A stretch of 64,000 bases of DNA from a virus (Duplodnaviria > Caudoviricetes), in IMG/VR virus record IMGVR_UViG_3300029305_005387. The stretch is one strand, 5' to 3'. The notes beneath the pieces are model-generated. The model was not told the origin of the DNA, made no database searches, and worked only from the letters and a program-made list of their open reading frames with translations. Below, piece by piece: positions 1 through 64,000 of the stretch. Within the stretch, counting starts at the first letter, position 1. Every line of letters starts with the position of its first letter. Both the position numbers and the translations under genes were made by a program.

Positions 1-1812
1 TTACAAGAAGCTGAAATGTCCATTAAAGAATACGAGAAATTATCTGATCGAATAAAAGCATCTGACCTAAGTGATACATCAATCGATGATATTATGAAGA
101 AACGTAGTAAACTAATGGATCAAAAAATTGATATTCAGTCAAGAATTAATTCATTCCGTTTAGCTATTGATTCTGTTTTGAAAAATATTGAACGATTAGA
201 ATTGAATATCAAAAAAGTTACATCAAATAATGATATTCAATCTTTAATAAATATTATTCAAAACATTCGTGATTCATTAAACAATACTCCATCATTTATT
301 ACATCATTCACACCTCTGGGTGCTACATCAGATGAAATTCATGAGTTATTTACCAAGCTTCAATCATTTAATCAAATAAGTCAAATGATCTATAGTTTAG
401 GAAACCGCCCAATTGATGTATATTTAAAACTAAGAAGTGAAGGAATTAGTATAGAGAAATGGTTAAAAGAACAAGCACAGAAAAATATTAGTAGAATTAA
501 TAATACTGATCTTCAAGTACTTTATGATCAATTATTCAAGGATGAAGTAATAATTAGTCCTAATTGTGATACAGAATATGTTGATTGCCCATTCTTTAGA
601 CTATCTGAGTTAATGAATAATATAAAATCAAAAGTTGAAGAGGAAACTTTTAATGAAGAAACTTTACGTTATATTCAAATTATCAGTCGTAATATTGATG
701 ATATTCTAAATGAATTAGATAGGTTTCAAAAGATTAAAATTCCAGATAAAATTAAAGATTCATTTACAGAGAAGAATCTATTAGATAGACTGAGAGAACA
801 CTTATCATTCTTTGAACTGAGTGAATTACATGAATATTTGTCTATTGTAAGAGATTATGAAATATATTCAGAAAACTCGAATAAATTAAAACAGTACGAA
901 TATCAGTTATCTATTTATCAAAAGGCTGGAGTAGATAATCATCTGGAAGAAATCAAACATCAACGAGAATTGGCAGAAAAGTATAAATCTCAAATTTCTG
1001 AATTACAGGTTCAATTATCTATGATCCAAAATGGGTTGGTTAAAGTTGATGAAGAAATAGCTCTATTAACAAAATTCAATGATAGTAAAAAGTATTTATC
1101 TTTAATGGAATCTACTGTTAAATCAACAAAGAAAGTATTAATACCGTTAGAAACAGCTGCTAATGAAAAAGCTGAATATGATTTCCAATTACGTCATATT
1201 ACAAACGCAATTGCATCTACTCGAGATCAACATCGTATTCTAGAAACAAAAATAAATGAATATAATCGTCTAGTTGATGAAGGAAAGAAACTGAGTAAAA
1301 AGAATAAAGATCTTTCTATTATTATGGAAGCTGTGTCAACAAAGAAAGGTATTCCTGTATTCTATATGAAAAGATATCTTGGAAAGATTCAAACATTAGC
1401 AAATGAATTATTAAGCATTATTTACGATGATGAATTCAAACTTGCTAATTTCAATGTTACACCAGAAACATTCGAAGTTCCATATATTAAAAATGGCAGA
1501 AAAATTCCAGATATTAAATACTCAAGTCAATCAGAAATTGCACTAGCAACAATGGCTTTATCATTTGCACTAGCAACAAACACAAATGGATTATATAATA
1601 TCTTACTGTTAGATGAAATTGATGCTGGATTAGATTCTAAAAATCGAGCAGCATTCTTAAAGATGTTATACACACAGATGAATACCATTCATGCAGAACA
1701 GGTATTTGTTATTTCTCATAATCTTTCTCAAATGGTAAATATTCCAATGGATTGTATATGTTTATCCGAAGATGTATCTGTATCAAAGTTACAAAATATC
1801 ATTTATGAATAA
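1..1812 (+). CDS. sbcC: SbcC/Rad50-like SMC-family ATPase, C-terminal part (5' end outside window)
   Basis: Long coiled coil; degenerate ABC signature (YSSQSE), Walker B LLLDEID, H-switch VISHN; frame is open from base 1. Confidence 0.85.
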   Translation, partial: LQEAEMSIKEYEKLSDRIKASDLSDTSIDDIMKKRSKLMDQKIDIQSRINSFRLAIDSVLKNIERLELNIKKVTSNNDIQSLINIIQNIRDSLNNTPSFITSFTPLGATSDEIHELFTKLQSFNQISQMIYSLGNRPIDVYLKLRSEGISIEKWLKEQAQKNISRINNTDLQVLYDQLFKDEVIISPNCDTEYVDCPFFRLSELMNNIKSKVEEETFNEETLRYIQIISRNIDDILNELDRFQKIKIPDKIKDSFTEKNLLDRLREHLSFFELSELHEYLSIVRDYEIYSENSNKLKQYEYQLSIYQKAGVDNHLEEIKHQRELAEKYKSQISELQVQLSMIQNGLVKVDEEIALLTKFNDSKKYLSLMESTVKSTKKVLIPLETAANEKAEYDFQLRHITNAIASTRDQHRILETKINEYNRLVDEGKKLSKKNKDLSIIMEAVSTKKGIPVFYMKRYLGKIQTLANELLSIIYDDEFKLANFNVTPETFEVPYIKNGRKIPDIKYSSQSEIALATMALSFALATNTNGLYNILLLDEIDAGLDSKNRAAFLKMLYTQMNTIHAEQVFVISHNLSQMVNIPMDCICLSEDVSVSKLQNIIYE

Positions 1813-1850
1813 AAAAATAAAAGGGATCTAAATGATCCCTTTTATTTTTT
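1812..1850. terminator. bidirectional intrinsic terminator
   Basis: aaaaaataaaagggatc-taaat-gatcccttttatttttt hairpin between convergent genes. Confidence 0.8.
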
Positions 1851-2343
1851 ATGATGTTACAGCTTTAAATACTTCCTGAAATGATCCAAATCGTTTATAA
1901 CGATATTTTTCTTGAGCTAGTGTCAATCTGAATGTTACTTCTGTATCTTCTGCTGTTTCTGCTCGATTGATATTGATCCAGATTGGAAGTTTAATATCGA
2001 TTGTTTCACCTTCGTTATGATCTTTCAATAAACAACTAGGAATGAATCTTCCACTATTTAATCCAATCAATACAATATTTCCATCTTCGTTCACTGTACG
2101 AATATTGTGATCTGCGACATTATCTGAACAGAATTCTTTTGAGACTATCCATGTTTCTACACATAAATCTTTTTCTTCATTGAATTCAACCCCATTCATT
2201 TTACAAATGCTTTTCATAAGTTCTCTTTTCTTTTCAGGCTCAAAGAATTCATTAATTTTGGCAGCTGAGTTTGGAATGATAAAAACATCTCCATTAATTA
2301 CCAAATTTTCAATGTTGTTCATGTCGATAATAGTTCTTTCCAT
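1849..2343 (-). CDS. hypothetical protein
   Basis: 164-aa ORF with GAGG RBS. Confidence 0.75.
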   Translation of the reverse strand: MERTIIDMNNIENLVINGDVFIIPNSAAKINEFFEPEKKRELMKSICKMNGVEFNEEKDLCVETWIVSKEFCSDNVADHNIRTVNEDGNIVLIGLNSGRFIPSCLLKDHNEGETIDIKLPIWININRAETAEDTEVTFRLTLAQEKYRYKRFGSFQEVFKAVTS

Positions 2344-2368
2344 AATTATTTACCTCGCCTTTCCTTTA

Positions 2369-2614
2369 TTAATTATTTTCACTACTGAAAATTACATTTG
2401 TGATATGAACCATATAAACAATCCCATGTCTGTCAACGATCTGAGCCATACCATTATCAAGAATATATAATTCCTTAAGTGTCACATTCTTCTTAAAATC
2501 GCCAACCTGAAATTTTGCTCTAGTAATCTTTTCAATATCAAATGAAGATTGATACTTATTAACATCATCACTATGTTTAAGAGTTAAATTAATTGCTGAA
2601 GTTATGTTGTTCAT
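2369..2614 (-). CDS. hypothetical early protein
   Basis: 81-aa ORF, AGGAGG RBS, downstream of the conserved promoter/leader block. Confidence 0.7.
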   Translation of the reverse strand: MNNITSAINLTLKHSDDVNKYQSSFDIEKITRAKFQVGDFKKNVTLKELYILDNGMAQIVDRHGIVYMVHITNVIFSSENN

Positions 2615-2663
2615 ATTATGAACCTCCTTATTGTGTATTATTTTATGTATATGATTTACCTTT

Positions 2664-2707
2664 GTTACATATTAAGAATATATCAATCATTATGAGAAAC
2701 ATACGAT
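2664..2707 (-). promoter_or_regulatory. putative phage early promoter (TCGTAT-N18-TATATTCTTAATATGTAAC)
   Basis: Same motif recurs at 6047-6089 and 57838-57880; the TATATT core resembles phiKZ/AR9 early promoter consensus. Confidence 0.65.
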
Positions 2708-2737
2708 AAGGGTGGGAAAATCCCACCCTTATCGTAT
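2701..2737. terminator. intrinsic terminator hairpin
   Basis: atacgataagggtggga-aaa-tcccacccttatcgtat at the 3' end of ORF 2737..4560. Confidence 0.7.
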
Positions 2738-4560
2738 TATTTTAATTTAAATAATGCTTTATTTTCACGAATGTTCACAACTTTTGAATCATCAGCAACT
2801 ATATTTTTTATAGAAGTATCAGAAATGTCATTTTTCAAAAATAGTTCTCCATCTGTGTCTGTTTCTAATAAATATGTATTGTTACCATGAGATGTAGCAC
2901 TAATCATTTTTATACCTTTTAAATTTAATTCTATTTCAGATATTTCTTCTCCGTCAATAAATCTGAAAAGAATGTTACCACAACCGGCATATTTTAAATG
3001 ATTTACTACTTCCTGTAATCTTTCTTTATCAGAAGACGCCGAAGACTTAAATAATCTAGCTGCATGAAATAATGAGCATGAAGGATTTACCCAAGGTATT
3101 ATAGAACTATCTAATTCAATAAATGCTCCACTTTCCCAAACAATTAATCCTTCATGAATAGCTCTTTCAATTCTCATTTCAGCATACCAATCAATCATAT
3201 CTCGATGATAATATTCAAAATATTTATCAATTTTAATACCATTTCCTTCTGGAATATGATATTCAATATGATTCAAATTATCCTTAAATAACTCATATAG
3301 TTTAGATTCATGAATACCAACAGGTGTAGAAAATAATATTCTATCTTCTGTATTATCGTTATTAAAAATAATAATTTTACCTTTATCTCCAAAAATAATA
3401 TTTCCAGGTTTAAATCCTATTAGCTGATCTAAACTTTCAATTATTAAAGTTCCCTTAATAAATAAAACTTCGTCATTCAACTCGTTATGAGTAGAACGGA
3501 TTGAAGATTTATTTACTAATCTAATAGTACCAGACTCTTCAATAGTTAATGTTGATCCTCTGTCTATAGTAATTAGAGAATTTTTACCATCCACAACAAT
3601 AGTACCATTTACATTACAAAATCCTTCATGATAACAATTATCAATTACTACACCTAAGTACAATTCAGGACGTAAATAACGATATCCTTGATAATTTTCA
3701 CTAATGTATAGAGTACATCCCTGATCTACTTGGAAACTTTCAACAACTTGTAACTCTTCGATTATATTTTTTTGACGACCTAAAACAGATAATTTGAAAT
3801 CACCGAGAACCATTTCTCCCCATGTAACTGCAAGTTCGATTACTTGGGATTTGGTTAATGGAGATCCATATCTCCATCGATAACTTACGCGACCAATAAA
3901 TGAATTATATTCTCCTTGAGTATAAGGATTAATAATTTCCTTTCGTAGATCCTGTTCATAATCAGTAATACTATATACTCGTTCACCCAAATTTAGATCT
4001 TCTACATTTACATGAGCAGCACTATCAATATATATACCGTCGTTATTAATAATATTATCTACTACTGATAGTGTTACGTTAATATCACCATATATTTCAA
4101 CCGTAGAACCTTTCTCAACAATGATGTTACACATTTCATCTACAACTAATGTAGAATCGCTATAGAGTATTAGTTTTCCACCATTATTAACTATAATCTG
4201 AGATGATTGAGTCATGTTCAAAATTCCATGAATATTTAAACATCCAGCGTTGATTATCAATGTATCATCGATAATTAATTCTGTATCATTAATAACGGTG
4301 AAATTATTATAAGGCTTCTCAGGATGGGATTCAATATCATTAGTAATGTGAAATATTCCAGTACCAGTACGAATGCTTCCACTCTCAGTAAATATATCAA
4401 ACCTACAGTTTTCTCCATTTACTTCGTTACAAAAAACATTGATGACACCATCTCCAATCCCATAATAAGAATTAGATTTTTCATGTGGAATATATTTATT
4501 CAATAAACGTTCGTTTTCAAATTCAATTAATGTTGGTTTATTTAAATTCATTTTAATCAA
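2737..4560 (-). CDS. hypothetical protein with beta-helix-like repeats (possibly structural)
   Basis: 607 aa; I/V/G/N-rich periodic segments (LIINAGCLNIHG, IIVNNGGKLIL, LTIEESGTIRL). Confidence 0.6.
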   Translation of the reverse strand: MIKMNLNKPTLIEFENERLLNKYIPHEKSNSYYGIGDGVINVFCNEVNGENCRFDIFTESGSIRTGTGIFHITNDIESHPEKPYNNFTVINDTELIIDDTLIINAGCLNIHGILNMTQSSQIIVNNGGKLILYSDSTLVVDEMCNIIVEKGSTVEIYGDINVTLSVVDNIINNDGIYIDSAAHVNVEDLNLGERVYSITDYEQDLRKEIINPYTQGEYNSFIGRVSYRWRYGSPLTKSQVIELAVTWGEMVLGDFKLSVLGRQKNIIEELQVVESFQVDQGCTLYISENYQGYRYLRPELYLGVVIDNCYHEGFCNVNGTIVVDGKNSLITIDRGSTLTIEESGTIRLVNKSSIRSTHNELNDEVLFIKGTLIIESLDQLIGFKPGNIIFGDKGKIIIFNNDNTEDRILFSTPVGIHESKLYELFKDNLNHIEYHIPEGNGIKIDKYFEYYHRDMIDWYAEMRIERAIHEGLIVWESGAFIELDSSIIPWVNPSCSLFHAARLFKSSASSDKERLQEVVNHLKYAGCGNILFRFIDGEEISEIELNLKGIKMISATSHGNNTYLLETDTDGELFLKNDISDTSIKNIVADDSKVVNIRENKALFKLK

Positions 4561-4624
4561 ACCTCCCTAGAAAAAGTATTAGATAATTTATACTCGAGTT
4601 CAATTATGAAATTCTAAATCAAAA

Positions 4625-4660
4625 AATAAATAGGGATGGAAATTTCCATCCCTATTTATT
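4625..4660. terminator. intrinsic terminator hairpin
   Basis: aataaatagggatggaaatttccatccctatttatt palindrome. Confidence 0.7.
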
Positions 4661-4677
4661 CAACAGATCTATCTTAT

Positions 4678-4917
4678 TTATAATTCGTCACAGCAACCTT
4701 GTGAATACAATATTGCACTATCGTGATTTTCTCCTACATCTGATTTCACCGTAACACTAATTTCTATTTCATCAATCAACTGATCATTCAATTCAGTTAC
4801 AAGCTCATCTACGACACTTTTAATGATGTTTCTGTTAATAACTGAATTACTAGCGTTCTTAGGTTTATGACCATCATATTGTTTGCGAGTGATTTTATAT
4901 ACTTTACTCATTTCCAT
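4678..4917 (-). CDS. hypothetical protein
   Basis: 79-aa ORF overlapping the stop of the upstream gene. Confidence 0.6.
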   Translation of the reverse strand: MEMSKVYKITRKQYDGHKPKNASNSVINRNIIKSVVDELVTELNDQLIDEIEISVTVKSDVGENHDSAILYSQGCCDEL

Positions 4918-6007
4918 CCACCAAACCTTTCTGTTTAGTTCTAATACGAATAAGATTCATGTAATCATACATTCCTTCAAAACGTACATAATTCTCACTG
5001 ATCACATCATATTCCATTTCCATCCATACTGTTTCTAATAGTTCAAAGAAATCATCATCTGCCGTACAACCACCCTGATCTTCACCTATATAAATCAGAT
5101 CGATATTCATTTCCATACACACTTTGAGAATATTGTAGGCAAATGGTGATGAATATTCTGGAAAACTCATCAGAACATAGTCATATTCTTTACCGTACTT
5201 TTTAACTGCTTCCACACCATCAATCTTTTCTATGTCTATATATTTATGTTTGAAGAAATCTTCCCATGCAAAGTTATCAGTGACTTTAATATCAACTCCT
5301 CTTTTCTGTAATTCAGCAGCTAAATATGCGGATCCACATCCTACTTCTAAAATTCGTTTACCATCAAAGAATTTTACCATATCATCTATTAATTCCTGAT
5401 TTAATAATGAATATCCGTACAATTTAATATATTTTGATCTGATGCGAGATGCTGTTTGAATTCTATTGAATTTGTCACGGTGTGTAATAGGAACACTTGA
5501 TATGGAATGACGAAGTTGTGATACTGTCGGTAAGATTCCTGTATTTACTTGTCTTACGAACCATTTTTCCGGATAATCTTCTACTAACTTTCCATAGAGT
5601 AATACATTCAATGCTTTGCAAATAGATGAACAATGTTCTTGATTTATTACAGAAAATTTGATATCAATGGAATCAAGGATATCATTTATTGTATTACTCA
5701 AACAACCGTGATAATATGGGATATTTTCCTTATCATCATATAAATACTGAACCATTACCTGTACATTTTGATCTGGCAGCATTTCTTCAAATGTAAAGTC
5801 GCACATCTTCACTGCATAACTTGCGTCTTTATCTTTCTTAATAAGACTAGCTGTGAGTGGAAAATCTAAACTGTTACAAGTAATTCCAAAGCTTGTATTA
5901 CCATCTGCACTGTTTCCATATGTTGGATATGAGATATTGTTCTCGTCATACTTAAGAGATTTAATTAAATTAAGTAGATCTCCAAATCTAAAAATTTCTT
6001 GATTCAT
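4904..6007 (-). CDS. class I SAM-dependent methyltransferase domain protein
   Basis: C-terminal motif I ILEVGCGSAYLA, then D-ended strand and YIGE motif; N-terminal half unrecognised. Confidence 0.7.
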   Translation of the reverse strand: MNQEIFRFGDLLNLIKSLKYDENNISYPTYGNSADGNTSFGITCNSLDFPLTASLIKKDKDASYAVKMCDFTFEEMLPDQNVQVMVQYLYDDKENIPYYHGCLSNTINDILDSIDIKFSVINQEHCSSICKALNVLLYGKLVEDYPEKWFVRQVNTGILPTVSQLRHSISSVPITHRDKFNRIQTASRIRSKYIKLYGYSLLNQELIDDMVKFFDGKRILEVGCGSAYLAAELQKRGVDIKVTDNFAWEDFFKHKYIDIEKIDGVEAVKKYGKEYDYVLMSFPEYSSPFAYNILKVCMEMNIDLIYIGEDQGGCTADDDFFELLETVWMEMEYDVISENYVRFEGMYDYMNLIRIRTKQKGLVDGNE

Positions 6008-6046
6008 ATTATGAACCTCCTTTTGTTTTTATTATTTTTCATCTTG

Positions 6047-6089
6047 GTTACATATTAAGAATATATTATACAAAAATCAGCTAATACGA
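6047..6089 (-). promoter_or_regulatory. putative phage early promoter
   Basis: TCGTAT-N18-TATATTCTTAATATGTAAC, same as at 2664 and 57838. Confidence 0.65.
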
Positions 6090-6096
6090 ATAAAAA

Positions 6097-6129
6097 AATA
6101 ATAGGAGACCGTAACGGTCTCCTATTATT
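6097..6129. terminator. intrinsic terminator hairpin
   Basis: aataataggagaccg-taa-cggtctcctattatt downstream of beta' exon 2. Confidence 0.75.
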
Positions 6130-6145
6130 GAAATTATTTTTGATT

Positions 6146-6664
6146 TTATTTATCGCTAAGGATAGCGAGAGAGATGTTTTCAATTGGACTTACGTCATAC
6201 TTAATAGCAGAAGTTGTTCTATCAATAAGCATGTTTATAGGCGAGAAACCTGCAAACATATCCCAAAACTCTTCCATTTCAAGTCCTAATGTATTTAGTA
6301 CATCTCCATCGAAGTCGGCATTGAGACCTGGGAGGATTGCACTAGGTATGGCTAAGGTGTAATCCTCTGCATCCGGTTTAATCCTTCTGACTCTCATTAA
6401 AAGTATACTTCCGAACGTTATTGTTGGATTTCTGTTAAGAATAATCTTAATATTATCATTCTCAACTATTCTGCACATTACACCATATACGTATGGATCA
6501 AAGTTAAATTTACTTTCTAAGAAATTTGTTGCTTTTGTAATAGTCCAACCTTTATCTTTGATGATATAAGCAAGGATATGTCCTTTAAACTGCTCAATAA
6601 AAGCTTTATAACTCATATCAACTTCATCAATCTTGAGGGTGGGATCTAATACTATGACTTGTCG
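6146..6664 (-). CDS. rpoC: RNA polymerase beta' subunit (N-terminal half), exon 2
   Basis: NRNPTI and catalytic NADFDGD motifs; joins exon 1 in frame as ...GGEYNFSG|RQVIVLDP (cf. GKRVDYSGRSVIV); spliced product about 460 aa. Confidence 0.9.
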   Translation of the reverse strand, partial: RQVIVLDPTLKIDEVDMSYKAFIEQFKGHILAYIIKDKGWTITKATNFLESKFNFDPYVYGVMCRIVENDNIKIILNRNPTITFGSILLMRVRRIKPDAEDYTLAIPSAILPGLNADFDGDVLNTLGLEMEEFWDMFAGFSPINMLIDRTTSAIKYDVSPIENISLAILSDK

Positions 6665-8031
6665 CATTATCTTCATACTGTATCGCAACTACAGTACCGA
6701 GCTTTTAACTCTGCTACTGCTTTCGCAGTACGACAGTAGAATTTCACTACTGAAGAACCATTACGGTTGATGAGACTATATCTTCATCATATATTCTGTT
6801 ACCAAATATATGATGTCCCTCCATTTCCCATTACTATATTAATATTACTATTAATAACCTCCATTAGCTTTGAGGGGTAATAACCACTATATTATACAAC
6901 GTATTTCTCGTTATACATAGTTAGGTTAATAGTCGTTGAACGTTGTTCTGCATTAATACAGAACCTTCGCTGCCTATGATTATCCAATCCTAAATGATTT
7001 TACCATCCGATAGTCGTTATACTATCTGCTACACTGTACATCACTGTCAGCTGCGGTTATTTAGGCTCTAAGGAACTTCCGGCAATTAAAAGGAAGCAGG
7101 CCAAACAAGTTTATTCATCTGATTGCTGATTTAATTCATAACCAAAGATAAATTCTTCTTCAATTTCATATTCTTTTTCTTTTTCAGAAGATTTATCTAA
7201 TTTACATCGAAATTTTTTCTTGGAAGGATTTAGATAATTATTATCTCTGATACGCCATTTAATATAATTAATATTAGCTTTTGTATCAGGTAAACCTACT
7301 ATCTGTAAAATTTCTTTTTTACTTCGTAATCCTCTTTTTAGTAATTCATCTATCATATTATTTTGCTCTTTAGAACGATCTCCATATGTATTAAATTTTG
7401 GAATATTATATTCACTTCTAATTTCATTCCAATTTCCGTTATATTTTATTCCACTAACAAATGCAGTCGTAACATTTAATTTCTTAGCTATATGATAGAT
7501 GGATTTACCTTTTTCTAACATTTTACAGACTTTTCTAATAGTCTTTTCGTCATGTGATGGTTTTAAACCAGTTTTCATAGCATGTTCAATATTTTCTTTG
7601 AATGATACCCATTCAAGATTATCTACACAATTGTTAGTTTTCACTCCATCAATATGATTCACTTGAGGTTTATTTTCTGGATCAGGGTTAGGGATAAATG
7701 TTAAGGCTACTAACCTATGAACACTATAATGTTTATCCTTTCCATTAATACTTAATGCTACTCTTGGATATCCACCTCGCGTATAATCAATATGAACTCG
7801 CAATTGTTTCCCAGTAACAATATTTCGAACATTACCATATGAACTGATTTCATAGTTTGATTCAATACCATCAGTTTTAAATCTCTTCCATTCTTCTTTC
7901 TTTGATGTAAACGATTCATAATCTTTATAATCAATCATGTTTAAATTCCTCCTTCATATTTTTTACTATTATGTAAGAAGAAATTTAATTTAAAAATCAG
8001 CAATTTATACAGGGATAACCATGTCGATAAA
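6665..8031 (-). mobile_element. group I intron in beta' gene carrying an HNH endonuclease in the P1 loop
   Basis: R element GTTCAACGACTA (6941-6930) and S element AAGATATAGTC (6784-6774); 5' exon ends CAGGU and pairs with IGS GGCCUG (U.G wobble); terminal G at 6665; removal restores the frame. Confidence 0.9.
7111..7938 (-). CDS. intron-encoded NUMOD4/HNH homing endonuclease
   Basis: [11 protein letters not shown] (NUMOD4), VHRLVA...[18 protein letters not shown] (HNH), C-terminal HTH-like segment. Confidence 0.9.
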
Positions 8032-8895
8032 ACCTGAAAAATTGTATTCTCCGCCTAAAACATTGGAACGGATCCAGCCATGTTTGCTATCGAGCAGACT
8101 AAATGTAAGTGACCAAAGTTCATTTACTCTCATTTGAGCTTGATATAGATAAAGTGGTACTTCAATTGGGTTAGCTCTTTTAAGGTTAATAGTAATATTT
8201 GTTAATGGATGAATCTGTCTATCCTGTCCACAGAAGTAGTATGATTCTGGTGTAAGTCCTTCTGGTCTTAACACTGTTGAATATACAGGAATTTTAGATG
8301 TCCAAACAATATCTTTATCTTCAATAAGAGAATCAATAAGATCAGCTTTTTGTTTTCTTTTACTTTTATAATACAACATAATCTCTTCAAAGTTTTCATA
8401 GAAAGCTTGCATGCCGATGTTATGATACATTAAAGAAGTTTTCTTAACCTCAATAGTATCATTATGTTTTCTAATAGTACCTGAAGATGTAATCAGATTC
8501 TCATTAGAAATAATATTCTCCAGATTCTTTTTAGAGATAGCCGATTGTAATCTCTGATAGAATAACGGATTTATTAGCTTATATTTTCCGAAATTAAGCC
8601 ATCCCGTATACTTGATGTTCACATCTTTATATTCGATTTTGGAACCACATTGAGGGCAGGTTTCTCCTTCAAATGCAGCACCAATATACTTCCCACATTT
8701 ACAGGACCATTTATCAAGAAATTCATTGGTCTCACCGTATGTGGAGCCAAATCGTGGACTTCTTGGACCGTCCATGTTTCTTACAGTTTTATCAATATCT
8801 GAATATGGTGTCTCACTGATTAAGAATCCTTTGTCATTGATAATATCATACATACACTCGGATTCTAAATTCATTCTTGAAAATTTAATACGCAT
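8032..8895 (-). CDS. rpoC: RNA polymerase beta' subunit (N-terminal half), exon 1
   Basis: beta' zinc-binding region SCKCGKY...TCPQCG, IPVYSTVLRP, ending KHGWIRSNVLGGEYNFSG. Confidence 0.88.
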
Positions 8896-8912
8896 AATTT
8901 ATCATACCTCCT

Positions 8913-9290
8913 TTATTTATATCTAAATAAATTCGTACATTTTTCACATTGATAAATTGTGTCATATCCTTCTCCGTATATTTTCAATGTAGTATTCATG
9001 TTATATTGCCCTCCAACTAATTGATGACAATGTGGATACTCACCATATAGTTTCTTTCCATCGTCCATATGATGAGAAGGATATACGAATGGAATATCAT
9101 TAATAAGAATATTACCTTCAATCTTTTTAGAAATAATGGAAATATTAATATCTTTAATTTTAAGCTTCAGATTATTTATTTCATCTTCTAATGATTTTAT
9201 TTCACGAGATGTTTCCTCATATTTCTTACAATCATCTTCAGACTTAAAGTACTTTCCATCATTAGCAATGTAAAATAGTACTTCTGTCAT
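8913..9290 (-). CDS. hypothetical protein with C-terminal Cys/His motif
   Basis: 125-aa ORF with GAGG RBS. Confidence 0.65.
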   Translation of the reverse strand: MTEVLFYIANDGKYFKSEDDCKKYEETSREIKSLEDEINNLKLKIKDINISIISKKIEGNILINDIPFVYPSHHMDDGKKLYGEYPHCHQLVGGQYNMNTTLKIYGEGYDTIYQCEKCTNLFRYK

Positions 9291-9305
9291 ATTTAGATAA
9301 CCTCT

Positions 9306-9512
9306 TTAATATTCAATTCTTTTCTGTATCTTTGTGATCTTATTCTGGACTATAATAGCCATTGTTTTGTCATTATTTTTACTCATACTTTTATAACCAG
9401 AATTATCAGCTGAATCCATTTTCACATATAACCAATTTTCAGGATCAACAATTCCATTCTTCATCAAGATAGATCTCTGAGCAGCCGTTAACTTTTTACC
9501 GTTCTTTGCCAT
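9306..9512 (-). CDS. small phage protein (DUF6906-like)
   Basis: KNGKKLTxxQxxILxxxGxxPENWLxVK pattern common in Firmicutes phages. Confidence 0.55.
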   Translation of the reverse strand: MAKNGKKLTAAQRSILMKNGIVDPENWLYVKMDSADNSGYKSMSKNNDKTMAIIVQNKITKIQKRIEY

Positions 9513-9580
9513 AATTACCTTTCCTCCATAAATGTGTTAAAATATAGAGATGGGAGAATTTCTCCCATCTCTATTGATGG

Positions 9581-10198
9581 TTATATTTTCTTAAAGCATT
9601 CTCTGATCACATATGCGTCCCATAAAGAGTTATGTTTTGCATTACAAAGTAAATCTTTGAATATAGAATTATTTCTAATGGATGACAACTCTCCATTTGT
9701 TAAAAATCCTTCTCGGGAAACATCCGGATCAATTCCATTACACTGAAAAGCTGTACATAAATCTGCAGGAATATAGTAAATACATCCTTGTAGATCTTTT
9801 GCATTACCAGATTTACAGATTAGATTGTTAAATAATACCCAATCATATGCTAAACAATCGGAGTACATCTGAATTGTCTGATTTGAAATCTTTGCTTCTC
9901 TTTCAAGCCATTCGGTTAACATCTCATGGATTTCTCGAGAACTACCTGTCATCATAACATTCATATGAATTCCATCAAGATGACATTGTTCTACTTTAAC
10001 TCCTTCTTTGAATAACAGATTTTCTACAACATGTTCTTTGACAAAATCATCAACCTGTGAACGATCATAATCATTGAATTCAGCATAGAAATAGTGTCCA
10101 TTTTCAGTAATACAACCGATAGAAATCAGTGTAGTTGTCTGATGTAATCCAGTAAATTCACAATCGAAATATACTGGTAACATATCACGTTTGTCCAT
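9581..10198 (-). CDS. DEDDh 3'-5' exoribonuclease (Rv2179c/RNase AS-like)
   Basis: YFDCEFTGL...LISIG, AYDWVLF, HNSLWDA motifs. Confidence 0.85.
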   Translation of the reverse strand: MDKRDMLPVYFDCEFTGLHQTTTLISIGCITENGHYFYAEFNDYDRSQVDDFVKEHVVENLLFKEGVKVEQCHLDGIHMNVMMTGSSREIHEMLTEWLEREAKISNQTIQMYSDCLAYDWVLFNNLICKSGNAKDLQGCIYYIPADLCTAFQCNGIDPDVSREGFLTNGELSSIRNNSIFKDLLCNAKHNSLWDAYVIRECFKKI

Positions 10199-10219
10199 GT
10201 AAATAATCTCCTTCCTTTG

Positions 10220-11107
10220 TTAATCTTCCATACTGATACTCTCTAAAGAAATGGAAGTATTTGCTAAGATTAAGAAATTGATAAGTTGTTTCATCATTTC
10301 TCTCTTATTAATTGTAATTTCCTCATCTAAGAGTTTTGGTTCTTCATACAGAACGAATCTGTATTTACTATTTGCAAAAGTGATTAGAAACTTCTTAATG
10401 ATATCTGGATTCATATCAATGATTGTAGAGTAAAAATGTTCAATTAGATATAAATAATCTGGATCATTATCCAAGTATTTAGTATCTTTGAGATAAACTT
10501 TTTCTCCTACAGGTGTTTCTTCAATATTTGCAGTAATAATCAGTGCCAATGTAGAATCAAGCAACGTATCTTTAGTAACATTGAAACGTTTCATGATATC
10601 TTTACGCATGATCAATAACAGTTTATGCCAACCAATGTTCTTTAGAAGAGCAAATTCTTGAGCCGATAATGTATGATTAAAGAAATAAATCTCAATCATC
10701 TGTTGTTGTAATCTGTTTGGTTTCAAATTACGTCTATAATATTCAATTTCTTCAGGCGTAATTTCTTTCTCATACTTTTTGAATAATTTATCAACTAACT
10801 GATCCATATCCATAGTACAAGTGAAAACATATCCTTCATTTACTTTCATTTTTGATGCACGATAACGGTCATTCTTAGAATTACCATCTGCATCAGGAAC
10901 TATCGAGGTCTCTATGAGATTTCTTCGGAAAACTTGCATTACGAAAATACTAATATGAGTATTAACAATGCTAGCTAGGAATGAAAGTACTCTCTCATTT
11001 GGTTGTTCCTTTACTCTATTCCATGTTTGAGGTAATTGGAATTTTACCATATTATCAATACAAATGTTTCTGGTCATAATTTGATTAATAATAATAGACT
11101 TGTCCTT
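10220..11107 (-). CDS. conserved jumbo-phage protein, exon 2 (candidate sigma-like RNAP specificity subunit)
   Basis: Begins right after the intron terminal G; joins exon 1 in frame (EIEG|KDKS) to give 569 aa; function inferred only from size and position near beta'. Confidence 0.6.
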   Translation of the reverse strand, partial: KDKSIIINQIMTRNICIDNMVKFQLPQTWNRVKEQPNERVLSFLASIVNTHISIFVMQVFRRNLIETSIVPDADGNSKNDRYRASKMKVNEGYVFTCTMDMDQLVDKLFKKYEKEITPEEIEYYRRNLKPNRLQQQMIEIYFFNHTLSAQEFALLKNIGWHKLLLIMRKDIMKRFNVTKDTLLDSTLALIITANIEETPVGEKVYLKDTKYLDNDPDYLYLIEHFYSTIIDMNPDIIKKFLITFANSKYRFVLYEEPKLLDEEITINKREMMKQLINFLILANTSISLESISMED

Positions 11108-11564
11108 CATTTATCTTACACATTGATTCGCAACATCAATGCAGCAACTTAATGCTTCTACTACTCTCGTAGTACGACATCTGTATCTCAACAGATGAAG
11201 TGACATAAATGTCAGATGAGACTATATCTTCACCATATATTCTGTTACCAAATATATGATGTCCCTCCATTTCCCATTACTTCGTTCCTTGTCAAGGTTT
11301 ACGAACCTCATTAGCTTAGGCGGTACTCTACTGACTACATTGTGTAAGTTGTTTAAATTCTATACACGTAGTTGACCGATAGTCGTTGAACTTTCATCTC
11401 TTATTCAGAGATGATTAGCTGCGACGATTGACTCTATATCTAACTTTTTTACTATACCTTGAAACATTACTTCTTGCCACTAACTCATCACTGAATTAGT
11501 TTAGTAGTTAGATCTTAACAAGTCTTCCCCGCAATTAAAAGGGAAAGGGTTCAAACATAAGTCA
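11108..11564 (-). mobile_element. ORF-less group I intron (457 nt)
   Basis: R (GTTCAACGACTA) and S (AAGATATAGTC) elements; 67- and 73-nt blocks shared with the other two introns; ends AAGATAAATG like the gyrB intron; excision fuses two ORFs in frame. Confidence 0.88.
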
Positions 11565-12386
11565 GCCCTCAATCTCTTGTTGTTCAAAGATGCTTCTATT
11601 GAAAGACATTGAAGACGAAACCTTTGAACTGATGTACATGTAAATTTTGTTATAAATGTCAAAATCCCATTCAAACAAATAGAATGTATCTACATAAAAT
11701 CTGTAGAATAAATCAATATTCTTCTGAATATTGATTGATCTCATTACAGCGAAATGATTAATAATAAATGAAAGAATCTTAATACAGAAACTAATTTGAA
11801 GCATTGCTTTTACATGAACATTTAAGAATTCCAAAGATTTCTTTTTACGTTGCATGATAGAAATCATATCAGGATTAGTAAGATTCTTACTGTTTTCAGC
11901 TTCTATATCATCAACATAATTCTCTTCTACCATTCGTGTAATCTTTTCTTTCATTGAATCTGTGAAAATAGTCTTATAACACAGATCTTTGAATGCATCA
12001 AAGTTTTTCATAGTATAAGAGATATTATCCACATCAATGAGATACTTGATACGAAATAGAGCAGTGATTAATTCACCCTCTTGATCATACATAGTCTCAA
12101 AGAAATTCAATTCCTCACACATTCTTGGTAGATAAGATGAATACGATAACTTAGTGACTTTCCATTCATTCAACGCAGCAATATTTTCATTATTCAAATG
12201 AGCTAACTCTTTGTCAAATTTGATGATCATTGTTTTAGGTACTGAATGAAAACGGACATCATCTGGATGTATCTTCCATTTTATCCAATACGATTCCCTC
12301 CCATTAGGGAACTGATGTTTCTTGTATTCCCATCTAGGAATTTCTTCCGGCTTTTCGACCGGTTTTACTGATGTTAATTGTAACAT
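11565..12386 (-). CDS. conserved jumbo-phage protein, exon 1
   Basis: 274 codons, AGGAGG RBS; in-frame TGA is the first intron triplet. Confidence 0.65.
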
Positions 12387-12404
12387 ATTAGATATTTACC
12401 TCCT

Positions 12405-13142
12405 TTAAGTTATATTTTCGAAAGCATCTTTCAAGAAGTTCATATCCATTGCAGTTGTAGTTCCTAATCTAATGAATGGATGTCTAGTCATCAGATCTGG
12501 TAAATCATATTTAAAAGTTTTTAAGTTATCAATGTAATTATATCGATAATCACTTGCAACTAAAACGTGAGAATATGTACCAGTTAGAATTTCTGAAGCT
12601 TCTTTTGCTAGTTCGATATCCGAGAATATATACGTAAAATTATTATCACATTTCTCAATAGCTTTACGTAAATCTCCATGTAAATACTGGCAATTGATTC
12701 CTTGAAAAATATTTTGGCAATCTTTCTTTATGAACGGCTCTTCGTGTTCACTGTAAACATACACTGGAAAGTTCATATGCTGTTGTCGATATACATAGAA
12801 CATTCTATCTACATTAAGCATCGGACTTAACGTATAGATAGATTCATCATCTTTCATTAAATCGAATAATAATTTATCCAATTCTTTAGGATCTATTTGG
12901 TGTGCCCAATCCAATTGCTTCAATGGATTAATATATCTTCGATTCTTATACCATTCTATTATTGACGTAATAGAAAAATCCTTGATGATATCTACTGGTA
13001 ATCCATAAGTTTTTTCAGTAAGAATCATTTTAATTACCGTATATAAATACGCTGGTTTTACGATATCATGATACTGAAGAAACATTCCAGCTCCGCCAAC
13101 AAAGAAAACTTTTGTATCAAATGTCAGACTATTTTGAATCAA
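12405..13142 (-). CDS. hypothetical protein (possibly HAD-like fold)
   Basis: 245-aa ORF, TTG start with AGGAGG RBS. Confidence 0.6.
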   Translation of the reverse strand: MIQNSLTFDTKVFFVGGAGMFLQYHDIVKPAYLYTVIKMILTEKTYGLPVDIIKDFSITSIIEWYKNRRYINPLKQLDWAHQIDPKELDKLLFDLMKDDESIYTLSPMLNVDRMFYVYRQQHMNFPVYVYSEHEEPFIKKDCQNIFQGINCQYLHGDLRKAIEKCDNNFTYIFSDIELAKEASEILTGTYSHVLVASDYRYNYIDNLKTFKYDLPDLMTRHPFIRLGTTTAMDMNFLKDAFENIT

Positions 13143-13219
13143 ATAATCCCACCTCCTTCTTCATTTTTGGATAAAAATAATACACGGGAGTTTTAAACTC
13201 CCGTGTATTATGTTATGTC

Positions 13220-13942
13220 TTAATTTGGAACTTGGTAAGAATCAAATGATTGAGAAGGTCCACCATATGAATTATTTTGTTTAGGTCTGTTATTATACTG
13301 CTGATTATTATTGTTATAAGAATTTGGACGTCTGTAGTTATTATTGTTATATTGCTTATTATAAGCACCCTGCTGATTTTGTCCGCCGTTCTTATTACCA
13401 CCATTCTCATTGAGTTTGGCGTAATCGTCAGTAAGTTTATCAAGATGACGATCTGCATTGATACCAGTTAAGTATCCTTCAATAGTCATCATAAATGCAC
13501 CTAAACCACTTTCAATGGTTCTAGTCATGATATTTCCATTCTCTTTCACTTGCTGCTTAATTGTCTGGAATTTAAATGGAATTGTGACATTATTCTTCGT
13601 AATACTGAATACAGTTTCCATTTCTCCATCGACACCAAGTTTACGTTCCAAAGTCAGACTTGCTCCTAAACAAGGAACAGATAAATTTGTTTCATTAATC
13701 TTTCCATCTAAGATATCTTTAGATGTCTGATACAATGCGTATGCACCTTCAAAATTAACTGTCGTCTGCTGTCCATGTTTACTATCATACTGAGAGCGTC
13801 CATTCTGATCCTTTCCATTAAAAGGATATAACTGAAAACTCAAGTTAGTATTATAGAACTTGATGTTCAAACAAGAAACTCCTTCGCTATACATGTTTCT
13901 GATTTGGGTTGATGTTGATGGTCTGTTGTTATTGTTTGCCAT
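13220..13942 (-). CDS. hypothetical protein with N/Q/Y/G-rich low-complexity tail (candidate ssDNA-binding protein)
   Basis: Beta-rich N-terminal domain plus about 60-aa NGGQNQQGAYNKQYNNNNY tail; located in the replication/transcription gene block. Confidence 0.55.
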   Translation of the reverse strand: MANNNNRPSTSTQIRNMYSEGVSCLNIKFYNTNLSFQLYPFNGKDQNGRSQYDSKHGQQTTVNFEGAYALYQTSKDILDGKINETNLSVPCLGASLTLERKLGVDGEMETVFSITKNNVTIPFKFQTIKQQVKENGNIMTRTIESGLGAFMMTIEGYLTGINADRHLDKLTDDYAKLNENGGNKNGGQNQQGAYNKQYNNNNYRRPNSYNNNNQQYNNRPKQNNSYGGPSQSFDSYQVPN

Positions 13943-14783
13943 ATAAAAGTTCCTCCTTCACTTGTTGTACCATTGTTATATGAGTGATTATTTCTACCTC
14001 GAACTCTTCATACTGATAAAGTTTTGGACTATACTTTCTTAAGAAATTACCAGATACTTTACCATCTTCAAATAGTTCATATACTTCTTGATTGTTACAA
14101 TATTTTAGAAATTCCATCGGTCCTACTTCTGTAACAAATGGACTATATGCGGTTAACATGTTTCTTATAGTCCTATAATATTCTCTGTCATCTTCAATAA
14201 CAGTTTTCATCTTTGAATTAATATCTTTTGAGATAACTGTCAAGAAATTATGCTTTGCATTGAGAATAAAGAATTCATATAATCTTCTGAATGCATATTC
14301 GATTTGATCTCTATCAAATTCTTCAGAATCAATTGTCATAATTGTGATTGACAATCTTTGCTCTAAAAGATTCTTCATCAATGAAATAAATCTGTCATGA
14401 ATAATATCAAGAGCATCTTTAATATCTGATGGATGCTCCTCACCAATATCATCATTTACAGCTGAAATTGATGCGTGTAGCTGCTCGTAGAAAATATCTA
14501 CATAATTTGTCCTATCATCAGATCCAATATAATCATTAAACTGATCAATTATTGATTCTGCGATTGTGTCATATGGATATTCTCCTAAGAAAGCAGATTT
14601 TTCAATTAATTCAGTATGGTCAATTGGTTCATCTCCACCTGACATTGAATCCATTCCCGTTTCTTTAAAATCCATAGAAATTCCAGTTGTTTTAGATCCA
14701 TTGGATTCTTGTAAATATTGAGCATTCCATGGATCTGTCCAATCAATTTCATCACCACGAATGCTATAAGGTAATATTGCCAT
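13929..14783 (-). CDS. hypothetical protein
   Basis: 284-aa acidic ORF with GAGG RBS. Confidence 0.7.
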   Translation of the reverse strand: MAILPYSIRGDEIDWTDPWNAQYLQESNGSKTTGISMDFKETGMDSMSGGDEPIDHTELIEKSAFLGEYPYDTIAESIIDQFNDYIGSDDRTNYVDIFYEQLHASISAVNDDIGEEHPSDIKDALDIIHDRFISLMKNLLEQRLSITIMTIDSEEFDRDQIEYAFRRLYEFFILNAKHNFLTVISKDINSKMKTVIEDDREYYRTIRNMLTAYSPFVTEVGPMEFLKYCNNQEVYELFEDGKVSGNFLRKYSPKLYQYEEFEVEIITHITMVQQVKEELLYGKQ

Positions 14784-14844
14784 ATTTTATCACCTCTCTT
14801 TTATTTGAATATTACCAATAAAATGTTCTTCTCTTAATTAGTTT

Positions 14845-16899
14845 TTATAAACTAATTAAACATGATGTGATACTTGCGTTTCCATTAGGAGTCTTCTGTA
14901 CGATATCTTCAACTTTCAATGCATCTAATACTGATTTGAATGAAGATATTACATCAGAAATGATGAGATCATAATCAATTAACGGAATTGCCCATTCTGG
15001 AATTTCTTTTGCTGTATTAGGAATACATAGATATTTCAATCCAGACTTTTGTATATCTTTATCAGGACTCATAAAGATCTTTTCTTTAAGTTGCTCATAT
15101 TCTGTTGGATATTTATATCGAATCTTTTCAATATCCATAATATTACTCACTGACAACTTCAGAATATATACTCGATCTAATGAGTTAATCTTTTTATCTG
15201 AATACATCTCATTCCAAACAGCTGCTCCTCTGAATACTGGTAAACTCCAAGCTTTACTAACTTCTTTACCATTATCATCATATGATTTAGAATATCCTTC
15301 TTTTGCTTTATACTGCTGAACTTTTAAGAATCTAATACCACCATTTTTCAAGTCATCATGAATCTCTCGTTCAAATTTCTTCAATTCAGCCATCATTTCA
15401 TGAAGTTCTAGATCTTCTGAATACAAGATATGATCACATAATAACTTTTGGAACTTCTGAGATACTTCATCCGTAACACCAGCTTTAATAAAGTCAACAC
15501 CTTTGATTTCAGGTTTAAACGGATATATGATGTTTCCTTCTCTTAGTACAATAGATGCTGCGTATCTCTTCTTAACTAACATTAAGAAGAAACGTCTAAA
15601 CATAAACTCATTCTTCATGGTTAATTCAGCTCTTGAAGGTTCATCCATATTATGACATCTTCCATAGTAATCAAGAATTTTTGCGACACCTCTATCCAAA
15701 CTAGCAGCCAATACATTTACAAGTATCATTTCGTTATACATTTTCTTCCTACCAAATGTTTCATTTGGGAATATCTTATTTAATACAAATGATACAAAAA
15801 GATCTGCATTAATGATATTAGAGTCAGTATCAACAAGAAGAACTGTATTTCTCATGTGATTATTCAATTTGATTATTGAGTCAGGCGTAAGATATTCAAC
15901 AAATACAAATTGAGTCATAATATCAATGAATTTATTCATATCTTCTTTAATACATTCAGGAATATCATATGGGTCAAGAAACATCTGTTTCGACATCCAT
16001 TTATTATATTTCTCAGCATTTTCAAATTGCCCTGTAAATTCAGATGGTACCTCATTTATAGATGCTTCATAATTCGGTAATGCTGATAATACTGAACTTA
16101 AAAGATTTTGAATCTTCGGATGTTTATATATCAAATCTTTAAAATTATTTGCATAATAAAGATATGTTAACTCATCTGATGTTCTATTATTTACATATGC
16201 ATCAATTGCTGGAATGTCGTCTAAACCAAGAGTTACGAAATGTATCTTAATACGTCTACTTACTTCTGCAGCAGTTGGACGTTCAATCCATTTAGGAATT
16301 TTTTCATCCTTTTCAATTACTTTATTCATCCAATCAAAACATTCATCAATATGAAAGAATTTATGATTGTCACCAACATAACCCTCGAAGAATGCTGCCA
16401 TTGTTGTAATAATTGACTGTGCCATTAGGGTTGTTGCTGCTGGTGAATACTTTGTATAGAATGCCGCTGTAGGAGCTCCTGATCCTCCATATTCAGCATT
16501 CATAATAACTTTCTTGTTATTCTGATCCAAATCTAATGATGCATATTCATCTGAACCTGGTTTATATGAAAACATTTTCTTTTTAACTTCTTTTCGTCCT
16601 CGTTTTAATCCTCGTAACATATTAGATGTAGGGGACAACAGTTCTTCTGGTTGACAATAGAAAGTTCCATTGCCAGAAATAACTGGATTTTCTTTATCTA
16701 TCCACCCACATAATTTAGTTAATGTTATTTCAGCATTATCTCCAGTGACGTTATTATCCATAATAATAGTTGGATCTTTCAGATGGTTCTTCATTATAGA
16801 TTCAATTGCATCTTCAACGTCAGATTTCTTTAAAGAAGGATCCATTTTCATGATCGTTTTTGTTGCAATTGTTAAATATAATTTCTTAAAGTACTTCAT
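14845..16899 (-). CDS. polB: family B DNA polymerase, catalytic C-terminal subunit (split PolB)
   Basis: Motif B KVIMNAEYG, motif C LVDTDS, KKRYA, EIKGVD; no exonuclease or motif A. Confidence 0.88.
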   Translation of the reverse strand: MKYFKKLYLTIATKTIMKMDPSLKKSDVEDAIESIMKNHLKDPTIIMDNNVTGDNAEITLTKLCGWIDKENPVISGNGTFYCQPEELLSPTSNMLRGLKRGRKEVKKKMFSYKPGSDEYASLDLDQNNKKVIMNAEYGGSGAPTAAFYTKYSPAATTLMAQSIITTMAAFFEGYVGDNHKFFHIDECFDWMNKVIEKDEKIPKWIERPTAAEVSRRIKIHFVTLGLDDIPAIDAYVNNRTSDELTYLYYANNFKDLIYKHPKIQNLLSSVLSALPNYEASINEVPSEFTGQFENAEKYNKWMSKQMFLDPYDIPECIKEDMNKFIDIMTQFVFVEYLTPDSIIKLNNHMRNTVLLVDTDSNIINADLFVSFVLNKIFPNETFGRKKMYNEMILVNVLAASLDRGVAKILDYYGRCHNMDEPSRAELTMKNEFMFRRFFLMLVKKRYAASIVLREGNIIYPFKPEIKGVDFIKAGVTDEVSQKFQKLLCDHILYSEDLELHEMMAELKKFEREIHDDLKNGGIRFLKVQQYKAKEGYSKSYDDNGKEVSKAWSLPVFRGAAVWNEMYSDKKINSLDRVYILKLSVSNIMDIEKIRYKYPTEYEQLKEKIFMSPDKDIQKSGLKYLCIPNTAKEIPEWAIPLIDYDLIISDVISSFKSVLDALKVEDIVQKTPNGNASITSCLISL

Positions 16900-16974
16900 T
16901 TATTCATCACACCTTTTTCCTTTCATTTTTATCACTTATTACTTGGATAATATATCTTCAAAAATTAAAGAGTT

Positions 16975-17012
16975 TAGAACATGAGGATGGAATATTCCAT
17001 CCTCATGTTCTA
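16975..17012. terminator. intrinsic terminator hairpin
   Basis: tagaacatgaggatggaatattccatcctcatgttcta palindrome. Confidence 0.7.
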
Positions 17013-17021
17013 TCATAATGA

Positions 17022-17816
17022 TTAATTTTTTAAAACATAGAATTGCAGTTTATTTTTTGGACTTGTTTTCATTAATGTTACCTTTGTACAATTCTCAATA
17101 GGATCAAAATATTTGTACAATTCTGTCACAGTTATAAATTCAATTATATTCATCATTTTTTCATTATTAAGAATTTTAGAATCTATAAACAATGGAAATA
17201 GTTGCAGAGGATTATCAATTGAAATGAGACTACTTGATACATCAGTAAATTCAATTTCTATACCTTTCAATGTATATGATGAAGATACCTGATTAGAAAA
17301 CAATGCTAAATATTGGAGAACCGCTTGATCTACTACAAAATCAAAATATTCATCTTGTACTTTATTATCTTTAAAAAGTTCACAATTTCGATCTTCTCTA
17401 AAGTAATTGTTATTGTTATTTAACCCAAATTTTGTTTGTATTTTGTCATCAACTCTAAATCCATTCTTATTAGAAAATATTTTTAAAACAATTTGTAATA
17501 GTTGAATATTTTCATCTTTAAAAATAGCAAATTCTGGTTGGTTAATATACCTTTTAATTAGTTGATGATTTATAAATTTATCAACTAATTCATCATTGAT
17601 ACGTTTTACGAATTCACTATCTGATTTAGTAATATCTTTTATTGAGCGAATTGTAGGTATTAAAACATGTGGAACAGGTTCTTCTTTCTTTTTAAACATG
17701 TAAATATATTTAGAATAAATCATAACTCCTACTGCTTGTCCAACTGCAATTTGAAAGTTTTCGCATTCTTTTTCATTTTTATGAAACATTTCCATGAAAA
17801 CATCTTTAATTGACAT
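17022..17816 (-). CDS. hypothetical protein
   Basis: 264-aa ORF with GGAG RBS. Confidence 0.7.
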   Translation of the reverse strand: MSIKDVFMEMFHKNEKECENFQIAVGQAVGVMIYSKYIYMFKKKEEPVPHVLIPTIRSIKDITKSDSEFVKRINDELVDKFINHQLIKRYINQPEFAIFKDENIQLLQIVLKIFSNKNGFRVDDKIQTKFGLNNNNNYFREDRNCELFKDNKVQDEYFDFVVDQAVLQYLALFSNQVSSSYTLKGIEIEFTDVSSSLISIDNPLQLFPLFIDSKILNNEKMMNIIEFITVTELYKYFDPIENCTKVTLMKTSPKNKLQFYVLKN

Positions 17817-17880
17817 ATTTTACTCCACCTTTCTTTAACCTATATTAAATTTATTAAAACATGTAAAGGAGCGATATTAA

Positions 17881-19137
17881 ATGTATGATGTAATTAAAAT
17901 GACAAATCCTCATAATTTTACAAATGCTTTATACGAAGAATCAGCTTTCAGTAATATTGCATCTGTGAATAATGAACAATTCTTTTCTGAAGCAGTTTTT
18001 ATTGATGGTAAAGAATCTCTTCAGAAGTGTGTAGAATGTATCCAGAAAATTAAAGATGAATTGGATAAACAGGTACAAATACAGATTGACAGTGAAAAGG
18101 CTGTTAAAGAAGCAAGAAAAAATAGAAGTAAAGAAAAGCTGGAACTTAAACCTTTTGATCCTAAAGCTTTTTGGAAAAATACTCTATTTAAAGATTTAGA
18201 AGATGAACTTGCTAGAGTATTTGGATTTAGATTTGTTTCCATCAATCCATATAATGAAAGGTATATCTCAAGTCAGAAAACATTCGAATCCAGAATGTTG
18301 AATGCATATGTAGGACACATCGATAGATTTCCTATTGAGGGTCTTGTAACTGATAAAGGTTTTTATGATAAAACCAAATCAATCACTATGGAAATCTATA
18401 TTACTCTTGGATTACTTTCAGCACTAACTGCAGAAGAAATTATGGGTGTTATACTACATGAATTTGGTCATTCGATTGATCCTGCAATTGTTGATATCAA
18501 ATATATTGAAACAAATATTCTTACCAAGTACTTGACAGATCGTAAGAAAGAAATCAATAAGAATGAAAAACGCCATATGGAAAAAAGTAAACGAACTGTT
18601 TACAAAATGTTTCTAAGTGCGATTTCCTGGATTAAAGGATTCTCTATTTTGGATATCTTCAGTAAGAAAGGTAAAGAGAAGAGAGATCTTGACAAGATTA
18701 AGAAAGCATTAGAAAAAGATAAGAAAGAATTTACTCGTCAGGAATATGGAGAAGCATATGCTGATAACTTTGCACGTATGTATGGATTCGGTCCTCAACT
18801 TGCAAGTGCCTTTAAGAAGATGAGTAAGAATCAGGAAAAAACGATTAATTCTCGAATCAAGAAAGAAAAGATCAGACAGAGTATAATTGTTTCAATCACT
18901 CTTGACTTGATTAATGATGTTCATAAAACTGACATCCATAGAGTCCGTGCATTAATTCGTGAATATAAAGAGGATTTAAAAGATCCTAATATACCTGAAA
19001 AAACTAAGAAACAAATTGAAGAGGATCTGAAAGAGGTTGAGAAAGTCCTTGATGAATATTTAAATAACTTCAGTGAATTCCAAAACCGTGTCAATCAGTT
19101 GATTAATGAAGAATTAGAAAAGAAAGAGGATAATTAA
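17881..19137 (+). CDS. zincin-like (HExxH) metallopeptidase domain protein
   Basis: EIMGVILHEFGH plus downstream EAYAD...YGFGPQLASAFKK (M48-like). Confidence 0.7.
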   Translation: MYDVIKMTNPHNFTNALYEESAFSNIASVNNEQFFSEAVFIDGKESLQKCVECIQKIKDELDKQVQIQIDSEKAVKEARKNRSKEKLELKPFDPKAFWKNTLFKDLEDELARVFGFRFVSINPYNERYISSQKTFESRMLNAYVGHIDRFPIEGLVTDKGFYDKTKSITMEIYITLGLLSALTAEEIMGVILHEFGHSIDPAIVDIKYIETNILTKYLTDRKKEINKNEKRHMEKSKRTVYKMFLSAISWIKGFSILDIFSKKGKEKRDLDKIKKALEKDKKEFTRQEYGEAYADNFARMYGFGPQLASAFKKMSKNQEKTINSRIKKEKIRQSIIVSITLDLINDVHKTDIHRVRALIREYKEDLKDPNIPEKTKKQIEEDLKEVEKVLDEYLNNFSEFQNRVNQLINEELEKKEDN

Positions 19138-19275
19138 TTTTATCTTTTCACAGTACTATTTAATAATCAAAAAAGCTAGCTTGCCGCGGTAAAATATATT
19201 TTTAGTTCATTCAAGGATAATTTCAATAATGAAAAAGTAAGGAATAATTATATATGGTTGCTAACGCACTCCATA

Positions 19276-19315
19276 GTGTAAATGGTACTTGGGATATCCC
19301 AAGTACCATTTACAC
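19276..19315. terminator. perfect 40-bp palindrome between convergent genes
   Basis: gtgtaaatggtacttgggat|atcccaagtaccatttacac. Confidence 0.7.
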
Positions 19316-19324
19316 ATATATCTT

Positions 19325-19483
19325 TTAGTATCCTTTATAGCCTGGCTGCTTACGTTGTTCATCTAACATTCTATTCCTGATTTCGGCTTCAATCTCCGCT
19401 TGCCTAATTCTTTCCTTTTCAGCCTGGAGGGCTGCTTCTATTTTAGCCTGTTCCTCACTAGTGAATTTCTTATCGTTACTCAT
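19325..19483 (-). CDS. small coiled-coil protein (52 aa, not in ORF track)
   Basis: MSNDKKFTSEEQAKIEAALQAEKERIRQAEIEAEIRNRMLDEQRKQPGYKGY with AAAGGAG RBS. Confidence 0.65.
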   Translation of the reverse strand: MSNDKKFTSEEQAKIEAALQAEKERIRQAEIEAEIRNRMLDEQRKQPGYKGY

Positions 19484-19520
19484 TTTATATAACTCCTTTC
19501 ATGATTTATTATATGTTAAT

Positions 19521-19778
19521 TTAATGGCTATTTATTCCATTAAAAGGACATTCATTGCAAAATAATTCTATCAAACATGTATTATTATAATTCTTACATT
19601 TACGTGTGAAATTTTCCATAATAAATACAGCTTCTACTACATCTCCTTTATTCATTTCATTATTAAATTCTTCTAAAGGAAATGTTTCTATTCGTGATTC
19701 TTTTTCTTTTATTAATCTCTTTACTATAAAATGATGTCTTATGTTTCTTAAAATTCTTATCATATTTTTACCCTCCAT
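19521..19778 (-). CDS. hypothetical protein
   Basis: 80-85-aa ORF with C-terminal Cys cluster. Confidence 0.55.
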   Translation of the reverse strand: MEGKNMIRILRNIRHHFIVKRLIKEKESRIETFPLEEFNNEMNKGDVVEAVFIMENFTRKCKNYNNTCLIELFCNECPFNGINSH

Positions 19779-19851
19779 AATATATGTCCCAATAATATTT
19801 ATAAAATTATGGGCCCTCTCTTTATTTTATTATGGGGATAATATATAATTA

Positions 19852-21573
19852 TTAAAATTCATATATTAAAAAATCCATTAGCGGTGCGAAGGCTGCAACT
19901 TCGGGTTTACAAGAGACGGAAGCCCCGGTGTTCCAGTACGAGGACGAAACCAGAAAGTTCAAGAGGCACGCGAACGCACCGCAATTAGAACCAACGTCCG
20001 AACAACCGCCGAACAGGGCAAACCTGATATCGGTGGTTCTGAACCAACCTCCGTCGCAATATTTCGTTGTTGAAGAACCATTGAGCGTGCTCATGAAGAG
20101 ACCGAAATCGTTGACTTTCATATCATTGATATATCCATAATAGTAGTCATTGTTGACTAAGTTAGAACATACAGGACTAAAGCCAAGATTGATATATCCT
20201 TCACCAGTTTCATTGTAGTCTGTAGCTGTAGATCCATCAGCAGTTCCCTTAGTCATCTTACATTTCATTACACCATTATCCAGAATCAAACCAGCAGTTC
20301 TCTTCCAGATATTACCCCAGAAATGTTCAATACCGAATACCTTAACACCGAGATTTCTCTTGGAAGATCCCCAGAATAATCCCTTATCGTTCATAGTACC
20401 AGTAGGAAGAACACCATTGCCGTCAGAACCAGTAGGCTTATCATTGTAACCGTTTTCATTACCAAGACCAAATACAGACTGTGTATCAGTGGATTTACCA
20501 ATCAATACACAAAGTAATGACAGTAACTGACGGTCAGCAAGTACGTCAATATCCCAGATATCAACGCCTTCAGGGTTGTTTGCTCTAGCTTCCTGAATCT
20601 GGACAGTACCAGTCTGAGATCTAGTAGGACTCTTACCAGAAACAGAACGAAGTTTACCGTCAGTGTCTACCCAACCATCATATGCAGCTCTGTAGAAGTA
20701 AGGCATAATATTACCATTTACATCAGTATGAGCATATGCATGATAAGAATCATCTACCTTAGTTGCTGCGAAGTAGAACTTAGGCTTACGAGGAGCAGTT
20801 ACATCTACCTTCATGTATACAGTAGGAATACCTACCATTACGTTACCTGCACAGTTTTCATCGATAGTAGCAGCTGCACCATTAACTGTCTTAGTATAAT
20901 CGAAACGATCAAGTTCAACGTTAACTGTACCATCGAAGTTAAGAATTACAGGCTTGATATTCTTCAAGAACCATACGTTTGCCCAGTCACCGGATTCAAA
21001 CTTATCAGCAGTCATATCCATGTATGCAGGCTGATATGTAGCATTCTCACCAATGTATCGTACACGATCATATGGATCAGCTTCATCAAGATCTAATTCG
21101 AAACCGAATACTGCAGAAGACTTAGCAGTCATATCCTGAGCGATATCACGAGCAACAGGATTACCACTTGCATCGAAACCAAGGAACTGATTTTCAGTAC
21201 CAATGATCTTGTTCACCTTAGCTTTGTCAGCTGCAGGCATAAGACCAGGTGCAGACTCAGTAGCTGCTCCGTATGTAGTATCCTTTGTAGGAGGTGTATA
21301 ACCCAAAGCTTCAGTTACATTTTCTTTAGTCATCTCACCAAGAATTGTTGCAGCAGATTTATTTTCTACTTTATCCAACCCAAGAGTAGATTTTGTGATG
21401 TTATGAGGGTTTGAAGCTCCAGCATGCTCAGCAATACCAGGGGCTTTCAGAGTTACTTTGGAACCATCCTGTGTCAATTCAACACCATTGGATGCTTCCA
21501 GTGTAATAGCATTTTGACCATTGATTTTGGCAGGATCACCAACGACCTTGCCAAGGTTAATCTGTTTTGCCAT
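19852..21573 (-). CDS. tail fibre / receptor-binding protein, DGR target
   Basis: Fibre motifs NPHNITKSTLGLDKVENKS and DTTYGAAT..GLMPAADK; FGIEHFWGNIW-type C-terminal lectin-like domain that contains the VR. Confidence 0.85.
   Translation of the reverse strand: MAKQINLGKVVGDPAKINGQNAITLEASNGVELTQDGSKVTLKAPGIAEHAGASNPHNITKSTLGLDKVENKSAATILGEMTKENVTEALGYTPPTKDTTYGAATESAPGLMPAADKAKVNKIIGTENQFLGFDASGNPVARDIAQDMTAKSSAVFGFELDLDEADPYDRVRYIGENATYQPAYMDMTADKFESGDWANVWFLKNIKPVILNFDGTVNVELDRFDYTKTVNGAAATIDENCAGNVMVGIPTVYMKVDVTAPRKPKFYFAATKVDDSYHAYAHTDVNGNIMPYFYRAAYDGWVDTDGKLRSVSGKSPTRSQTGTVQIQEARANNPEGVDIWDIDVLADRQLLSLLCVLIGKSTDTQSVFGLGNENGYNDKPTGSDGNGVLPTGTMNDKGLFWGSSKRNLGVKVFGIEHFWGNIWKRTAGLILDNGVMKCKMTKGTADGSTATDYNETGEGYINLGFSPVCSNLVNNDYYYGYINDMKVNDFGLFMSTLNGSSTTKYCDGGWFRTTDIRFALFGGCSDVGSNCGAFACLLNFLVSSSYWNTGASVSCKPEVAAFAPLMDFLIYEF
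19912..20025 (-). repeat. DGR variable repeat (VR)
   Basis: 114-nt match to TR 28912-29025 with 13 mismatches, all opposite TR adenines. Confidence 0.97.
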
Positions 21574-21638
21574 TATTGATTATCTCCTTTCAAATTTTAT
21601 TTTGTAATTTTAATTAATCCCAAAATACAGGAATTAAT

Positions 21639-22013
21639 TTACACTGTTGCAATGAGATAGCCATTTTCATCAATATTGAATGAATATCTCGCTACAGCAT
21701 TATCATCTGTAGTTTCATTCGAATTAAGAATTAAATAACCATCCTCATTGATAGATAGATCTACTTCTGCTTCATCAGGAACATTGATAACGAGATATCC
21801 GCTTGAAGTATCAATATCAAACGCATAATTAACCGTTACATCTAATGCATTAATTTTTGCATTTAATGTTCTCATGTCTGATTCATAGGTAGTTCTACGA
21901 ACATAGTTGTCCTCAACTATCTGGAACACTGCTTGTAGGAGCACATCTAGTCCAGCCTCGTCAAGAACATACATTTTTTCAACTCCTGTGCTCATAATTT
22001 GTTTAACCTCCAT
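21639..22013 (-). CDS. hypothetical (tail-associated?) protein
   Basis: 124 aa with repeated FxIDExGYL motif, directly upstream of the fibre gene. Confidence 0.6.
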   Translation of the reverse strand: MEVKQIMSTGVEKMYVLDEAGLDVLLQAVFQIVEDNYVRRTTYESDMRTLNAKINALDVTVNYAFDIDTSSGYLVINVPDEAEVDLSINEDGYLILNSNETTDDNAVARYSFNIDENGYLIATV

Positions 22014-22093
22014 TTCTTCATAAATTTATAAGGTTGTGATCTGAATACAGGTTCTTAAGGTAAACCCAAAACAATGAAAGTAGGTGTAAAGAT

Positions 22094-25000
22094 ATGAATG
22101 AAGTTTTATTCAATAATCTCGATTACGGAGCATATCAACTCGAGTATGATGATAATTATTATCTTAGCGAGAATATTAAATTTAATATTGCTGAATTTAA
22201 TAAACTCTATACTCGAAAGATACGTCTCCCTGAGGGAAATTCAAACATCATCTATCTCTTATCAAATACGTTCAACGGAGCATTGAATATGTTGAACAAC
22301 ATTATTGTTCCTCCATCTTATAGGAAGTTATATTATCCTCAATATTCCGTTGGAACATTCATGAAGAAGAGATATAGATTAAATGTCACTGATAAAAAGA
22401 CTCGTGATGATTTAATTAAACAGAAAACAAAGTTATCACCATATCAAACAAAGGTACTACCAAATACGCAGAATAACGTTATATTTTCCTGCGACCAGTT
22501 ATACGCAGTAATGAAACCAATTGTAGACTCATTAACTATTCAGCGTTGTTATACTGAATTCTTTCCTGAATTTATTTCTATTTTAGACAAATTATCACCT
22601 TCCAAACCTGCTAATACCAAACCTGATAGTGGTAATAGAATTATCATTATCGATGCAGATACATTTGCATTCAAACAAGGTGCTGGTTTAGAAGAGAATA
22701 AAGCCAATCCATTATATCTACTATATTTATCTTTTTTACGAAATAAGAAAGTAAATAAAAGTGCAGTAGATATTGACATGATGATTTGCTCTAAAAATTT
22801 ATTTTTGAAATTTAATCCTTCAAAAATTACTATGGATCAATGGAATCTCTTCAGAAGAGCTTTATTCAGAATCATGAATGCTAATTTGGATGATTACACA
22901 GATAATCTTACTCCAGAAGAAAAGAATGAACTCAATGAAACTGGAAAAGAAAAAGTTTTATCCAATATCGTAAAAGATACTGTGGAACCATATGTACAGA
23001 ATGTTTCAGGTTCAACTAAAGAAGTTCTTCAACATGCAGTTCAAAAGAAAGTGAAAAAAGAAGCAGCTAAGAAAGCTGCAATGGATGCAGAGATTAAAAA
23101 GGCTATCGGAAATACGAACATTGAAAAACCTGACATTTTCCGTCAAACTATTGAAAATCCTAATTCTGTTTTACATTCCAATCCAGTAGTTTCTCCATTA
23201 TCAAATAAACAGAATAATTTATTCCAATCATTGGCAGGTAGTTACCAATCTCTTACTACTGATACAGGTATGGAAGTCGATGATGAAGACAATTACGATT
23301 ATGATCGTCCTGAAGATACAGAAGAGAATTTAGAAGAGTTTGAAGATGATATCACTGCAGATGCTCAAGAAATTCTGGTAGATGATGAAGAAGTTGCACA
23401 AGAAGTTCTAGATGAAATTCAAAATAATGTAGCTCCTCTTGATAATAAACGCACATCTCCAATCAATAGTGCAAGGGATAAAAAATTAAGAGAAGAGCAA
23501 AAGAAAGTAGTTGTTGGTAAAGAAACAATTGAAGAAATTCTATCAAGAGATGCTTCAAATGTTCCGATTCAGGCTACTGATAAATCTAAAGTAATGAAGA
23601 CGTCAAATAAAAATATGACTCAAATCAAATTTACAAATTTTGACAAAACTTACATCGATGAATTATACATGAAGGATATCGTTGCATGTTTCGATATGTT
23701 AAAGGATAAAGAAACTCCTTTCTATGTAACAGGTATAGATATAAAAGACACTTCTACTACTTTAGATTTTAAAGAAACATGGACAGTTCATTTGAAAGAT
23801 GAAACTGGTAAACGTCATACTGTCAAAGTAGATATTCCTAAATTTCAGAATGATCGTTTCATGCTTATCAATGGTACACGTTTCATTATTCTTAAGCAGA
23901 ACTTCTATAATCCTCTAGTTAAGGATACTCCTGATACAGTTATCCTTACTACTAATTTCAACAAGATTACTATTTGTCGTAAGGCAACTAAATCGTTGAA
24001 TTCTGTTGAACGAATTTTCTCTCTTGTAAAGAAAAGTGGAGATAATAAATTATTCATGCCTGGCGATTCCAGTAAACCGAACATGAAGTATTTATCTTCA
24101 TTAGAGTATGATGAGTTATCAAGAAGAATTTTCCGTTTCAAAACAGATACATGTGAAATTTGTTTCTCTAGAGATTATATCAAAGATAATATGAGTGACA
24201 GCATTCCGACAAATATGAAGGGTAACGAATTCTTTATTGGTATTGAAGGAAATGAACCAATTCTTATCAATGAGGATACTGGCTTAGATAGACATAATCG
24301 TACTATTATTGAAATCATCGAGCAGCACCTTCCTCCTTCTTATAAAGAAACCTATCATTCTATTAAAGGACCTACACAATCAATGTATGTTGAAGCAAAA
24401 CTTGCTGGACAGTTTATCCCTATTATTACAACACTGATTGTATGGAATGGATTGCGTAGAACTCTAGACAGAATGAATATCACTTGGAAATTCGATGATA
24501 AAGCAAAACGAGTTCCTCAATCAACAGCGACAACAAAATACATCAGATTCGCTGATGGTGTACTTGAATATGAATCTCAAACATTTGCTCAATTGATTTT
24601 AAATGGTATTTCAAAGATGCATCCAGAACAATATCGTTTTGAAGACTTTGATTCTGAAATTGGATATGATGAATATGTCTACTCACAATGGGGATCATAT
24701 AACGGAATTACTGAAATCAAACGATTCAATGAATTCCTTGTTGATCCAATTACGAAGCAAGTGTGTAAAGATTTAATGTTACCTGACGATCCTTCTGGTT
24801 TAATGATTCATGCAGTAAAATTATTATGCGACAATGCTTTCGTGTCTAAAGCATCTGATAAATCATATCGTGTAAGATCAGTTGAAATGATCCCATCTAT
24901 TTTATATAGCTGCTTAGCAGATCAATATAAAATTCATGTGAAATCAGGTCGACGAATTCCAATGACATTGAATCAACGTTGTGTTATTACTAAACTTATG

Positions 25001-26530
25001 GCTGAAAAGACTGTAGAACCATATTCAGTTTTGAATCCGGTTGTTGAAGTAAGTAAAACACATACTGTTTCTACAAAAGGTTACAAAGGATCGAACTCTG
25101 ATCACTCTTATGATGAAGAGAAACGTTCATATGATCCAAGTGCAGTTGGTAAGCTCGCAATTTCTACGAGCCCCGACGGCAATGTGGGTATAAATAAAGT
25201 ACTTGTTACAGAACCTACAATTGCTAATGCTAGGGGCTACAGAGAACCAGTAGAAGATATTAATGAATTGAAAGATGTAAATATCTTTTCTCCTGTAGAA
25301 TTACTAACTCCAGGTACTGCTAGAAATGACGATCCAATTAGAACTGCAATTGCAGGTAAACAATCAGGTCACATAGTACCAGTAGTTGATGCATCTCCTG
25401 CATTAATCTCAAATGGTTATGATGAGGCTGTTCAATTCCATCTTTCTGATGACTTTGTTATCAATGCTGAAGAAGATGGAGAAGTGATTGAAGTAAATGA
25501 AGAGATTGGATTCATTGTTGTAAAATATAAATCTGGTAAAACTAGAGCAATTAATACTAAACCAGAAGTTGTTAAAAACTCAGGTGCTGGTTTCTTCCTT
25601 TCTAATCAATTGAAACCTACCTATACAAAAGTAGGTGAAAAATTTAAGAAAGATGAACCTCTTGCGTATCATGATAAATATTTCCGTTATTCCAAGATGA
25701 ATGGTTTGCGATTCTCGATTGGACCTCTTGTAAAGATGGGATTCATGTCTTCTTATAACACATATGAAGATGCAGGTATCTGTACAGAATCACTTGCTGA
25801 AAGAATGAAAACTTCCATTGTATATCAAGAAGTCGGTAAGTTCAAAAAGAATAATAATATTTTATCAATGGTAAAAATTGGCGATCATGTAAACATCGGT
25901 GATACATTAATCAAATTTGATGTTTCCGTAGAAGATAATGAATTAGCAAAATATCTTTCTAAATTAAATGAAGAAAATGCTGAATTATTATCTGAAGAAT
26001 CTAAGTCAGAAATTAAGACTATGCATGCTGGTAAAATAATTGATATCAAAGTGTATTCATTATTGGCACCGGAACAGTTATCAGAGTCTTTGGGAGCTGT
26101 TGTTCAGCAATACTTTGACAAAGGTACTTCTAAGAAAGAATTCTTAGAGAAGTTTGATCAGAATGATAGTATAATGAAAGCTGGTTATCTATTAACTGAC
26201 TCTACTGAACCTGTCAAAAGTAGATATAATTCAATTAAGGGTATTAAGGGCATTGACGTGCTAATTGAAATATATATTGAACACGGTGACGTTATGGGTG
26301 TTGGTGATAAGGTTGCATTATACGGACCTAATAAACAGATCATCTCTGAAATTATTCCAAAGGGATGGGAACCTTATTCTGAATCTAGACCTGATGAAGA
26401 AATAAGTGTACTGACATCTCCTGGTACAATTGCAAGAAGAATGACTAGTAGCATTATCCCAATCTCTGCTGCAATGCGTTGCATGGTCGAGCTGAAACGT
26501 AAGATCAAAGAAGAAATCAAATTCAAATAA
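22094..26530 (+). CDS. rpoB: phage RNA polymerase beta subunit (large, probably virion-type)
   Basis: FMLING, STSPDGNVG, RTAIAGKQ, YNTYEDA, VGDKV..GPNKQII, SPGTIARRM beta-family motifs; long N-terminal extension. Confidence 0.88.
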   Translation: MNEVLFNNLDYGAYQLEYDDNYYLSENIKFNIAEFNKLYTRKIRLPEGNSNIIYLLSNTFNGALNMLNNIIVPPSYRKLYYPQYSVGTFMKKRYRLNVTDKKTRDDLIKQKTKLSPYQTKVLPNTQNNVIFSCDQLYAVMKPIVDSLTIQRCYTEFFPEFISILDKLSPSKPANTKPDSGNRIIIIDADTFAFKQGAGLEENKANPLYLLYLSFLRNKKVNKSAVDIDMMICSKNLFLKFNPSKITMDQWNLFRRALFRIMNANLDDYTDNLTPEEKNELNETGKEKVLSNIVKDTVEPYVQNVSGSTKEVLQHAVQKKVKKEAAKKAAMDAEIKKAIGNTNIEKPDIFRQTIENPNSVLHSNPVVSPLSNKQNNLFQSLAGSYQSLTTDTGMEVDDEDNYDYDRPEDTEENLEEFEDDITADAQEILVDDEEVAQEVLDEIQNNVAPLDNKRTSPINSARDKKLREEQKKVVVGKETIEEILSRDASNVPIQATDKSKVMKTSNKNMTQIKFTNFDKTYIDELYMKDIVACFDMLKDKETPFYVTGIDIKDTSTTLDFKETWTVHLKDETGKRHTVKVDIPKFQNDRFMLINGTRFIILKQNFYNPLVKDTPDTVILTTNFNKITICRKATKSLNSVERIFSLVKKSGDNKLFMPGDSSKPNMKYLSSLEYDELSRRIFRFKTDTCEICFSRDYIKDNMSDSIPTNMKGNEFFIGIEGNEPILINEDTGLDRHNRTIIEIIEQHLPPSYKETYHSIKGPTQSMYVEAKLAGQFIPIITTLIVWNGLRRTLDRMNITWKFDDKAKRVPQSTATTKYIRFADGVLEYESQTFAQLILNGISKMHPEQYRFEDFDSEIGYDEYVYSQWGSYNGITEIKRFNEFLVDPITKQVCKDLMLPDDPSGLMIHAVKLLCDNAFVSKASDKSYRVRSVEMIPSILYSCLADQYKIHVKSGRRIPMTLNQRCVITKLMAEKTVEPYSVLNPVVEVSKTHTVSTKGYKGSNSDHSYDEEKRSYDPSAVGKLAISTSPDGNVGINKVLVTEPTIANARGYREPVEDINELKDVNIFSPVELLTPGTARNDDPIRTAIAGKQSGHIVPVVDASPALISNGYDEAVQFHLSDDFVINAEEDGEVIEVNEEIGFIVVKYKSGKTRAINTKPEVVKNSGAGFFLSNQLKPTYTKVGEKFKKDEPLAYHDKYFRYSKMNGLRFSIGPLVKMGFMSSYNTYEDAGICTESLAERMKTSIVYQEVGKFKKNNNILSMVKIGDHVNIGDTLIKFDVSVEDNELAKYLSKLNEENAELLSEESKSEIKTMHAGKIIDIKVYSLLAPEQLSESLGAVVQQYFDKGTSKKEFLEKFDQNDSIMKAGYLLTDSTEPVKSRYNSIKGIKGIDVLIEIYIEHGDVMGVGDKVALYGPNKQIISEIIPKGWEPYSESRPDEEISVLTSPGTIARRMTSSIIPISAAMRCMVELKRKIKEEIKFK

Positions 26531-26562
26531 AAAATAAATAGAGAGGACCAAAACGGTCCTCT

Positions 26563-28521
26563 CTATTTGTTAATCATAATTACATACTCTTTGTTACCAC
26601 TGAAATGTGATTTGTTTACAATTTCATCTACTATATACTCCTTATACTTTACAGTATTATCTACTATAAATACATATCGTTCACATTTAAATCTAGATAG
26701 ACATTCGTCTATCCAATCATCACATGATAGGTCTTTTAGTTCAACATCATCCCAATTCTCTTTCATGTTATACGGAGAGCAGGTAAATAAACATTCATAT
26801 TCTCCAGTGGATTCAAATATATCTTGTTGTATTATAGATGCTTCAAATTGAATATCATATTTCTTTAAGAATTCAATCATTAAGTTCGACTCATTAACAT
26901 GAATCTGACTAATGTCTTGTCCTATATATCTTTTACCTAATGATATTGCTCCTAACATACGTCCTGAGAATCCACTGAATGGATCGAATATTTCATTATA
27001 TTGTGATAAATATTTATAAATAATCATCTTTGCTCTACCTGCACTGAATACGGATACTTTCGGTGCTATTTTGGATACATTAAATCCTTGGAGTATTTTA
27101 TTTGGATTTAAATGAGATTGATAAATGATTCTGTTCTTGATACATTCTTTCAACAGCTCGTCATCCATCCATGCATCATACGGTGAAAGTTCTCCATCTC
27201 TGTGAGCTCTGTAAATAGATGGATGAAAATGTTGTATAAGTCTATCTCCAATACGTGTATTCAATGATAATGAATTATGATATTTATCATTACAATCCAT
27301 TCTATATAATTTATCATATGAACGTAATAATTCTTTATCACTAAATCTCAACTCAGGAAATGGGATAGATCTAAAATGTTTGAATAAATATTCTACGTAT
27401 TCGTCGTAATTAATCATTAATAATTCTATAAGTTCTTTAAAGCATCTACCGATGTTCCCTTCCTGAATTATAAAATGAATTATGTCAGAATCCTCTGGTA
27501 TTGACTGACTTCTCTTTTCATCATATTCTTCTTTACTATGAATTCCATCATAATCACATGAGTCTGCGTGGAAGTAAGATCCATCTAAATCAACTACAGC
27601 TACTAATTCATGACTGAGATTATATATTCCGTAATCCCATGAATGTGCAGATTTATTTGTAAATAATACAATTTCAGGTTTCAAATAAAATTCATTAATC
27701 AAATGAGAATTACTAAACATTTCTTCAAATTTTTGGTGTAATAAATTATTTTTACCTGAAGATGATAAACGTTTTTTAATTAATGTAGCCTTTTGTTCAT
27801 TTGTGAGATTATCGTATAATACTTGTTTCTCCATCGCATATAATATTTTTTGATCGTGAGTTAAATCATGATACCATTTATGAGTTCTTTTATATAATTC
27901 TTTTTTCTCTTCTTCACTCAAGTTTTGATGCCACTGAGACATGGCTTTGGATCGTTCAAGTTTCTCTTCCATAGAAAGAGTTGCATTATATTCTTTCATT
28001 CGTTGAGATAATTCTTGTCTTTTAATAGCTTTTTCTTCTTCAGATAAATTAATCCACCATTTTCTTCCAATGACAGATTTCTCCTCATCTGTTAGTGAAT
28101 CACGTTTATCTTTCAAAGCTTTAATCATTGGAGTAACTCGTTTCATTTTATCTTTATCAGAAACTTTTCTCCAATGACGTTTTAATCCTTTAGAATTCTT
28201 TTTATTAATATTATTCCATTCTTCTTTAGATCTTTTGGATAGTTGATCTTTAGTTCTTTGAGCATATTTCTCTTTATCTTGATCCGATAGATTCTGATAA
28301 TGATCTATATGCTTCTGTCTAAACTTTTCCTGATCTTCTTTAGATAAATTAGAAAACCAATTTTTCTTTGCTAATTTTGTATGTTCTTTCATACATGATT
28401 GACATAAATTAGGAATATTACGTTTAGTACGTATTCTTTGATTGTCTTTAGAAATTTGATACTGGCCTTTACATCTGTCACATATTAAATCTATCATAAC
28501 TTTTTCTACCATATTATTCAC
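26563..28521 (-). CDS. Zn-finger/helical-repeat + Vsr/DUF559-like nuclease + DNA methyltransferase-like fusion protein
   Basis: CDRC..CQSC, LSEEEK-type repeats, SWDYGI..VDLDGSYFH, then FDPFSGFSGR (motif I) and FTCSPY (degenerate motif IV). Confidence 0.7.
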   Translation of the reverse strand: MNNMVEKVMIDLICDRCKGQYQISKDNQRIRTKRNIPNLCQSCMKEHTKLAKKNWFSNLSKEDQEKFRQKHIDHYQNLSDQDKEKYAQRTKDQLSKRSKEEWNNINKKNSKGLKRHWRKVSDKDKMKRVTPMIKALKDKRDSLTDEEKSVIGRKWWINLSEEEKAIKRQELSQRMKEYNATLSMEEKLERSKAMSQWHQNLSEEEKKELYKRTHKWYHDLTHDQKILYAMEKQVLYDNLTNEQKATLIKKRLSSSGKNNLLHQKFEEMFSNSHLINEFYLKPEIVLFTNKSAHSWDYGIYNLSHELVAVVDLDGSYFHADSCDYDGIHSKEEYDEKRSQSIPEDSDIIHFIIQEGNIGRCFKELIELLMINYDEYVEYLFKHFRSIPFPELRFSDKELLRSYDKLYRMDCNDKYHNSLSLNTRIGDRLIQHFHPSIYRAHRDGELSPYDAWMDDELLKECIKNRIIYQSHLNPNKILQGFNVSKIAPKVSVFSAGRAKMIIYKYLSQYNEIFDPFSGFSGRMLGAISLGKRYIGQDISQIHVNESNLMIEFLKKYDIQFEASIIQQDIFESTGEYECLFTCSPYNMKENWDDVELKDLSCDDWIDECLSRFKCERYVFIVDNTVKYKEYIVDEIVNKSHFSGNKEYVIMINK

Positions 28522-28780
28522 CTAATGCTTTCTTGAGTGCTTCCGTAGTATCTTTAATCTTATCTGCATTCATTAACATGTGAACTATATTCGCTACTTC
28601 AGCATCAATTTTCTTTTTACATTCTTCTGAATCACAAGCGTTTGTATAATTCTTTCCTGTCATTATATCATTTGGAATTGCAAATTTATTATTACAAAAT
28701 CTACATGATTTAATAGTAACATTCTCCGGAATTTCTTTTCCTTCTTCTAATATGTACATATGTGGAATTAACATATTCAA
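28514..28780 (-). CDS. small Zn-ribbon protein (paralog of 31767..31985)
   Basis: CxxC...CxxxxC, C-terminus LKKALGE. Confidence 0.65.
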   Translation of the reverse strand: MNMLIPHMYILEEGKEIPENVTIKSCRFCNNKFAIPNDIMTGKNYTNACDSEECKKKIDAEVANIVHMLMNADKIKDTTEALKKALGE

Positions 28781-28911
28781 TCACCTCTTTCTTCTATAGA
28801 ATATATCATAATTATTTATTTAAAAGAGAGACGGAAAATATTAAATAATTTTAATCGAACGCACCAACTCAATATTTATTGGGGTTTCCCAATAGGGATT
28901 TGTGGTACGAG

Positions 28912-29025
28912 AGGTTTGCCCTGTTCGGCGGTAATTCGAACAATGGTTCTAATTGCGGTGCGTTCGCGTGCAACTTGAACAATCTGGTTTCGAACTCGAA
29001 CTGGAACAACGGGGCTTCCGTCTCT
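28912..29025 (+). repeat. DGR template repeat (TR)
   Basis: Non-coding, 11 AAY triplets in the VR frame, 185 nt upstream of the RT. Confidence 0.97.
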
Positions 29026-29210
29026 CTTTTATCCGTAAAATCGGGGATTTAAAATTTTTAATGTATCGCCTATTCCTGACCTCATGGTCGAAATTTGCCC
29101 CAGCTTCGTCAATTCGTTAGTAGCCCGTCGAAAGCGAATGAAGGGGATAAAAGAAGGGTTAAAAATAACGGGCTATATTTGTATTTAAGGAATCGAGGTT
29201 ACTTTGTAAC

Positions 29211-30311
29211 ATGAAATCATATGGTTATCTCTGGGAGAAATTCATTTCTAAAGACAATATAAGATTATGTATAAAGCGTGCTGCCATTGGTAAAAAGAAA
29301 CGAAAATCAGTTAAACGTGTCATGGAGAATATCGACAAGTTCGTCGATATAATCCATGATTACGCACTGAATTTCAAAAATTGTTCACATGAAGAAATTA
29401 AAATATTAGATGGTAATTCTGGTAAAGAAAGGCTTATAATAGTTCCTAGATTTAAGGAACACGTAATACATCATATGGTCGTTGAAGTAATGACCGAAAT
29501 ATTCACGAAGGGTATGTATAAGCACACATACTCTTCGATTCCTGGACGAGGCTTACATAAAGCCATGAAAAAGATGAAAGCATGGATCAAGAAAGATCCA
29601 AAGAATGTGAAATACTGTTTAAAATTAGACATCAAAAAATTCTTTAATTCAATTAATCATGATATACTCAAAGAAAAACTTCATAAAACTATACGAGATA
29701 AACGATTTTTAAAAGTTGTAGATGAAATTATAGATGCTTCCGATAATGGAATACCTTTAGGATTTTATACGTCACATTGGTTTGCAAATTGGTTATTACA
29801 ACCATTAGATCACTTCATTAAAGAAGTTTTAAAAGTAAAATATTATGTAAGATACATGGATGATATGGTCTTGTTTGGATCCAATAAGAAGAAACTTCAT
29901 AAAGCTAAAGAAGCAATTGAAAACTTTTTACGAGATAAACTCAAACTTAAATTGAAAGAAAATTGGCAATTATTTAGATTTGATTATATTAAGAATGGTA
30001 AACATAAGGGTAGAGCCCTTGATTTCGTTGGATTTAAATTCTATAGAGATAAAATCACTTTACGTAAAAATATAATGTTAAGATTAACACGAAAAGCTAA
30101 GAAGATAGAAAAGAAAGGTAAGTTCACAATTCATGATGCAAGACAACTAATGGCTTGGTTAGGATGGATAGATTGGACTGACACTTACAACGTATATAAG
30201 AAATACATAGCTCCTTATATAAACTTCAAGAAATGTAGGAAGCGTATTTCACAATATGATAAGAAGCACTCAGAAATGCTCAAAATTCTAGAATTAAAGG
30301 AGGCAGCATAA
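29211..30311 (+). CDS. DGR reverse transcriptase
   Basis: KERLI, PGRG, LKLDIKKFF, GIPLGFYTSHWFAN, YVRYMDD, DFVGF; adjacent TR. Confidence 0.95.
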   Translation: MKSYGYLWEKFISKDNIRLCIKRAAIGKKKRKSVKRVMENIDKFVDIIHDYALNFKNCSHEEIKILDGNSGKERLIIVPRFKEHVIHHMVVEVMTEIFTKGMYKHTYSSIPGRGLHKAMKKMKAWIKKDPKNVKYCLKLDIKKFFNSINHDILKEKLHKTIRDKRFLKVVDEIIDASDNGIPLGFYTSHWFANWLLQPLDHFIKEVLKVKYYVRYMDDMVLFGSNKKKLHKAKEAIENFLRDKLKLKLKENWQLFRFDYIKNGKHKGRALDFVGFKFYRDKITLRKNIMLRLTRKAKKIEKKGKFTIHDARQLMAWLGWIDWTDTYNVYKKYIAPYINFKKCRKRISQYDKKHSEMLKILELKEAA

Positions 30312-30313
30312 CT

Positions 30314-30637
30314 ATGGAAGTAAAATTCAAAACAAGTCGTTCTAGCATTCGACCTGAATTGCTAGACAAAACTAGTTCCAAAACTCAGGTATTCGTTCGT
30401 CAGAACATCAAAGAAGTTATGGAAAAAGATCAGGAAGGTAATGACGTTACTACATTCGAGTTTGAGGAAGCTAGACTTTCTAAACAGGAATATGCTCTTT
30501 ATGTAGTAGCTAATGCCCTTCAGGATGCCGACGTTGAAGTTCAGTTGGCATTAGCAGAACTTGCTGAGATGGTTGACGCAAGCAATACTAATATGGAACT
30601 TGCTCTTGCAGAACTTGCTGAAGCAATGATGGCTTAA
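30314..30637 (+). CDS. hypothetical protein (tail-fibre-module type), coupled to the RT
   Basis: Starts 2 nt after the RT stop; duplicated LALAELAE motif. Confidence 0.7.
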   Translation: MEVKFKTSRSSIRPELLDKTSSKTQVFVRQNIKEVMEKDQEGNDVTTFEFEEARLSKQEYALYVVANALQDADVEVQLALAELAEMVDASNTNMELALAELAEAMMA

Positions 30638-30680
30638 TCCATGTAAAATGAAAATTATTTTTTGAAAGGAGATCAATGTT

Positions 30681-30791
30681 ATGGCTAAAGTATATTACAA
30701 TCTTATCAAGAAGGGTCTTAGAACTATTGATGAAGTACCTGCAGCTTGGCGTGCAGCTGTAGAAGAGATGCTTGCTGCTGATGCAGAATAA
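30681..30791 (+). CDS. CD1375-like small protein (36 aa, not in ORF track)
   Basis: MAKVYYNLIKKGLRTIDEVPAAWRAAVEEMLAADAE with AAAGGAG RBS; pattern typical of small genes after Firmicutes phage fibre genes. Confidence 0.75.
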   Translation: MAKVYYNLIKKGLRTIDEVPAAWRAAVEEMLAADAE

Positions 30792-30814
30792 TTAAACATT
30801 AAGGAGGGATTGTT

Positions 30815-31051
30815 ATGCAATGTCCGAGATGTTTTAAAGATAACGTCTCCGCTGTAGGTGATACACATTATATATGTAACGATCCCAACTGCGTTGATGA
30901 TTCTGGAAAAAGAACTCAGTTCAAATTTGTTGAAGATGAAAAAGTTCATTTTCCGTATAATCAAATATTTATTACACGGAAAAAAAGTGAATTCTATCGT
31001 AAACCATATTTGAAACTTAGTCGAGTAGGTGTAACATCTGTAACAAAATAA
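30815..31051 (+). CDS. small Zn-ribbon protein
   Basis: MQCPRC...YICNDPNC, AGGAGG RBS. Confidence 0.65.
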   Translation: MQCPRCFKDNVSAVGDTHYICNDPNCVDDSGKRTQFKFVEDEKVHFPYNQIFITRKKSEFYRKPYLKLSRVGVTSVTK

Positions 31052-31086
31052 AAAATAGAGGAAGGGAGTGATCCCTTCCTCTTATA

Positions 31087-31200
31087 TCATTTCTTCTTAT
31101 ACTTATTTAAAATTTTCTTTAAAAACTTTTCAGCTTTATTTTCTTCATTCTTACGTGGTTCATGTTTATAGTTATCATCTTTTTTATTCTGTTTAATCAT
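31087..31200 (-). CDS. small basic protein (37 aa, not in ORF track)
   Basis: MIKQNKKDDNYKHEPRKNEENKAEKFLKKILNKYKKK with AGGAGG RBS. Confidence 0.5.
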   Translation of the reverse strand: MIKQNKKDDNYKHEPRKNEENKAEKFLKKILNKYKKK

Positions 31201-31276
31201 ATTATATTCACCTCCTTTATTTCATAATATATAATTCATGACTTTAATATAATCTTAATAGAAAGGGTGATGTTTT

Positions 31277-31708
31277 ATGTCAGTAGTAAATTTCATTATT
31301 CAGAACATTGATAACATTGTTTTAGTAGCTGCTTTAATCATTGCAATTTTATTTATGGTTAAACGTGGAGAAACTGCTAAATTGAAGGAAATTCTTTTTG
31401 GTTTGGTTACTGAAGCAGAACAGCAGTATGGTGATGGAACTGGAGTTCTTAAATACTCTGCCGTTGCAGGTTGGATTTACGAACGAATTCCTACATGTAT
31501 TCAATTCTTATTTACAGCTAAAGATATTGAGAAAATGATTGAGGCTGTATTATCAGAGGCTAAAGAGAAATGGTCTAAAAATGATAGTATTAAATATTAC
31601 ATTGAAAATCCATCTGCTATTGTAAGTTCTAAAGAAATTAAAGATGCTGTAACTAAAATTGCTGAAACTGCAATTGACAATGTTAAGAATGCAGAGATAA
31701 CTGAATAA
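31277..31708 (+). CDS. putative holin (LL-H-like)
   Basis: Single N-terminal TM helix followed by LVTEAEQQYGDGTGxLK...IEAV motif. Confidence 0.65.
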   Translation: MSVVNFIIQNIDNIVLVAALIIAILFMVKRGETAKLKEILFGLVTEAEQQYGDGTGVLKYSAVAGWIYERIPTCIQFLFTAKDIEKMIEAVLSEAKEKWSKNDSIKYYIENPSAIVSSKEIKDAVTKIAETAIDNVKNAEITE

Positions 31709-31766
31709 AAAAGAAAGGGTGGGAGGAACATTCCTCCCACCCTTTACTGCTAATCACTGGCTGATA

Positions 31767-31985
31767 TTATTCACCGAGAGCTTTCTTTAATTCGTCACTC
31801 TGATTAGTCTTCATATCTACGGCTGCGGAAGCAATATCATTGTTCATATTGATACAATCAGGACATGTGAAATTTTCCACATCGGTTTCCTCAGTAACTA
31901 CATAAACCTTATTACAATTTTTACATGTAGCTTTTTTCTGCCCTTCTGCGAGTTCCATTCCTTCGTTAAATAAAATTGGTGTCAT
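31767..31985 (-). CDS. small Zn-ribbon protein (paralog of 28514..28780)
   Basis: CKNC...CPDC, C-terminus LKKALGE. Confidence 0.65.
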   Translation of the reverse strand: MTPILFNEGMELAEGQKKATCKNCNKVYVVTEETDVENFTCPDCINMNNDIASAAVDMKTNQSDELKKALGE

Positions 31986-32067
31986 GTTAATTTTCCTCCT
32001 TATAGAAAATAAAATTGTTATATAGAACCCAAGGGTGCATCATGCACCCTTGGGTTGTAAACAGGTA

Positions 32068-33696
32068 TTACATACCATGAATCAGCCTAAGCTGGTACAA
32101 GGCGTTATTGTGGTCAAGAGCGTCAGAAACATGGTTGTATCGAGGATTCAACAGCTGTTCCACTAGGCAATCCCAAGGATCCATCTTGTTACTCATCACC
32201 ATCTTTACAAGGTTCAGAGAGAAGCCAGATACTAAGGTAACTCCGAGTTCATTTTCAGTCATCGGAATTGCTCCGCTCCTAGAATTTACATTCCAGAAGA
32301 TTACCTTAGGAAGCTTGTATCCGAGATTTGAGTAATGCTGCTTGATATTATCAAACAACGTTGTAGAATCACTACGATGACTGAGTCTCCATCCTTCATC
32401 GTCACAAACACATCCATCAAATTCCATATCAGAAATAATGAGGATATTCGCAGGAAGAGATTCTTGCTTCATATGAAATCTTACAGCTGTATCCAAAACC
32501 ATATTGAACACTGCTTCAATATTTGTGTTTGCAACTTCATGGAATCTACTCATGTAGTTCATTCTGTCAGCAACTGACTGACTACGAGCATTGTCAAGAT
32601 CAATGAATACAGGATGTTCACTAAAGCTTACTAACTTATTATGGAATTCACCACTCAGTTTTTCAGCAAAGTAAAGAGACAGTGCATCTGCTACATCTGC
32701 AGCGGACACTTTACTATCCTTTCCAACACCTGTTTCCATAGATCCAGAACCATCTCTAACTACAAGGGTACCACCGGTTCCTGCTGGAATAAGATTAGGT
32801 AAACACTTCCACATTGCTTCAAGTGTACTGACGTCCTCTCGGTTATATCCAACTCTTCGGATTTTGGAAACGATCTCATGAGGAAACAGTGTGGCAGCAT
32901 TCATCTTCTCTTTTCCAGAGTTGACATCCTCGATGAACTGTGTGTAGCGTTCCTCGTCATGCTTCATGAAAGCATTTCGATAGATCATACCAGCACGTCC
33001 AGGTACGTTAGGATATTTGATTTCACCCCATTGTCCATTAGACATCTTCACCTCTGTGACATCGATGTATCTGCGAAGCTGTGCAACTAGCTTGCGGTAT
33101 GGAGTCTCCAGTAAACCAAGTTTCTTCGCCATCTTACGAGCAGCTGCCTTCTGGTTTTTGTTGCTAAGAGAAGGTAACCACTTAGCCAGAAGAGAAACAC
33201 GATAACCTTTGTGCATATTTGCGAGGTCATCTTTAAACTGATCATTGATGGCTTTGTAAACCTTGTAGCTGAATTCAACTGAAGAATCTGTCAATTTCAT
33301 CAGATCATCCCACCGACCATAGAAAGGAATGAGTTCTTCAATAGTTTCTGTCTCGTTGTTTCTGATTCTAACTCTAACCAGTTTCGAAATCAGCTCAGGG
33401 TAGTACATAGCCATCCATTTAAGAATGACTCTAAACGCACGACGTTCTCCCATTCCTCCGCGGGGATCACGGAGGAAGAAAAGCCATCTCATGGCTAATT
33501 CCGGAGTCTCATCATAAGCAATGGACCACTTCTTGATGATCTCATCATCAGTCATTTTTCTCATCGCAGGAATAGAAAAATTGAGGTCCAGTAAGGACCT
33601 CCCAGTGGTCTTGTAAGCTGCTGCTCCGTTTTCAGTGAAAGCTCTGTTGTTAATGGAATCACTAACGGCTTTCAGGTTGTTTGCAAAGTTTGTCAT
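32068..33696 (-). CDS. DUF2828-like TROVE/Ro60-related protein with C-terminal vWA domain
   Basis: TENGA, LFFLRDPRGGMGERR, YGRWDDL, LAKWLPS, MIDAS DGSGSM, TNIEAVF, ISDMEFD, IFWNV; start reassigned to ATG 33696 (GGAGG RBS), 542 aa. Confidence 0.85.
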   Translation of the reverse strand: MTNFANNLKAVSDSINNRAFTENGAAAYKTTGRSLLDLNFSIPAMRKMTDDEIIKKWSIAYDETPELAMRWLFFLRDPRGGMGERRAFRVILKWMAMYYPELISKLVRVRIRNNETETIEELIPFYGRWDDLMKLTDSSVEFSYKVYKAINDQFKDDLANMHKGYRVSLLAKWLPSLSNKNQKAAARKMAKKLGLLETPYRKLVAQLRRYIDVTEVKMSNGQWGEIKYPNVPGRAGMIYRNAFMKHDEERYTQFIEDVNSGKEKMNAATLFPHEIVSKIRRVGYNREDVSTLEAMWKCLPNLIPAGTGGTLVVRDGSGSMETGVGKDSKVSAADVADALSLYFAEKLSGEFHNKLVSFSEHPVFIDLDNARSQSVADRMNYMSRFHEVANTNIEAVFNMVLDTAVRFHMKQESLPANILIISDMEFDGCVCDDEGWRLSHRSDSTTLFDNIKQHYSNLGYKLPKVIFWNVNSRSGAIPMTENELGVTLVSGFSLNLVKMVMSNKMDPWDCLVEQLLNPRYNHVSDALDHNNALYQLRLIHGM

Positions 33697-33730
33697 TTGA
33701 CGTACCTCCTTATTGTGTTGAATGTAGTTG

Positions 33731-34294
33731 ATTATTGACCATAAGTCACAATTTTCTTTTTCATATAATTCAAGAATAATGTTTGCTGTACATGACTTGT
33801 TGTCAATAATTGGAGTCATAGGACGCATTTTTTTGTATTCATATAATTTATACATAATGATTTGCTGTACGCGTCCAAAATATGATGATTATGAGGAAGA
33901 ATCATTTTTGTAAAGAAAGTAAACATAGGACTCTTTTAATTTTTGAAATTAATGTAAATTATAATTCTGAGAAGGAATTACATTTTACTCATCTCCCAAA
34001 CTCATATTCGCGGGGTGTCGAATTATGAATCATTATCTCACACACTTTTTATTTTTATATCTTTTACTGTTTTTATTTAGTAATTGATTGCTGTGTGAGT
34101 CCATTATTACTTTCTTTGAATAATTACCATAAATCACATTTTTGGATCTGGCAGATCCTTAATGTTGCCTTTTATGTAATAATTGCTGTGAGTGATTTCT
34201 GTAATTATTTTCATAAGACCCATATTCTTTTTCATATAATATAAGAATTTTAATTGCTGTAAGGGTCTTTAAAAATGATTCTTTGTTTCCTCAT
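33731..34294 (-). ncRNA. large structured leader/ncRNA with five ACAGCAA hairpin modules
   Basis: Five stems of different sequence, each followed by ACAGCAA and closed by AUG; long-range stem 33890-33908/34271-34294. Confidence 0.8.
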
Positions 34295-34306
34295 ATTCAC
34301 ATTAAT

Positions 34307-34337
34307 AATATATAATCGAAAAATCATGCTTATACGA
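34307..34337 (-). promoter_or_regulatory. putative early promoter driving the structured leader and vWA gene
   Basis: TCGTAT-N19-TATATT; TTTTTCGATTATATATTA identical to 63010-63027. Confidence 0.6.
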
Positions 34338-34404
34338 TTTACATATTTTCTCAGATTAAAATATATAGTTAGGACATGAATATAATTTAATATTCAAGTA
34401 TACG

Positions 34405-34974
34405 TTGAAAGGAGATTTCATTATGAAAATAGATAATGTTATCAAAAGTTTTTATGAAACTTATAACCGTGAAGCAATGGAATCCATAGATAGAATTTCT
34501 AAGGAAATTGGATTAGTTGAAAACGGTCATAGTATTAATGCGTTTAACATCATTGATGCATTTGATAAAATGGAAAGTTATATGAAAGGGTATGCTAATT
34601 ATAAAATTACCGAAAAGACTAATCCTAATGCATCATCTCAGTCAGATATTAAATCCTTGACTTATAAATTTATTGATAGTAATGTATTCAGTGAATGCAA
34701 GTTAGGATATAATGAGATTCCAGCTTTTATTGAATCATATATTAAGAGAACAGATTCTTTGATTAAAACATTAGATGAGATTAAAGAATCTATGTCTGTT
34801 GCTGATATTGATCAAGAGTCTATCGGTGATGTAAATGATATGGCAGATCATTTTGTTGAAAAATTACAGGAATCATTTAATCCTGTTATGGATAAAATTT
34901 TATGGGCTTCTGGATACAACGCACGTCAACGTTTGAGAAATGAAAAGGTACAACCAAAACCTGTATTCCTGTAA
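34405..34974 (+). CDS. hypothetical protein (likely start ATG 34423)
   Basis: About 183-aa ORF with AGGAG RBS. Confidence 0.7.
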   Translation: MKGDFIMKIDNVIKSFYETYNREAMESIDRISKEIGLVENGHSINAFNIIDAFDKMESYMKGYANYKITEKTNPNASSQSDIKSLTYKFIDSNVFSECKLGYNEIPAFIESYIKRTDSLIKTLDEIKESMSVADIDQESIGDVNDMADHFVEKLQESFNPVMDKILWASGYNARQRLRNEKVQPKPVFL

Positions 34975-35016
34975 TTAAAAAATATAGAATGGGTGGAAAA
35001 TTCCACCCATTCTATA

Positions 35017-35730
35017 TCATCCTCTTATTTCTGTATTTTTTACATATCCATACATCAGTCTTTTATATCTTTTTAGATCTTCTAAAGATGGTGTAGTGAG
35101 AGATTTGAATTTTACTTCAGGACTATCTTTGAATGGTTGTAGGTAATATTTATCAGCACCATTAATCATCTCTCTAATTCCTATAAATGATTCATCATCA
35201 TGAAGTTGCTCGACTACAGTAGTTCTGAATTCATAATCGCAATCACTATATTCGCCACCTAACATAATTGCATCAATAGAATCAGTAATATCTGTAATTG
35301 GTACAGCAAATTTACCTACAGTCTGAGGATATTTTCCAATGTTATTTTTTATATCCATAGCCACATAATCTACTAGTCGCTTATCAATTAAATATGATAA
35401 TGGACTTGATAAAATTCCATTTGTATCAAGTTTAATTTTGTAACCAAGACGTTTAATATCTCTGAATATTTCCTCAATATCATACATTAATGGCTCTCCT
35501 CCAGTAAATACAACACCTTCTAATTTATCAGACCTTTTCTTTAGGAAATCCATTAAGTAAGAGATATCGAATTTAGAAAACATACCAGGTTCCATTAAAC
35601 TAGAATTATGACAAAACGGACATCTTAAATTACATCCAGCAGTATAAACTACGCATGCAATATGTCCTGGATAATCCAATAATGTTGTAGGTAAAATATT
35701 TGCTATTTGTAAATCTTTATTGAACAACAT
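35017..35730 (-). CDS. nrdG: anaerobic ribonucleotide reductase activating protein (radical SAM)
   Basis: DYPGHIACVVYTAGCNLRCPFCHN, FTGGEP, KLDTNG, YEFRTTVV; ORF track start is 35769. Confidence 0.88.
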   Translation of the reverse strand: MLFNKDLQIANILPTTLLDYPGHIACVVYTAGCNLRCPFCHNSSLMEPGMFSKFDISYLMDFLKKRSDKLEGVVFTGGEPLMYDIEEIFRDIKRLGYKIKLDTNGILSSPLSYLIDKRLVDYVAMDIKNNIGKYPQTVGKFAVPITDITDSIDAIMLGGEYSDCDYEFRTTVVEQLHDDESFIGIREMINGADKYYLQPFKDSPEVKFKSLTTPSLEDLKRYKRLMYGYVKNTEIRG

Positions 35731-35802
35731 AACACTTTTCCTTTCTTTTAAAATTATCAAACTGCTCATTAATTATATTTAGTATGAATTGGAGGTTTAA
35801 AT

Positions 35803-36546
35803 ATGAATTTATCTAAAGCAGTTACTCAGTTAAAAATGCAATTAGGTCTATATGGATTGACTTTACCCTTTAAAGATGAACAGACTGGAGATCCAATCCC
35901 AACAGAGAATGTTATCAGAGAAGTATTAGTAAATATGACAATTCCTATATTCTCTCAATTTGCTCCATGGATTAGAGAATGTGAATGTAATATAAGTAAA
36001 ATGAAATTAGTTGATGAAGATCAAGCTATTTATTTACTTCCACATTATTTAACATTAACTCCGGTAATGTACGTCGTTGACGTTAATCTACCTTTCCAGA
36101 ATAATAGAGGTACTTTTGGTGACATCGCTCCAGCTTATGGTATCAATAGATCTGTTCAAGGTGTATTAACAAGTCAAGCATATATGATGGTAGCTGGTCA
36201 AATGAGAGCTGAACCAACTTTTGAATATCTAGGTCATAATAAAATCCGCCTATATGGATGGCCTAAGACAAGACTTCATTTCAAAGTGGCATGTCAACAT
36301 GAACCCAATGGTGAATCTATACCGGAAGGATATTATGATTCATTCATGGAACTTGCTACCCTTGATATGAAGGTATTCTTATATAATAATCTAAAATTGT
36401 ACGATGGTATTCCAACAGCATTTGGACAAATTAATCTAAAATTGGATGATTATCAGTCTGCAGATGCTGATCGTAATACTCTTCTGGATAAATGGCGTGA
36501 TACTTTCCATTTAGATATGGATTATGGAATTGGAGAATGGATGTAA
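35803..36546 (+). CDS. conserved jumbo-phage protein (possibly neck/structural)
   Basis: 247-aa ORF, GGAGG RBS; function not recognised with confidence. Confidence 0.6.
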   Translation: MNLSKAVTQLKMQLGLYGLTLPFKDEQTGDPIPTENVIREVLVNMTIPIFSQFAPWIRECECNISKMKLVDEDQAIYLLPHYLTLTPVMYVVDVNLPFQNNRGTFGDIAPAYGINRSVQGVLTSQAYMMVAGQMRAEPTFEYLGHNKIRLYGWPKTRLHFKVACQHEPNGESIPEGYYDSFMELATLDMKVFLYNNLKLYDGIPTAFGQINLKLDDYQSADADRNTLLDKWRDTFHLDMDYGIGEWM

Positions 36547-36605
36547 ATAATACAAAAAGATGAGGTGGACATGTCCACCTCATCTTCATTTCTTGTTTAT
36601 ATTAC

Positions 36606-37391
36606 TTATTTACCACGACTTGCATTTTCATCATTCTTCAATTTAAGTTTCATTGCAATGTTTGGTTGAAATTCAATGTGTTCCTGTCCCTCTTCCTCAT
36701 CATAGGAATAGAATACATCGAACAATCCAAGAACGTTCATCTGTACTTCAGAAACATCTGTACCGAGAGCTTCTTTGAACTTTACTTTCAGAACGTTTGT
36801 AATATTATCCATAAATATACAGAAAAGCGGAATTACTGCTTCTGATGTACGCAAGCTGGTTTTATATTCAGTCTGAAGACGTTCATATGCTTTCTCCTGA
36901 ATCTCTTTATAATATTCTACTTCTTTCTTAGAATTCAGCTGCTTCCAACGAATGAAATTTTCACGAGTCTTGTCTACACCAATACGAGGATCATCATCGA
37001 TGATATTTCTGTTGATAGAAATATATTCCATGATTGGCATAAAGTTACCAACTTTTTCATTCTCTTCATCATCATTATTGGTATAACCAATGTTGATAGA
37101 ATTGAAAATTTCCATAGTAAAGTTATTATAACTCTTCTGTTTAGATCTGATGAATTCAAGAATGGTAACGAATGTTGCATAGAATACAACTGCGTATACT
37201 TCAGTATTACCGGATTTCAGGTACATAGAAAACTGTTCTTCAGCTGATCTGGATGTTAGATCACAAACAAACTTTAGTTCTCTCGCATCATTTACTGCAT
37301 AATCTTTAAACCAACGAGTCGCAAAAGTCTGCTTCTTGACCTCTTTCTTTACATCAATTTCCTGTTCCACTTCTTTTGGCTTTCTAGGCAT
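36606..37391 (-). CDS. putative DNA-binding protein with HU/IHF-like segments
   Basis: EVQMNVLGLFDV...IEFQPNIAMKLKL resembles the HU arm and C-helix; located next to gyrB. Confidence 0.45.
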   Translation of the reverse strand: MPRKPKEVEQEIDVKKEVKKQTFATRWFKDYAVNDARELKFVCDLTSRSAEEQFSMYLKSGNTEVYAVVFYATFVTILEFIRSKQKSYNNFTMEIFNSINIGYTNNDDEENEKVGNFMPIMEYISINRNIIDDDPRIGVDKTRENFIRWKQLNSKKEVEYYKEIQEKAYERLQTEYKTSLRTSEAVIPLFCIFMDNITNVLKVKFKEALGTDVSEVQMNVLGLFDVFYSYDEEEGQEHIEFQPNIAMKLKLKNDENASRGK

Positions 37392-37469
37392 TTTTAATAT
37401 CCTCCTTGTGTTAAAATGAATTTATTGAGTTGATATTTCTGTTACTCTAATTAGAGAATATATAATTTA

Positions 37470-38606
37470 TTACGTATCGATTGTATCACGATCTACCACG
37501 AATTCTCTAATTAAGCTACGTCTTGCAAGAACGTCTGCAGGATTACCTCCACGTAGCATTTGGAAAATCTTCATGTCATTTTCAATATCACCTAAATTTA
37601 CACGTACTAAACTTCTGGTATTTGGATCCATAATAGTAGTACGAATATCAGCTTCATCATTTTCTCCAAGACCTTTAAAACGATGAAGAACGTTAGGTTG
37701 ATATTTCTTTAACATTTTTAATGTTCCAAGTACTGATAATTTATTTTCCATACCAGTCTTATTATTTCTCAGAATAAGATAACCATTTTCACCTGGCATC
37801 CATTCCGTAAGAATTTGAATTAATTCCTTAGATCTCTTGATGAAATCTACTGAAATTTCAAATACTTGTAATTTTGCATTGATTGAGCCTTTGATGAGTT
37901 TAGTGTTATCATCATAATAGAGTTCAGGGAATTCAATTCCAATTCGATCCATTAAATGTTGAATGTTAATAGATTTAATCTGTGATTCAATATCTTTATG
38001 GAATTCAAATTTCATCAATGCACATTCTTCCAGAATAATTTCAAGAAGTCTATCATTTGTCTTATAATGCTCTACAAGTAATCGGATATCATCAACATAG
38101 TTAGTTGTCTGACCTAAGAATTCTGTCAACTGACTCTTAGAAAGATATTCAATTGAATTTTCATCTTCAGTCATTTGATATCCTAACTTGTAGTCCTTAA
38201 GAGCTGCTTGGACATATCTCTCGATATATTCCTTTTTATTAATTACGAAAGGATCTTTTTTATCATCTACTCTGTAAAGAGGAGGTTCTGCTATAAACAG
38301 TCTTCCATCTTTGATAATATCTGGATAGAGTTTAAAGAAGAAAGCTAATAATAAGCTTCTAATAAAGTATCCGTCTACGTCAGCATCAGATGCAATAATA
38401 ATTTTGTCGTAATTCAATTTTGACATATCAAATTTTACACCTGCGTTACATCCCATGACAGTGATTAGATCTGTAAATTCCTTATTACCCTTCGGACCTA
38501 CAATCTGATCTAAAGTCATCTTGAAAACATTCGCACTGACGCCACGGATTGCAAAGAGTGCTTGAAATCTTGGATCTCTAGCCTGTTTTAGCGAACCCTT
38601 GGCGGA
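37470..38606 (-). CDS. gyrB: DNA gyrase subunit B / type IIA topoisomerase, exon 2
   Basis: SAKGS, IIASDADVDGYFI, PPLY, RFKGLGE; long insertion in the Toprim domain. Confidence 0.92.
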   Translation of the reverse strand, partial: SAKGSLKQARDPRFQALFAIRGVSANVFKMTLDQIVGPKGNKEFTDLITVMGCNAGVKFDMSKLNYDKIIIASDADVDGYFIRSLLLAFFFKLYPDIIKDGRLFIAEPPLYRVDDKKDPFVINKKEYIERYVQAALKDYKLGYQMTEDENSIEYLSKSQLTEFLGQTTNYVDDIRLLVEHYKTNDRLLEIILEECALMKFEFHKDIESQIKSINIQHLMDRIGIEFPELYYDDNTKLIKGSINAKLQVFEISVDFIKRSKELIQILTEWMPGENGYLILRNNKTGMENKLSVLGTLKMLKKYQPNVLHRFKGLGENDEADIRTTIMDPNTRSLVRVNLGDIENDMKIFQMLRGGNPADVLARRSLIREFVVDRDTIDT

Positions 38607-39999
38607 CATTTATCTTCATACTGTATCGCAACTACAGTACCGAGCTTTTAACTCTGCTACTACTCTCGTAGTACGACATCTGTATCTCAACAGATGAAGT
38701 GACATAAATGTCAGATGAGACTATATCTTTTATACTAACCACTTCGCGTTACCTCAGTCCCTTGCAGGATTTAAACTGACCTCCATTAGCTTGAGGGCTA
38801 CTCTACTCACTTCTTCATATTAATATTTCTATTAATACTATGCTTTCGATAGTCGTTGAACTTTATTCATATCATATCACTTTTGTACATTTTCTACCTT
38901 TTAATATTGAAACAAGATAAGATCTAGATGTCTTATTATAAATTGAGAATATCTCATCAATACTTTTTCCTGATTTATACATTTCCCTCATTGTATTGAT
39001 ATCACTTACTCTATATTTTGAATCAGGTCGTATATTACCCGTATAATCATTAAAATTATATTGTGAAGTGATATCAATCCATGATCGTTGATGTGTTCTA
39101 AAATTATAAAGTTGATTTCTGAAATTTTTGTATACTCTTTTATCTTCAGGAAATATATTATAGTATGCAGCAATATCTTTAACACATATATCTTCTTCCA
39201 TCATTCTACATACATGATGAACAATTTCACTTGTCCATTCAAATGTTCTCTGATATAATCCTTCCTCAGCTGCATATCTACTATTGAGAAATGGTGTTGT
39301 TAATTGAAGATTATTTATATTATTATTCCATTTAACATTATCTTCATGATGAATTACATAACCTTTTGGAATTTTACCTTTCCAAGCTTTATATGTCAAT
39401 CTATGAATTGCCATATGCGTTAAATGTGAATATGGAAATGATATTCTATGATATCCATCATCATCTATTTCTTGTTTCAAAATTTTATTAGTAAATGTTG
39501 AAAATACTATTCCATTTTCTGAAATAAAATATCCATCCACTACTCCAGGAATCGATCTGAATTTTACATTATTACTTTCAATTTCATTTTCAGATATTTT
39601 TATATAAGACATAAATTCAAATCTATTTTCTGTTCCGTAAAATGTAATATTAACTAAATTAATTATATAAAATATTTTATCTTTATAAATAAATTTAGCA
39701 TTAATATATGGAATAATATCTTTGATTTCATCGTTTTCTATAATATAAATATTATACATTTTATCAATTCGAAAATTTGTATAATGTGGGATTTCTATCA
39801 AACTTTTGATATCCATAATTTATCACCACCTTTTTCAAATTGATATGATATGAATTTTAGCTGCGGATTTTCTCTACCTAACACCTTTTTACTATACCTT
39901 TGGAATTACCCATTGCCCCATAGTATATCACTATCTATGGTTAGTAGTGTTAGTCTAACAAGATGTTCCCGACAGTTCAATTAGTTACGAGACCACTCG
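38607..39999 (-). mobile_element. group I intron in gyrB with HNH ORF looped out in the P6 region
   Basis: P1 GAGAU/GUCUC with U.G at the 5' splice site; R and S elements; terminal G at 38607; excision restores IIEGD|SAKG. Confidence 0.92.
38872..39816 (-). CDS. intron-encoded HNH homing endonuclease
   Basis: YFISENG, AIHRL..IHHEDNVKWNNNINNL. Confidence 0.88.
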   Translation of the reverse strand: MDIKSLIEIPHYTNFRIDKMYNIYIIENDEIKDIIPYINAKFIYKDKIFYIINLVNITFYGTENRFEFMSYIKISENEIESNNVKFRSIPGVVDGYFISENGIVFSTFTNKILKQEIDDDGYHRISFPYSHLTHMAIHRLTYKAWKGKIPKGYVIHHEDNVKWNNNINNLQLTTPFLNSRYAAEEGLYQRTFEWTSEIVHHVCRMMEEDICVKDIAAYYNIFPEDKRVYKNFRNQLYNFRTHQRSWIDITSQYNFNDYTGNIRPDSKYRVSDINTMREMYKSGKSIDEIFSIYNKTSRSYLVSILKGRKCTKVI

Positions 40000-41343
40000 A
40001 TCTCCTTCGATGATGAATAGCTCTTTGTACTCTTTTCCTTTATTCGTACAAGGATCAAAATTCTTCATCTTATAAGATGACCAGTTTGTCAATGTATTTT
40101 TTACGACAGCAGAACGTACTTTATCCCCTTCACGTCTAGCTCTTGCATTCATCTTGACAATTGTAGTCAACTCTTTAAGTTGAGCTTGATTTTTTCCTGT
40201 GAAATATGTTCCAAGTGCATCTGATAATAGACTCACAATGATTCGTTTAATATCTTCAGATACAACTTTATGTTTAGTCTGCCCAGTATATAGTCTCTCG
40301 AAGTTTGTTCTAAGAGCTACACTGATAGATAGACCTGTACGTACATCATCCCACTTAATATCAAGCTTATCTTTTTCTTTTTCTCCTAAAGAATTCTTTG
40401 TAGCAGTCTGTAAGAATCTACAAATCGCTTCCATAGCTCCTTCTAAATGATGACCATTATCAACAGTATTATTTGAGTTACTGAAACTATCAATGTATGG
40501 ATTCAATGAAGAAGTAAACACAAACGCAACATCCATAGACAAGAAACGCTTAACATTTTCACCATCAAGTTCTTCAATAACATCATCAGCATCAATAGTC
40601 AAACAATACTTCTGACTGATCATTTTATCTTTTTCATTACGATCAAGAATGTCTTCAAATGGAGCAATCTTGTATTTTTCTCTTGTAACATTTCCCTTTG
40701 CATCGTAATAAACAGAATCCATCTTAATTTTCTTTTTATTAAGATATTGAAGATTCAATAAATTATGTCTTACATCTTTCCATATAATCTTGGTATTTTT
40801 ACCCATTACCTTGGAAGGTTTGTACATGATGGACATACCATGTTTATCTGGAACACATGGAGATTCATACTCATTAATCTTTACACCTTCTTCAAAGACT
40901 AATGTTTTCTGTTTATTTTCAGTACCACCACGATATGACGTAATTTCAACGTGTTCAGCAAGACCACAGATTGCCAAAGTGCCAGTACCATTTTGACCCA
41001 ATGTTTCTGCTTTAAGAGAAGCTTTATTACTAGTATTTATATTCGATCCCATGTTCAAACTAGTATAAATATCTTCTAATAGGTGAGTAGGAATACCTCT
41101 ACCGTTATCTTCGATCGTAATAAAACCAGTTCTTTCATCAAACTCAACATGAATTGTATTACCAGGAGAACGTGGAGTTCTACATTCATCCAATGCATTA
41201 TAGAGAATTTCATCTACTACTGATTTTGCACCAGCTTCATTAGAATATGAAATATATTGACGATGTCTTACTCTAATTTTTTGAATATCACTTTTCAAGT
41301 GATCAAACACGTCGTCTACATATTTAGCCGCCATAATATCCAC
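40000..41343 (-). CDS. gyrB: DNA gyrase subunit B, exon 1 (GHKL ATPase + transducer)
   Basis: EILYNALDE, DNGRGIP, GQNGTG, GQTK, ELFIIEGD; spliced product about 826 aa. Confidence 0.92.
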
Positions 41344-41529
41344 CTCTGTTTCTATAAATTTTCATATTTTAAATGCTCCTTTCCATGAGTAGCTACTCAT
41401 TACTTTGATACAACTTCAGAATATATCATTTCTAAATTCGTTATATTATAGATAGATGCGTAAATAAGAATTTAAAAAGATTAATGAAAATGTTATAAAA
41501 AGAAAAGGAGTCATTACGACTCCTTTTCT

Positions 41530-43380
41530 TTAATTGTATTTATTTTGGATATATTTCTTTACCATTCCATACAATTGGGCAATATTCGGAAGTCCAAGGA
41601 AATTATAAGCAAATGTTAGAATATTCTTTGATGCAAATGTGTTCACTGCTTCTCCAGTAATATCTAACTTTCTTAACTTATTATTTTTATCCTTTTCTTC
41701 ATATTTCTGATTCAATGATCTATTAGAGAATTCTCCACTGATAAATTCATCATTATCAAATGATGCTTTGTATTTCAGTGTTATCGGATCCATATTAGAT
41801 GCAATCTTAATTGAAGGATAGAAAGCACCCATATCATAGTCCATTGAGTTTTCATAAATATTATTTGATGGAACTCCTAATACTGGTTTACCAACACGAT
41901 CATTCATCGTTGGTTCGGCATTAATAGCTCCTTTGAAACTAGAATTCTCTTCTTCATCTTCATCAGATCCAAAGAATCTTCTTTCCAATTCATTCTGATG
42001 TTCGTCAATAATGTTTAGATTGTTTCCTTGAACCCATCCATCTTTTTCGAAATACATTTCTCGTACGTTACGGAGTAGATGTGTTTCTCTAAAGATTTTA
42101 TTATACGGAGTTAAATTTGAATGACTTCGCATATAGTAAGTTGTTAAATCATTACATTTTCTTTCTATGCCGTACTGAATGAGTACGTCTTTGATGTTAT
42201 ATGCCCAGAACAGACCCCAGTCTGTATATGGAAATGTAATGATGTTTGCTGCGTCTGGATATTCAACTTTCTTATCTCTTAATTCACGATCACCGATATC
42301 ATTTAATTTTACTGATCGTAGTTTATGTTGGCTCTTTCTAATACTCGCATAAAGCCTCATTTGGCATATAAACTGGGTATAAGAACTGCAATAAAAGAAA
42401 TCAAATTGTTTTTCTAACTGATATGTTGATTTATCAGCTATGAATCTACAAACTGGATTTGGAATATCTTTATGACACATAATAGATGTAGGATCATATC
42501 CAAGGGTTTCTACTCTTGCACATAGGTACGCAATATCGAAACGCATATTCCATATCTCACAGAAGTTTGGTTTTCTTGTATTTATTAATCTAAACACGTC
42601 TGCAATCAGTTCTATTTCTCGTTCATATTCTCTGATATGATAATTCAAATGTCCATATATTTGATCGAAATCTTTATGGCATTTATCATAGAATTCATCC
42701 AAATGATTCATCATATATTCATGTTGTTTTACTTGATGTTCATACATCTGAATACGTTTATTCCATTCTTCATCAGATCGACCAGATCTTACAGGTTTAA
42801 ATGGCCTAAGAATAAATGTATACACATCTTTAGTAGCTTCTAACAATACAGTTACTAAGTTTACAGGTGCATATGCAGTATCCTTAACATTATCCATGTC
42901 AACGATGTAATCGATCTGATCGATCTCTATATCTAGGAATGCTCTAGTAAGTTTTGGTGTATTTAATGGATATCTTTCATACCAGTTCTTGTAATAATAA
43001 TATTCTGGTTGAAAATCACATCCATATGCATATGGCCATTTATACAACTGATTCAATATCTTTGCATCTCGATGCTCAACCGAAGCTTCTCTAATAGCTC
43101 TACCCCAGTTACCAGCTTCCTGAGAGATCTTCCATCGTATTTCTGAAATAGGGACACGGATTTTATCCATTTTCTCCATACGTTCCTCAGGCTTATTATA
43201 GGTATACGTACGATATTCAGGTTTCACTATATAGATATCAGCTTCTCCAGGTTCTTCAGCATAATGAACATTTTCATCATCATCCATATAAATAACTTGG
43301 AAACATTCTTTTATTTCTCTCTTTCTATCAGGTCTAACATATGTGACCTTTAAGAGTGTTGGATTTTTACCTTTAATCAC
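41530..43380 (-). CDS. polB: family B DNA polymerase, N-terminal subunit (3'-5' exonuclease + motif A)
   Basis: ExoI FLDIEID, ExoII WNMRFD, ExoIII YNIKD, motif A DYDMGAFYPSI. Confidence 0.88.
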   Translation of the reverse strand: MIKGKNPTLLKVTYVRPDRKREIKECFQVIYMDDDENVHYAEEPGEADIYIVKPEYRTYTYNKPEERMEKMDKIRVPISEIRWKISQEAGNWGRAIREASVEHRDAKILNQLYKWPYAYGCDFQPEYYYYKNWYERYPLNTPKLTRAFLDIEIDQIDYIVDMDNVKDTAYAPVNLVTVLLEATKDVYTFILRPFKPVRSGRSDEEWNKRIQMYEHQVKQHEYMMNHLDEFYDKCHKDFDQIYGHLNYHIREYEREIELIADVFRLINTRKPNFCEIWNMRFDIAYLCARVETLGYDPTSIMCHKDIPNPVCRFIADKSTYQLEKQFDFFYCSSYTQFICQMRLYASIRKSQHKLRSVKLNDIGDRELRDKKVEYPDAANIITFPYTDWGLFWAYNIKDVLIQYGIERKCNDLTTYYMRSHSNLTPYNKIFRETHLLRNVREMYFEKDGWVQGNNLNIIDEHQNELERRFFGSDEDEEENSSFKGAINAEPTMNDRVGKPVLGVPSNNIYENSMDYDMGAFYPSIKIASNMDPITLKYKASFDNDEFISGEFSNRSLNQKYEEKDKNNKLRKLDITGEAVNTFASKNILTFAYNFLGLPNIAQLYGMVKKYIQNKYN

Positions 43381-43464
43381 TCTTCAAATCACCTCCAAAT
43401 ATAAAAATTTGAATGGGCTGTTTGTCGCCCATTCAAATTTATTTTATTCCGAATTACAAGAAGA

Positions 43465-43761
43465 TTAGATATGCCAATGCTTACCTTTCTTCTTGTTTTT
43501 CTTTTTCTTCTTACCTTTCTTTGATTCAATATAGAAAGAGTAAGTACTATTGGAATCTTTATGTTTCTTACCTTTCTTTTTATCCTTCTTTTTCTTCTTA
43601 GGTTGAGTATAATCTTTTACTACATCATACACTGCTCTCGGAGTACCGTTCTTCTTTGTACCAAGTAAATACTTCTGCATTCCATCCAATGTTACCAGCT
43701 GTGCTAAGTTCTGTACTAATACAGAATTACTATTAGCAATTTCATTCTTTTTGTCACTCAT
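43465..43761 (-). CDS. small highly basic protein
   Basis: Lys-rich C-terminal half. Confidence 0.65.
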   Translation of the reverse strand: MSDKKNEIANSNSVLVQNLAQLVTLDGMQKYLLGTKKNGTPRAVYDVVKDYTQPKKKKKDKKKGKKHKDSNSTYSFYIESKKGKKKKKNKKKGKHWHI

Positions 43762-43781
43762 TTTATGTTTCCTCCTTAAAC

Positions 43782-44726
43782 TTATTTAGTTGGATCAGAC
43801 CATCTATCAACTGGAACTGTTAATAAACGTCTTGTGAGATCTAACACTCTGTCATCTGCTTTAGATTTCTTTTTACTAGATTTAGATCGTCTGTGTTCTT
43901 TTTCTAAATGTTTTAACTGTTTCTTGCTTACAGCATACATTTTAATCCAGCGTTTTGCCAAATCATTTCTAAATTCTTTCTTCCAATCAGCATTGCCAGG
44001 AATGAATTCCTTAAGGAAAGATTTAATAATCTTTTCGTCTTTCTTAATATCATCCTTTGAATCGGCAATAACTACACCATGACGGTTAATAGCTCTCTTA
44101 GGATTTTTAGCTTCTCTGAAAACTCTTGACTGTCCATATACATCATGAGATTTCTTCTTTGGACTTTCATCATCGTCATCGTAATCGTCTTCCATATATG
44201 GAGAAATGAAACGATCAAATACAGATGAAACATCATCATATGAATCATCATATTCCAGATCTTCCGGATCAAAACTTTCATCATCATCATTTTCAACATC
44301 CTGCATTTCTGATTTCCAATCTTCATATACAGAATATACATTTTCAGATCGTTCATACATAAATGTATTTATACGTGAACTTTCATAAATCTTTTTCATT
44401 ACATCATCCATATCAAGTACGGATTTAGCTACATCTGTATCAAACTCTTCATCTTCATAATGATAATTTAATGATGTATTAACAATTGTATCTGTACCCA
44501 ATTTATCACTGAATAATTTAATCAATGTTGTGAGAAATACTGACGGACTTAGTTCTTCAAATGTTTCTTCATTGTAGATAATCGAAAATCCGTATGCCGC
44601 TTTATTTACTTTAATATTACTCTCTGTTGAAAGTAATTTACCATCCCTGGCAGGATCGAATTCTTTAATGGTATTCATTACTTTATCGCCAGGAATAATA
44701 TGAATTGTTAGATTAACCTTGTTCAT
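43782..44726 (-). CDS. hypothetical protein with acidic centre and basic C-terminus
   Basis: 314-aa ORF, AGGAGG RBS. Confidence 0.7.
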   Translation of the reverse strand: MNKVNLTIHIIPGDKVMNTIKEFDPARDGKLLSTESNIKVNKAAYGFSIIYNEETFEELSPSVFLTTLIKLFSDKLGTDTIVNTSLNYHYEDEEFDTDVAKSVLDMDDVMKKIYESSRINTFMYERSENVYSVYEDWKSEMQDVENDDDESFDPEDLEYDDSYDDVSSVFDRFISPYMEDDYDDDDESPKKKSHDVYGQSRVFREAKNPKRAINRHGVVIADSKDDIKKDEKIIKSFLKEFIPGNADWKKEFRNDLAKRWIKMYAVSKKQLKHLEKEHRRSKSSKKKSKADDRVLDLTRRLLTVPVDRWSDPTK

Positions 44727-44750
44727 ATCACACTATCCTCCTTATAATAA

Positions 44751-44999
44751 TTAAACCAAGTTGTTCCATTCATCTTCATCTTTAAAAACACTTTTATCTC
44801 CTTTCCTTAACTTTTTAATCAACTTTCGAACTCGTTTTATAGCTTCATCAATATTCTTCTTGCATTCGTCATAAATATCATCTGGAATAATCATGACTTT
44901 CTCAAGCATATTAATATACTCTTCGAAAATTTCAGCGAGTTGATTCATGTCATCTCTAGTAATATCAGCTGGATCAAAATTTTCTCTAAATGATCCCAT
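44751..44999 (-). CDS. hypothetical protein
   Basis: 82-aa ORF. Confidence 0.6.
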   Translation of the reverse strand: MGSFRENFDPADITRDDMNQLAEIFEEYINMLEKVMIIPDDIYDECKKNIDEAIKRVRKLIKKLRKGDKSVFKDEDEWNNLV

Positions 45000-45086
45000 T
45001 AATTATCCCACCTTTCTTTTTAAAAACCATGATTCAGTTCGATATATTTATAATATATCATTTATAAATATAACATAAAATGGAGG

Positions 45087-46391
45087 TTGTTATTTATGAT
45101 TATTTCTAACATTAAAGAATCAGGATCAAACAATATTTTGAAATGGGCTATTAATAATGGTGCTGATATAAAGAATGACATTCAGCTTCAATCAATCATT
45201 AATGATGAGACATTTTATATCGTTCAAATCGATGATGTTAATTTTTTTGAATTATTTCGACTATCTCAAATGTATCGTGAAAAACTTCGTATTGTCGATG
45301 AGAAGAAATATGATCTTCCACCTCGTAAAGAATTATTCCAACTCTTTAATGGTCATCACATTCCTGATCCAGAAAATAAACCAGATGAAAAAGTTCCTCT
45401 TCATGAATTAGTTGAATATTCCTGTCAGCAATTCATTAACTTAGCTTTACAAATGAATAGTGATTCTGATATTATCCGTCCTGAAACTGTTCGTTTATTC
45501 TTCCCTATGATTTGTAGAAGATTTGATGTCCAGATTCCTGTTTCTTTCATGGATATTGTTGGAACTATTCCAGATGAAGATCAAACAAGAAAATTATTTA
45601 ATTCAGAATATCCTGATAATCTGAATCAGTATGTAATTGAAAGTGAAAATAATGTTAAAAATCTTTTGTATATTGGATTGATGAAAAGTACATCAATCAT
45701 TAGATATGATGATCATTACGATCAATTATTAAAAGTTACTAAATATTCTCCTCTTAAGAAAGTTAATACAAACAAGTTATGGAAAGCTCGTATGAGCGGA
45801 TTCTTCAAATATGATAATATTTCTAGAGGAGAAGTTCGTTGTTCGTTGTTCCAACCTAATAAGATTACAGTAGCTGATAACTTGAAGAGAATGTCCAGAA
45901 TTAAAACTCCACTTAAAGTAGATTTCGTTGTACAAATGCCGTTACAATACATGCAGATTCTTCTAAACTCATTTTCTAGAGAAGAATTAAATATTACATA
46001 TGAATCTTCCATGTCTGCTATTATCGACTCCGGAATTCATTTTAATGATTTTATTTCTCATGAATGGGATGAAAATACAGAAAATGAAGAAGAAAAGAAT
46101 GCAATTCTGCAGTATAATAATGCAATTGAAACATATCAAAATCGCATCAATGAAGTAAACAATATTGTCTTAAATACGATTCCTATTATGCTTACAAATG
46201 ACGGAGATGTTGATGTTACTGCTACATTTGCAATGTTGCCTGCAATTTATTCAGCTAAAGCTGTTATCACAATTAATATGCAATATGCGGATAAATATAT
46301 GAGACATTTTGATCCTACTATTGTAGAAATGTTCCAAGAACTTCTTGAAGTTTGTGAATCTATTCAAGAAGATATTAATAAGTCAAAATAA
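45087..46391 (+). CDS. hypothetical protein
   Basis: About 430-aa ORF with GGAGG RBS. Confidence 0.75.
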   Translation: MLFMIISNIKESGSNNILKWAINNGADIKNDIQLQSIINDETFYIVQIDDVNFFELFRLSQMYREKLRIVDEKKYDLPPRKELFQLFNGHHIPDPENKPDEKVPLHELVEYSCQQFINLALQMNSDSDIIRPETVRLFFPMICRRFDVQIPVSFMDIVGTIPDEDQTRKLFNSEYPDNLNQYVIESENNVKNLLYIGLMKSTSIIRYDDHYDQLLKVTKYSPLKKVNTNKLWKARMSGFFKYDNISRGEVRCSLFQPNKITVADNLKRMSRIKTPLKVDFVVQMPLQYMQILLNSFSREELNITYESSMSAIIDSGIHFNDFISHEWDENTENEEEKNAILQYNNAIETYQNRINEVNNIVLNTIPIMLTNDGDVDVTATFAMLPAIYSAKAVITINMQYADKYMRHFDPTIVEMFQELLEVCESIQEDINKSK

Positions 46392-46403
46392 AAATAAAAC
46401 TAA

Positions 46404-46442
46404 TACAATGAAATGCTCCTATTATAGGAGCATTTCATTGTA
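46404..46442. terminator. bidirectional terminator
   Basis: tacaatgaaatgctccta-tta-taggagcatttcattgta between convergent genes. Confidence 0.75.
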
Positions 46443-46449
46443 TAATCTC

Positions 46450-47076
46450 TCATGATAGAAACACTCCTGCCAATTTCTTTACTAAACCTCCAAAGATAGT
46501 AGGAATGATGATCAATGCCAGGTTATTAATTAATTCTGCATGCCTATTATAGAATTTCTTTATTTTCTTTATTCCTTTTTTCACTGCTCTCTGGAAATGT
46601 CCTACATATCTTCCGAATCTTGTTCCATGATCAAGCTCATTCATATTAACTCCACTTTGTTCCTGTAACATTTGGAGTTCTGCATCAATATCTTTAAGTT
46701 TAATATTAATAGATACAATTCGTTTAGAATCTTTTCTATCAGTTGGATCTAATTTACCAAGAGTATGACGAAGTCTATCTCTTTTTGCAAGTAATTGCAT
46801 CATTTCTACTTGGAAGTCTCTTTTATCTACTACTTTCTGTGCAATTACTTTCTTTCGTTGTTTAACATACCAATCTTCTGTAATTAATAATGGACCTTTA
46901 ACTCCTGGAACTCCTTTAATGAAAGGCATTGGAATTTTACGAGGTTCTCTAATCGTAGCTGGATCATTAGCATGAGCAGCTTTAAGTTGTGTATCTGCGT
47001 CAATAAAAATTTGTGGAACTGTTTTCAAATAATATTGTCCAGCATCCATATATGGAACGATATCATCAAATGTCAT
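46450..47076 (-). CDS. hypothetical protein with coiled coil and hydrophobic C-terminus
   Basis: 208-aa ORF, AAGGAG RBS. Confidence 0.7.
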   Translation of the reverse strand: MTFDDIVPYMDAGQYYLKTVPQIFIDADTQLKAAHANDPATIREPRKIPMPFIKGVPGVKGPLLITEDWYVKQRKKVIAQKVVDKRDFQVEMMQLLAKRDRLRHTLGKLDPTDRKDSKRIVSINIKLKDIDAELQMLQEQSGVNMNELDHGTRFGRYVGHFQRAVKKGIKKIKKFYNRHAELINNLALIIIPTIFGGLVKKLAGVFLS

Positions 47077-47118
47077 TATCTTACATCTCCTTCTTTCTAA
47101 GTATTAGCTTTAATTTTA

Positions 47119-47196
47119 AATCATATAACAATCATATAGTAAACGTATAGCAATCGTATAATAAATCATAAAATAATCATATAGTAATCATAAAGT
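47119..47196. repeat. degenerate 11-nt tandem repeat (consensus AATCATATAGT), at least 7 units
   Basis: aatcatataac aatcatatagt aaacgtatagc aatcgtataat (a) aatcataaaat aatcatatagt aatcataaagt. Confidence 0.75.
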
Positions 47197-47281
47197 TAAT
47201 CAAATTAGTTATCATCTTATTATTAGAATAATATATAAATAAGAGAGGGAGCAAATTTGCTCCCTCTCTTATTTCACGTAT

Positions 47282-50200
47282 TTATGGTCTAGCCATTGCT
47301 GTTATTGATCGTGCACTTGAATAAGAACTTGATCCTTTGTTAAATGTTTTTGATTTAGATTTACCTAGTGCATTAATTGAATCACGTAAACCCTGATCAA
47401 CAAATTCTTTTTCATTCAAGCTTGATAATAATGTAGTGGAAGATCCTGTATTTGTACTGATCTTTACTAATTCAGAAACTACCTGTTTCATCAATCCAAT
47501 CACTCCACTTAAGTCAGTTCCTGGAATAATATCATGCTGATAAGAATTATCACTCGTTACAGGAGCACTAGCTTTAATGATAGGAGGATTACTTTGATTC
47601 AATGTATGAGTTACTGAATAATTATCAGAAGGAGTAACTTTAGGAATAGATTTTCTCTGTGTAGTTGCATAATTATTCATTGTACCAATACTACTATCTG
47701 TAGGTCCACCGATACCATCTTCAATATTACCAGGATCAGCTTGCACCTCTAAAGTCTTTCCGCTAGGATCTTTCAATACTTGAGCATTTTGTGATTCAAA
47801 ATCATAATTTTCATCTTCAATTGAACCACCAGTACCATATTTACCTTTAAGCTGATTATACAAAGATCTAGCAGTAGATTGTCTGGAAGAAGAGTCTCCG
47901 GAATATCCTTCAAAATACTTACAGAACAATCTTGCAGCTTCTTCAGGACTAGAAGCATTTTCAATCTTGGATCTTACACCAGAATAGCTTCCTTTCAATT
48001 CAGTATCAAGGAATGCTAACTGAGTTGCAGAATCACCCCAATCAAGATTATTAGATCTTGCAAAATCAAGTAATGCTTTACCTCTAGGACCTGTCCATTG
48101 AGCATAACCAATACCAGGATAATAGTGTCCATCAGATGCTTTATATGCAGCTCTATTAATAGATAGACCTTGGCTTGCATACTGATTAAATAGTGCTTGT
48201 GTATAATTATCCATCGCAGATCTATCATTCAGTACTTTATCATATCCTAGTAAAGTTTTGAAGGAATTAGAATAATCCCATTCAACTCGTTTGGATCTAT
48301 TACCAGATTCCTTCGTCCAGCAACCAAGAACACCAGCAATAGCATGATCACTATATCCAAGTCCTTTGAAATATTTCCAAAGTTCTTCTGCTCCTTCACC
48401 AACTGATGATATACTAGAGAGACTCGTTTGAAGATTACTAAAATCAACTGCTCTAATGTAAACAGTTACTTCACTCATCTTACGTTTCTTTCTAGCTACA
48501 CAACCACCGTTGCTTTGAGAGCCAGCGTCAGAAGCTGAAGTATTACCTTCAATTGTCTGAATGTATCCATTACCCAATACTTCTTCCACAATACCAGTAT
48601 GAGACATACTAGATGTAGATTTAGTCCAGATAATAATATCACCTGGTTTAGGATTAGATGTATGAACCTTATCAGACTGATTAGATTTATACCAGTTCAT
48701 CAATTGTGAACAAGATGCAGTTTTGTGAGGTAAAGTTAATCCTGCATTATTGAAACACCATTGTACAAATGCCATACACCAAGGATACGAATCACCACTA
48801 ACTTCTTTACCATAATACCATGTATTATATTTTACTTTATTGCTTCCAGGAGGATTTTCAGTTGTACCAATTTCAGCCGCACACATTGCAAGGAAGTCAG
48901 CTGCAGAACCAACGCCACCACTGTAAGCTCCAGAAGAACCACTAATAGAACTACTTGAACTAGAGGAATTATTACTGAATAGACCGCCAGTTATTAAGTT
49001 CAAGAATCCAGTACCAACTTCCTGAATCTTATCAATTAACTGATTGAAAATACCATCAGATGTTCCACCTGTACCAATTCTGCTATCATTATCAATCTCT
49101 TGATATCCACCATGAATTGGATTAATTGCAGACTTTCTACCAAGTTTAGCATCATTTTCAATCTGATAATGTAAGTGAGCTCCTGTTGACCAACCAGTTG
49201 AACCCATTCGACCAATCTTAGTACCAACCTCAACTCTTGCTCCAGGTTTAATGGAACTAGGAATAGATCCAGCGGCTAGATGCATGTTCTTAACTCGTTT
49301 GCCGTTATCAGTATCGATCCATACTTCATTACCACCTGATTTATTTCCACTATAAGACCATTTACCATTTGCGTCTTTATGAGCAGTATCATTATCTGCG
49401 ACAGTTCTTTCAACTTTAGAAATAGTACCACTGAAACGTGATTCTACATCAGCAGTTTTAGAACCATCCCTAGGTATTAAATCAACACCATAATGGTATC
49501 CTTCATAAGGATGACGTCTCTTACCAAATCCACTGCTTACAGAATAAGATTTGTTTAAAGGATTACCTCCTTCAATACTACCACCTATTCCAGCATAAGC
49601 AGGTTGCATAGAAGATCTGAAAGGAACAGCTCCGCCTATTCTAGGTCCACCTACTCCTTCACTATCGCCTCCGGAACCACCTAACCAATCCCAGAACTTC
49701 TCTAAACCACCGCTGAATTTTTCCTTGACAGAATCAATCGCATCTTCAATCCAATTTCCAATTGAACTAACGATTGCAACAGCAGAATTGAAAAGTTTAG
49801 AAATAGTAAATGAAACTTTCCATATAGCAGATAATGGGTCTCCATCTTCCAAAGTTAATTCTTTACTCCAAACCGCATTTACATCTCCATCTTTAGCTGA
49901 ATCTGCTAAATCAGAAAGAGCTGTATCAAGAGTACTCTTATTTGAACTAACCTTAGTTGAGATTCCTTCAAATCCTTCTTTGATTTTATTACCAATTACA
50001 TGTATTCCAGCTCTTGGATAGTTGATAAGTTTTGCAACTCCAAACATAGCTTTCATGATACCGCCAAGAGGATTTTCTGAATTATCTTCGTATTCTAAAG
50101 ATTTAATTCCTTCAAAATCACCAGCCTTAGCGTATTCTTCAATTGAATCCACATTTGTATCTAAAGTAGATTTAGCTTCACCAATTGTATCAAGCATTGC

Positions 50201-53200
50201 AGTGAATTTCTCTTTAACTTTAGCACCTACCCAATGTAATCCAGCACTTGGTACGTTCAAATATTTATCAACTGTAAAGATAGCTTTAGTGAAACCACCT
50301 ACTGGGTTTTCAGGATCATCTTCAAAATCTAAACCTAATAAACCTGTTACATCACCATCTTTTACGAACTGTGAGATACTTTCATGGTTCTGTGTCAACG
50401 CTCCAAAACTATTGGAAACCTTTTCTTTTACAGCATTAAACTTAGAACTTACGCTATTACCTACCCAGTGAAGACCTGTTGGTACATAGTGTAAAAATTT
50501 ATCCACATTAAAAATTCCCTGTGTAAAACCACCTACTGGGTTTTCAGGGTCCATTTCCATTGTGGCTGCTCCTAAAGCTGTAAAATCTCCAGTTTTGGAA
50601 ATTGCATTCAGAGTATCATGATTTGTTCCTAAAGTAGTAAAACTATTGGAAACCTTTTCTTTTACAGCATTAAACTTATCGGCGATTTTATGTCCTACCC
50701 AAGATAAACCTGCAGGAACAAATGAAACAAATCTAACACCGTTAAAGATTGATCTTGTTAATTTACCAACTGGATTCTCATCATTATCAACGAATTCAGC
50801 TGTTTTCAATCCTTCTAAATCACCAGCACTAATGTACTGAGTTAAGTTTCCAACACTTGTCGATAGTTGATTAAAATCATTCTTAACGACGGATACTATT
50901 TTAGAAATCTTATCCCCAATAATACCACCAACTCGTTTAACCAAAGCTGTTGGAATGATGCTTAGACGAGAAGCGATTTTTGTAACTTTCATAAAATCGC
51001 CGACTGGATTATCTGGATCTTCATCCTCAACCTTAAACAGATCTGAGAAGTTTGAAGACTTATCTGTCAAGAGTTTATTTGCATATTCTCTTTCAGCAGA
51101 AATAGTACTTCCAAAATCTTTAACCTTTTTAACTACTCCAGTTACTTTATCAGCGATTCCATGACCAGCTGCAGATATTAATGTAGGTACTGTAATAAAT
51201 GTTTTTCCTGCATTATAAACTGCACTGCCAAAACCACTTATAGGACTATCAGTATCAACTTCAGAACTTTTACTAGAAAGAAGACCTTTTATATCACCTT
51301 TCTTAACATAACTGAATAGTGTTGCTGCTGAAGATTTAAAATCACTAAAACCTTTTTTAGCTTTATCACCAATATTTTCAGTAAATTCCTTAATAGAATC
51401 TCCAGCATTGGATAAAGCAGCTCCAGTTCTTTCAATCAGATTACCTTTAGTTTCTTTAACTACATAATTTCCTTCAGCATCGACTTTAGCAACACCATTT
51501 TCATCGGTTTCATAAACATCTCCACCAGTAAAGAAACGTCCAACACTATTAGCCCATTTACCAATTTTAGCACCGAATTTTTCATCTTTATAAAGTTCAT
51601 TACCTTCGGCATCAACAGCTCTAATGGCTTTACCTTCAGCGTCTCGAACAACAACACCCTCTTCATTTTTGACGTATTGTTTTTCTCCGCCTATAACAGC
51701 ACCTTTCAGACCTCCATCTATTATACCACCAGCATCATCAAAGACAAAGTTTCCTTCTTCATCTTTTTTCATACCGCCTCTTAGAACTTTATCAACCCAA
51801 CTTCCATTGTTTACAAGATCATTGAAAGTTGAACTATTAAGATCTGTACCATATTGAGCATTATATTTATCTTTCTGAGCAGTCATTTCACCTTGCTTCT
51901 CAGCAAGTGTAGCTGCTCCTTCTTCACCAGCAATCAACTTATATAAGAATTCAGCAATGTATTGTTGTAATGTTTTACCAGTCAATCCTAAAATAATAAG
52001 TTGATCAATGATATCAAGAGCACTTACGATAAAACCTACAGCAGGAGTCCATTCAAGAGCTTCAAATACACCTTTTTGAACTGCAGCTATAGCTTTCATA
52101 GTAGCATCTGCTTCTCCAGGAGCGACATTGAACAAATGTTCTACTGAACATAGACCAGAAGCAATACCAGATATAGCACCTATTGCAATTGGAACTCCGA
52201 CTCCTAAAGCAGAAATAGCCTGTTTAGCTGTTCCAGCTCCTAATTTTGCAGTAAGTTTAGCAGTAATCTTCTCAGCAATAGTAGATGTAACTTTACCAGT
52301 AGTTTTTCTGCAAATATCATCGAAGAAAGAAGTAATTTTTCCTCCAAAAGATTTTAACGCATTTACTGCTTTAAATTTAGTAGCAAGGAAATTAAAGAAT
52401 TTCTTCAGAATTTCAATAATATTATCAACAAGACCTACACCTTTATCTATTACTGACTTCTTACCTTTAATTGCAGATACTCCCTGATTCACAATTAGAC
52501 CTGCAGTTGTACCAGCAGTAACATAATCACCAAGTCTTTCAGAATTTTCTTCACTTAATCCAAGTTGGTCGCCTACATAACTAGCAGCTTCTCCAGCAAT
52601 AGTAGAAACTCCTGTCATTACACCAACACGTTTAGCATTAAGAACAACTTCATCTAGAGCTCCTTTACCAGTTTGACTTCTAGCCTCAGCTGCATCAGCA
52701 TCTGCGTCTTGTGCTCTCTGATAATAATCACCAGATTGGTCAGCTAACTGATCTCTTTGTTGACGTAATGTAGCTGCTCCATCAACATCTCCATCCATTT
52801 CAGCAATTCTTGCTCTACGAGTAAGATCAGAAGCTTCCGCATATGCATCATCAGCCATATTCATATAGTTTACAGAATCTCTTGTATACTTATATGCCTG
52901 ATAAGCAGGTTTCGTGATGGACTGTTTCAAAGGAGTGTAAAGTAAGTAATCATTCTTCGCTTCTGTTGCTCCTTGATGAATAACTTGTTCACCACTAGCA
53001 TCGGTATCATTATGATATACATTAGTAAATGGATTGAATAAATCAGTTTTATCATTTACTTCAGCATCAAATGTATTCAGGACTGTATTCACACCAGAGG
53101 TTACTGGATCATCAGATTTATCAGATCCCCAGAACTCTTCCCAAGAATCTCTCAGCTGATCAGCTATATTGTCCATATTACCAAAAGCACCTAATATAGT

Positions 53201-56200
53201 ATGAATAGCTGTTAAAATACCGCCCCATTTAATGAGATTATTCAGTATACCATTATCGCCACCAAGAATTTCAGTAATCTTTTCAAAGAAACTAGATTTC
53301 TCCTCTTTCTCCTCAGAAACTATTTCTTCTTGACTTTGTAGCAATTCACGTGACTTTGCTGCTAATACAGATTTATTACTGTCATCCTTAGCTGCTTCTG
53401 CAATAATCTGATTCACAAGTCTCTGATCTGTAGTTGTTATATGTCCTTCAGAAGCAAGTGTTGCAGCCATTCCTAATGTAGAATTAGCAAATCCTTCATC
53501 TTCTTCATGACGAGCACTTTGTGCTACTGTATCCTTTAAATCATCAGAAGGAGCTGCTTCAGCAGATGTTCTAAAATCATCTCCCTTAAACATATCAGCG
53601 ATTCCATGAAGTTCTGGATTAACCTGTCCTATGGTGGAATTATTTTCAGAAGACTCAGATTCTGCAGTTTTCTTAATCGAACCAGGTAGCCAAGACTTAA
53701 TTGTATTGATGATCTCATCAATTCTGGTGTGAAGACCCTCATCATGTGTATATATTGAACCCTTTTCAGATCCTAGCTCAGCAAGTGTTGTTACTCCTTC
53801 TCGGATTTCAGAAGTATCTTGTGCTGTTTGTACAGCAGCTTCATTTGCTGCTACTTCTTCAGGTGTGAGGACTCTCTCATGTGTATATTCTTTTACTTTG
53901 GCAGCCCATCTGGAACGACGTTCGTTTTCAGCTGCTTTATAGGTCTTATAGTCAGCATACTTATCATCTTTTGCTCTTTCATCTTTAATAGATGCAGCTC
54001 TATCTTTTCTACGAGATCTAATAAAAGATTTAGTAGAAACTGTCTTTTCTTCACCAGTCTCTTCATCAACATATGTATGCTTATTTTTACCTGCAATAGA
54101 ATTTGCAATACTACTTAAACCAGCTCCAATTACACCAGTACCAGCAGAACTTGCTCCTCGTGTTGCTCCACCAATCATAGCTATAGGAGCTTTGGCGACA
54201 TTAAGAAGTCCTTTTAATGGAGATAACATCATGTTTCCAATAAACTTAAAAACTTTACCAAAGTGAGATTCAGCAGAATTTGCAATTCTATCTTTAATAG
54301 CAACTCCAATATCGGATAATGGTCCAAGAATATTTTTCTTTAAATTATCTCCGATATGTTGGGCAGTTTTACCAATCTGGAATTTAATAGGATCAACGAT
54401 TCCATCAGTTAAGCGAGTTAAAAGACCTTTGGCTCTTCCTTTTTCATCTCTACCTATAAACAGATCTTTTATCTTGCTACCAATATCCATTCCTGATAAT
54501 GCATTACCAGCGACGGCACCCATTATTAGACCAATTGGCCCTCCTAATATACCAGCACCAGCAAATGCACCTACAGATGCAGATATTAATTTCTTACGTT
54601 TATTAACAATGGAATTATCTTCATCCTTATCTCCATAATCAAAATATCCTGCTACTTCTTTAAACCATCCAGCAGCTTTATCTTTGGTACCTGCAAACAT
54701 GTCTTTGACATAATCTTTTACAAATCCAAAATAACCGCCTTTTTCATTTTCAGCCACATCTACTCTATTACCATCTTCATCAGTATAACTGTAAGCATGA
54801 CCGAAAATTTTATGTTTCAAATAACCAGTAACATTTCCAAATTGATCATTTATTCGAGCTGCTCCAGCTTTAACCTGTTCGCCTGTTACCTCTGTAACAT
54901 CTCTCATGATTAAACTAAAAGCTTCTCGTACTTGTTCAGGAGATCCAGAGAATAAAGCCCTTCTTAAATTTCCTCCTCTTTCTTTACCCCATCTTACAAA
55001 ACGTTGTCCCTTAGACAACTCTTCAGTTGTTCCATCTTCAAGTTCTTGATTTTGTAACAGATTAGGTTCATCAAATGTATTTTCACCAGAAAGAGTAGAA
55101 ACTGTATTTTGTGATTGACCTGTAGCAATATCATTAGTTGCTTTAGGTCTATAATCAACTGGTGGAGATAAATATTCATTACCTCTTTCCGGATAAGGAT
55201 CAGTTTGAATATTTGAACTTCCTACTTGGAAAACATTAATACCTCTATTCAAAACTCTAAATATTTCATATAAAGCTTTATTTGAATAAAAAGTACCAGT
55301 ATGTATATTTCCAGTTGATTTAATTTCACTCTCCGCATTGCTTTGAATTCTACCATGTGATCTAAGAATATTTTGTACTTCTTTATCAGCATTAGATTTC
55401 ACATCAGAAAGATCCATGTTATAAGCATTTGCAGTGCTCAGATAAGAAGACATTTTACGATTACGATTTACATTTATCATTGCAATCTGATTAGAGATAT
55501 CAGTACTAATATTTGTATCCAAGTGTTTGGAAATGTTAGAACCCATTTGATCAACTCTGGCTCTTTCATTATCGCTCATCGTCAGATTGTTATTTTTATA
55601 TAAATCTTCAATATACTGAGTAAATTTTGAAGGATCCATTGTAAATCCTTCAATTTGCCTTCTAGCTTCTCCTCCTGCAGTTTTATTACCAAGATCAGTA
55701 ACCATAAAGTCATAGATCATCGATCCGAAACTATCATATCCAAATGATTCTCTAACTTGTCTACTTGCACTACCAAGAGAACCACTTGCAGTAGAAGCAT
55801 CTAAATAATCTTTTTTAATAGTAGCTTTAGTTGAAAACTTTCTTCCCTGATAATCATATACTACATCTTCTCCACTAATAGCGTTAAGAATCTTTCTAAG
55901 ATAACCAGGTATTGCATTCGTTATAGATTCATGAGCAATAGAATCAAATGGAACTGCTTTTAATTCTAATGAAGATCTAGTGTTACTAATATCCTGACGT
56001 CTAGAATCAATGCCGAATAAACGAGAAAGTTTTCCACTTTCACTCCAACTATTATTTTCTCCTAACCTAATCAAAGAATTCAAAACAGTGTCACTAATAG
56101 CACTGTCAAGAGCTTCCATATTTTTACGAAGATTAGGAGCTTTTGCATCTAAAATACTTGACAATATACCACTTGTCAATGCCTCTGGAGTTGCCATCTG

Positions 56201-56947
56201 TTTTAACATCGTAGGATTTAACAACATAGGCATGAAAGCAGTTATCATTCCTAATTCTGGATGATTTTTAATATTACCTTGGAGAATTTTCTTATATTCA
56301 GATAAACTAAATTTTCCAGAAGATAACATACTCTGAGTTGGATTTTCTTTAGAAGCAGCCGCAACTGTAGCTTCAATTGCAGTAGATGTATTTTTTGTAA
56401 CTATCTCTAAAATATTATTCAGAATTTCATGAGTACGATCAAAACCAGTTGAGATAATATTACTCTGTTGATCAACACTTGTTACAATATTAGCAGTCAA
56501 TTGCATATGACCTTCCATCATATGATGACCGCTTTCTACAACTGCTTTAGAAATTTTATTACTACTTGCTTCAGTTTCACTAATTTCTATTTCAGTAAGT
56601 TTTGCTGAACTAGATTCTTCTAGGTCAATATCAAAATCTAATGAGGAATCGAAATCAATAGATCCAATATCTCCAAAATCATCTTCACTTTGCATAAACC
56701 ATCTGAATACATCTTTTAACCCAGTTTGAACTTTCATTTGTTTCAAACTAGGCATTATAGCTTGCATATTTTTACTCAATGCATTAGATGCTGAAGAAAT
56801 CGTACTAGTTGCTTCTGTAATAGTACTAGTGGTCACTGGCATTACATCTTTAATATAATCACCAGCAGCACCAGTAATCAAACCAGTCGTTCTTTTTAGA
56901 AAATCTCCGGCAATACTGCCTTTTTTTGTACTAATAGAAGCAGCCAT
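47282..56947 (-). CDS. giant tail (tape-measure-like) protein with M23 peptidase, CHAP amidase and phage tail lysozyme domains
   Basis: HYGVD..HL..STGAHLHY (M23); PWCMAFV..HTGIV..TIEGN (CHAP); IAGVLGCWTKES..GIGYAQWT.R (tail lysozyme); DPENPVGGF repeats. Confidence 0.85.
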   Translation of the reverse strand: MAASISTKKGSIAGDFLKRTTGLITGAAGDYIKDVMPVTTSTITEATSTISSASNALSKNMQAIMPSLKQMKVQTGLKDVFRWFMQSEDDFGDIGSIDFDSSLDFDIDLEESSSAKLTEIEISETEASSNKISKAVVESGHHMMEGHMQLTANIVTSVDQQSNIISTGFDRTHEILNNILEIVTKNTSTAIEATVAAASKENPTQSMLSSGKFSLSEYKKILQGNIKNHPELGMITAFMPMLLNPTMLKQMATPEALTSGILSSILDAKAPNLRKNMEALDSAISDTVLNSLIRLGENNSWSESGKLSRLFGIDSRRQDISNTRSSLELKAVPFDSIAHESITNAIPGYLRKILNAISGEDVVYDYQGRKFSTKATIKKDYLDASTASGSLGSASRQVRESFGYDSFGSMIYDFMVTDLGNKTAGGEARRQIEGFTMDPSKFTQYIEDLYKNNNLTMSDNERARVDQMGSNISKHLDTNISTDISNQIAMINVNRNRKMSSYLSTANAYNMDLSDVKSNADKEVQNILRSHGRIQSNAESEIKSTGNIHTGTFYSNKALYEIFRVLNRGINVFQVGSSNIQTDPYPERGNEYLSPPVDYRPKATNDIATGQSQNTVSTLSGENTFDEPNLLQNQELEDGTTEELSKGQRFVRWGKERGGNLRRALFSGSPEQVREAFSLIMRDVTEVTGEQVKAGAARINDQFGNVTGYLKHKIFGHAYSYTDEDGNRVDVAENEKGGYFGFVKDYVKDMFAGTKDKAAGWFKEVAGYFDYGDKDEDNSIVNKRKKLISASVGAFAGAGILGGPIGLIMGAVAGNALSGMDIGSKIKDLFIGRDEKGRAKGLLTRLTDGIVDPIKFQIGKTAQHIGDNLKKNILGPLSDIGVAIKDRIANSAESHFGKVFKFIGNMMLSPLKGLLNVAKAPIAMIGGATRGASSAGTGVIGAGLSSIANSIAGKNKHTYVDEETGEEKTVSTKSFIRSRRKDRAASIKDERAKDDKYADYKTYKAAENERRSRWAAKVKEYTHERVLTPEEVAANEAAVQTAQDTSEIREGVTTLAELGSEKGSIYTHDEGLHTRIDEIINTIKSWLPGSIKKTAESESSENNSTIGQVNPELHGIADMFKGDDFRTSAEAAPSDDLKDTVAQSARHEEDEGFANSTLGMAATLASEGHITTTDQRLVNQIIAEAAKDDSNKSVLAAKSRELLQSQEEIVSEEKEEKSSFFEKITEILGGDNGILNNLIKWGGILTAIHTILGAFGNMDNIADQLRDSWEEFWGSDKSDDPVTSGVNTVLNTFDAEVNDKTDLFNPFTNVYHNDTDASGEQVIHQGATEAKNDYLLYTPLKQSITKPAYQAYKYTRDSVNYMNMADDAYAEASDLTRRARIAEMDGDVDGAATLRQQRDQLADQSGDYYQRAQDADADAAEARSQTGKGALDEVVLNAKRVGVMTGVSTIAGEAASYVGDQLGLSEENSERLGDYVTAGTTAGLIVNQGVSAIKGKKSVIDKGVGLVDNIIEILKKFFNFLATKFKAVNALKSFGGKITSFFDDICRKTTGKVTSTIAEKITAKLTAKLGAGTAKQAISALGVGVPIAIGAISGIASGLCSVEHLFNVAPGEADATMKAIAAVQKGVFEALEWTPAVGFIVSALDIIDQLIILGLTGKTLQQYIAEFLYKLIAGEEGAATLAEKQGEMTAQKDKYNAQYGTDLNSSTFNDLVNNGSWVDKVLRGGMKKDEEGNFVFDDAGGIIDGGLKGAVIGGEKQYVKNEEGVVVRDAEGKAIRAVDAEGNELYKDEKFGAKIGKWANSVGRFFTGGDVYETDENGVAKVDAEGNYVVKETKGNLIERTGAALSNAGDSIKEFTENIGDKAKKGFSDFKSSAATLFSYVKKGDIKGLLSSKSSEVDTDSPISGFGSAVYNAGKTFITVPTLISAAGHGIADKVTGVVKKVKDFGSTISAEREYANKLLTDKSSNFSDLFKVEDEDPDNPVGDFMKVTKIASRLSIIPTALVKRVGGIIGDKISKIVSVVKNDFNQLSTSVGNLTQYISAGDLEGLKTAEFVDNDENPVGKLTRSIFNGVRFVSFVPAGLSWVGHKIADKFNAVKEKVSNSFTTLGTNHDTLNAISKTGDFTALGAATMEMDPENPVGGFTQGIFNVDKFLHYVPTGLHWVGNSVSSKFNAVKEKVSNSFGALTQNHESISQFVKDGDVTGLLGLDFEDDPENPVGGFTKAIFTVDKYLNVPSAGLHWVGAKVKEKFTAMLDTIGEAKSTLDTNVDSIEEYAKAGDFEGIKSLEYEDNSENPLGGIMKAMFGVAKLINYPRAGIHVIGNKIKEGFEGISTKVSSNKSTLDTALSDLADSAKDGDVNAVWSKELTLEDGDPLSAIWKVSFTISKLFNSAVAIVSSIGNWIEDAIDSVKEKFSGGLEKFWDWLGGSGGDSEGVGGPRIGGAVPFRSSMQPAYAGIGGSIEGGNPLNKSYSVSSGFGKRRHPYEGYHYGVDLIPRDGSKTADVESRFSGTISKVERTVADNDTAHKDANGKWSYSGNKSGGNEVWIDTDNGKRVKNMHLAAGSIPSSIKPGARVEVGTKIGRMGSTGWSTGAHLHYQIENDAKLGRKSAINPIHGGYQEIDNDSRIGTGGTSDGIFNQLIDKIQEVGTGFLNLITGGLFSNNSSSSSSSISGSSGAYSGGVGSAADFLAMCAAEIGTTENPPGSNKVKYNTWYYGKEVSGDSYPWCMAFVQWCFNNAGLTLPHKTASCSQLMNWYKSNQSDKVHTSNPKPGDIIIWTKSTSSMSHTGIVEEVLGNGYIQTIEGNTSASDAGSQSNGGCVARKKRKMSEVTVYIRAVDFSNLQTSLSSISSVGEGAEELWKYFKGLGYSDHAIAGVLGCWTKESGNRSKRVEWDYSNSFKTLLGYDKVLNDRSAMDNYTQALFNQYASQGLSINRAAYKASDGHYYPGIGYAQWTGPRGKALLDFARSNNLDWGDSATQLAFLDTELKGSYSGVRSKIENASSPEEAARLFCKYFEGYSGDSSSRQSTARSLYNQLKGKYGTGGSIEDENYDFESQNAQVLKDPSGKTLEVQADPGNIEDGIGGPTDSSIGTMNNYATTQRKSIPKVTPSDNYSVTHTLNQSNPPIIKASAPVTSDNSYQHDIIPGTDLSGVIGLMKQVVSELVKISTNTGSSTTLLSSLNEKEFVDQGLRDSINALGKSKSKTFNKGSSSYSSARSITAMARP

Positions 56948-57074
56948 TTCGCGTTCACCACCTTTATAAAATAATTACTTCTTACGTGTTTTAATAAGTG
57001 TGTGCAGAAATAACATCAAATGAAGAAAAAATAAAAGGGTGGAAATTTCCACCCTTTTATTTCATAAACTATTT

Positions 57075-57389
57075 TTACTTGTTATCATCCTCGAAAGGAT
57101 CTTCTTCAGCAGACACTACATCATTTGTTTCCATACTATCTTCGGAATTCTCTTCGTTAATCTCAGTTTCTTCAGTGTCAGATTCAAATGCATATTCCAT
57201 GAGTTTAATACCAGCTAAGAGAAGAGGAATTTCTGTCATTACAGTTACAGCTGTTCTACCAAGCTCCCAGATGAACTTAGGAACTTTCTGACCCTTCTGT
57301 CTTGTTACTTCCGATACGACGATTCCTGCAGCTACTCCACTCAAACTTGTTGCGATACCAATTGCCAATTTTCCTTTATTAATCTTCAT
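57075..57389 (-). CDS. hypothetical membrane-associated protein
   Basis: Hydrophobic N-terminus, acidic tail. Confidence 0.65.
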   Translation of the reverse strand: MKINKGKLAIGIATSLSGVAAGIVVSEVTRQKGQKVPKFIWELGRTAVTVMTEIPLLLAGIKLMEYAFESDTEETEINEENSEDSMETNDVVSAEEDPFEDDNK

Positions 57390-57407
57390 AATATTATCTC
57401 CTTTTCT

Positions 57408-57788
57408 TTATTTGTTGATATATGGTGTTAAAAGATCTCTCAGTACTTCTTTTACAGCTCCACCATGGTATGTTACTACCATCCATTCACCATTACAAAT
57501 GGAAGCATCAATGCTATGGTGTTCAGGAACTGAATAATCACAGATTCCAGGTCTTGTACATGGATAAATCTTAACGTTAGAATGTTCTGGATCAAATACA
57601 AAATTGCAAAATGAATCAAATGACTTAGTAATAGAATCACGATGAACTACGTTTACTTGAACTTTATTATCGTAAACATGAAGACCCCACTCACCAGCGA
57701 AACCAGCAGGAATATGAATACCAATATCATTGACTTTGCATTCCTGAATGTAATTGAATAAATCCCTAAATGTAACTTCTCTGTTCAT
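57408..57788 (-). CDS. hypothetical early protein
   Basis: 126 aa, downstream of the conserved promoter/leader block. Confidence 0.7.
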   Translation of the reverse strand: MNREVTFRDLFNYIQECKVNDIGIHIPAGFAGEWGLHVYDNKVQVNVVHRDSITKSFDSFCNFVFDPEHSNVKIYPCTRPGICDYSVPEHHSIDASICNGEWMVVTYHGGAVKEVLRDLLTPYINK

Positions 57789-57837
57789 AATATGAACCTC
57801 CTTGTTGTGTATTATTTTATGTATATAATTTACCTTT

Positions 57838-57880
57838 GTTACATATTAAGAATATATTAGAAAATATTATAGATATACGA
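57838..57880 (-). promoter_or_regulatory. putative phage early promoter
   Basis: TCGTAT-N18-TATATTCTTAATATGTAAC; leader nearly identical to 2612-2683. Confidence 0.65.
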
Positions 57881-58075
57881 TCGTCAATAATATAAGTATA
57901 ACTAAAGCATAAATTTTATAAAAATAAAATTACTAAATATTATATTATCATTAGCATTTTTACAGGAGATATGATCCTAAACACACAGACATTTCATTTA
58001 CCAAAAATGCGTACGATTTTTCAATAAAAATACCCAAAAAATGAATTATGAGAGGGAATTCCCTCTCATAATTCA

Positions 58076-59161
58076 TTACTGTAATAGAGCTGATAAATTA
58101 ATAGGATTATCCAAGAATCGTTTGTTATTCAAACTTTCAACTGATTCTAGATCAATCTTATCAACCATCTGAGATTTAATTTCTTCGATATCAACTTCAC
58201 TTAACATTTCATACTGTGAATCTATTGAAGAACATAGAAAAGCTTGTTTCATATCGTCCCTATATTTTTCTGGAAATAAACCAATTATAGAATCAATTGA
58301 TGAGAAATCTTTCAAGACGTTTCCCTGTCTAATTCCCTCTTTGAGAATACTTGTTAACTTACCAATTCCAAATCCGAATGTACCTCGAATATTTCTAATT
58401 TTACTACCATTAATTGCAATTAATAAACGATAATACATTTCAGAATTAAATAATGATAAATCAAACGGAGATTCGTCTTTGATAATAGTTCTAACTGTAC
58501 TTTCAATATCGCTAGTAACATTAAAATGTTTAAATCTTCTTTTCACATATAATACAATAAATGAAGAATTAAACATATATAGTGTATCAAATATATCTGC
58601 AGTAATTATGATATTTTTACCAGTATTCATTCTTGATACAGCTAATGGGATTACACTACTATCGAATGATTTACTTTTGATAAAATAACATCCAGGTATA
58701 TATGACATAATTAATTCAATTTCTGGAATAATAATGTCTTCAAGTAATTCACCCATTGCTCTAAATGCAGGAACTTGTTTATATTTATTGAAATAAAAAT
58801 CTCTGTAATATTTATTATATACTTCCATTTGTTGTGGTGTATCTTTCGAGAGATCTGTATAATATAAATAAATATTTACTTTACAATCATCTTTTCTAAA
58901 ATAATAACGATAATGAGCAACTAAGTTCAATATTGCAGCTTCTAATTCGATAACCACTTTTTGTTTATGATACGCAATACTACTTGCCAAACTTTTATGA
59001 ACTGTCAAATTATTCATTATTGATTCAAAGTTAATAAATACATTTACTTCGTCTCCTTTTTGTATCTTCATAGGTTGTAAAGCTAAATGTCTATTTAATA
59101 AATCCCATTTTAACATTAATAAACCAGCCGAAATACCTATGCCTGGTGTGTAGTTCTCCAT
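58076..59161 (-). CDS. 5'-3' exonuclease / FEN-RNase H-like (PIN fold) protein
   Basis: IITADIFD and H3TH-like NIRGTFGFGIGK; located next to primase. Confidence 0.5.
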   Translation of the reverse strand: MENYTPGIGISAGLLMLKWDLLNRHLALQPMKIQKGDEVNVFINFESIMNNLTVHKSLASSIAYHKQKVVIELEAAILNLVAHYRYYFRKDDCKVNIYLYYTDLSKDTPQQMEVYNKYYRDFYFNKYKQVPAFRAMGELLEDIIIPEIELIMSYIPGCYFIKSKSFDSSVIPLAVSRMNTGKNIIITADIFDTLYMFNSSFIVLYVKRRFKHFNVTSDIESTVRTIIKDESPFDLSLFNSEMYYRLLIAINGSKIRNIRGTFGFGIGKLTSILKEGIRQGNVLKDFSSIDSIIGLFPEKYRDDMKQAFLCSSIDSQYEMLSEVDIEEIKSQMVDKIDLESVESLNNKRFLDNPINLSALLQ

Positions 59162-59179
59162 AATTGCACACTTCCTTTC

Positions 59180-60163
59180 TTATATTCTCTTTTCAATTAA
59201 TTGTATCTTATCTAATCTTACTCCAACATCTTTAGATTTAATATTTTTATACATAAATATGTCTTTACACATCCATTTGTATTGTTTTAAATCTTTCTTT
59301 AGTAGTTTTTCATCTATACCATTATCAATATAAATCTTGAAAATTATGTTACTGCCTATAAATCCTTTAGAGATTGCATATTCAAGAGCACTAATATAAT
59401 TAGAACTTAAAGATGCAATATACACAGAATTTTCTCCGTCATTAAAATTCTTATATACTGATAAAATATCCATAATTCCTTCAGCAATGTTAACAACGAT
59501 TGGTTCGGTAGTAAACAAATTCAGTGTACTTTTAATTGTATAGACAGATTTATGATCTCCTGGAATTATTTTTATTTTTCTCCATTGATGATCATATTCA
59601 CTACTTAAGAATGTTCTCACCATAACCATTGTCTTATCATCAGATAAAAATGTTATTGAGTCTCTATTACTAGGTAAACTATTTTTTGTTTTGCTACTAG
59701 TAATATATTGAGATAGATCATTAATATTCCAGATGATTTTAAATCTATCATAATCTTCTTGTGTAAATCCTTTACCTAACCTTGATTCAATATATTTAAC
59801 CTGTGGAGAATCCATGATGGGAATTCCAGTAATTATGTCCAGATTAGCTAATTTAATAGAAGGAATTCGGTTATATTTTTGATTTTCTACTAGGCTTATA
59901 GTATCTTTTTTTACATTTAATTTTTCTAAAAATTTAGAAGTTACTCTACCAGAAGAATTACATAAAAAGCAATTATATAATAAAGGCTCACTAGGATCAT
60001 ATCCGCATTTAATATAGCAATGAGCATCTTTTGGATTCTTTTGACTATCTCCACATATAGGACATCTAATTACATATTGAATATTATTGATCTTCTTGAA
60101 CACTGGTACAGAAGCTTGTATATCATCAAGAATTTTTAATTTCGTTTCATTCATGTCACACAC
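59180..60163 (-). CDS. DNA primase (Zn finger + Toprim)
   Basis: RCPICGDS...NCFLC, IAEGIMD, YIDN, KDVG. Confidence 0.8.
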   Translation of the reverse strand: MCDMNETKLKILDDIQASVPVFKKINNIQYVIRCPICGDSQKNPKDAHCYIKCGYDPSEPLLYNCFLCNSSGRVTSKFLEKLNVKKDTISLVENQKYNRIPSIKLANLDIITGIPIMDSPQVKYIESRLGKGFTQEDYDRFKIIWNINDLSQYITSSKTKNSLPSNRDSITFLSDDKTMVMVRTFLSSEYDHQWRKIKIIPGDHKSVYTIKSTLNLFTTEPIVVNIAEGIMDILSVYKNFNDGENSVYIASLSSNYISALEYAISKGFIGSNIIFKIYIDNGIDEKLLKKDLKQYKWMCKDIFMYKNIKSKDVGVRLDKIQLIEKRI

Positions 60164-60342
60164 TCCAATCTATATATTTCTCTCATATTTTTATAATAAT
60201 ATATAACTTAGGATTATATATTATTAACATAAGGATTGAGAGTAAGTTTAACTTTATGAGTAAACTCTTTAAAAGAAGTAACATATATTTTATATCAAAT
60301 CCTTAAACAACAATAAAACATTTCAAGGAGGTTCATTTAACA

Positions 60343-61524
60343 ATGGAAAAGAAAATTGTAATCGTAGGCGTAGGTAACTGTGGTTCCCAGATCGCAAATC
60401 TAGCAGAAAGAAAATATCCAGAGCTATTTGACTGTATTTATATCAATAGCTCAGAAGCAGATCTTGCTATGGTACAGTGTGAAAATCCTAAACTAAAATT
60501 CAAAATTGGTAACAAAGATGAAATTGAAGGTTCTGGTAAAAATCGTACAAAGATGAAAGAATATCTAATGAACGATATCAACGGAATTCTGGGTAATGAA
60601 GATCTTCAGGATTGTATTTGTGAAAAGAAATATGCATTCATTTGCACAAGTGCAGCTGGTGGTACAGGTTCTGGTGCAGCTCCAGTTCTTATGGAGTTAC
60701 TAAGACAGATGTTCCCTGATACTAACTTTATTCTTGTAGGTGTATTACCTCAGCTCAATGCTTCTCTTATGGAACAGGGCAATGCACTTGAATTCCTTAC
60801 AGAACTCTATGATGTGCTTGGTGAAGGAACTACTTATATGCTTTATGATAACGAGTCAACAGCTGATCTTCCTCCTACCAAGGCTCTTGAAGTAGTAAAT
60901 GAAAATATCGTTGAAGATATTCATGCCCTTACAGGTGTTGATAATTACCCAACACCATACGAAAGCATTGACGAAGCGGATATGGAATCTATCATCACTA
61001 CTCCTGGTCGTCTTTTGGTAGTACGTATTAACAGCGGCCTTACTGAAAAGACCATGGAAGACAATAATCTTGATGAAATGATCGTTAAGGCAATTAAGAA
61101 ATCTTCCCATACAGAAACTGACCGTAATAAGAGAGTTGTACGTTGGGGTATTATCACATATTTCACTGACGAAGTAAACAAATTGTATGTTCCTAACTTG
61201 CAGGGATTGATTAATTTCATCGGAACACCTGTTGAACGTTTTAATCATAATGCGATTAATCAGCAGGCAGAGAGTCTCAACTTCCTTTATATGATTGCAA
61301 GTGGCCTTTCTCCTATCAATGATCGTGTTAAGAGAATTACTAACAAAATCGACGAATTAAAGAAAGCTCTTGCTAAGGATGAAACTAGTAAGTACATTCT
61401 TTCTGGTGAAGGTGCTTCTTATAACACCATGGAAGAAAGAAAGAAAGCTGATAGACGCAATCGTCAGGCAGGAACAGTTGATCCTCAGGCTATTTTCAAG
61501 AAATTCATGAATAAGAATGAATAA
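60343..61524 (+). CDS. tubulin/FtsZ-family GTPase (PhuZ/TubZ-like)
   Basis: VGVGNCG, GSGKNR, AAGGTGSG signature, YDN, IDEAD. Confidence 0.88.
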   Translation: MEKKIVIVGVGNCGSQIANLAERKYPELFDCIYINSSEADLAMVQCENPKLKFKIGNKDEIEGSGKNRTKMKEYLMNDINGILGNEDLQDCICEKKYAFICTSAAGGTGSGAAPVLMELLRQMFPDTNFILVGVLPQLNASLMEQGNALEFLTELYDVLGEGTTYMLYDNESTADLPPTKALEVVNENIVEDIHALTGVDNYPTPYESIDEADMESIITTPGRLLVVRINSGLTEKTMEDNNLDEMIVKAIKKSSHTETDRNKRVVRWGIITYFTDEVNKLYVPNLQGLINFIGTPVERFNHNAINQQAESLNFLYMIASGLSPINDRVKRITNKIDELKKALAKDETSKYILSGEGASYNTMEERKKADRRNRQAGTVDPQAIFKKFMNKNE

Positions 61525-61611
61525 TATCAAATGAATAGATGTATGGATAGCCCTTTTAAAAGGGCTATCCATACATACTGTTTCTTTAATAAAATCAAAG
61601 GAGGACTGTTT

Positions 61612-62925
61612 ATGTCAGTAAAAAAGATTGGCGAATCAGCTTTAAATGGATTAAAGAATCGAGCTGTTCGTGGTATTTTAAATCCAATCACTGGAATGGT
61701 TGATGAACAACTTACAGATATTACTACAACTATTGGTGCTTTCATTATCAGATCTATCAGAGGAAAGTTTCAAAGAAGCATCACGTTCACAGTTGGAGTT
61801 AATTATTCTGATAACTGGATGGAAGAAGCACTATATGGCGTTCTTTATGAACACAACAAGATCAAGACAAAGAGTAAGTTAGAATTAAGTAATAAAAAAG
61901 GAATTAATGATGGTACTGGTATGTATTATCGACTAGATGACGGTACACATAGTTTGAAATATCGTGATTACGATATTCTTCTATTTATTCAAACTAGAAG
62001 TCCACAATCTCCTACAGGTAGAGTTTCAACTGTCAGATCTTATACGATCATTTGTTATGATCTTAATCCTGAATTTGTAACACTGTTTGAAAAAGATATG
62101 ATCAGACACCGTAATGCATTACTTGAGATCAGAAAAGATTCTCCTACTGTAAATGTATATCAAGATCTTCATGAATCAGACGGTTACACTTATTGGGAGA
62201 AAGTACAAGCTATTACGAAGAGAAAACTTGATACTATTTATCTCCCTTATGAACAAAAGAAGTTATTAGTTGATACAATCAATACATTCTTTGCTTCAAG
62301 AGAAATGTATCAACAACACGGTATTCCTTGGAATCTTAAGATTCTACTTTATGGACCTCCTGGTACAGGTAAAAGTAGTATTGTCAAGATGATTGCTTCT
62401 GAGTGGAACCGTAATCTATTTGAATGTACAGGTGGCAAGAATGGTAAATTCATTCCAAACGCAATTACAGATCATGGTGACCAAATTATTCATCCTTTAT
62501 TCAGTATTTCAGACATTGATAAATATCCATCTCTTATTAATGAACCTGATATTGACATGAATAAAGAAAATGCAAAAGATGAAATGCTTGCATATAAACA
62601 GACATTTTCATCCATGATTAATGCATTAGATGGTATTCTTTCCGGTGAAGGAAGAATTATTATCATGACTACTAATCATATCGAAAAGTTTAGTCCAACT
62701 ATTCTTCGTCCTGGCAGAGTTGATTTAAAGATGGAAATTGGATATGTGACAGTAGACGTATTCAGAAAGTATGTTCATGATTTCTATCAAATTGATCTTC
62801 CAAAAGATATTAAACTCAATAGAAAAGACATCACAATTGCAGACATGCAATCAGACGTTGTATTTATGAGATTAACAGCCGAAGAATTCATTAAGAAGTA
62901 TACAAAAGCATCTAAAGATAAATAA
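61612..62925 (+). CDS. BCS1-like AAA+ ATPase
   Basis: LLYGPPGTGKSS, INALDG, MTTNH, LRPGRVD; start reassigned to ATG 61612 (GGAGG RBS; the upstream in-frame region is a terminator hairpin). Confidence 0.85.
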   Translation: MSVKKIGESALNGLKNRAVRGILNPITGMVDEQLTDITTTIGAFIIRSIRGKFQRSITFTVGVNYSDNWMEEALYGVLYEHNKIKTKSKLELSNKKGINDGTGMYYRLDDGTHSLKYRDYDILLFIQTRSPQSPTGRVSTVRSYTIICYDLNPEFVTLFEKDMIRHRNALLEIRKDSPTVNVYQDLHESDGYTYWEKVQAITKRKLDTIYLPYEQKKLLVDTINTFFASREMYQQHGIPWNLKILLYGPPGTGKSSIVKMIASEWNRNLFECTGGKNGKFIPNAITDHGDQIIHPLFSISDIDKYPSLINEPDIDMNKENAKDEMLAYKQTFSSMINALDGILSGEGRIIIMTTNHIEKFSPTILRPGRVDLKMEIGYVTVDVFRKYVHDFYQIDLPKDIKLNRKDITIADMQSDVVFMRLTAEEFIKKYTKASKDK

Positions 62926-63028
62926 TAAAATTATTAATAAAGATACGGAGGAAAATTCCTCCGTATCTTTATTTTTTATCGAGAAATTCACGGTCAGAAA
63001 AAAGCTCATTTTTTCGATTATATATTAC

Positions 63029-63111
63029 ATGTATAGACATGTATGTCGTACATGTACGTACTTCGTACGTTGTACGACTGAGTATATGCAGTGTTTCAAC
63101 ATGCTATACAT
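63029..63111 (+). ncRNA. putative small structured RNA
   Basis: Nested stems immediately after a TATATTAC promoter motif; no ORF. Confidence 0.5.
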
Positions 63112-63134
63112 ATAATAATTCTAGCCGGTATTTT

Positions 63135-64000
63135 TTAAACGATATACTTATTTTCTATAACAAATAATCTTCCTTTAATAGTAGAAATATCATCCATAAT
63201 CAGTTTAATCTGAGAATTAACTTCTGAACCAGGACCATTATTGATAGTTCTATTAATTAATTCTTTAATTTCAGATATTTCTTTTTTAACTTCTCTAAGA
63301 TCTTTAGAAGAAACTTTATCATCTAAAGAAGATCTTAATTCTGTAACATTACCTAATTTATTCAAACTTGATATAATAGTAGATACAGTTTTATTGATTT
63401 CATTAACTTCTGATCTATCAACAGTATCATTCAAGATCGATCTCAATGATTGAATATCATCAATGGTTAATTCAGGTAAATCAGATTTATCAAGCTTATC
63501 ACCTTTTACTACTAAACCCTTTTCATCAACAGTAAGTTTTGTAAAAGTACCAGATTTAATAGATTTATTCCTTTCAACCTTATTAGATAGAATCTGAATA
63601 ACTCCATCTAATGTTGACTGTAAAGCAGTTTTACCAATGATAGACTCAATTGTCTGAATTTTATTAATCAATTCAAGCGGTAAATCAGTTATTGATAAAT
63701 TTTCAGAATTAGTAACTCTACCATATTCATCAAATGAAATCTTACAACCTGTACCTGCTGTAATTATTTTTTCATCAACAGTAATCATCTCTGCTGAATT
63801 AGTTGAATTTTTCAAGTTTTCTAAAATGTTGGTTAAACCACTGATCTTGTTTATTGGTAATTCAGGGATATCTTCTACTGTCAAATCACTTACGGATGTA
63901 ACAATACCATTTTTATTAACATTGACTTTACATCCAGTAATATCAACTTCAGACCTAGTAAAATATGATTTAATTTCTTTTTTCAATTTTTCAATTTCAC
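63135..64000 (-). CDS. tail-fibre-like repeat protein, C-terminal part (5' end outside window)
   Basis: Repeats of GTxxKxTVDxxGxVT..L...DLP typical of phage fibres; frame is open to the window end. Confidence 0.65.
   Translation of the reverse strand, partial: EIEKLKKEIKSYFTRSEVDITGCKVNVNKNGIVTSVSDLTVEDIPELPINKISGLTNILENLKNSTNSAEMITVDEKIITAGTGCKISFDEYGRVTNSENLSITDLPLELINKIQTIESIIGKTALQSTLDGVIQILSNKVERNKSIKSGTFTKLTVDEKGLVVKGDKLDKSDLPELTIDDIQSLRSILNDTVDRSEVNEINKTVSTIISSLNKLGNVTELRSSLDDKVSSKDLREVKKEISEIKELINRTINNGPGSEVNSQIKLIMDDISTIKGRLFVIENKYIV

Follow-up and report, generated by a model that had tools for sequence, protein, structure and literature searches.

Our analysis indicated that the 64,000-nucleotide stretch of viral DNA studied here (the window) very probably carries a functional diversity-generating retroelement (DGR) of the TR-RT type, devoid of Avd, in a 259-kb jumbo phage that encodes RNA polymerase (RNAP). 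Among natural systems for the targeted hypermutation of proteins, DGRs are the best known, and the tail fibres of phages are what they classically act on, hence the element is ordinary in itself. It is a system of a well-known type in a rare layout and in an unusual host phage, remote and opposite-strand targets having already been described as rare variants.

The non-coding template repeat (TR; 28912-29025, plus strand) aligns without gaps over 114 nt with the reverse complement of the variable repeat (VR; 19912-20025, minus strand). The two differ at 13 of 114 positions, all 13 of them TR adenines (P ~2.6 × 10−11 by chance, with 23 adenines per 114 nt), and at none of the 91 non-adenine positions of the window pair; at most 28 consecutive nt are identical. 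The VR is in frame 0 of the open reading frame 19852-21573 (minus strand) and encodes residues 517-554 of 573, at the C-terminus. In this frame 22 of the 23 TR adenines fall within 11 AAY codons, eight of which are altered in the VR, to C, D, V, L, F, S, Y and T. Realignment thus reproduced exactly the 114-nt repeat with 13 adenine-only mismatches and eight changed AAY codons reported in the initial annotation, whose figure of 15^11 protein variants is arithmetically correct (8.6 × 10^12). Also as described there, the repeats lie on opposite strands about 8.9 kb apart (8886 nt) with the RNAP beta gene (22094-26530, plus strand) between them. Additional TR-like copies were not found on either strand of the 64-kb window, and an exact search with the TR and VR patterns (A replaced by N) of IMG/VR and a metagenome collection, both without the window's own phage, gave no match.

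The 3' end of the VR (19912-19927, minus strand) consists of 16 nt identical to the TR, with a G+C-rich start (CGGGGC...), located 3' of the last variable adenine; in the alignment, the flanks of TR and VR diverge directly past it. By sequence this segment is IMH-like, and on the BPP-1 model it would also act as such (PMC5758913). A weak hairpin with a 5-bp stem and a 7-nt loop is found 9 nt beyond the VR (19887-19903, minus strand); in the window it scores no better than shuffled sequences (z = 0.79), and clear hairpins occur at the matching site in relatives L012, L006 and phage Arawn. The hairpins past the VR of the relatives are G+C-rich. A G+C-rich inverted repeat downstream of the IMH is a feature of ~34% of DGRs.

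The target gene (19852-21573, minus strand) encodes a 573-aa protein of the tail-fibre or receptor-binding type, which matches the tail protein family phrog_5302 (3 × 10−82). Its AF2 model reached pLDDT >90 over residues 150-560, the body being a C-type lectin domain (FGE-type), and the N-terminus (residues 1-150) is lineage-specific and poorly modelled. The best PDB matches of the model were TaqVP (5vf4, E 2.5 × 10−12), Mtd (1yu0), FGE and TvpA, and those in BFVD are named 'tail collar fiber protein'. The predicted structure matches a DGR variable protein with a C-type lectin fold, like TaqVP and Mtd. This agrees with the earlier claim that the DGR acts on a tail-fibre-type C-type lectin protein, and family names together with fold suggest a role in receptor binding.

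The reverse transcriptase (RT; 29211-30311, plus strand; 366 aa) is intact with a YMDD motif, as initially noted, and matches RVT_1 (3.5 × 10−21) and phrog_1423 (1 × 10−108); its best solved relative is bRT of the Bordetella phage (8ub7, E 1 × 10−28). It nests among RTs bearing TR/VR pairs (94 pairs in 160 loci), and YMDD was present in 95/95 clade members in a motif census. Among the matches listed from the metagenome collection, none was closer than 52% identity. Motif 4 reads LGFYTSHWFAN and departs from the (I/L/V)GxxxSQ signature by SH in place of SQ; the Q position is occupied by Q in 84/95 relatives and by H in 7/95. The SH variant is compatible with function, because relatives bearing it (L003, L004, L005) still show A-specific TR/VR differences.

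Upstream of the TR, a leader (28821-28911, plus strand) was delineated by sequence pairing and folding. Positions 28821-28835 and 29016-29030 (the latter at the TR 3' end) are exact reverse complements of each other, 28857-28866 and 28957-28966 within the TR are likewise complementary, and a local hairpin (28875-28896) lies within the leader. The fold of 28800-29060, leader included, gave z = −4.86 and the homologous region of L003 a similar closing stem (z = −2.2); TR and spacer alone (28890-29215) folded no better than shuffles, significance being reached only with the leader included. A structured spacer RNA between TR and RT (29078-29155, plus strand) matches Rfam RT-18 (RF03021) over its full length with 33.1 bits (E 3 × 10−4), below the gathering threshold of 41.3 bits, and would be at best a divergent RT-18 member; the equivalent spacers of L006, L007, L011, L012 and L017 score 49-58 bits. 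A search for Avd among the small open reading frames of the window yielded neither PF05635 nor any other match, and PF05635 is absent from five related records (Arawn and four others). The avd accessory gene is present in 74% of DGRs. It is dispensable for DGR membership, since an Avd-less TR-RT arrangement fits Architecture A of PMC5758913.

Upstream of the target lies a gene for a 124-aa acidic protein (21639-22013, minus strand), which was inverted along with it. L002 and L004/L009 have this gene conserved, and its protein gave no family hit. The RNAP beta gene (phrog_14872/3148, 1 × 10−129 to 1 × 10−132) is part of the inverted block and outside the DGR proper. The genes for 652-aa and 88-aa proteins between RNAP beta and TR (26563-28780, minus strand) are likewise not DGR parts; the former belongs to a multi-copy family of variable position and is missing from the equivalent site in L002. 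Directly 3' of the RT, a 107-aa acidic protein is encoded (30314-30637, plus strand; pI 4.4), whose homologue begins between 16 nt ahead of and 100 nt past the end of the RT match in 15/129 related loci. It may belong to the tail module or act as an accessory factor. The acidic CH1 accessory protein (Wu et al.; 160-169 aa) differs from it in size. The genes after the RT had been likened to those that follow fibre genes in temperate Firmicutes phages. For the 107-aa protein, Atlas gave weak leads to XkdW/YomQ_N; the putative holin has one PHROG hit at 1 × 10−4, and the naming of the 78-aa gene as CD1375-like found no support in Pfam, NCBIfam or PHROGs.

The contig with the exact target sequence is 259,424 bp long. 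Jumbo RNAP phages of the PBS1/AR9 and Staphylococcus jumbo-phage type have genomes >200 kb and split RNAP beta/beta' genes. Both features were found here: the RNAP beta shares 32-35% identity with its counterparts in Staphylococcus jumbo phages and PBS1, and an Rpb1 domain lies in the open reading frame 6146-6688. Contig size and multisubunit RNAP together support the jumbo status, as initially proposed. The jumbo phage is of the gut or rumen type. CheckV estimates for relatives imply ~270 kb, and related targets also occur on 218-kb and 283-kb contigs. Megablast of 19852-30700 against INPHARED gave no match. GC skew was considered as a guide to replication direction and rejected; it tracks the coding strand only and is hence uninformative.

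Evidence for activity comes from variation between strains and from comparison of lineages. Three VR alleles of one species were recovered from independent assemblies: the window, P0005 (ENA) and P0006 (ENA fragment), the latter two on contigs of 3.3 kb and 0.5 kb. Pairwise, the alleles differ in 10 codons, all among the 11 AAY codons and none among the 27 others (Fisher P = 2 × 10−8), and beyond the VR P0005 and the window show 14 differences in 533 residues (<3%). An invariant VR across strains had been named in the initial annotation as the sign of an inactive relic; the VR varies between strains. The exact RT sequence occurs on 8 contigs, that of the 124-aa protein on 16 and that of the target on 1. 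Furthermore, 12/80 shared non-A columns differ between the TRs of the window and L002, and 12/12 of these differences are mirrored in each genome's own VR, as are 20/20 between the window and L004 and 24/24 between the window and L016. This co-variation shows a flow of information from TR to VR that, judged by sequence, persisted after the lineages diverged. The co-variation between window and L002 could predate the splits if both splits were independent and recent. Canonical relatives are visibly active: a single TR is common to L012, L013 and L014, whose VRs differ at 18-22 sites, every one a TR adenine. The L002 and L003 contigs, from two samples, both end inside the VR; taken as proof of population heterogeneity this is suggestive only, as the two have the same VR and end beyond its variable part.

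The canonical layout is found in 92/94 TR/VR pairs among the RT relatives, and the inverted layout is common only to the window and its sister phage L002/L003. More distant members of the same RNAP-phage clade, L004/L009 and L016, keep the order RNAP beta (minus strand)-124 aa-target-VR-TR-RT, and the DGR adjoins RNAP beta in 4/4 sampled lineages of the clade. Because L004/L009 and L016 retain target-VR-TR-RT beside the same RNAP beta gene, comparative gene order indicates that the split is a real, derived state and that the ancestral order was adjacent, in line with the proposed rearrangement of a once-adjacent cassette. Recent capture of the module followed by the split, also proposed at first, did not hold: the DGR lies beside RNAP beta in all four lineages, and the RT tree allows a single DGR origin in the phage clade. 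With identities between window and L002 of 72% for the RT and 54% for the target, the split is, on this comparison, older than their divergence. We suggest that the block of RNAP beta, 124-aa gene and target was inverted in the common ancestor of the window phage and L002/L003, and that a second inversion, comprising the TR-RT cassette and this block, probably followed in the window's lineage. A search for inverted repeats around the inverted block as a cause of inversion gave none besides TR and VR themselves.

In the proposed mechanism, an RNA transcript would carry the leader, the TR and the RT-18-like spacer, and probably the RT message too. The RT would copy the TR into cDNA, misincorporating opposite template adenines, and the cDNA would take the place of the VR in the 3'-terminal part of the tail-fibre gene, guided by the shared 16-nt G+C-rich IMH-like 3' segment and by upstream homology. 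This replacement would recode the 11 AAY codons on the ligand-binding face of the C-type lectin domain. We infer the priming and integration steps and the extent of the transcription unit. As the cDNA acts in trans, homing would still work on an inverted target at a distance of 8.9 kb; for BPP-1 it is established that remote sites are acted on in trans, and surveys have shown such cases too (PMC5758913). In the relative G001, a VR-like copy 13 kb off, on the opposite strand, matches its own TR at every non-A position of a 72-nt pattern.

A broader, tentative reading is that the DGR of this jumbo-phage clade acts genome-wide in trans, on sites in either orientation. Behind it stand the window's sole target, inverted and 8.9 kb away, and orphan VR fragments 13 and 61 kb off on both strands of the G001 contig. 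Successive inversions would then have reversed, against a conserved backbone, the target in the L002 lineage or the TR-RT cassette in that of the window, with homing retained. Target orientation relative to replication strongly alters DGR efficiency, 7- to 44-fold for the BPP-1 DGR in E. coli (PMC12875486), and if the genome-wide reading were true, homing here would be far less orientation-dependent than that. Alternatively, the rearrangements may tune the rate of diversification. The sister phages offer a possible test case for the orientation effect.

It is unlikely that the inverted fibre gene is a secondary target of a TR-RT that mainly serves another VR of the 259-kb genome, outside the window. 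The G001 contig, with a TR and four VR-like copies up to 61 kb off on both strands, and the known multi-target DGRs (PMC5758913) speak for such an arrangement; however, the 64-kb window holds no other copy, those additional G001 copies that were examined proved to be orphan fragments rather than full genes, and the three alleles demonstrate diversification of the fibre VR itself. Very improbable is a relic DGR, in which homing ceased once inversion had parted VR and TR, and their similarity and A-biased differences would be leftovers from before the split. A remote, inverted target, the failure to find Avd, SH in place of SQ, the weak hairpin past the VR and the identical VR of L002 and L003 from two samples would all suit a relic. 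Nevertheless, a relic is at odds with 91 non-A positions free of mismatches, with TR differences from the sister lineage mirrored 12/12 in the VRs, and with three alleles in one species that vary only at AAY codons in a protein otherwise <3% different; moreover, L004 and L005 with the same SH motif show A-specific TR/VR differences. Finally, it is hardly credible that the true order is the canonical target-VR-TR-RT and that the 8.9-kb inversion arose by misassembly of a metagenomic contig at the TR/VR pair, a 114-nt inverted repeat: VRs do disturb assembly, since the L002/L003 contigs end inside the VR and the G001 contig in a VR copy, but VR and TR are both complete with their own unique flanks and no junction inside the repeat, no identical run exceeds 28 nt, L002 and L003, which represent a phage of only 70% identity, independently show the junction of the RNAP beta 3' end with the TR, and the flanking blocks on the DNA polymerase and TROVE sides are oriented as in G001.

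A functional, rearranged DGR in an RNAP-encoding jumbo phage thus remains our preferred reading. In a 2021 survey of 224 jumbo phages no DGR-type target domain (FGS, C-type lectin) was found (PMC7824862); in the present clade of RNAP-encoding jumbo phages, a DGR sits beside RNAP beta throughout. With both the ancestral adjacent and the derived inverted, remote layouts, this clade provides natural evidence that distance and inversion leave homing possible. Surveys demanding a VR adjacent to the RT overlook such elements, as PMC8144416 itself states.

Compared with known systems, the element resembles the prototype DGR of BPP-1 (mtd-avd-TR-brt) in its RT, homologous to bRT with R74 and the C-terminal W..W.DT..N motif aligned, in adenine-specific TR-to-VR differences in AAY codons, in the G+C-rich IMH-like end and in a VR that encodes the C-terminal part of a C-type lectin tail-fibre protein with Mtd among its fold matches. 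Both have a structured RNA between TR and RT, RT-10 in BPP-1 and RT-18-like in the window (PMC5737381). Unlike BPP-1, the window lacks Avd, has SH for SQ in RT motif 4 and a weak hairpin past the VR, and its target is not adjacent but 8.9 kb off on the opposite strand; the host phage encodes RNAP and measures 259 kb, whereas BPP-1 is a 42-kb temperate phage.

Close kin are the Avd-less Architecture A (TR-RT) DGRs of Firmicutes phages (Wu et al. 2018, PMC5758913). The closest RTs from isolates are those of Butyrivibrio phages Arawn/Idris, Lactobacillus phage LBR48 and Faecalibacterium phage FP_Epona (43%, 39% and 37% identity, respectively), and the closest target in this group is 33% identical over residues 146-561. 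The TR is likewise directly upstream of the RT, and the RT-18 spacer is found in relatives. In contrast to the window, the VR of Architecture A phages precedes the TR by 130-250 nt, shares its strand and is part of a tail module; the window target has a clade-specific N-terminal 145 aa and is sited among replication and transcription genes.

Non-adjacent or opposite-strand targets are real but rare, with Treponema, Legionella-type and prophage cases (PMC5758913; MyDGR, PMC6602519), and two phage-associated DGRs have their sole target non-adjacent, 20 kb away (PMC5758913). As in these, the window target is parted from TR-RT by unrelated genes, with TR and VR on opposite strands. Unlike in the known non-adjacent DGRs, sister lineages within the clade have kept the ancestral adjacent order, so that the rearrangement can be reconstructed, and co-variation of TR and VR shows homing after it.

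We aligned the template repeat (TR, 28912-29025, + strand) with the reverse complement of positions 19912-20025, the variable repeat (VR), and obtained an ungapped 114-nt alignment with 13 mismatches, 13 of 13 at TR adenines. As adenines make up 23 of the 114 TR nucleotides, the chance of all mismatches falling on A is about 3e-11. VR lies in frame within the ORF at 19852-21573 (-), covering residues 517-554 of the 573-residue target protein, and 8 of the 11 AAY codons of TR, the type open to diversification, are changed in VR (to C, D, V, L, F, S, Y and T). A distance of 8886 nt separates the repeats, which lie on opposite strands, and a scan of both strands of the window with A positions ignored revealed no further TR-like copy. 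The alignment and scan bear out in every detail what the initial annotation said of the repeats, mismatches, AAY codons, frame and remote, inverted arms. The target structure model, built from a 38-sequence alignment (pLDDT >90 across residues 150-560), matches the variable proteins TaqVP, Mtd and TvpA of diversity-generating retroelements (DGRs) and also formylglycine-generating enzymes, and the viral models matching it are "tail collar fiber" proteins; the predicted fold is that of a C-type lectin. The G+C content is 39% at 20001-22000 (target gene) and 32001-34000 (TROVE region) and about 31% elsewhere in the window.

The reverse transcriptase (RT) gene (29211-30311, +) matches RVT_1 and phrog_1423, encodes YMDD and has the Bordetella phage DGR reverse transcriptase 8ub7 as its best solved relative (E 1e-28). 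Its motif 4 reads LGFYTSHWFAN, with Q in place of that H in 84 of 95 relatives; the histidine recurs in the sister phage L003 and the RT relative L005, whose TR/VR pairs are likewise A-specific. In the 185-nt spacer that separates TR from RT, a full-length match to Rfam RT-18 scores 33 bits, below the threshold of 41.3; the corresponding position in relatives reaches 49-58 bits, and RT motifs of this kind were proposed to serve DGRs by Weinberg et al. (PMC5737381). In the leader upstream of TR, 28821-28835 is an exact 15-nt complement of the TR 3' end (29016-29030) and 28857-28866 an exact 10-nt complement of a central A-free TR segment (28957-28966). Folding of leader and TR gives z = -4.9 in the window (28800-29060) and -2.2 in L003, where the two sides of the 10-nt pair have changed in a compensatory manner (A to G, T to C); a hairpin between the leader and TR pairing arms also co-varies (GGG/CCC against TTC/GAA). 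Neither the window nor five related records, among them the complete genome of Butyrivibrio phage Arawn, yielded an Avd gene, and its absence from the window DGR agrees with "Architecture A", the accessory-less type described by Wu et al. that represents 29% of DGRs (PMC5758913). A 107-aa acidic protein (30314-30637, pI 4.4, LALAELAE twice) starts 3 nt past the RT stop, and 15 of 129 related loci, non-jumbo contexts included, have a homologue right at the RT match end, from 16 nt ahead of it to 100 nt beyond; the protein may be an accessory factor, or else an XkdW/YomQ-like tail-module protein.

TR and VR of the window differ at 0 of 91 non-A positions. Of the 80 non-A columns common to the TRs of the window and the sister phage L002, 12 differ, and every one of these changes appears again in the VR of the same genome, as do 20 of 20 changes relative to L004 and 24 of 24 relative to L016, both more distant clade members. 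This indicates that information passed between TR and VR within each lineage after the lineages parted; because the A positions stay different, the transfer was of the reverse-transcriptase type and not plain gene conversion. VR variation between strains, whose absence would, according to the initial annotation, have indicated an inactive relic, was found in a protein collection holding two further target alleles of the same species, P0005 (571 aa, 14 differences in 533 residues outside VR) and P0006 (a 95-aa fragment with no difference upstream of VR). Pairwise, the three VRs differ at 10 codons, all among the 11 AAY codons and none among the other 27 (Fisher P = 2e-8). The exact RT sequence occurs on 8 contigs, that of the 124-aa protein encoded upstream of the target on 16 and that of the target on 1. 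Furthermore, the canonical relatives L012, L013 and L014 (RTs 52% identical) have one common TR and VRs differing at 18-22 sites, all TR adenines, with flanks that differ by 1% or less; to judge from these sequences, they are visibly active. Co-variation, strain alleles and active relatives point the same way, suggesting an active window DGR.

The less expected aspect of this DGR is its host phage, as a survey of 224 jumbo phages recorded no DGR-type lectin domain (PMC7824862). The exact target sequence was located on a 259,424-bp contig, and for related contigs the CheckV estimates point to genome sizes of about 270 kb. The window RNAP beta subunit (22094-26530, +) shares 32-35% identity with its counterparts in Staphylococcus jumbo phages and PBS1. 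The window also encodes additional RNAP fragments together with DNA polymerases, topoisomerase II and HNH endonucleases, and the earlier description of the host as a jumbo, RNAP-encoding phage is supported by the contig, the RNAP genes and the CheckV estimates. The DGR cassette is present in four lineages of one RNAP-phage clade, and related targets occur on 218-kb and 283-kb contigs. The 3221-aa ORF at 47282-56947 (-), whose last 800 residues contain matches to PHROGs for endolysin, metallopeptidase and tail protein, probably encodes a giant virion-associated lytic or tail protein. HNH endonuclease genes (7111-7938, 38872-39816; L004:3398-3790) lie within or next to genes for RNAP, topoisomerase and polymerase; the RNAP beta gene is intact in the window and split by one in L004/L009 and L015/L016. 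In G001, the record of L009, a TROVE/Ro60-like gene (C1:20261-21877, -) contains one in-frame TAG, which could mean that this phage recodes TAG or that the gene is broken.

Each of at least 160 loci that encode RT relatives, drawn from IMG/VR and metagenomes, was searched for A-biased repeats. Among the matches listed, VR lies upstream of TR on the same strand and within 1.5 kb in 92 of 94 TR/VR pairs, and the inverted layout occurs in L002/L003 only, also the nearest relative of the window (identity: RT 72%, RNAP beta 69%, target 54%). Their order is target (-), 124 aa (-), RNAP beta (+), TR, RT (+), and both contigs terminate within VR. Two more distant members of the phage clade, L004/L009 and L015/L016, which have RNAP beta, the 124-aa gene, DNA polymerase and a 418-aa gene in common, keep the canonical order RNAP beta (-), 124 aa (+), target (+), VR, TR, RT (+). 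In the RT tree, the window and L003 are sisters, L005 joins at 99% support and the placement of L016 allows a single origin. Given this canonical order and the RT tree, the DGR is an old resident of the phage clade and the split a derived state, so that the proposed separation of target from TR-RT by rearrangement holds.

To reconstruct it, we defined blocks A (RNAP beta - 124 aa - target), B (TR - RT - 107 - 78 - 143), C (DNA polymerase side) and D (TROVE-gene side), inv marking an inverted block. The orders are inv(C) inv(B) inv(A) D in G001, inv(C) E inv(B) A up to the contig end in L002, and inv(C) inv(A) B D in the window, E being about 7 kb of DNA without counterpart in the window. Two nested inversions are the shortest path between them: the first would have flipped block A, creating the split, and the second, in the window lineage, would have flipped inv(B) A. 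Relative to C and D, the window target has the ancestral orientation and the TR-RT cassette is flipped, the opposite of L002, and independent rearrangement events may have occurred in the two lineages. Between RNAP beta and TR lies a 652-aa gene of a multi-copy family whose members vary in position, and no inverted repeats were found flanking the inverted block. Misassembly of the split layout is unlikely, because TR and VR are both complete with unique flanks and a phage of only about 70% identity has the same junction.

L015 and L016, contigs of one phage, differ in that L015 lacks the whole target gene and keeps TR and RT; the deletion is bounded by 141-nt direct repeats, 93% identical, flanking the gene in L016 (6490-6630, 8735-8875), and L015 represents a natural variant devoid of the target or else a collapse in the assembly. 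G001 contains three VR-like copies beyond the adjacent VR (23220-23291, +; 71627-71698, -; 118642-118713, +; loci L162, L163 and L164). Two are orphan fragments of about 45 codons of the lectin C-terminus outside any ORF of at least 100 aa, 13 and 61 kb from TR on either strand, with 0 and 2 mismatches to the TR pattern and with differences from TR at its A positions; the third, at the extreme contig end, is inverted and otherwise identical to the adjacent VR. Compared with L004 (9174-9206), L009 has an in-frame 33-nt deletion exactly at the VR 5' edge, which lies in otherwise 100% identical DNA, removes the conserved FALFGG strand and may be an aberrant homing product.

The best-supported reading is that the window DGR works by ordinary mutagenic retrohoming in trans. 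RT would copy the leader-TR-spacer RNA with misincorporation opposite adenines, and the cDNA would replace VR, guided by the common 16-nt G+C-rich 3' end and upstream homology. Experiments with the Bordetella phage BPP-1 have shown trans action, and it has been inferred for numerous targets that are not adjacent (PMC5758913). According to a 2026 study, homing is 7- to 44-fold more efficient with the target co-directional with replication (PMC12875486), so flipping a target is not neutral in principle; GC skew in the window tracks the coding strand and is uninformative on replication direction.

The window element has the defining features of DGRs except the SQ signature, Avd and a convincing hairpin. 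Its RT has SH in the place of SQ, and Avd is absent, as in a quarter of DGRs. Opposite-strand and non-adjacent targets are described as rare, with two phage-associated DGRs among the described cases having a non-adjacent sole target (PMC6602519, PMC5758913). The window DGR is a known kind of system in a rare architecture that can be reconstructed.

What the first reader, a model, noticed from the sequence alone, without database searches (positions are those of the whole stretch)
32068..34337. Array of five covarying ACAGCAA RNA modules upstream of a TROVE/Ro60-like vWA gene: candidate new ribonucleoprotein system
Seen on the minus strand, 5' to 3': AAGACCC-UUACAGCAA..GGGUCUU-AUG (34269-34212); AAAUCAC-UCACAGCAA..GUGAUUU-AUG (34198-34128); GGACUC-ACACAGCAA..GAGUCC-UAUG (34102-33924); GGACGC-GUACAGCAA..GCGUCC-UAUG (33876-33817); AAGUCA-UGUACAGCAA..UGACUU-AUG (33798-33740). 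Stem sequences all differ but stay complementary, while ACAGCAA and the 3' UAUG are invariant. Three modules have 9-11-bp outer stems. Three carry an inner hairpin with a conserved AUUAUAUGA loop; the other two hold different hairpin cargo, one about 150 nt. A long-range stem (34294-34271 with 33908-33890) encloses three modules and starts just after an early-promoter motif. Known: Ro60/TROVE-vWA proteins bind Y RNAs through a bulged stem. Inference: a polycistronic array of Y-RNA-like ligands, or a multivalent autoregulatory leader, for this protein. It could work in RNA repair/decay or as a decoy against host RNA-targeting defences. I do not recognise it as a described family.
Basis: partly seen in the sequence, partly recalled or inferred. 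Interest (0 to 1): 0.9.

Follow-up and report, generated by a model that had tools for sequence, protein, structure and literature searches.

The report
Phage Ro60-like protein's partner RNAs
Upstream of a gut phage's gene for a protein predicted to fold like the RNA-binding ring Ro60 lie five small folded RNAs sharing one "handle" (a short clamp helix plus ACAGCAA); the same pairing recurs in very different phages, is absent from Rfam and the papers I could search, and probably forms a Y-RNA-like RNA-protein particle.

Summary
Five modules sit at the stated minus-strand coordinates. Each has a 6-8 bp clamp helix, 0-2 nt, an invariant ACAGCAA, variable cargo, and a 3' (U)AUG. Three modules have 9-11 bp outer stems. 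A 26-bp long-range helix encloses modules 1-3.

The gene downstream is DUF2828+DUF7788. Its AlphaFold model matches Ro60 over the whole chain (Z 18.9), although no TROVE match was found by sequence.

The same handle lies beside DUF2828 genes in Listeria A511, Enterococcus EFDG1, Felix O1-type, cluster L mycobacteriophages, and Campylobacter, Staphylococcus, Bacillus and Klebsiella phages. In 26 further loci, all 43 model hits were on the gene's strand. Some relatives carry YrlA-like tRNA parts as cargo.

In a reverse test, 21 of 26 IMG/VR contigs with a closed handle encode DUF2828, against 2 of 9 with an unclosed match.

Rfam 15 has no family for it. The only weak hits are to Dictyostelium Class I RNA and YrlA.

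Best reading (0.7): Y-RNA-like partner RNAs of a Ro60-like protein, made as one precursor. Binding is inferred, not shown.

This scan has found the same family many times before on other DNA. New here are the outer stem with an AUG internal loop, the conserved long-range helix, and an array with no tRNA parts.

The parts
34298..34316 (-). Promoter-like box (ATTATATATTATTAATGTG) just upstream of the array
   Evidence: Three copies in the window against 0.3 expected. The other two (6051-6069 -, 60213-60231 +) also sit just upstream of ORFs. A similar box precedes the arrays of relatives L037 and L039. Function as a promoter is inferred.
34271..34302 (-). 5' arm of the long-range helix (about 26 bp)
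   Evidence: It pairs with 33909-33882 in the minimum-energy fold. Helices of 27-29 bp with different sequence lie at the same place in L037 and L039.
34212..34269 (-). Module 1: clamp AAGACCC/GGGUCUU, UU, ACAGCAA (34260-34254), hairpin with AUUAUAUGA loop, 3' AUG
   Evidence: Model R1 scores 51.4 bits, E 1.4e-9. It contains the full 11-nt CCUUACAGCAA of Dictyostelium Class I RNAs.
34119..34209 (-). Module 2 with 9-bp outer stem (34209-34201 / 34127-34119), clamp AAAUCAC/GUGAUUU, ACAGCAA 34189-34183, GGAUCU hairpin cargo, AUG in the internal loop
   Evidence: R1 scores 39.1 bits.
33912..34117 (-). Module 3 with 11-bp outer stem (34117-34107 / 33922-33912), clamp GGACUC/GAGUCC, ACAGCAA 34094-34088, 154-nt structured cargo
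   Evidence: One contig of a metatranscriptome library covers 33896-34073 (weak).
33882..33909 (-). 3' arm of the long-range helix
33817..33876 (-). Module 4: clamp GGACGCGU/AUGCGUCC, ACAGCAA 33868-33862, hairpin with AUUAUAUGA loop, 3' UAUG
   Evidence: R1 scores 46.2 bits.
33731..33810 (-). Module 5 with 9-bp outer stem (33810-33802 / 33739-33731), clamp AAGUCAUG/UGUGACUU, ACAGCAA 33789-33783, AUUAUAUGA hairpin, AUG in the internal loop
   Evidence: R1 scores 43.4 bits. The outer stem covaries in the last module of L036, L037 and L039.
32068..33711 (-). Ribosome-binding site AAGGAGG (33711-33705) and the gene of the Ro60-like protein (ATG 33696 to stop 32068, 542 aa; DUF2828 + DUF7788, vWA with DxSxS)
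   Evidence: Pfam 126 and 133 bits. phrog_850 'RNA-binding protein'. AF2 pLDDT 85, pTM 0.86. Ro60 structures are the top hits. D315, S317 and S319 are invariant.
32026..32056 (-). Strong palindromic hairpin 12 nt after the stop codon: likely end or stabiliser of the transcript
   Evidence: Read from the sequence. Not listed by the terminator scan because no U run follows. Inferred.

Best explanation
The five modules are small structured RNAs, or domains of one precursor. They belong to a widespread phage RNA family defined by a handle: the 5' and 3' ends pair in a 6-8 bp clamp, followed by 0-3 nt and single-stranded ACAGCAA. The loop carries variable cargo.

The handle is most likely the docking site for the ring-shaped, Ro60-like DUF2828/vWA protein encoded just downstream. 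Each module would then form a Y-RNA-like ribonucleoprotein.

In this phage the array and the gene appear to be transcribed together from a promoter-like box at about 34316-34298. A 26-bp long-range helix around modules 1-3, and the 9-11 bp outer stems, would serve as double-strand processing sites (RNase III type) that release the units.

By analogy with Ro60/Rsr and Y RNA, the RNA would gate the ring or tether it to other factors, acting on RNA metabolism or host defence during infection.

Shown here: the modules, their covariation, their genomic linkage and strand, and the predicted Ro60 fold.
Inferred: transcription as one unit, processing, binding and function.
For: 1. Structure. The clamp pairs in 98% of cells in 30 modules from 16 sources. 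All 7 pairs show changes on both sides, and slid controls pair 26-43%. In 56 further distinct sequences found by model R1, 99% pair and all 7 pairs again show double changes.

2. Specificity. R1 hits only the five modules in the 64 kb window. In five whole phage genomes of 75-148 kb it hits only within about 700 nt of the DUF2828 gene. The same holds in genomes not used for training, Klebsiella FBKp34 and Staphylococcus PG-2021_14.

3. Strand. All 43 hits in 26 loci are on the gene's strand.

4. Reverse test. Of 41 IMG/VR loci matching an 18-nt 5' handle pattern (one position free), 26 are closed by a perfect 7-bp helix. Of those 26 contigs, 21 encode DUF2828, and the other 5 are 7-70% complete. 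Of 9 unclosed matches tested, 2 encode it. Four contigs without DUF2828 (489 kb in all) have no R1 hit.

5. Protein. The AF2 model has pLDDT 85. Its top 13 Foldseek hits are all Ro60/TROVE. VIA-align gives Z 18.9, rmsd 4.1 A over 422 residues to Xenopus Ro60 1yvp. The vWA-only hits that follow drop to Z about 10. The MIDAS DxSxS is invariant.

6. Y RNA kinship. In relatives the cargo is a T-arm plus D-arm, which gives sub-threshold YrlA hits of 27-40 bits.

7. One unit. There is no minus-strand terminator-like site between the box and the gene. The fold has z = -8.0. The long-range helix is kept through sequence change in L037 and L039.

8. Function of the protein family. A Ro60-like protein of phage Bas63, placed directly upstream of its tRNA genes, counters the Ppl defence (PMC11482910).
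Against: - No experiment shows binding. Adjacency is the main argument.
- In the preprint the Bas63 protein alone, expressed from a plasmid or from T7, rescued T7 on Ppl without any cognate RNA. So at least that activity does not need the RNAs.
- Some DUF2828 phages gave no R1 hit (Stenotrophomonas DLP_6, Aeromonas Aeh1). Synechococcus B3 has only variant motifs. In Serratia BF, Vibrio ValKK3 and Sinorhizobium phiM19 the hits lie 8-200 kb from the gene.
- One 192-kb contig has six hits and no DUF2828 match.
- The modules of alignment A1 were picked by a script that looks for stems. Alignment A3 is fitted to the model, and many of its sources were fetched with a handle pattern. Both lean towards the structure.
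- Expression evidence is one short contig of one RNA library.
Confidence: 0.7

Rival explanations
1. The modules are cis-acting sites in the 5' leader of the DUF2828 mRNA. The protein, or another factor, binds its own leader at five sites to control translation or stability. No free small RNAs are made.
For: In this window and its closest relatives all modules lie between the promoter-like box and the gene, on its strand, with no terminator between them. The last module ends about 20 nt before the ribosome-binding site.
Against: - In Felix O1-type, cluster L mycobacteriophage, Staphylococcus and Klebsiella phages the modules lie downstream of the gene.
- In Bacillus Chewbecca they are interleaved with tRNA genes.
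- In Serratia BF they are 200 kb away.
- The ribosome-binding site is not paired in the predicted fold.

This reading does not exclude the best explanation for this particular phage.
Confidence: 0.12
2. The handle is recognised by a host or other phage factor, not by the DUF2828 protein. Examples would be a processing nuclease that punctuates tRNA-type transcripts, or a defence nuclease that the RNAs decoy. On this reading the linkage to DUF2828 reflects a shared operon or pathway only.
For: - The modules often sit in tRNA clusters, and some mimic tRNA parts.
- The Bas63 protein acts without the RNAs in T7.
- Some genomes separate the RNAs from the gene.
Against: - The handle differs from known tRNA processing determinants.
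- The co-occurrence with DUF2828 is tight in both directions.
- The protein has the fold of a dedicated small-RNA-binding ring.
- This window has five modules and no tRNA gene at all.
Confidence: 0.13
3. There is no RNA function. The units are DNA-level repeats (recombination or homing sites, promoters), short protein-coding ORFs, or chance.
For: - ORFs of 33 and 36 aa overlap modules 2 and 4, and an in-frame ATG at 33855 extends the main ORF to 595 aa.
- A public gene call of 585 aa does the same.
- Single stems of this quality arise by chance at about 14% of positions.
Against: - Pairing is kept by double changes while the stem sequence drifts.
- Orientation relative to the gene is the same in 43 of 43 hits.
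- The invariant heptamer falls in different frames.
- Homologues align from ATG 33696, not upstream of it.
- Five copies lie in 480 nt, against about 7 expected in 128 kb of both strands.
Confidence: 0.03

Closest known systems
Ro60/Rsr with Y RNAs, especially bacterial and mycobacteriophage YrlA (Rfam RF02553; Chen et al. 2014, PMC4201824) and Thermus phage phiLo Ro60 with Yrl1/Yrl2 (PMC12135203; PDB 9l5y)
   Same: - A ring protein made of helical repeats plus a vWA/MIDAS domain.
- Small RNAs whose 5' and 3' ends pair in a stem, encoded within a few hundred nt of the protein gene on the same strand, often in several copies.
- Cargo that in relatives mimics a tRNA T-arm and D-arm.
- In this lineage, a long bipartite stem with an internal loop.
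   Different: - The protein is DUF2828/DUF7788, with no TROVE match by sequence.
- The protein-proximal element is a clamp plus single-stranded ACAGCAA, not the bulged helix with the GNCGAA/CGAA motif.
- YrlA scores are far below the gathering score, and absent in this window.
- The five modules here carry no tRNA-like part.
Class I RNAs of dictyostelid social amoebae (Rfam RF01414; Kjellin et al. 2021, PMC7919456)
   Same: - A short stem joins the 5' and 3' ends.
- A conserved motif lies directly after the 5' stem arm. Module 1 contains the full CCUUACAGCAA.
- The start is AAG and the end is CU(U)G-type.
- The interior is variable, the size is about 55-65 nt, and there are many copies.
   Different: - Scores of 18-24 bits are below the gathering score of 41.5.
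- Class I RNAs are eukaryotic genes with their own upstream DUSE element, reported as unique to Dictyostelia.
- Their known direct binder is an RRM protein (Rnp1A/CIBP).
- Whether dictyostelids encode DUF2828 was not testable here.
Bas63 (Felix O1-type) gp130, PhageMaP preprint PMC11482910
   Same: A Ro60-like phage protein encoded directly upstream of the tRNA stretch. The authors guessed that some neighbouring 'tRNA' genes might be Y RNAs. This is the only functional datum for what is most likely the same protein family: it counters the Ppl defence.
   Different: - The ACAGCAA RNAs are not described there.
- The protein alone sufficed in T7.
- I did not confirm by sequence that gp130 is the DUF2828 gene. 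I inferred it from its position and from the conservation of that gene in 251 Felix O1-type records.

Membership tests
Pfam DUF2828 (PF11443) + DUF7788 (PF25043) proteins | Score above the curated cut-offs (29 and 27.1 bits) | tested here: met
   126 and 133.3 bits. phrog_850, E 6e-121.
Ro60 / TROVE proteins | TROVE domain recognisable by sequence | tested here: not met
   No TROVE family at E <= 0.01 in Pfam. A 33-sequence profile against PDB sequences reaches Ro60 of phage phiLo only at E 0.72, over the MIDAS loop.
Ro60 / TROVE proteins | Ro60 architecture: helical-repeat ring closed by a vWA domain with MIDAS | tested here: met
   AF2 model (pLDDT 85, pTM 0.86). 1yvp Z 18.9, rmsd 4.1 A over 422 residues, model residues 14-506. 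All ten best entries are Ro60, and vWA-only hits follow at Z about 10. DxSxS is invariant. This is a prediction, not a solved structure.
Ro60 / TROVE proteins | Binds Y RNA or misfolded RNA | not testable with these tools
   No tool here models protein-RNA complexes. Needs EMSA, RIP or CLIP.
YrlA (Rfam RF02553) | Score at or above the gathering score of 69 bits | tested here: not met
   No hit in the window, even at E <= 10. Relatives score 27-40 bits.
YrlA (Rfam RF02553) | tRNA-like domain (T-arm and D-arm) | tested here: not met
   None in the five modules. ARAGORN finds nothing in the window. It is present in some modules of L001-L006, EFDG1, Finnry, skuden and Chewbecca.
YrlA (Rfam RF02553) | Encoded near the Ro60-type gene and on its strand | tested here: met
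   (relative to DUF2828, not TROVE).
Dictyostelium Class I RNA (Rfam RF01414) | Score at or above the gathering score of 41.5 bits | tested here: not met
   24.0 and 18.3 bits for modules 1 and 2. 19 bits for two modules of L002.
Dictyostelium Class I RNA (Rfam RF01414) | Short terminal stem, 11-nt motif next to the 5' arm, AAG start and CUGU-type end, 42-65 nt | tested here: inconclusive
   - Stem: yes.
- Motif: ACAGCAA is invariant, UUACAGCAA is common, and the full 11-mer occurs in module 1.
- Ends: the family consensus is A-AAGAC..GUCUU-G-U, but this window ends in AUG.
- Size: 55-68 nt for four of the five modules.

This shows resemblance, not homology.
Dictyostelium Class I RNA (Rfam RF01414) | Dictyostelid gene with an upstream DUSE element | tested here: not met
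   This is a phage of an animal-gut metagenome. The modules lie in one array behind a phage promoter-like box.
   Four modules were part of the training set. The fifth, with its long insert, was found at 21 bits.

The most novel reading that the evidence does not exclude
The ACAGCAA handle is the recognition element of an ancient ribonucleoprotein class shared by phages and eukaryotes. On this reading the dictyostelid Class I RNAs, whose function has been open since 2004 and which are reported as unique to social amoebae, are homologues of these phage RNAs, and their missing partner is a DUF2828-type Ro60-like protein. DUF2828 does occur in eukaryotes: plant papers, and the Arabidopsis similarity noted in the Aeh1 record.
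Probability: 0.12. Interest if true: 0.9.

Novelty: new variant of a known kind. Interest (0 to 1): 0.74.

Why it matters
- Scale. DUF2828 genes are in 710 of about 50,700 deposited phage genomes, and one search returned more than 7,900 related protein clusters. The phages include model and therapy-relevant ones: Felix O1, A511, EFDG1 and cluster L mycobacteriophages.
- Annotation. Their partner RNAs are unannotated. Gene callers cover them with spurious small ORFs or with N-terminal extensions, as happens here.
- Biology. If the RNAs dock on the ring, this is a second, sequence-unrelated Ro60/Y-RNA system with a simple, portable handle and swappable cargo (hairpins, tRNA parts, 150-280 nt inserts).
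- Defence. It would give a mechanism to a protein that a preprint already links to defence evasion.
- Open question. It also offers a concrete, testable candidate partner for the unexplained Class I RNAs of Dictyostelium.

Tried and rejected
- Rfam at gathering thresholds found nothing in the region.
- blastn of the array against deposited phages found no match, so the DNA itself is new to that collection.
- No whole genome is held for the window.
- No tRNA or tmRNA is in the window.
- Rfam on the relatives' upstream regions found nothing for the large inserts.
- Sequencing runs. The stretch is held by animal gut and faeces metagenomes. The single RNA library (X20) gave one good contig over 33896-34073 and two poor partial ones. 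The lack of cover elsewhere says nothing, and contigs cannot give ends or strand.
- Coding by the small ORFs, and the 595-aa extended ORF, were rejected (see rivals).
- Literature. DUF2828, YrlA + phage, ACAGCAA + Y RNA, Ro-like/vWA/tRNA and TROVE/vWA/RNA repair gave no description of this RNA family.
- Avesson et al. 2011 and Aspegren et al. 2004 are not held. I therefore could not see which four proteins associate with a Class I RNA.
- I could not establish whether Dictyostelium encodes DUF2828. The Atlas look-up showed only viral clusters, a paper search found nothing, and no eukaryote genome is searchable here.
- Complex prediction was not used, because it takes no RNA chain.
- Bas63 was not among the rows listed, so its gp130 was not matched by sequence.
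Full report
**1. What is there**

Read on the minus strand, the 650 nt between a divergent 189-aa ORF (34405-34974, +) and the DUF2828 gene hold five units of one design.
- A 5' arm of 6-8 nt, then 0-2 nt, then the invariant heptamer ACAGCAA.
- A variable insert.
- A 3' arm complementary to the 5' arm, then AUG or UAUG.

ACAGCAA occurs nine times in the 64 kb window. That is not unusual overall, but five copies fall in one 480-nt stretch on one strand.

Modules 1, 4 and 5 carry a small hairpin whose loop contains AUUAUAUGA. Module 2 carries a GGAUCU/AGAUCC hairpin. Module 3 carries a 154-nt insert.

Modules 2, 3 and 5 have a further outer helix of 9, 11 and 9 bp. It is separated from the clamp by an internal loop with 2-4 nt on the 5' side and (U)AUG(U) on the 3' side.

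A 26-bp helix pairs 34302-34271 with 33909-33882 and encloses modules 1-3. The 601-nt stretch folds at -131.4 kcal/mol, against -91.4 +/- 5.0 for shuffles (z = -8.0). The fold recovers every clamp and leaves ACAGCAA unpaired in modules 1, 4 and 5.

A single clamp of this quality turns up at about 14% of random positions. The argument therefore needs comparative data.

**2. The neighbouring gene**

The ORF is best started at ATG 33696, behind AAGGAGG. Homologues align from there.

Public gene calls, such as P0001 at 585 aa, and the naive 595-aa ORF run back into the RNA array. The 585-aa public call is most likely an over-extension.

The 542-aa protein hits DUF2828 and DUF7788, and no TROVE family at E <= 0.01. 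An AlphaFold2 model built on 33 sequences has pLDDT 85.4 and pTM 0.86.
- Foldseek's 13 best PDB hits are all Ro60/TROVE proteins over the full length. They include the Ro60 of Thermus phage phiLo (TM 0.52-0.60, E down to 7e-9).
- VIA-align gives Z 18.9, rmsd 4.1 A over 422 residues to Xenopus Ro60 (1yvp). The next, vWA-only entries follow at Z about 10.
- The MIDAS DxSxS (D315, S317, S319) is invariant.
- By sequence a family profile reaches Ro60 only at E 0.72.

So the protein is Ro60-like in predicted fold and is not a recognisable member of TROVE by sequence.

**3. The pairing recurs**

tblastn finds the protein in 710 deposited phage genomes of many host phyla.

Stem-closed ACAGCAA modules lie next to the gene in all of the following.
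- IMG/VR relatives of 36-47% identity (2-5 modules each).
- Listeria A511 (3, upstream).
- Enterococcus EFDG1 (3, upstream, two with a T-arm and D-arm).
- Enterococcus VRE9_2.
- A Felix O1-type phage (4, downstream, among tRNA genes).
- Mycobacteriophage Finnry (3, downstream).
- A Campylobacter phage (2).
- A Staphylococcus phage (3, downstream).
- Bacillus Chewbecca (5, in the tRNA cluster).

Covariation was measured in two alignments.
- An alignment of 30 short modules gives 98% paired cells. All seven clamp pairs show changes on both sides, and slid controls pair 26-43%. These modules were chosen by a stem-seeking script, so this is partly circular.
- I therefore built a covariance model, R1, and searched sequence it had not seen. 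Fifty-six further distinct sequences pair at 99%, again with double changes at all seven pairs. That alignment is fitted to the model, and many sources had been fetched with a handle pattern.

R1 is specific in location and strand.
- It hits only the five modules in this window.
- In whole phage genomes it hits only beside the DUF2828 gene. This includes two genomes outside the training set.
- All 43 hits in 26 loci are on the gene's strand.

**4. Reverse test**

An 18-nt 5' handle pattern with one free position matched 41 IMG/VR loci. About a dozen matches are expected by chance.
- Twenty-six matches are closed by a perfect 7-bp helix, mostly 37-78 nt downstream.
- Of those 26 contigs, 21 encode DUF2828. 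The other five are fragments 7-70% complete.
- Of nine unclosed matches tested, two encode it, and one of those shares its contig with a closed match.
- Four contigs without DUF2828, 489 kb in all and including a complete 284-kb phage, have no R1 hit.

There are exceptions.
- A 192-kb contig has six hits but no DUF2828 match.
- Stenotrophomonas DLP_6 and Aeromonas Aeh1 gave no hit.
- In Synechococcus B3 the motif is varied.
- In three large phages the hits lie 8-200 kb from the gene.

**5. This lineage**

The closest relatives come from other gut metagenome contigs, at 50-60% protein identity. They share the synteny: a divergent 184-aa gene, a 1-kb gap, then the DUF2828 gene. They carry 3-6 modules.

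Three features seen in the window are shared by them.
- Nearly all their modules end in CUUAUG(G/A), instead of the CUUG of other phages.
- Most have a covarying outer helix of 6-11 bp across an internal loop with AUG on the 3' side.
- The array begins with a 27-29 bp long-range helix of different sequence, spanning 514 and 810 nt.

Long inserts of 146 and 262 nt occur there too. A promoter-like box precedes the array in all three lineages, and it recurs twice in this window in front of ORFs. No minus-strand terminator-like site separates the box from the gene.

Together these points suggest one precursor with double-stranded processing sites. That is an inference.

The window has no tRNA gene, and its modules have no tRNA-like part.

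**6. What is known**

Rfam 15 has no family for these RNAs. The only weak hits are to YrlA (27-40 bits against a gathering score of 69, in relatives with tRNA-like cargo) and to Dictyostelium Class I RNA (18-24 bits against 41.5).

- Chen et al. 2014 (PMC4201824) found YrlA next to TROVE-type Ro60 in bacteria and mycobacteriophages.
- The phiLo study (PMC12135203) showed a TROVE phage Ro60 binding two upstream Y-like RNAs with a CGAA motif, and host PNPase.
- Neither paper treats DUF2828 or ACAGCAA.
- Class I RNAs share the design: a terminal stem, an 11-nt motif after the 5' arm, an AAG start and a CUGU end (PMC7919456). Module 1 contains the full CCUUACAGCAA. I count this as a resemblance only.
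Bas63 gp130 is Ro60-like in structure and sits directly upstream of the tRNA stretch. It counters the Ppl defence, and the authors suggest that some neighbouring tRNA genes may be Y RNAs. The protein alone rescued T7. So that activity does not require the RNAs, which tempers the claim that the RNAs are needed for function.
- I infer that gp130 is the DUF2828 gene from its position and from the gene's conservation in 251 Felix O1-type records. I did not match it by sequence.

**7. Verdict**

The best explanation, at confidence 0.7, is a set of Y-RNA-like partner RNAs of a Ro60-like protein, transcribed with its gene. The rivals are a cis-acting leader (0.12), a handle read by some other factor (0.13), and no RNA function (0.03).

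This scan has reported the same RNA family many times on other DNA. Those notes are not independent evidence, and I re-derived each point here.

Relative to public knowledge it is a new variant of the Ro60/Y-RNA kind. The window adds a tRNA-free array, the bipartite stem with an AUG loop, and a long-range helix conserved by covariation.

Noticed in passing
window 11199-11613 (-): Group I intron (Rfam RF00028, 55 bits, E 3e-11) lying between ORFs 10220-11110 and 11562-12386. This suggests a split phage gene.
   Followed up: no
window 29211-30311 (+): A 366-aa ORF matches phrog_1423 'Reverse transcriptase' at E 1e-108. It may be a diversity-generating or other retroelement, about 2 kb from the DUF2828 gene.
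   Followed up: no
window 6051-6069 (-) and 60213-60231 (+): Two further copies of the promoter-like box that precedes the RNA array, each just upstream of an ORF. This may be a class of phage promoters.
   Followed up: partly
L037 2165-2615: In a 52%-identical relative, the conserved long-range helix encloses about 450 nt with no ACAGCAA module, no Rfam hit and no called gene. It may be an unknown structured RNA.
   Followed up: partly
IMG/VR contig behind L050 (handle G002), 131.6-133.6 kb: Six handle RNAs cluster on a 192-kb contig (70% complete) where no DUF2828 match was found. Either the gene lies on the missing part or the RNAs can exist without it.
   Followed up: partly
L004 6179-6275: A skipping-rope RNA (RF02924, 62 bits) sits inside a phage tRNA cluster that also holds ACAGCAA modules.
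   Followed up: no
window 33697-33855 (-): The naive 595-aa ORF starts at the in-frame ATG 33855, inside the RNA array. A public gene call for a 99%-identical protein (585 aa) likewise runs upstream of ATG 33696 into the array. Small ORFs of 33 and 36 aa also overlap modules 2 and 4. These are likely annotation artefacts.
   Followed up: yes
window 47282-56947 (-): A single 3221-aa ORF, not examined.
   Followed up: no
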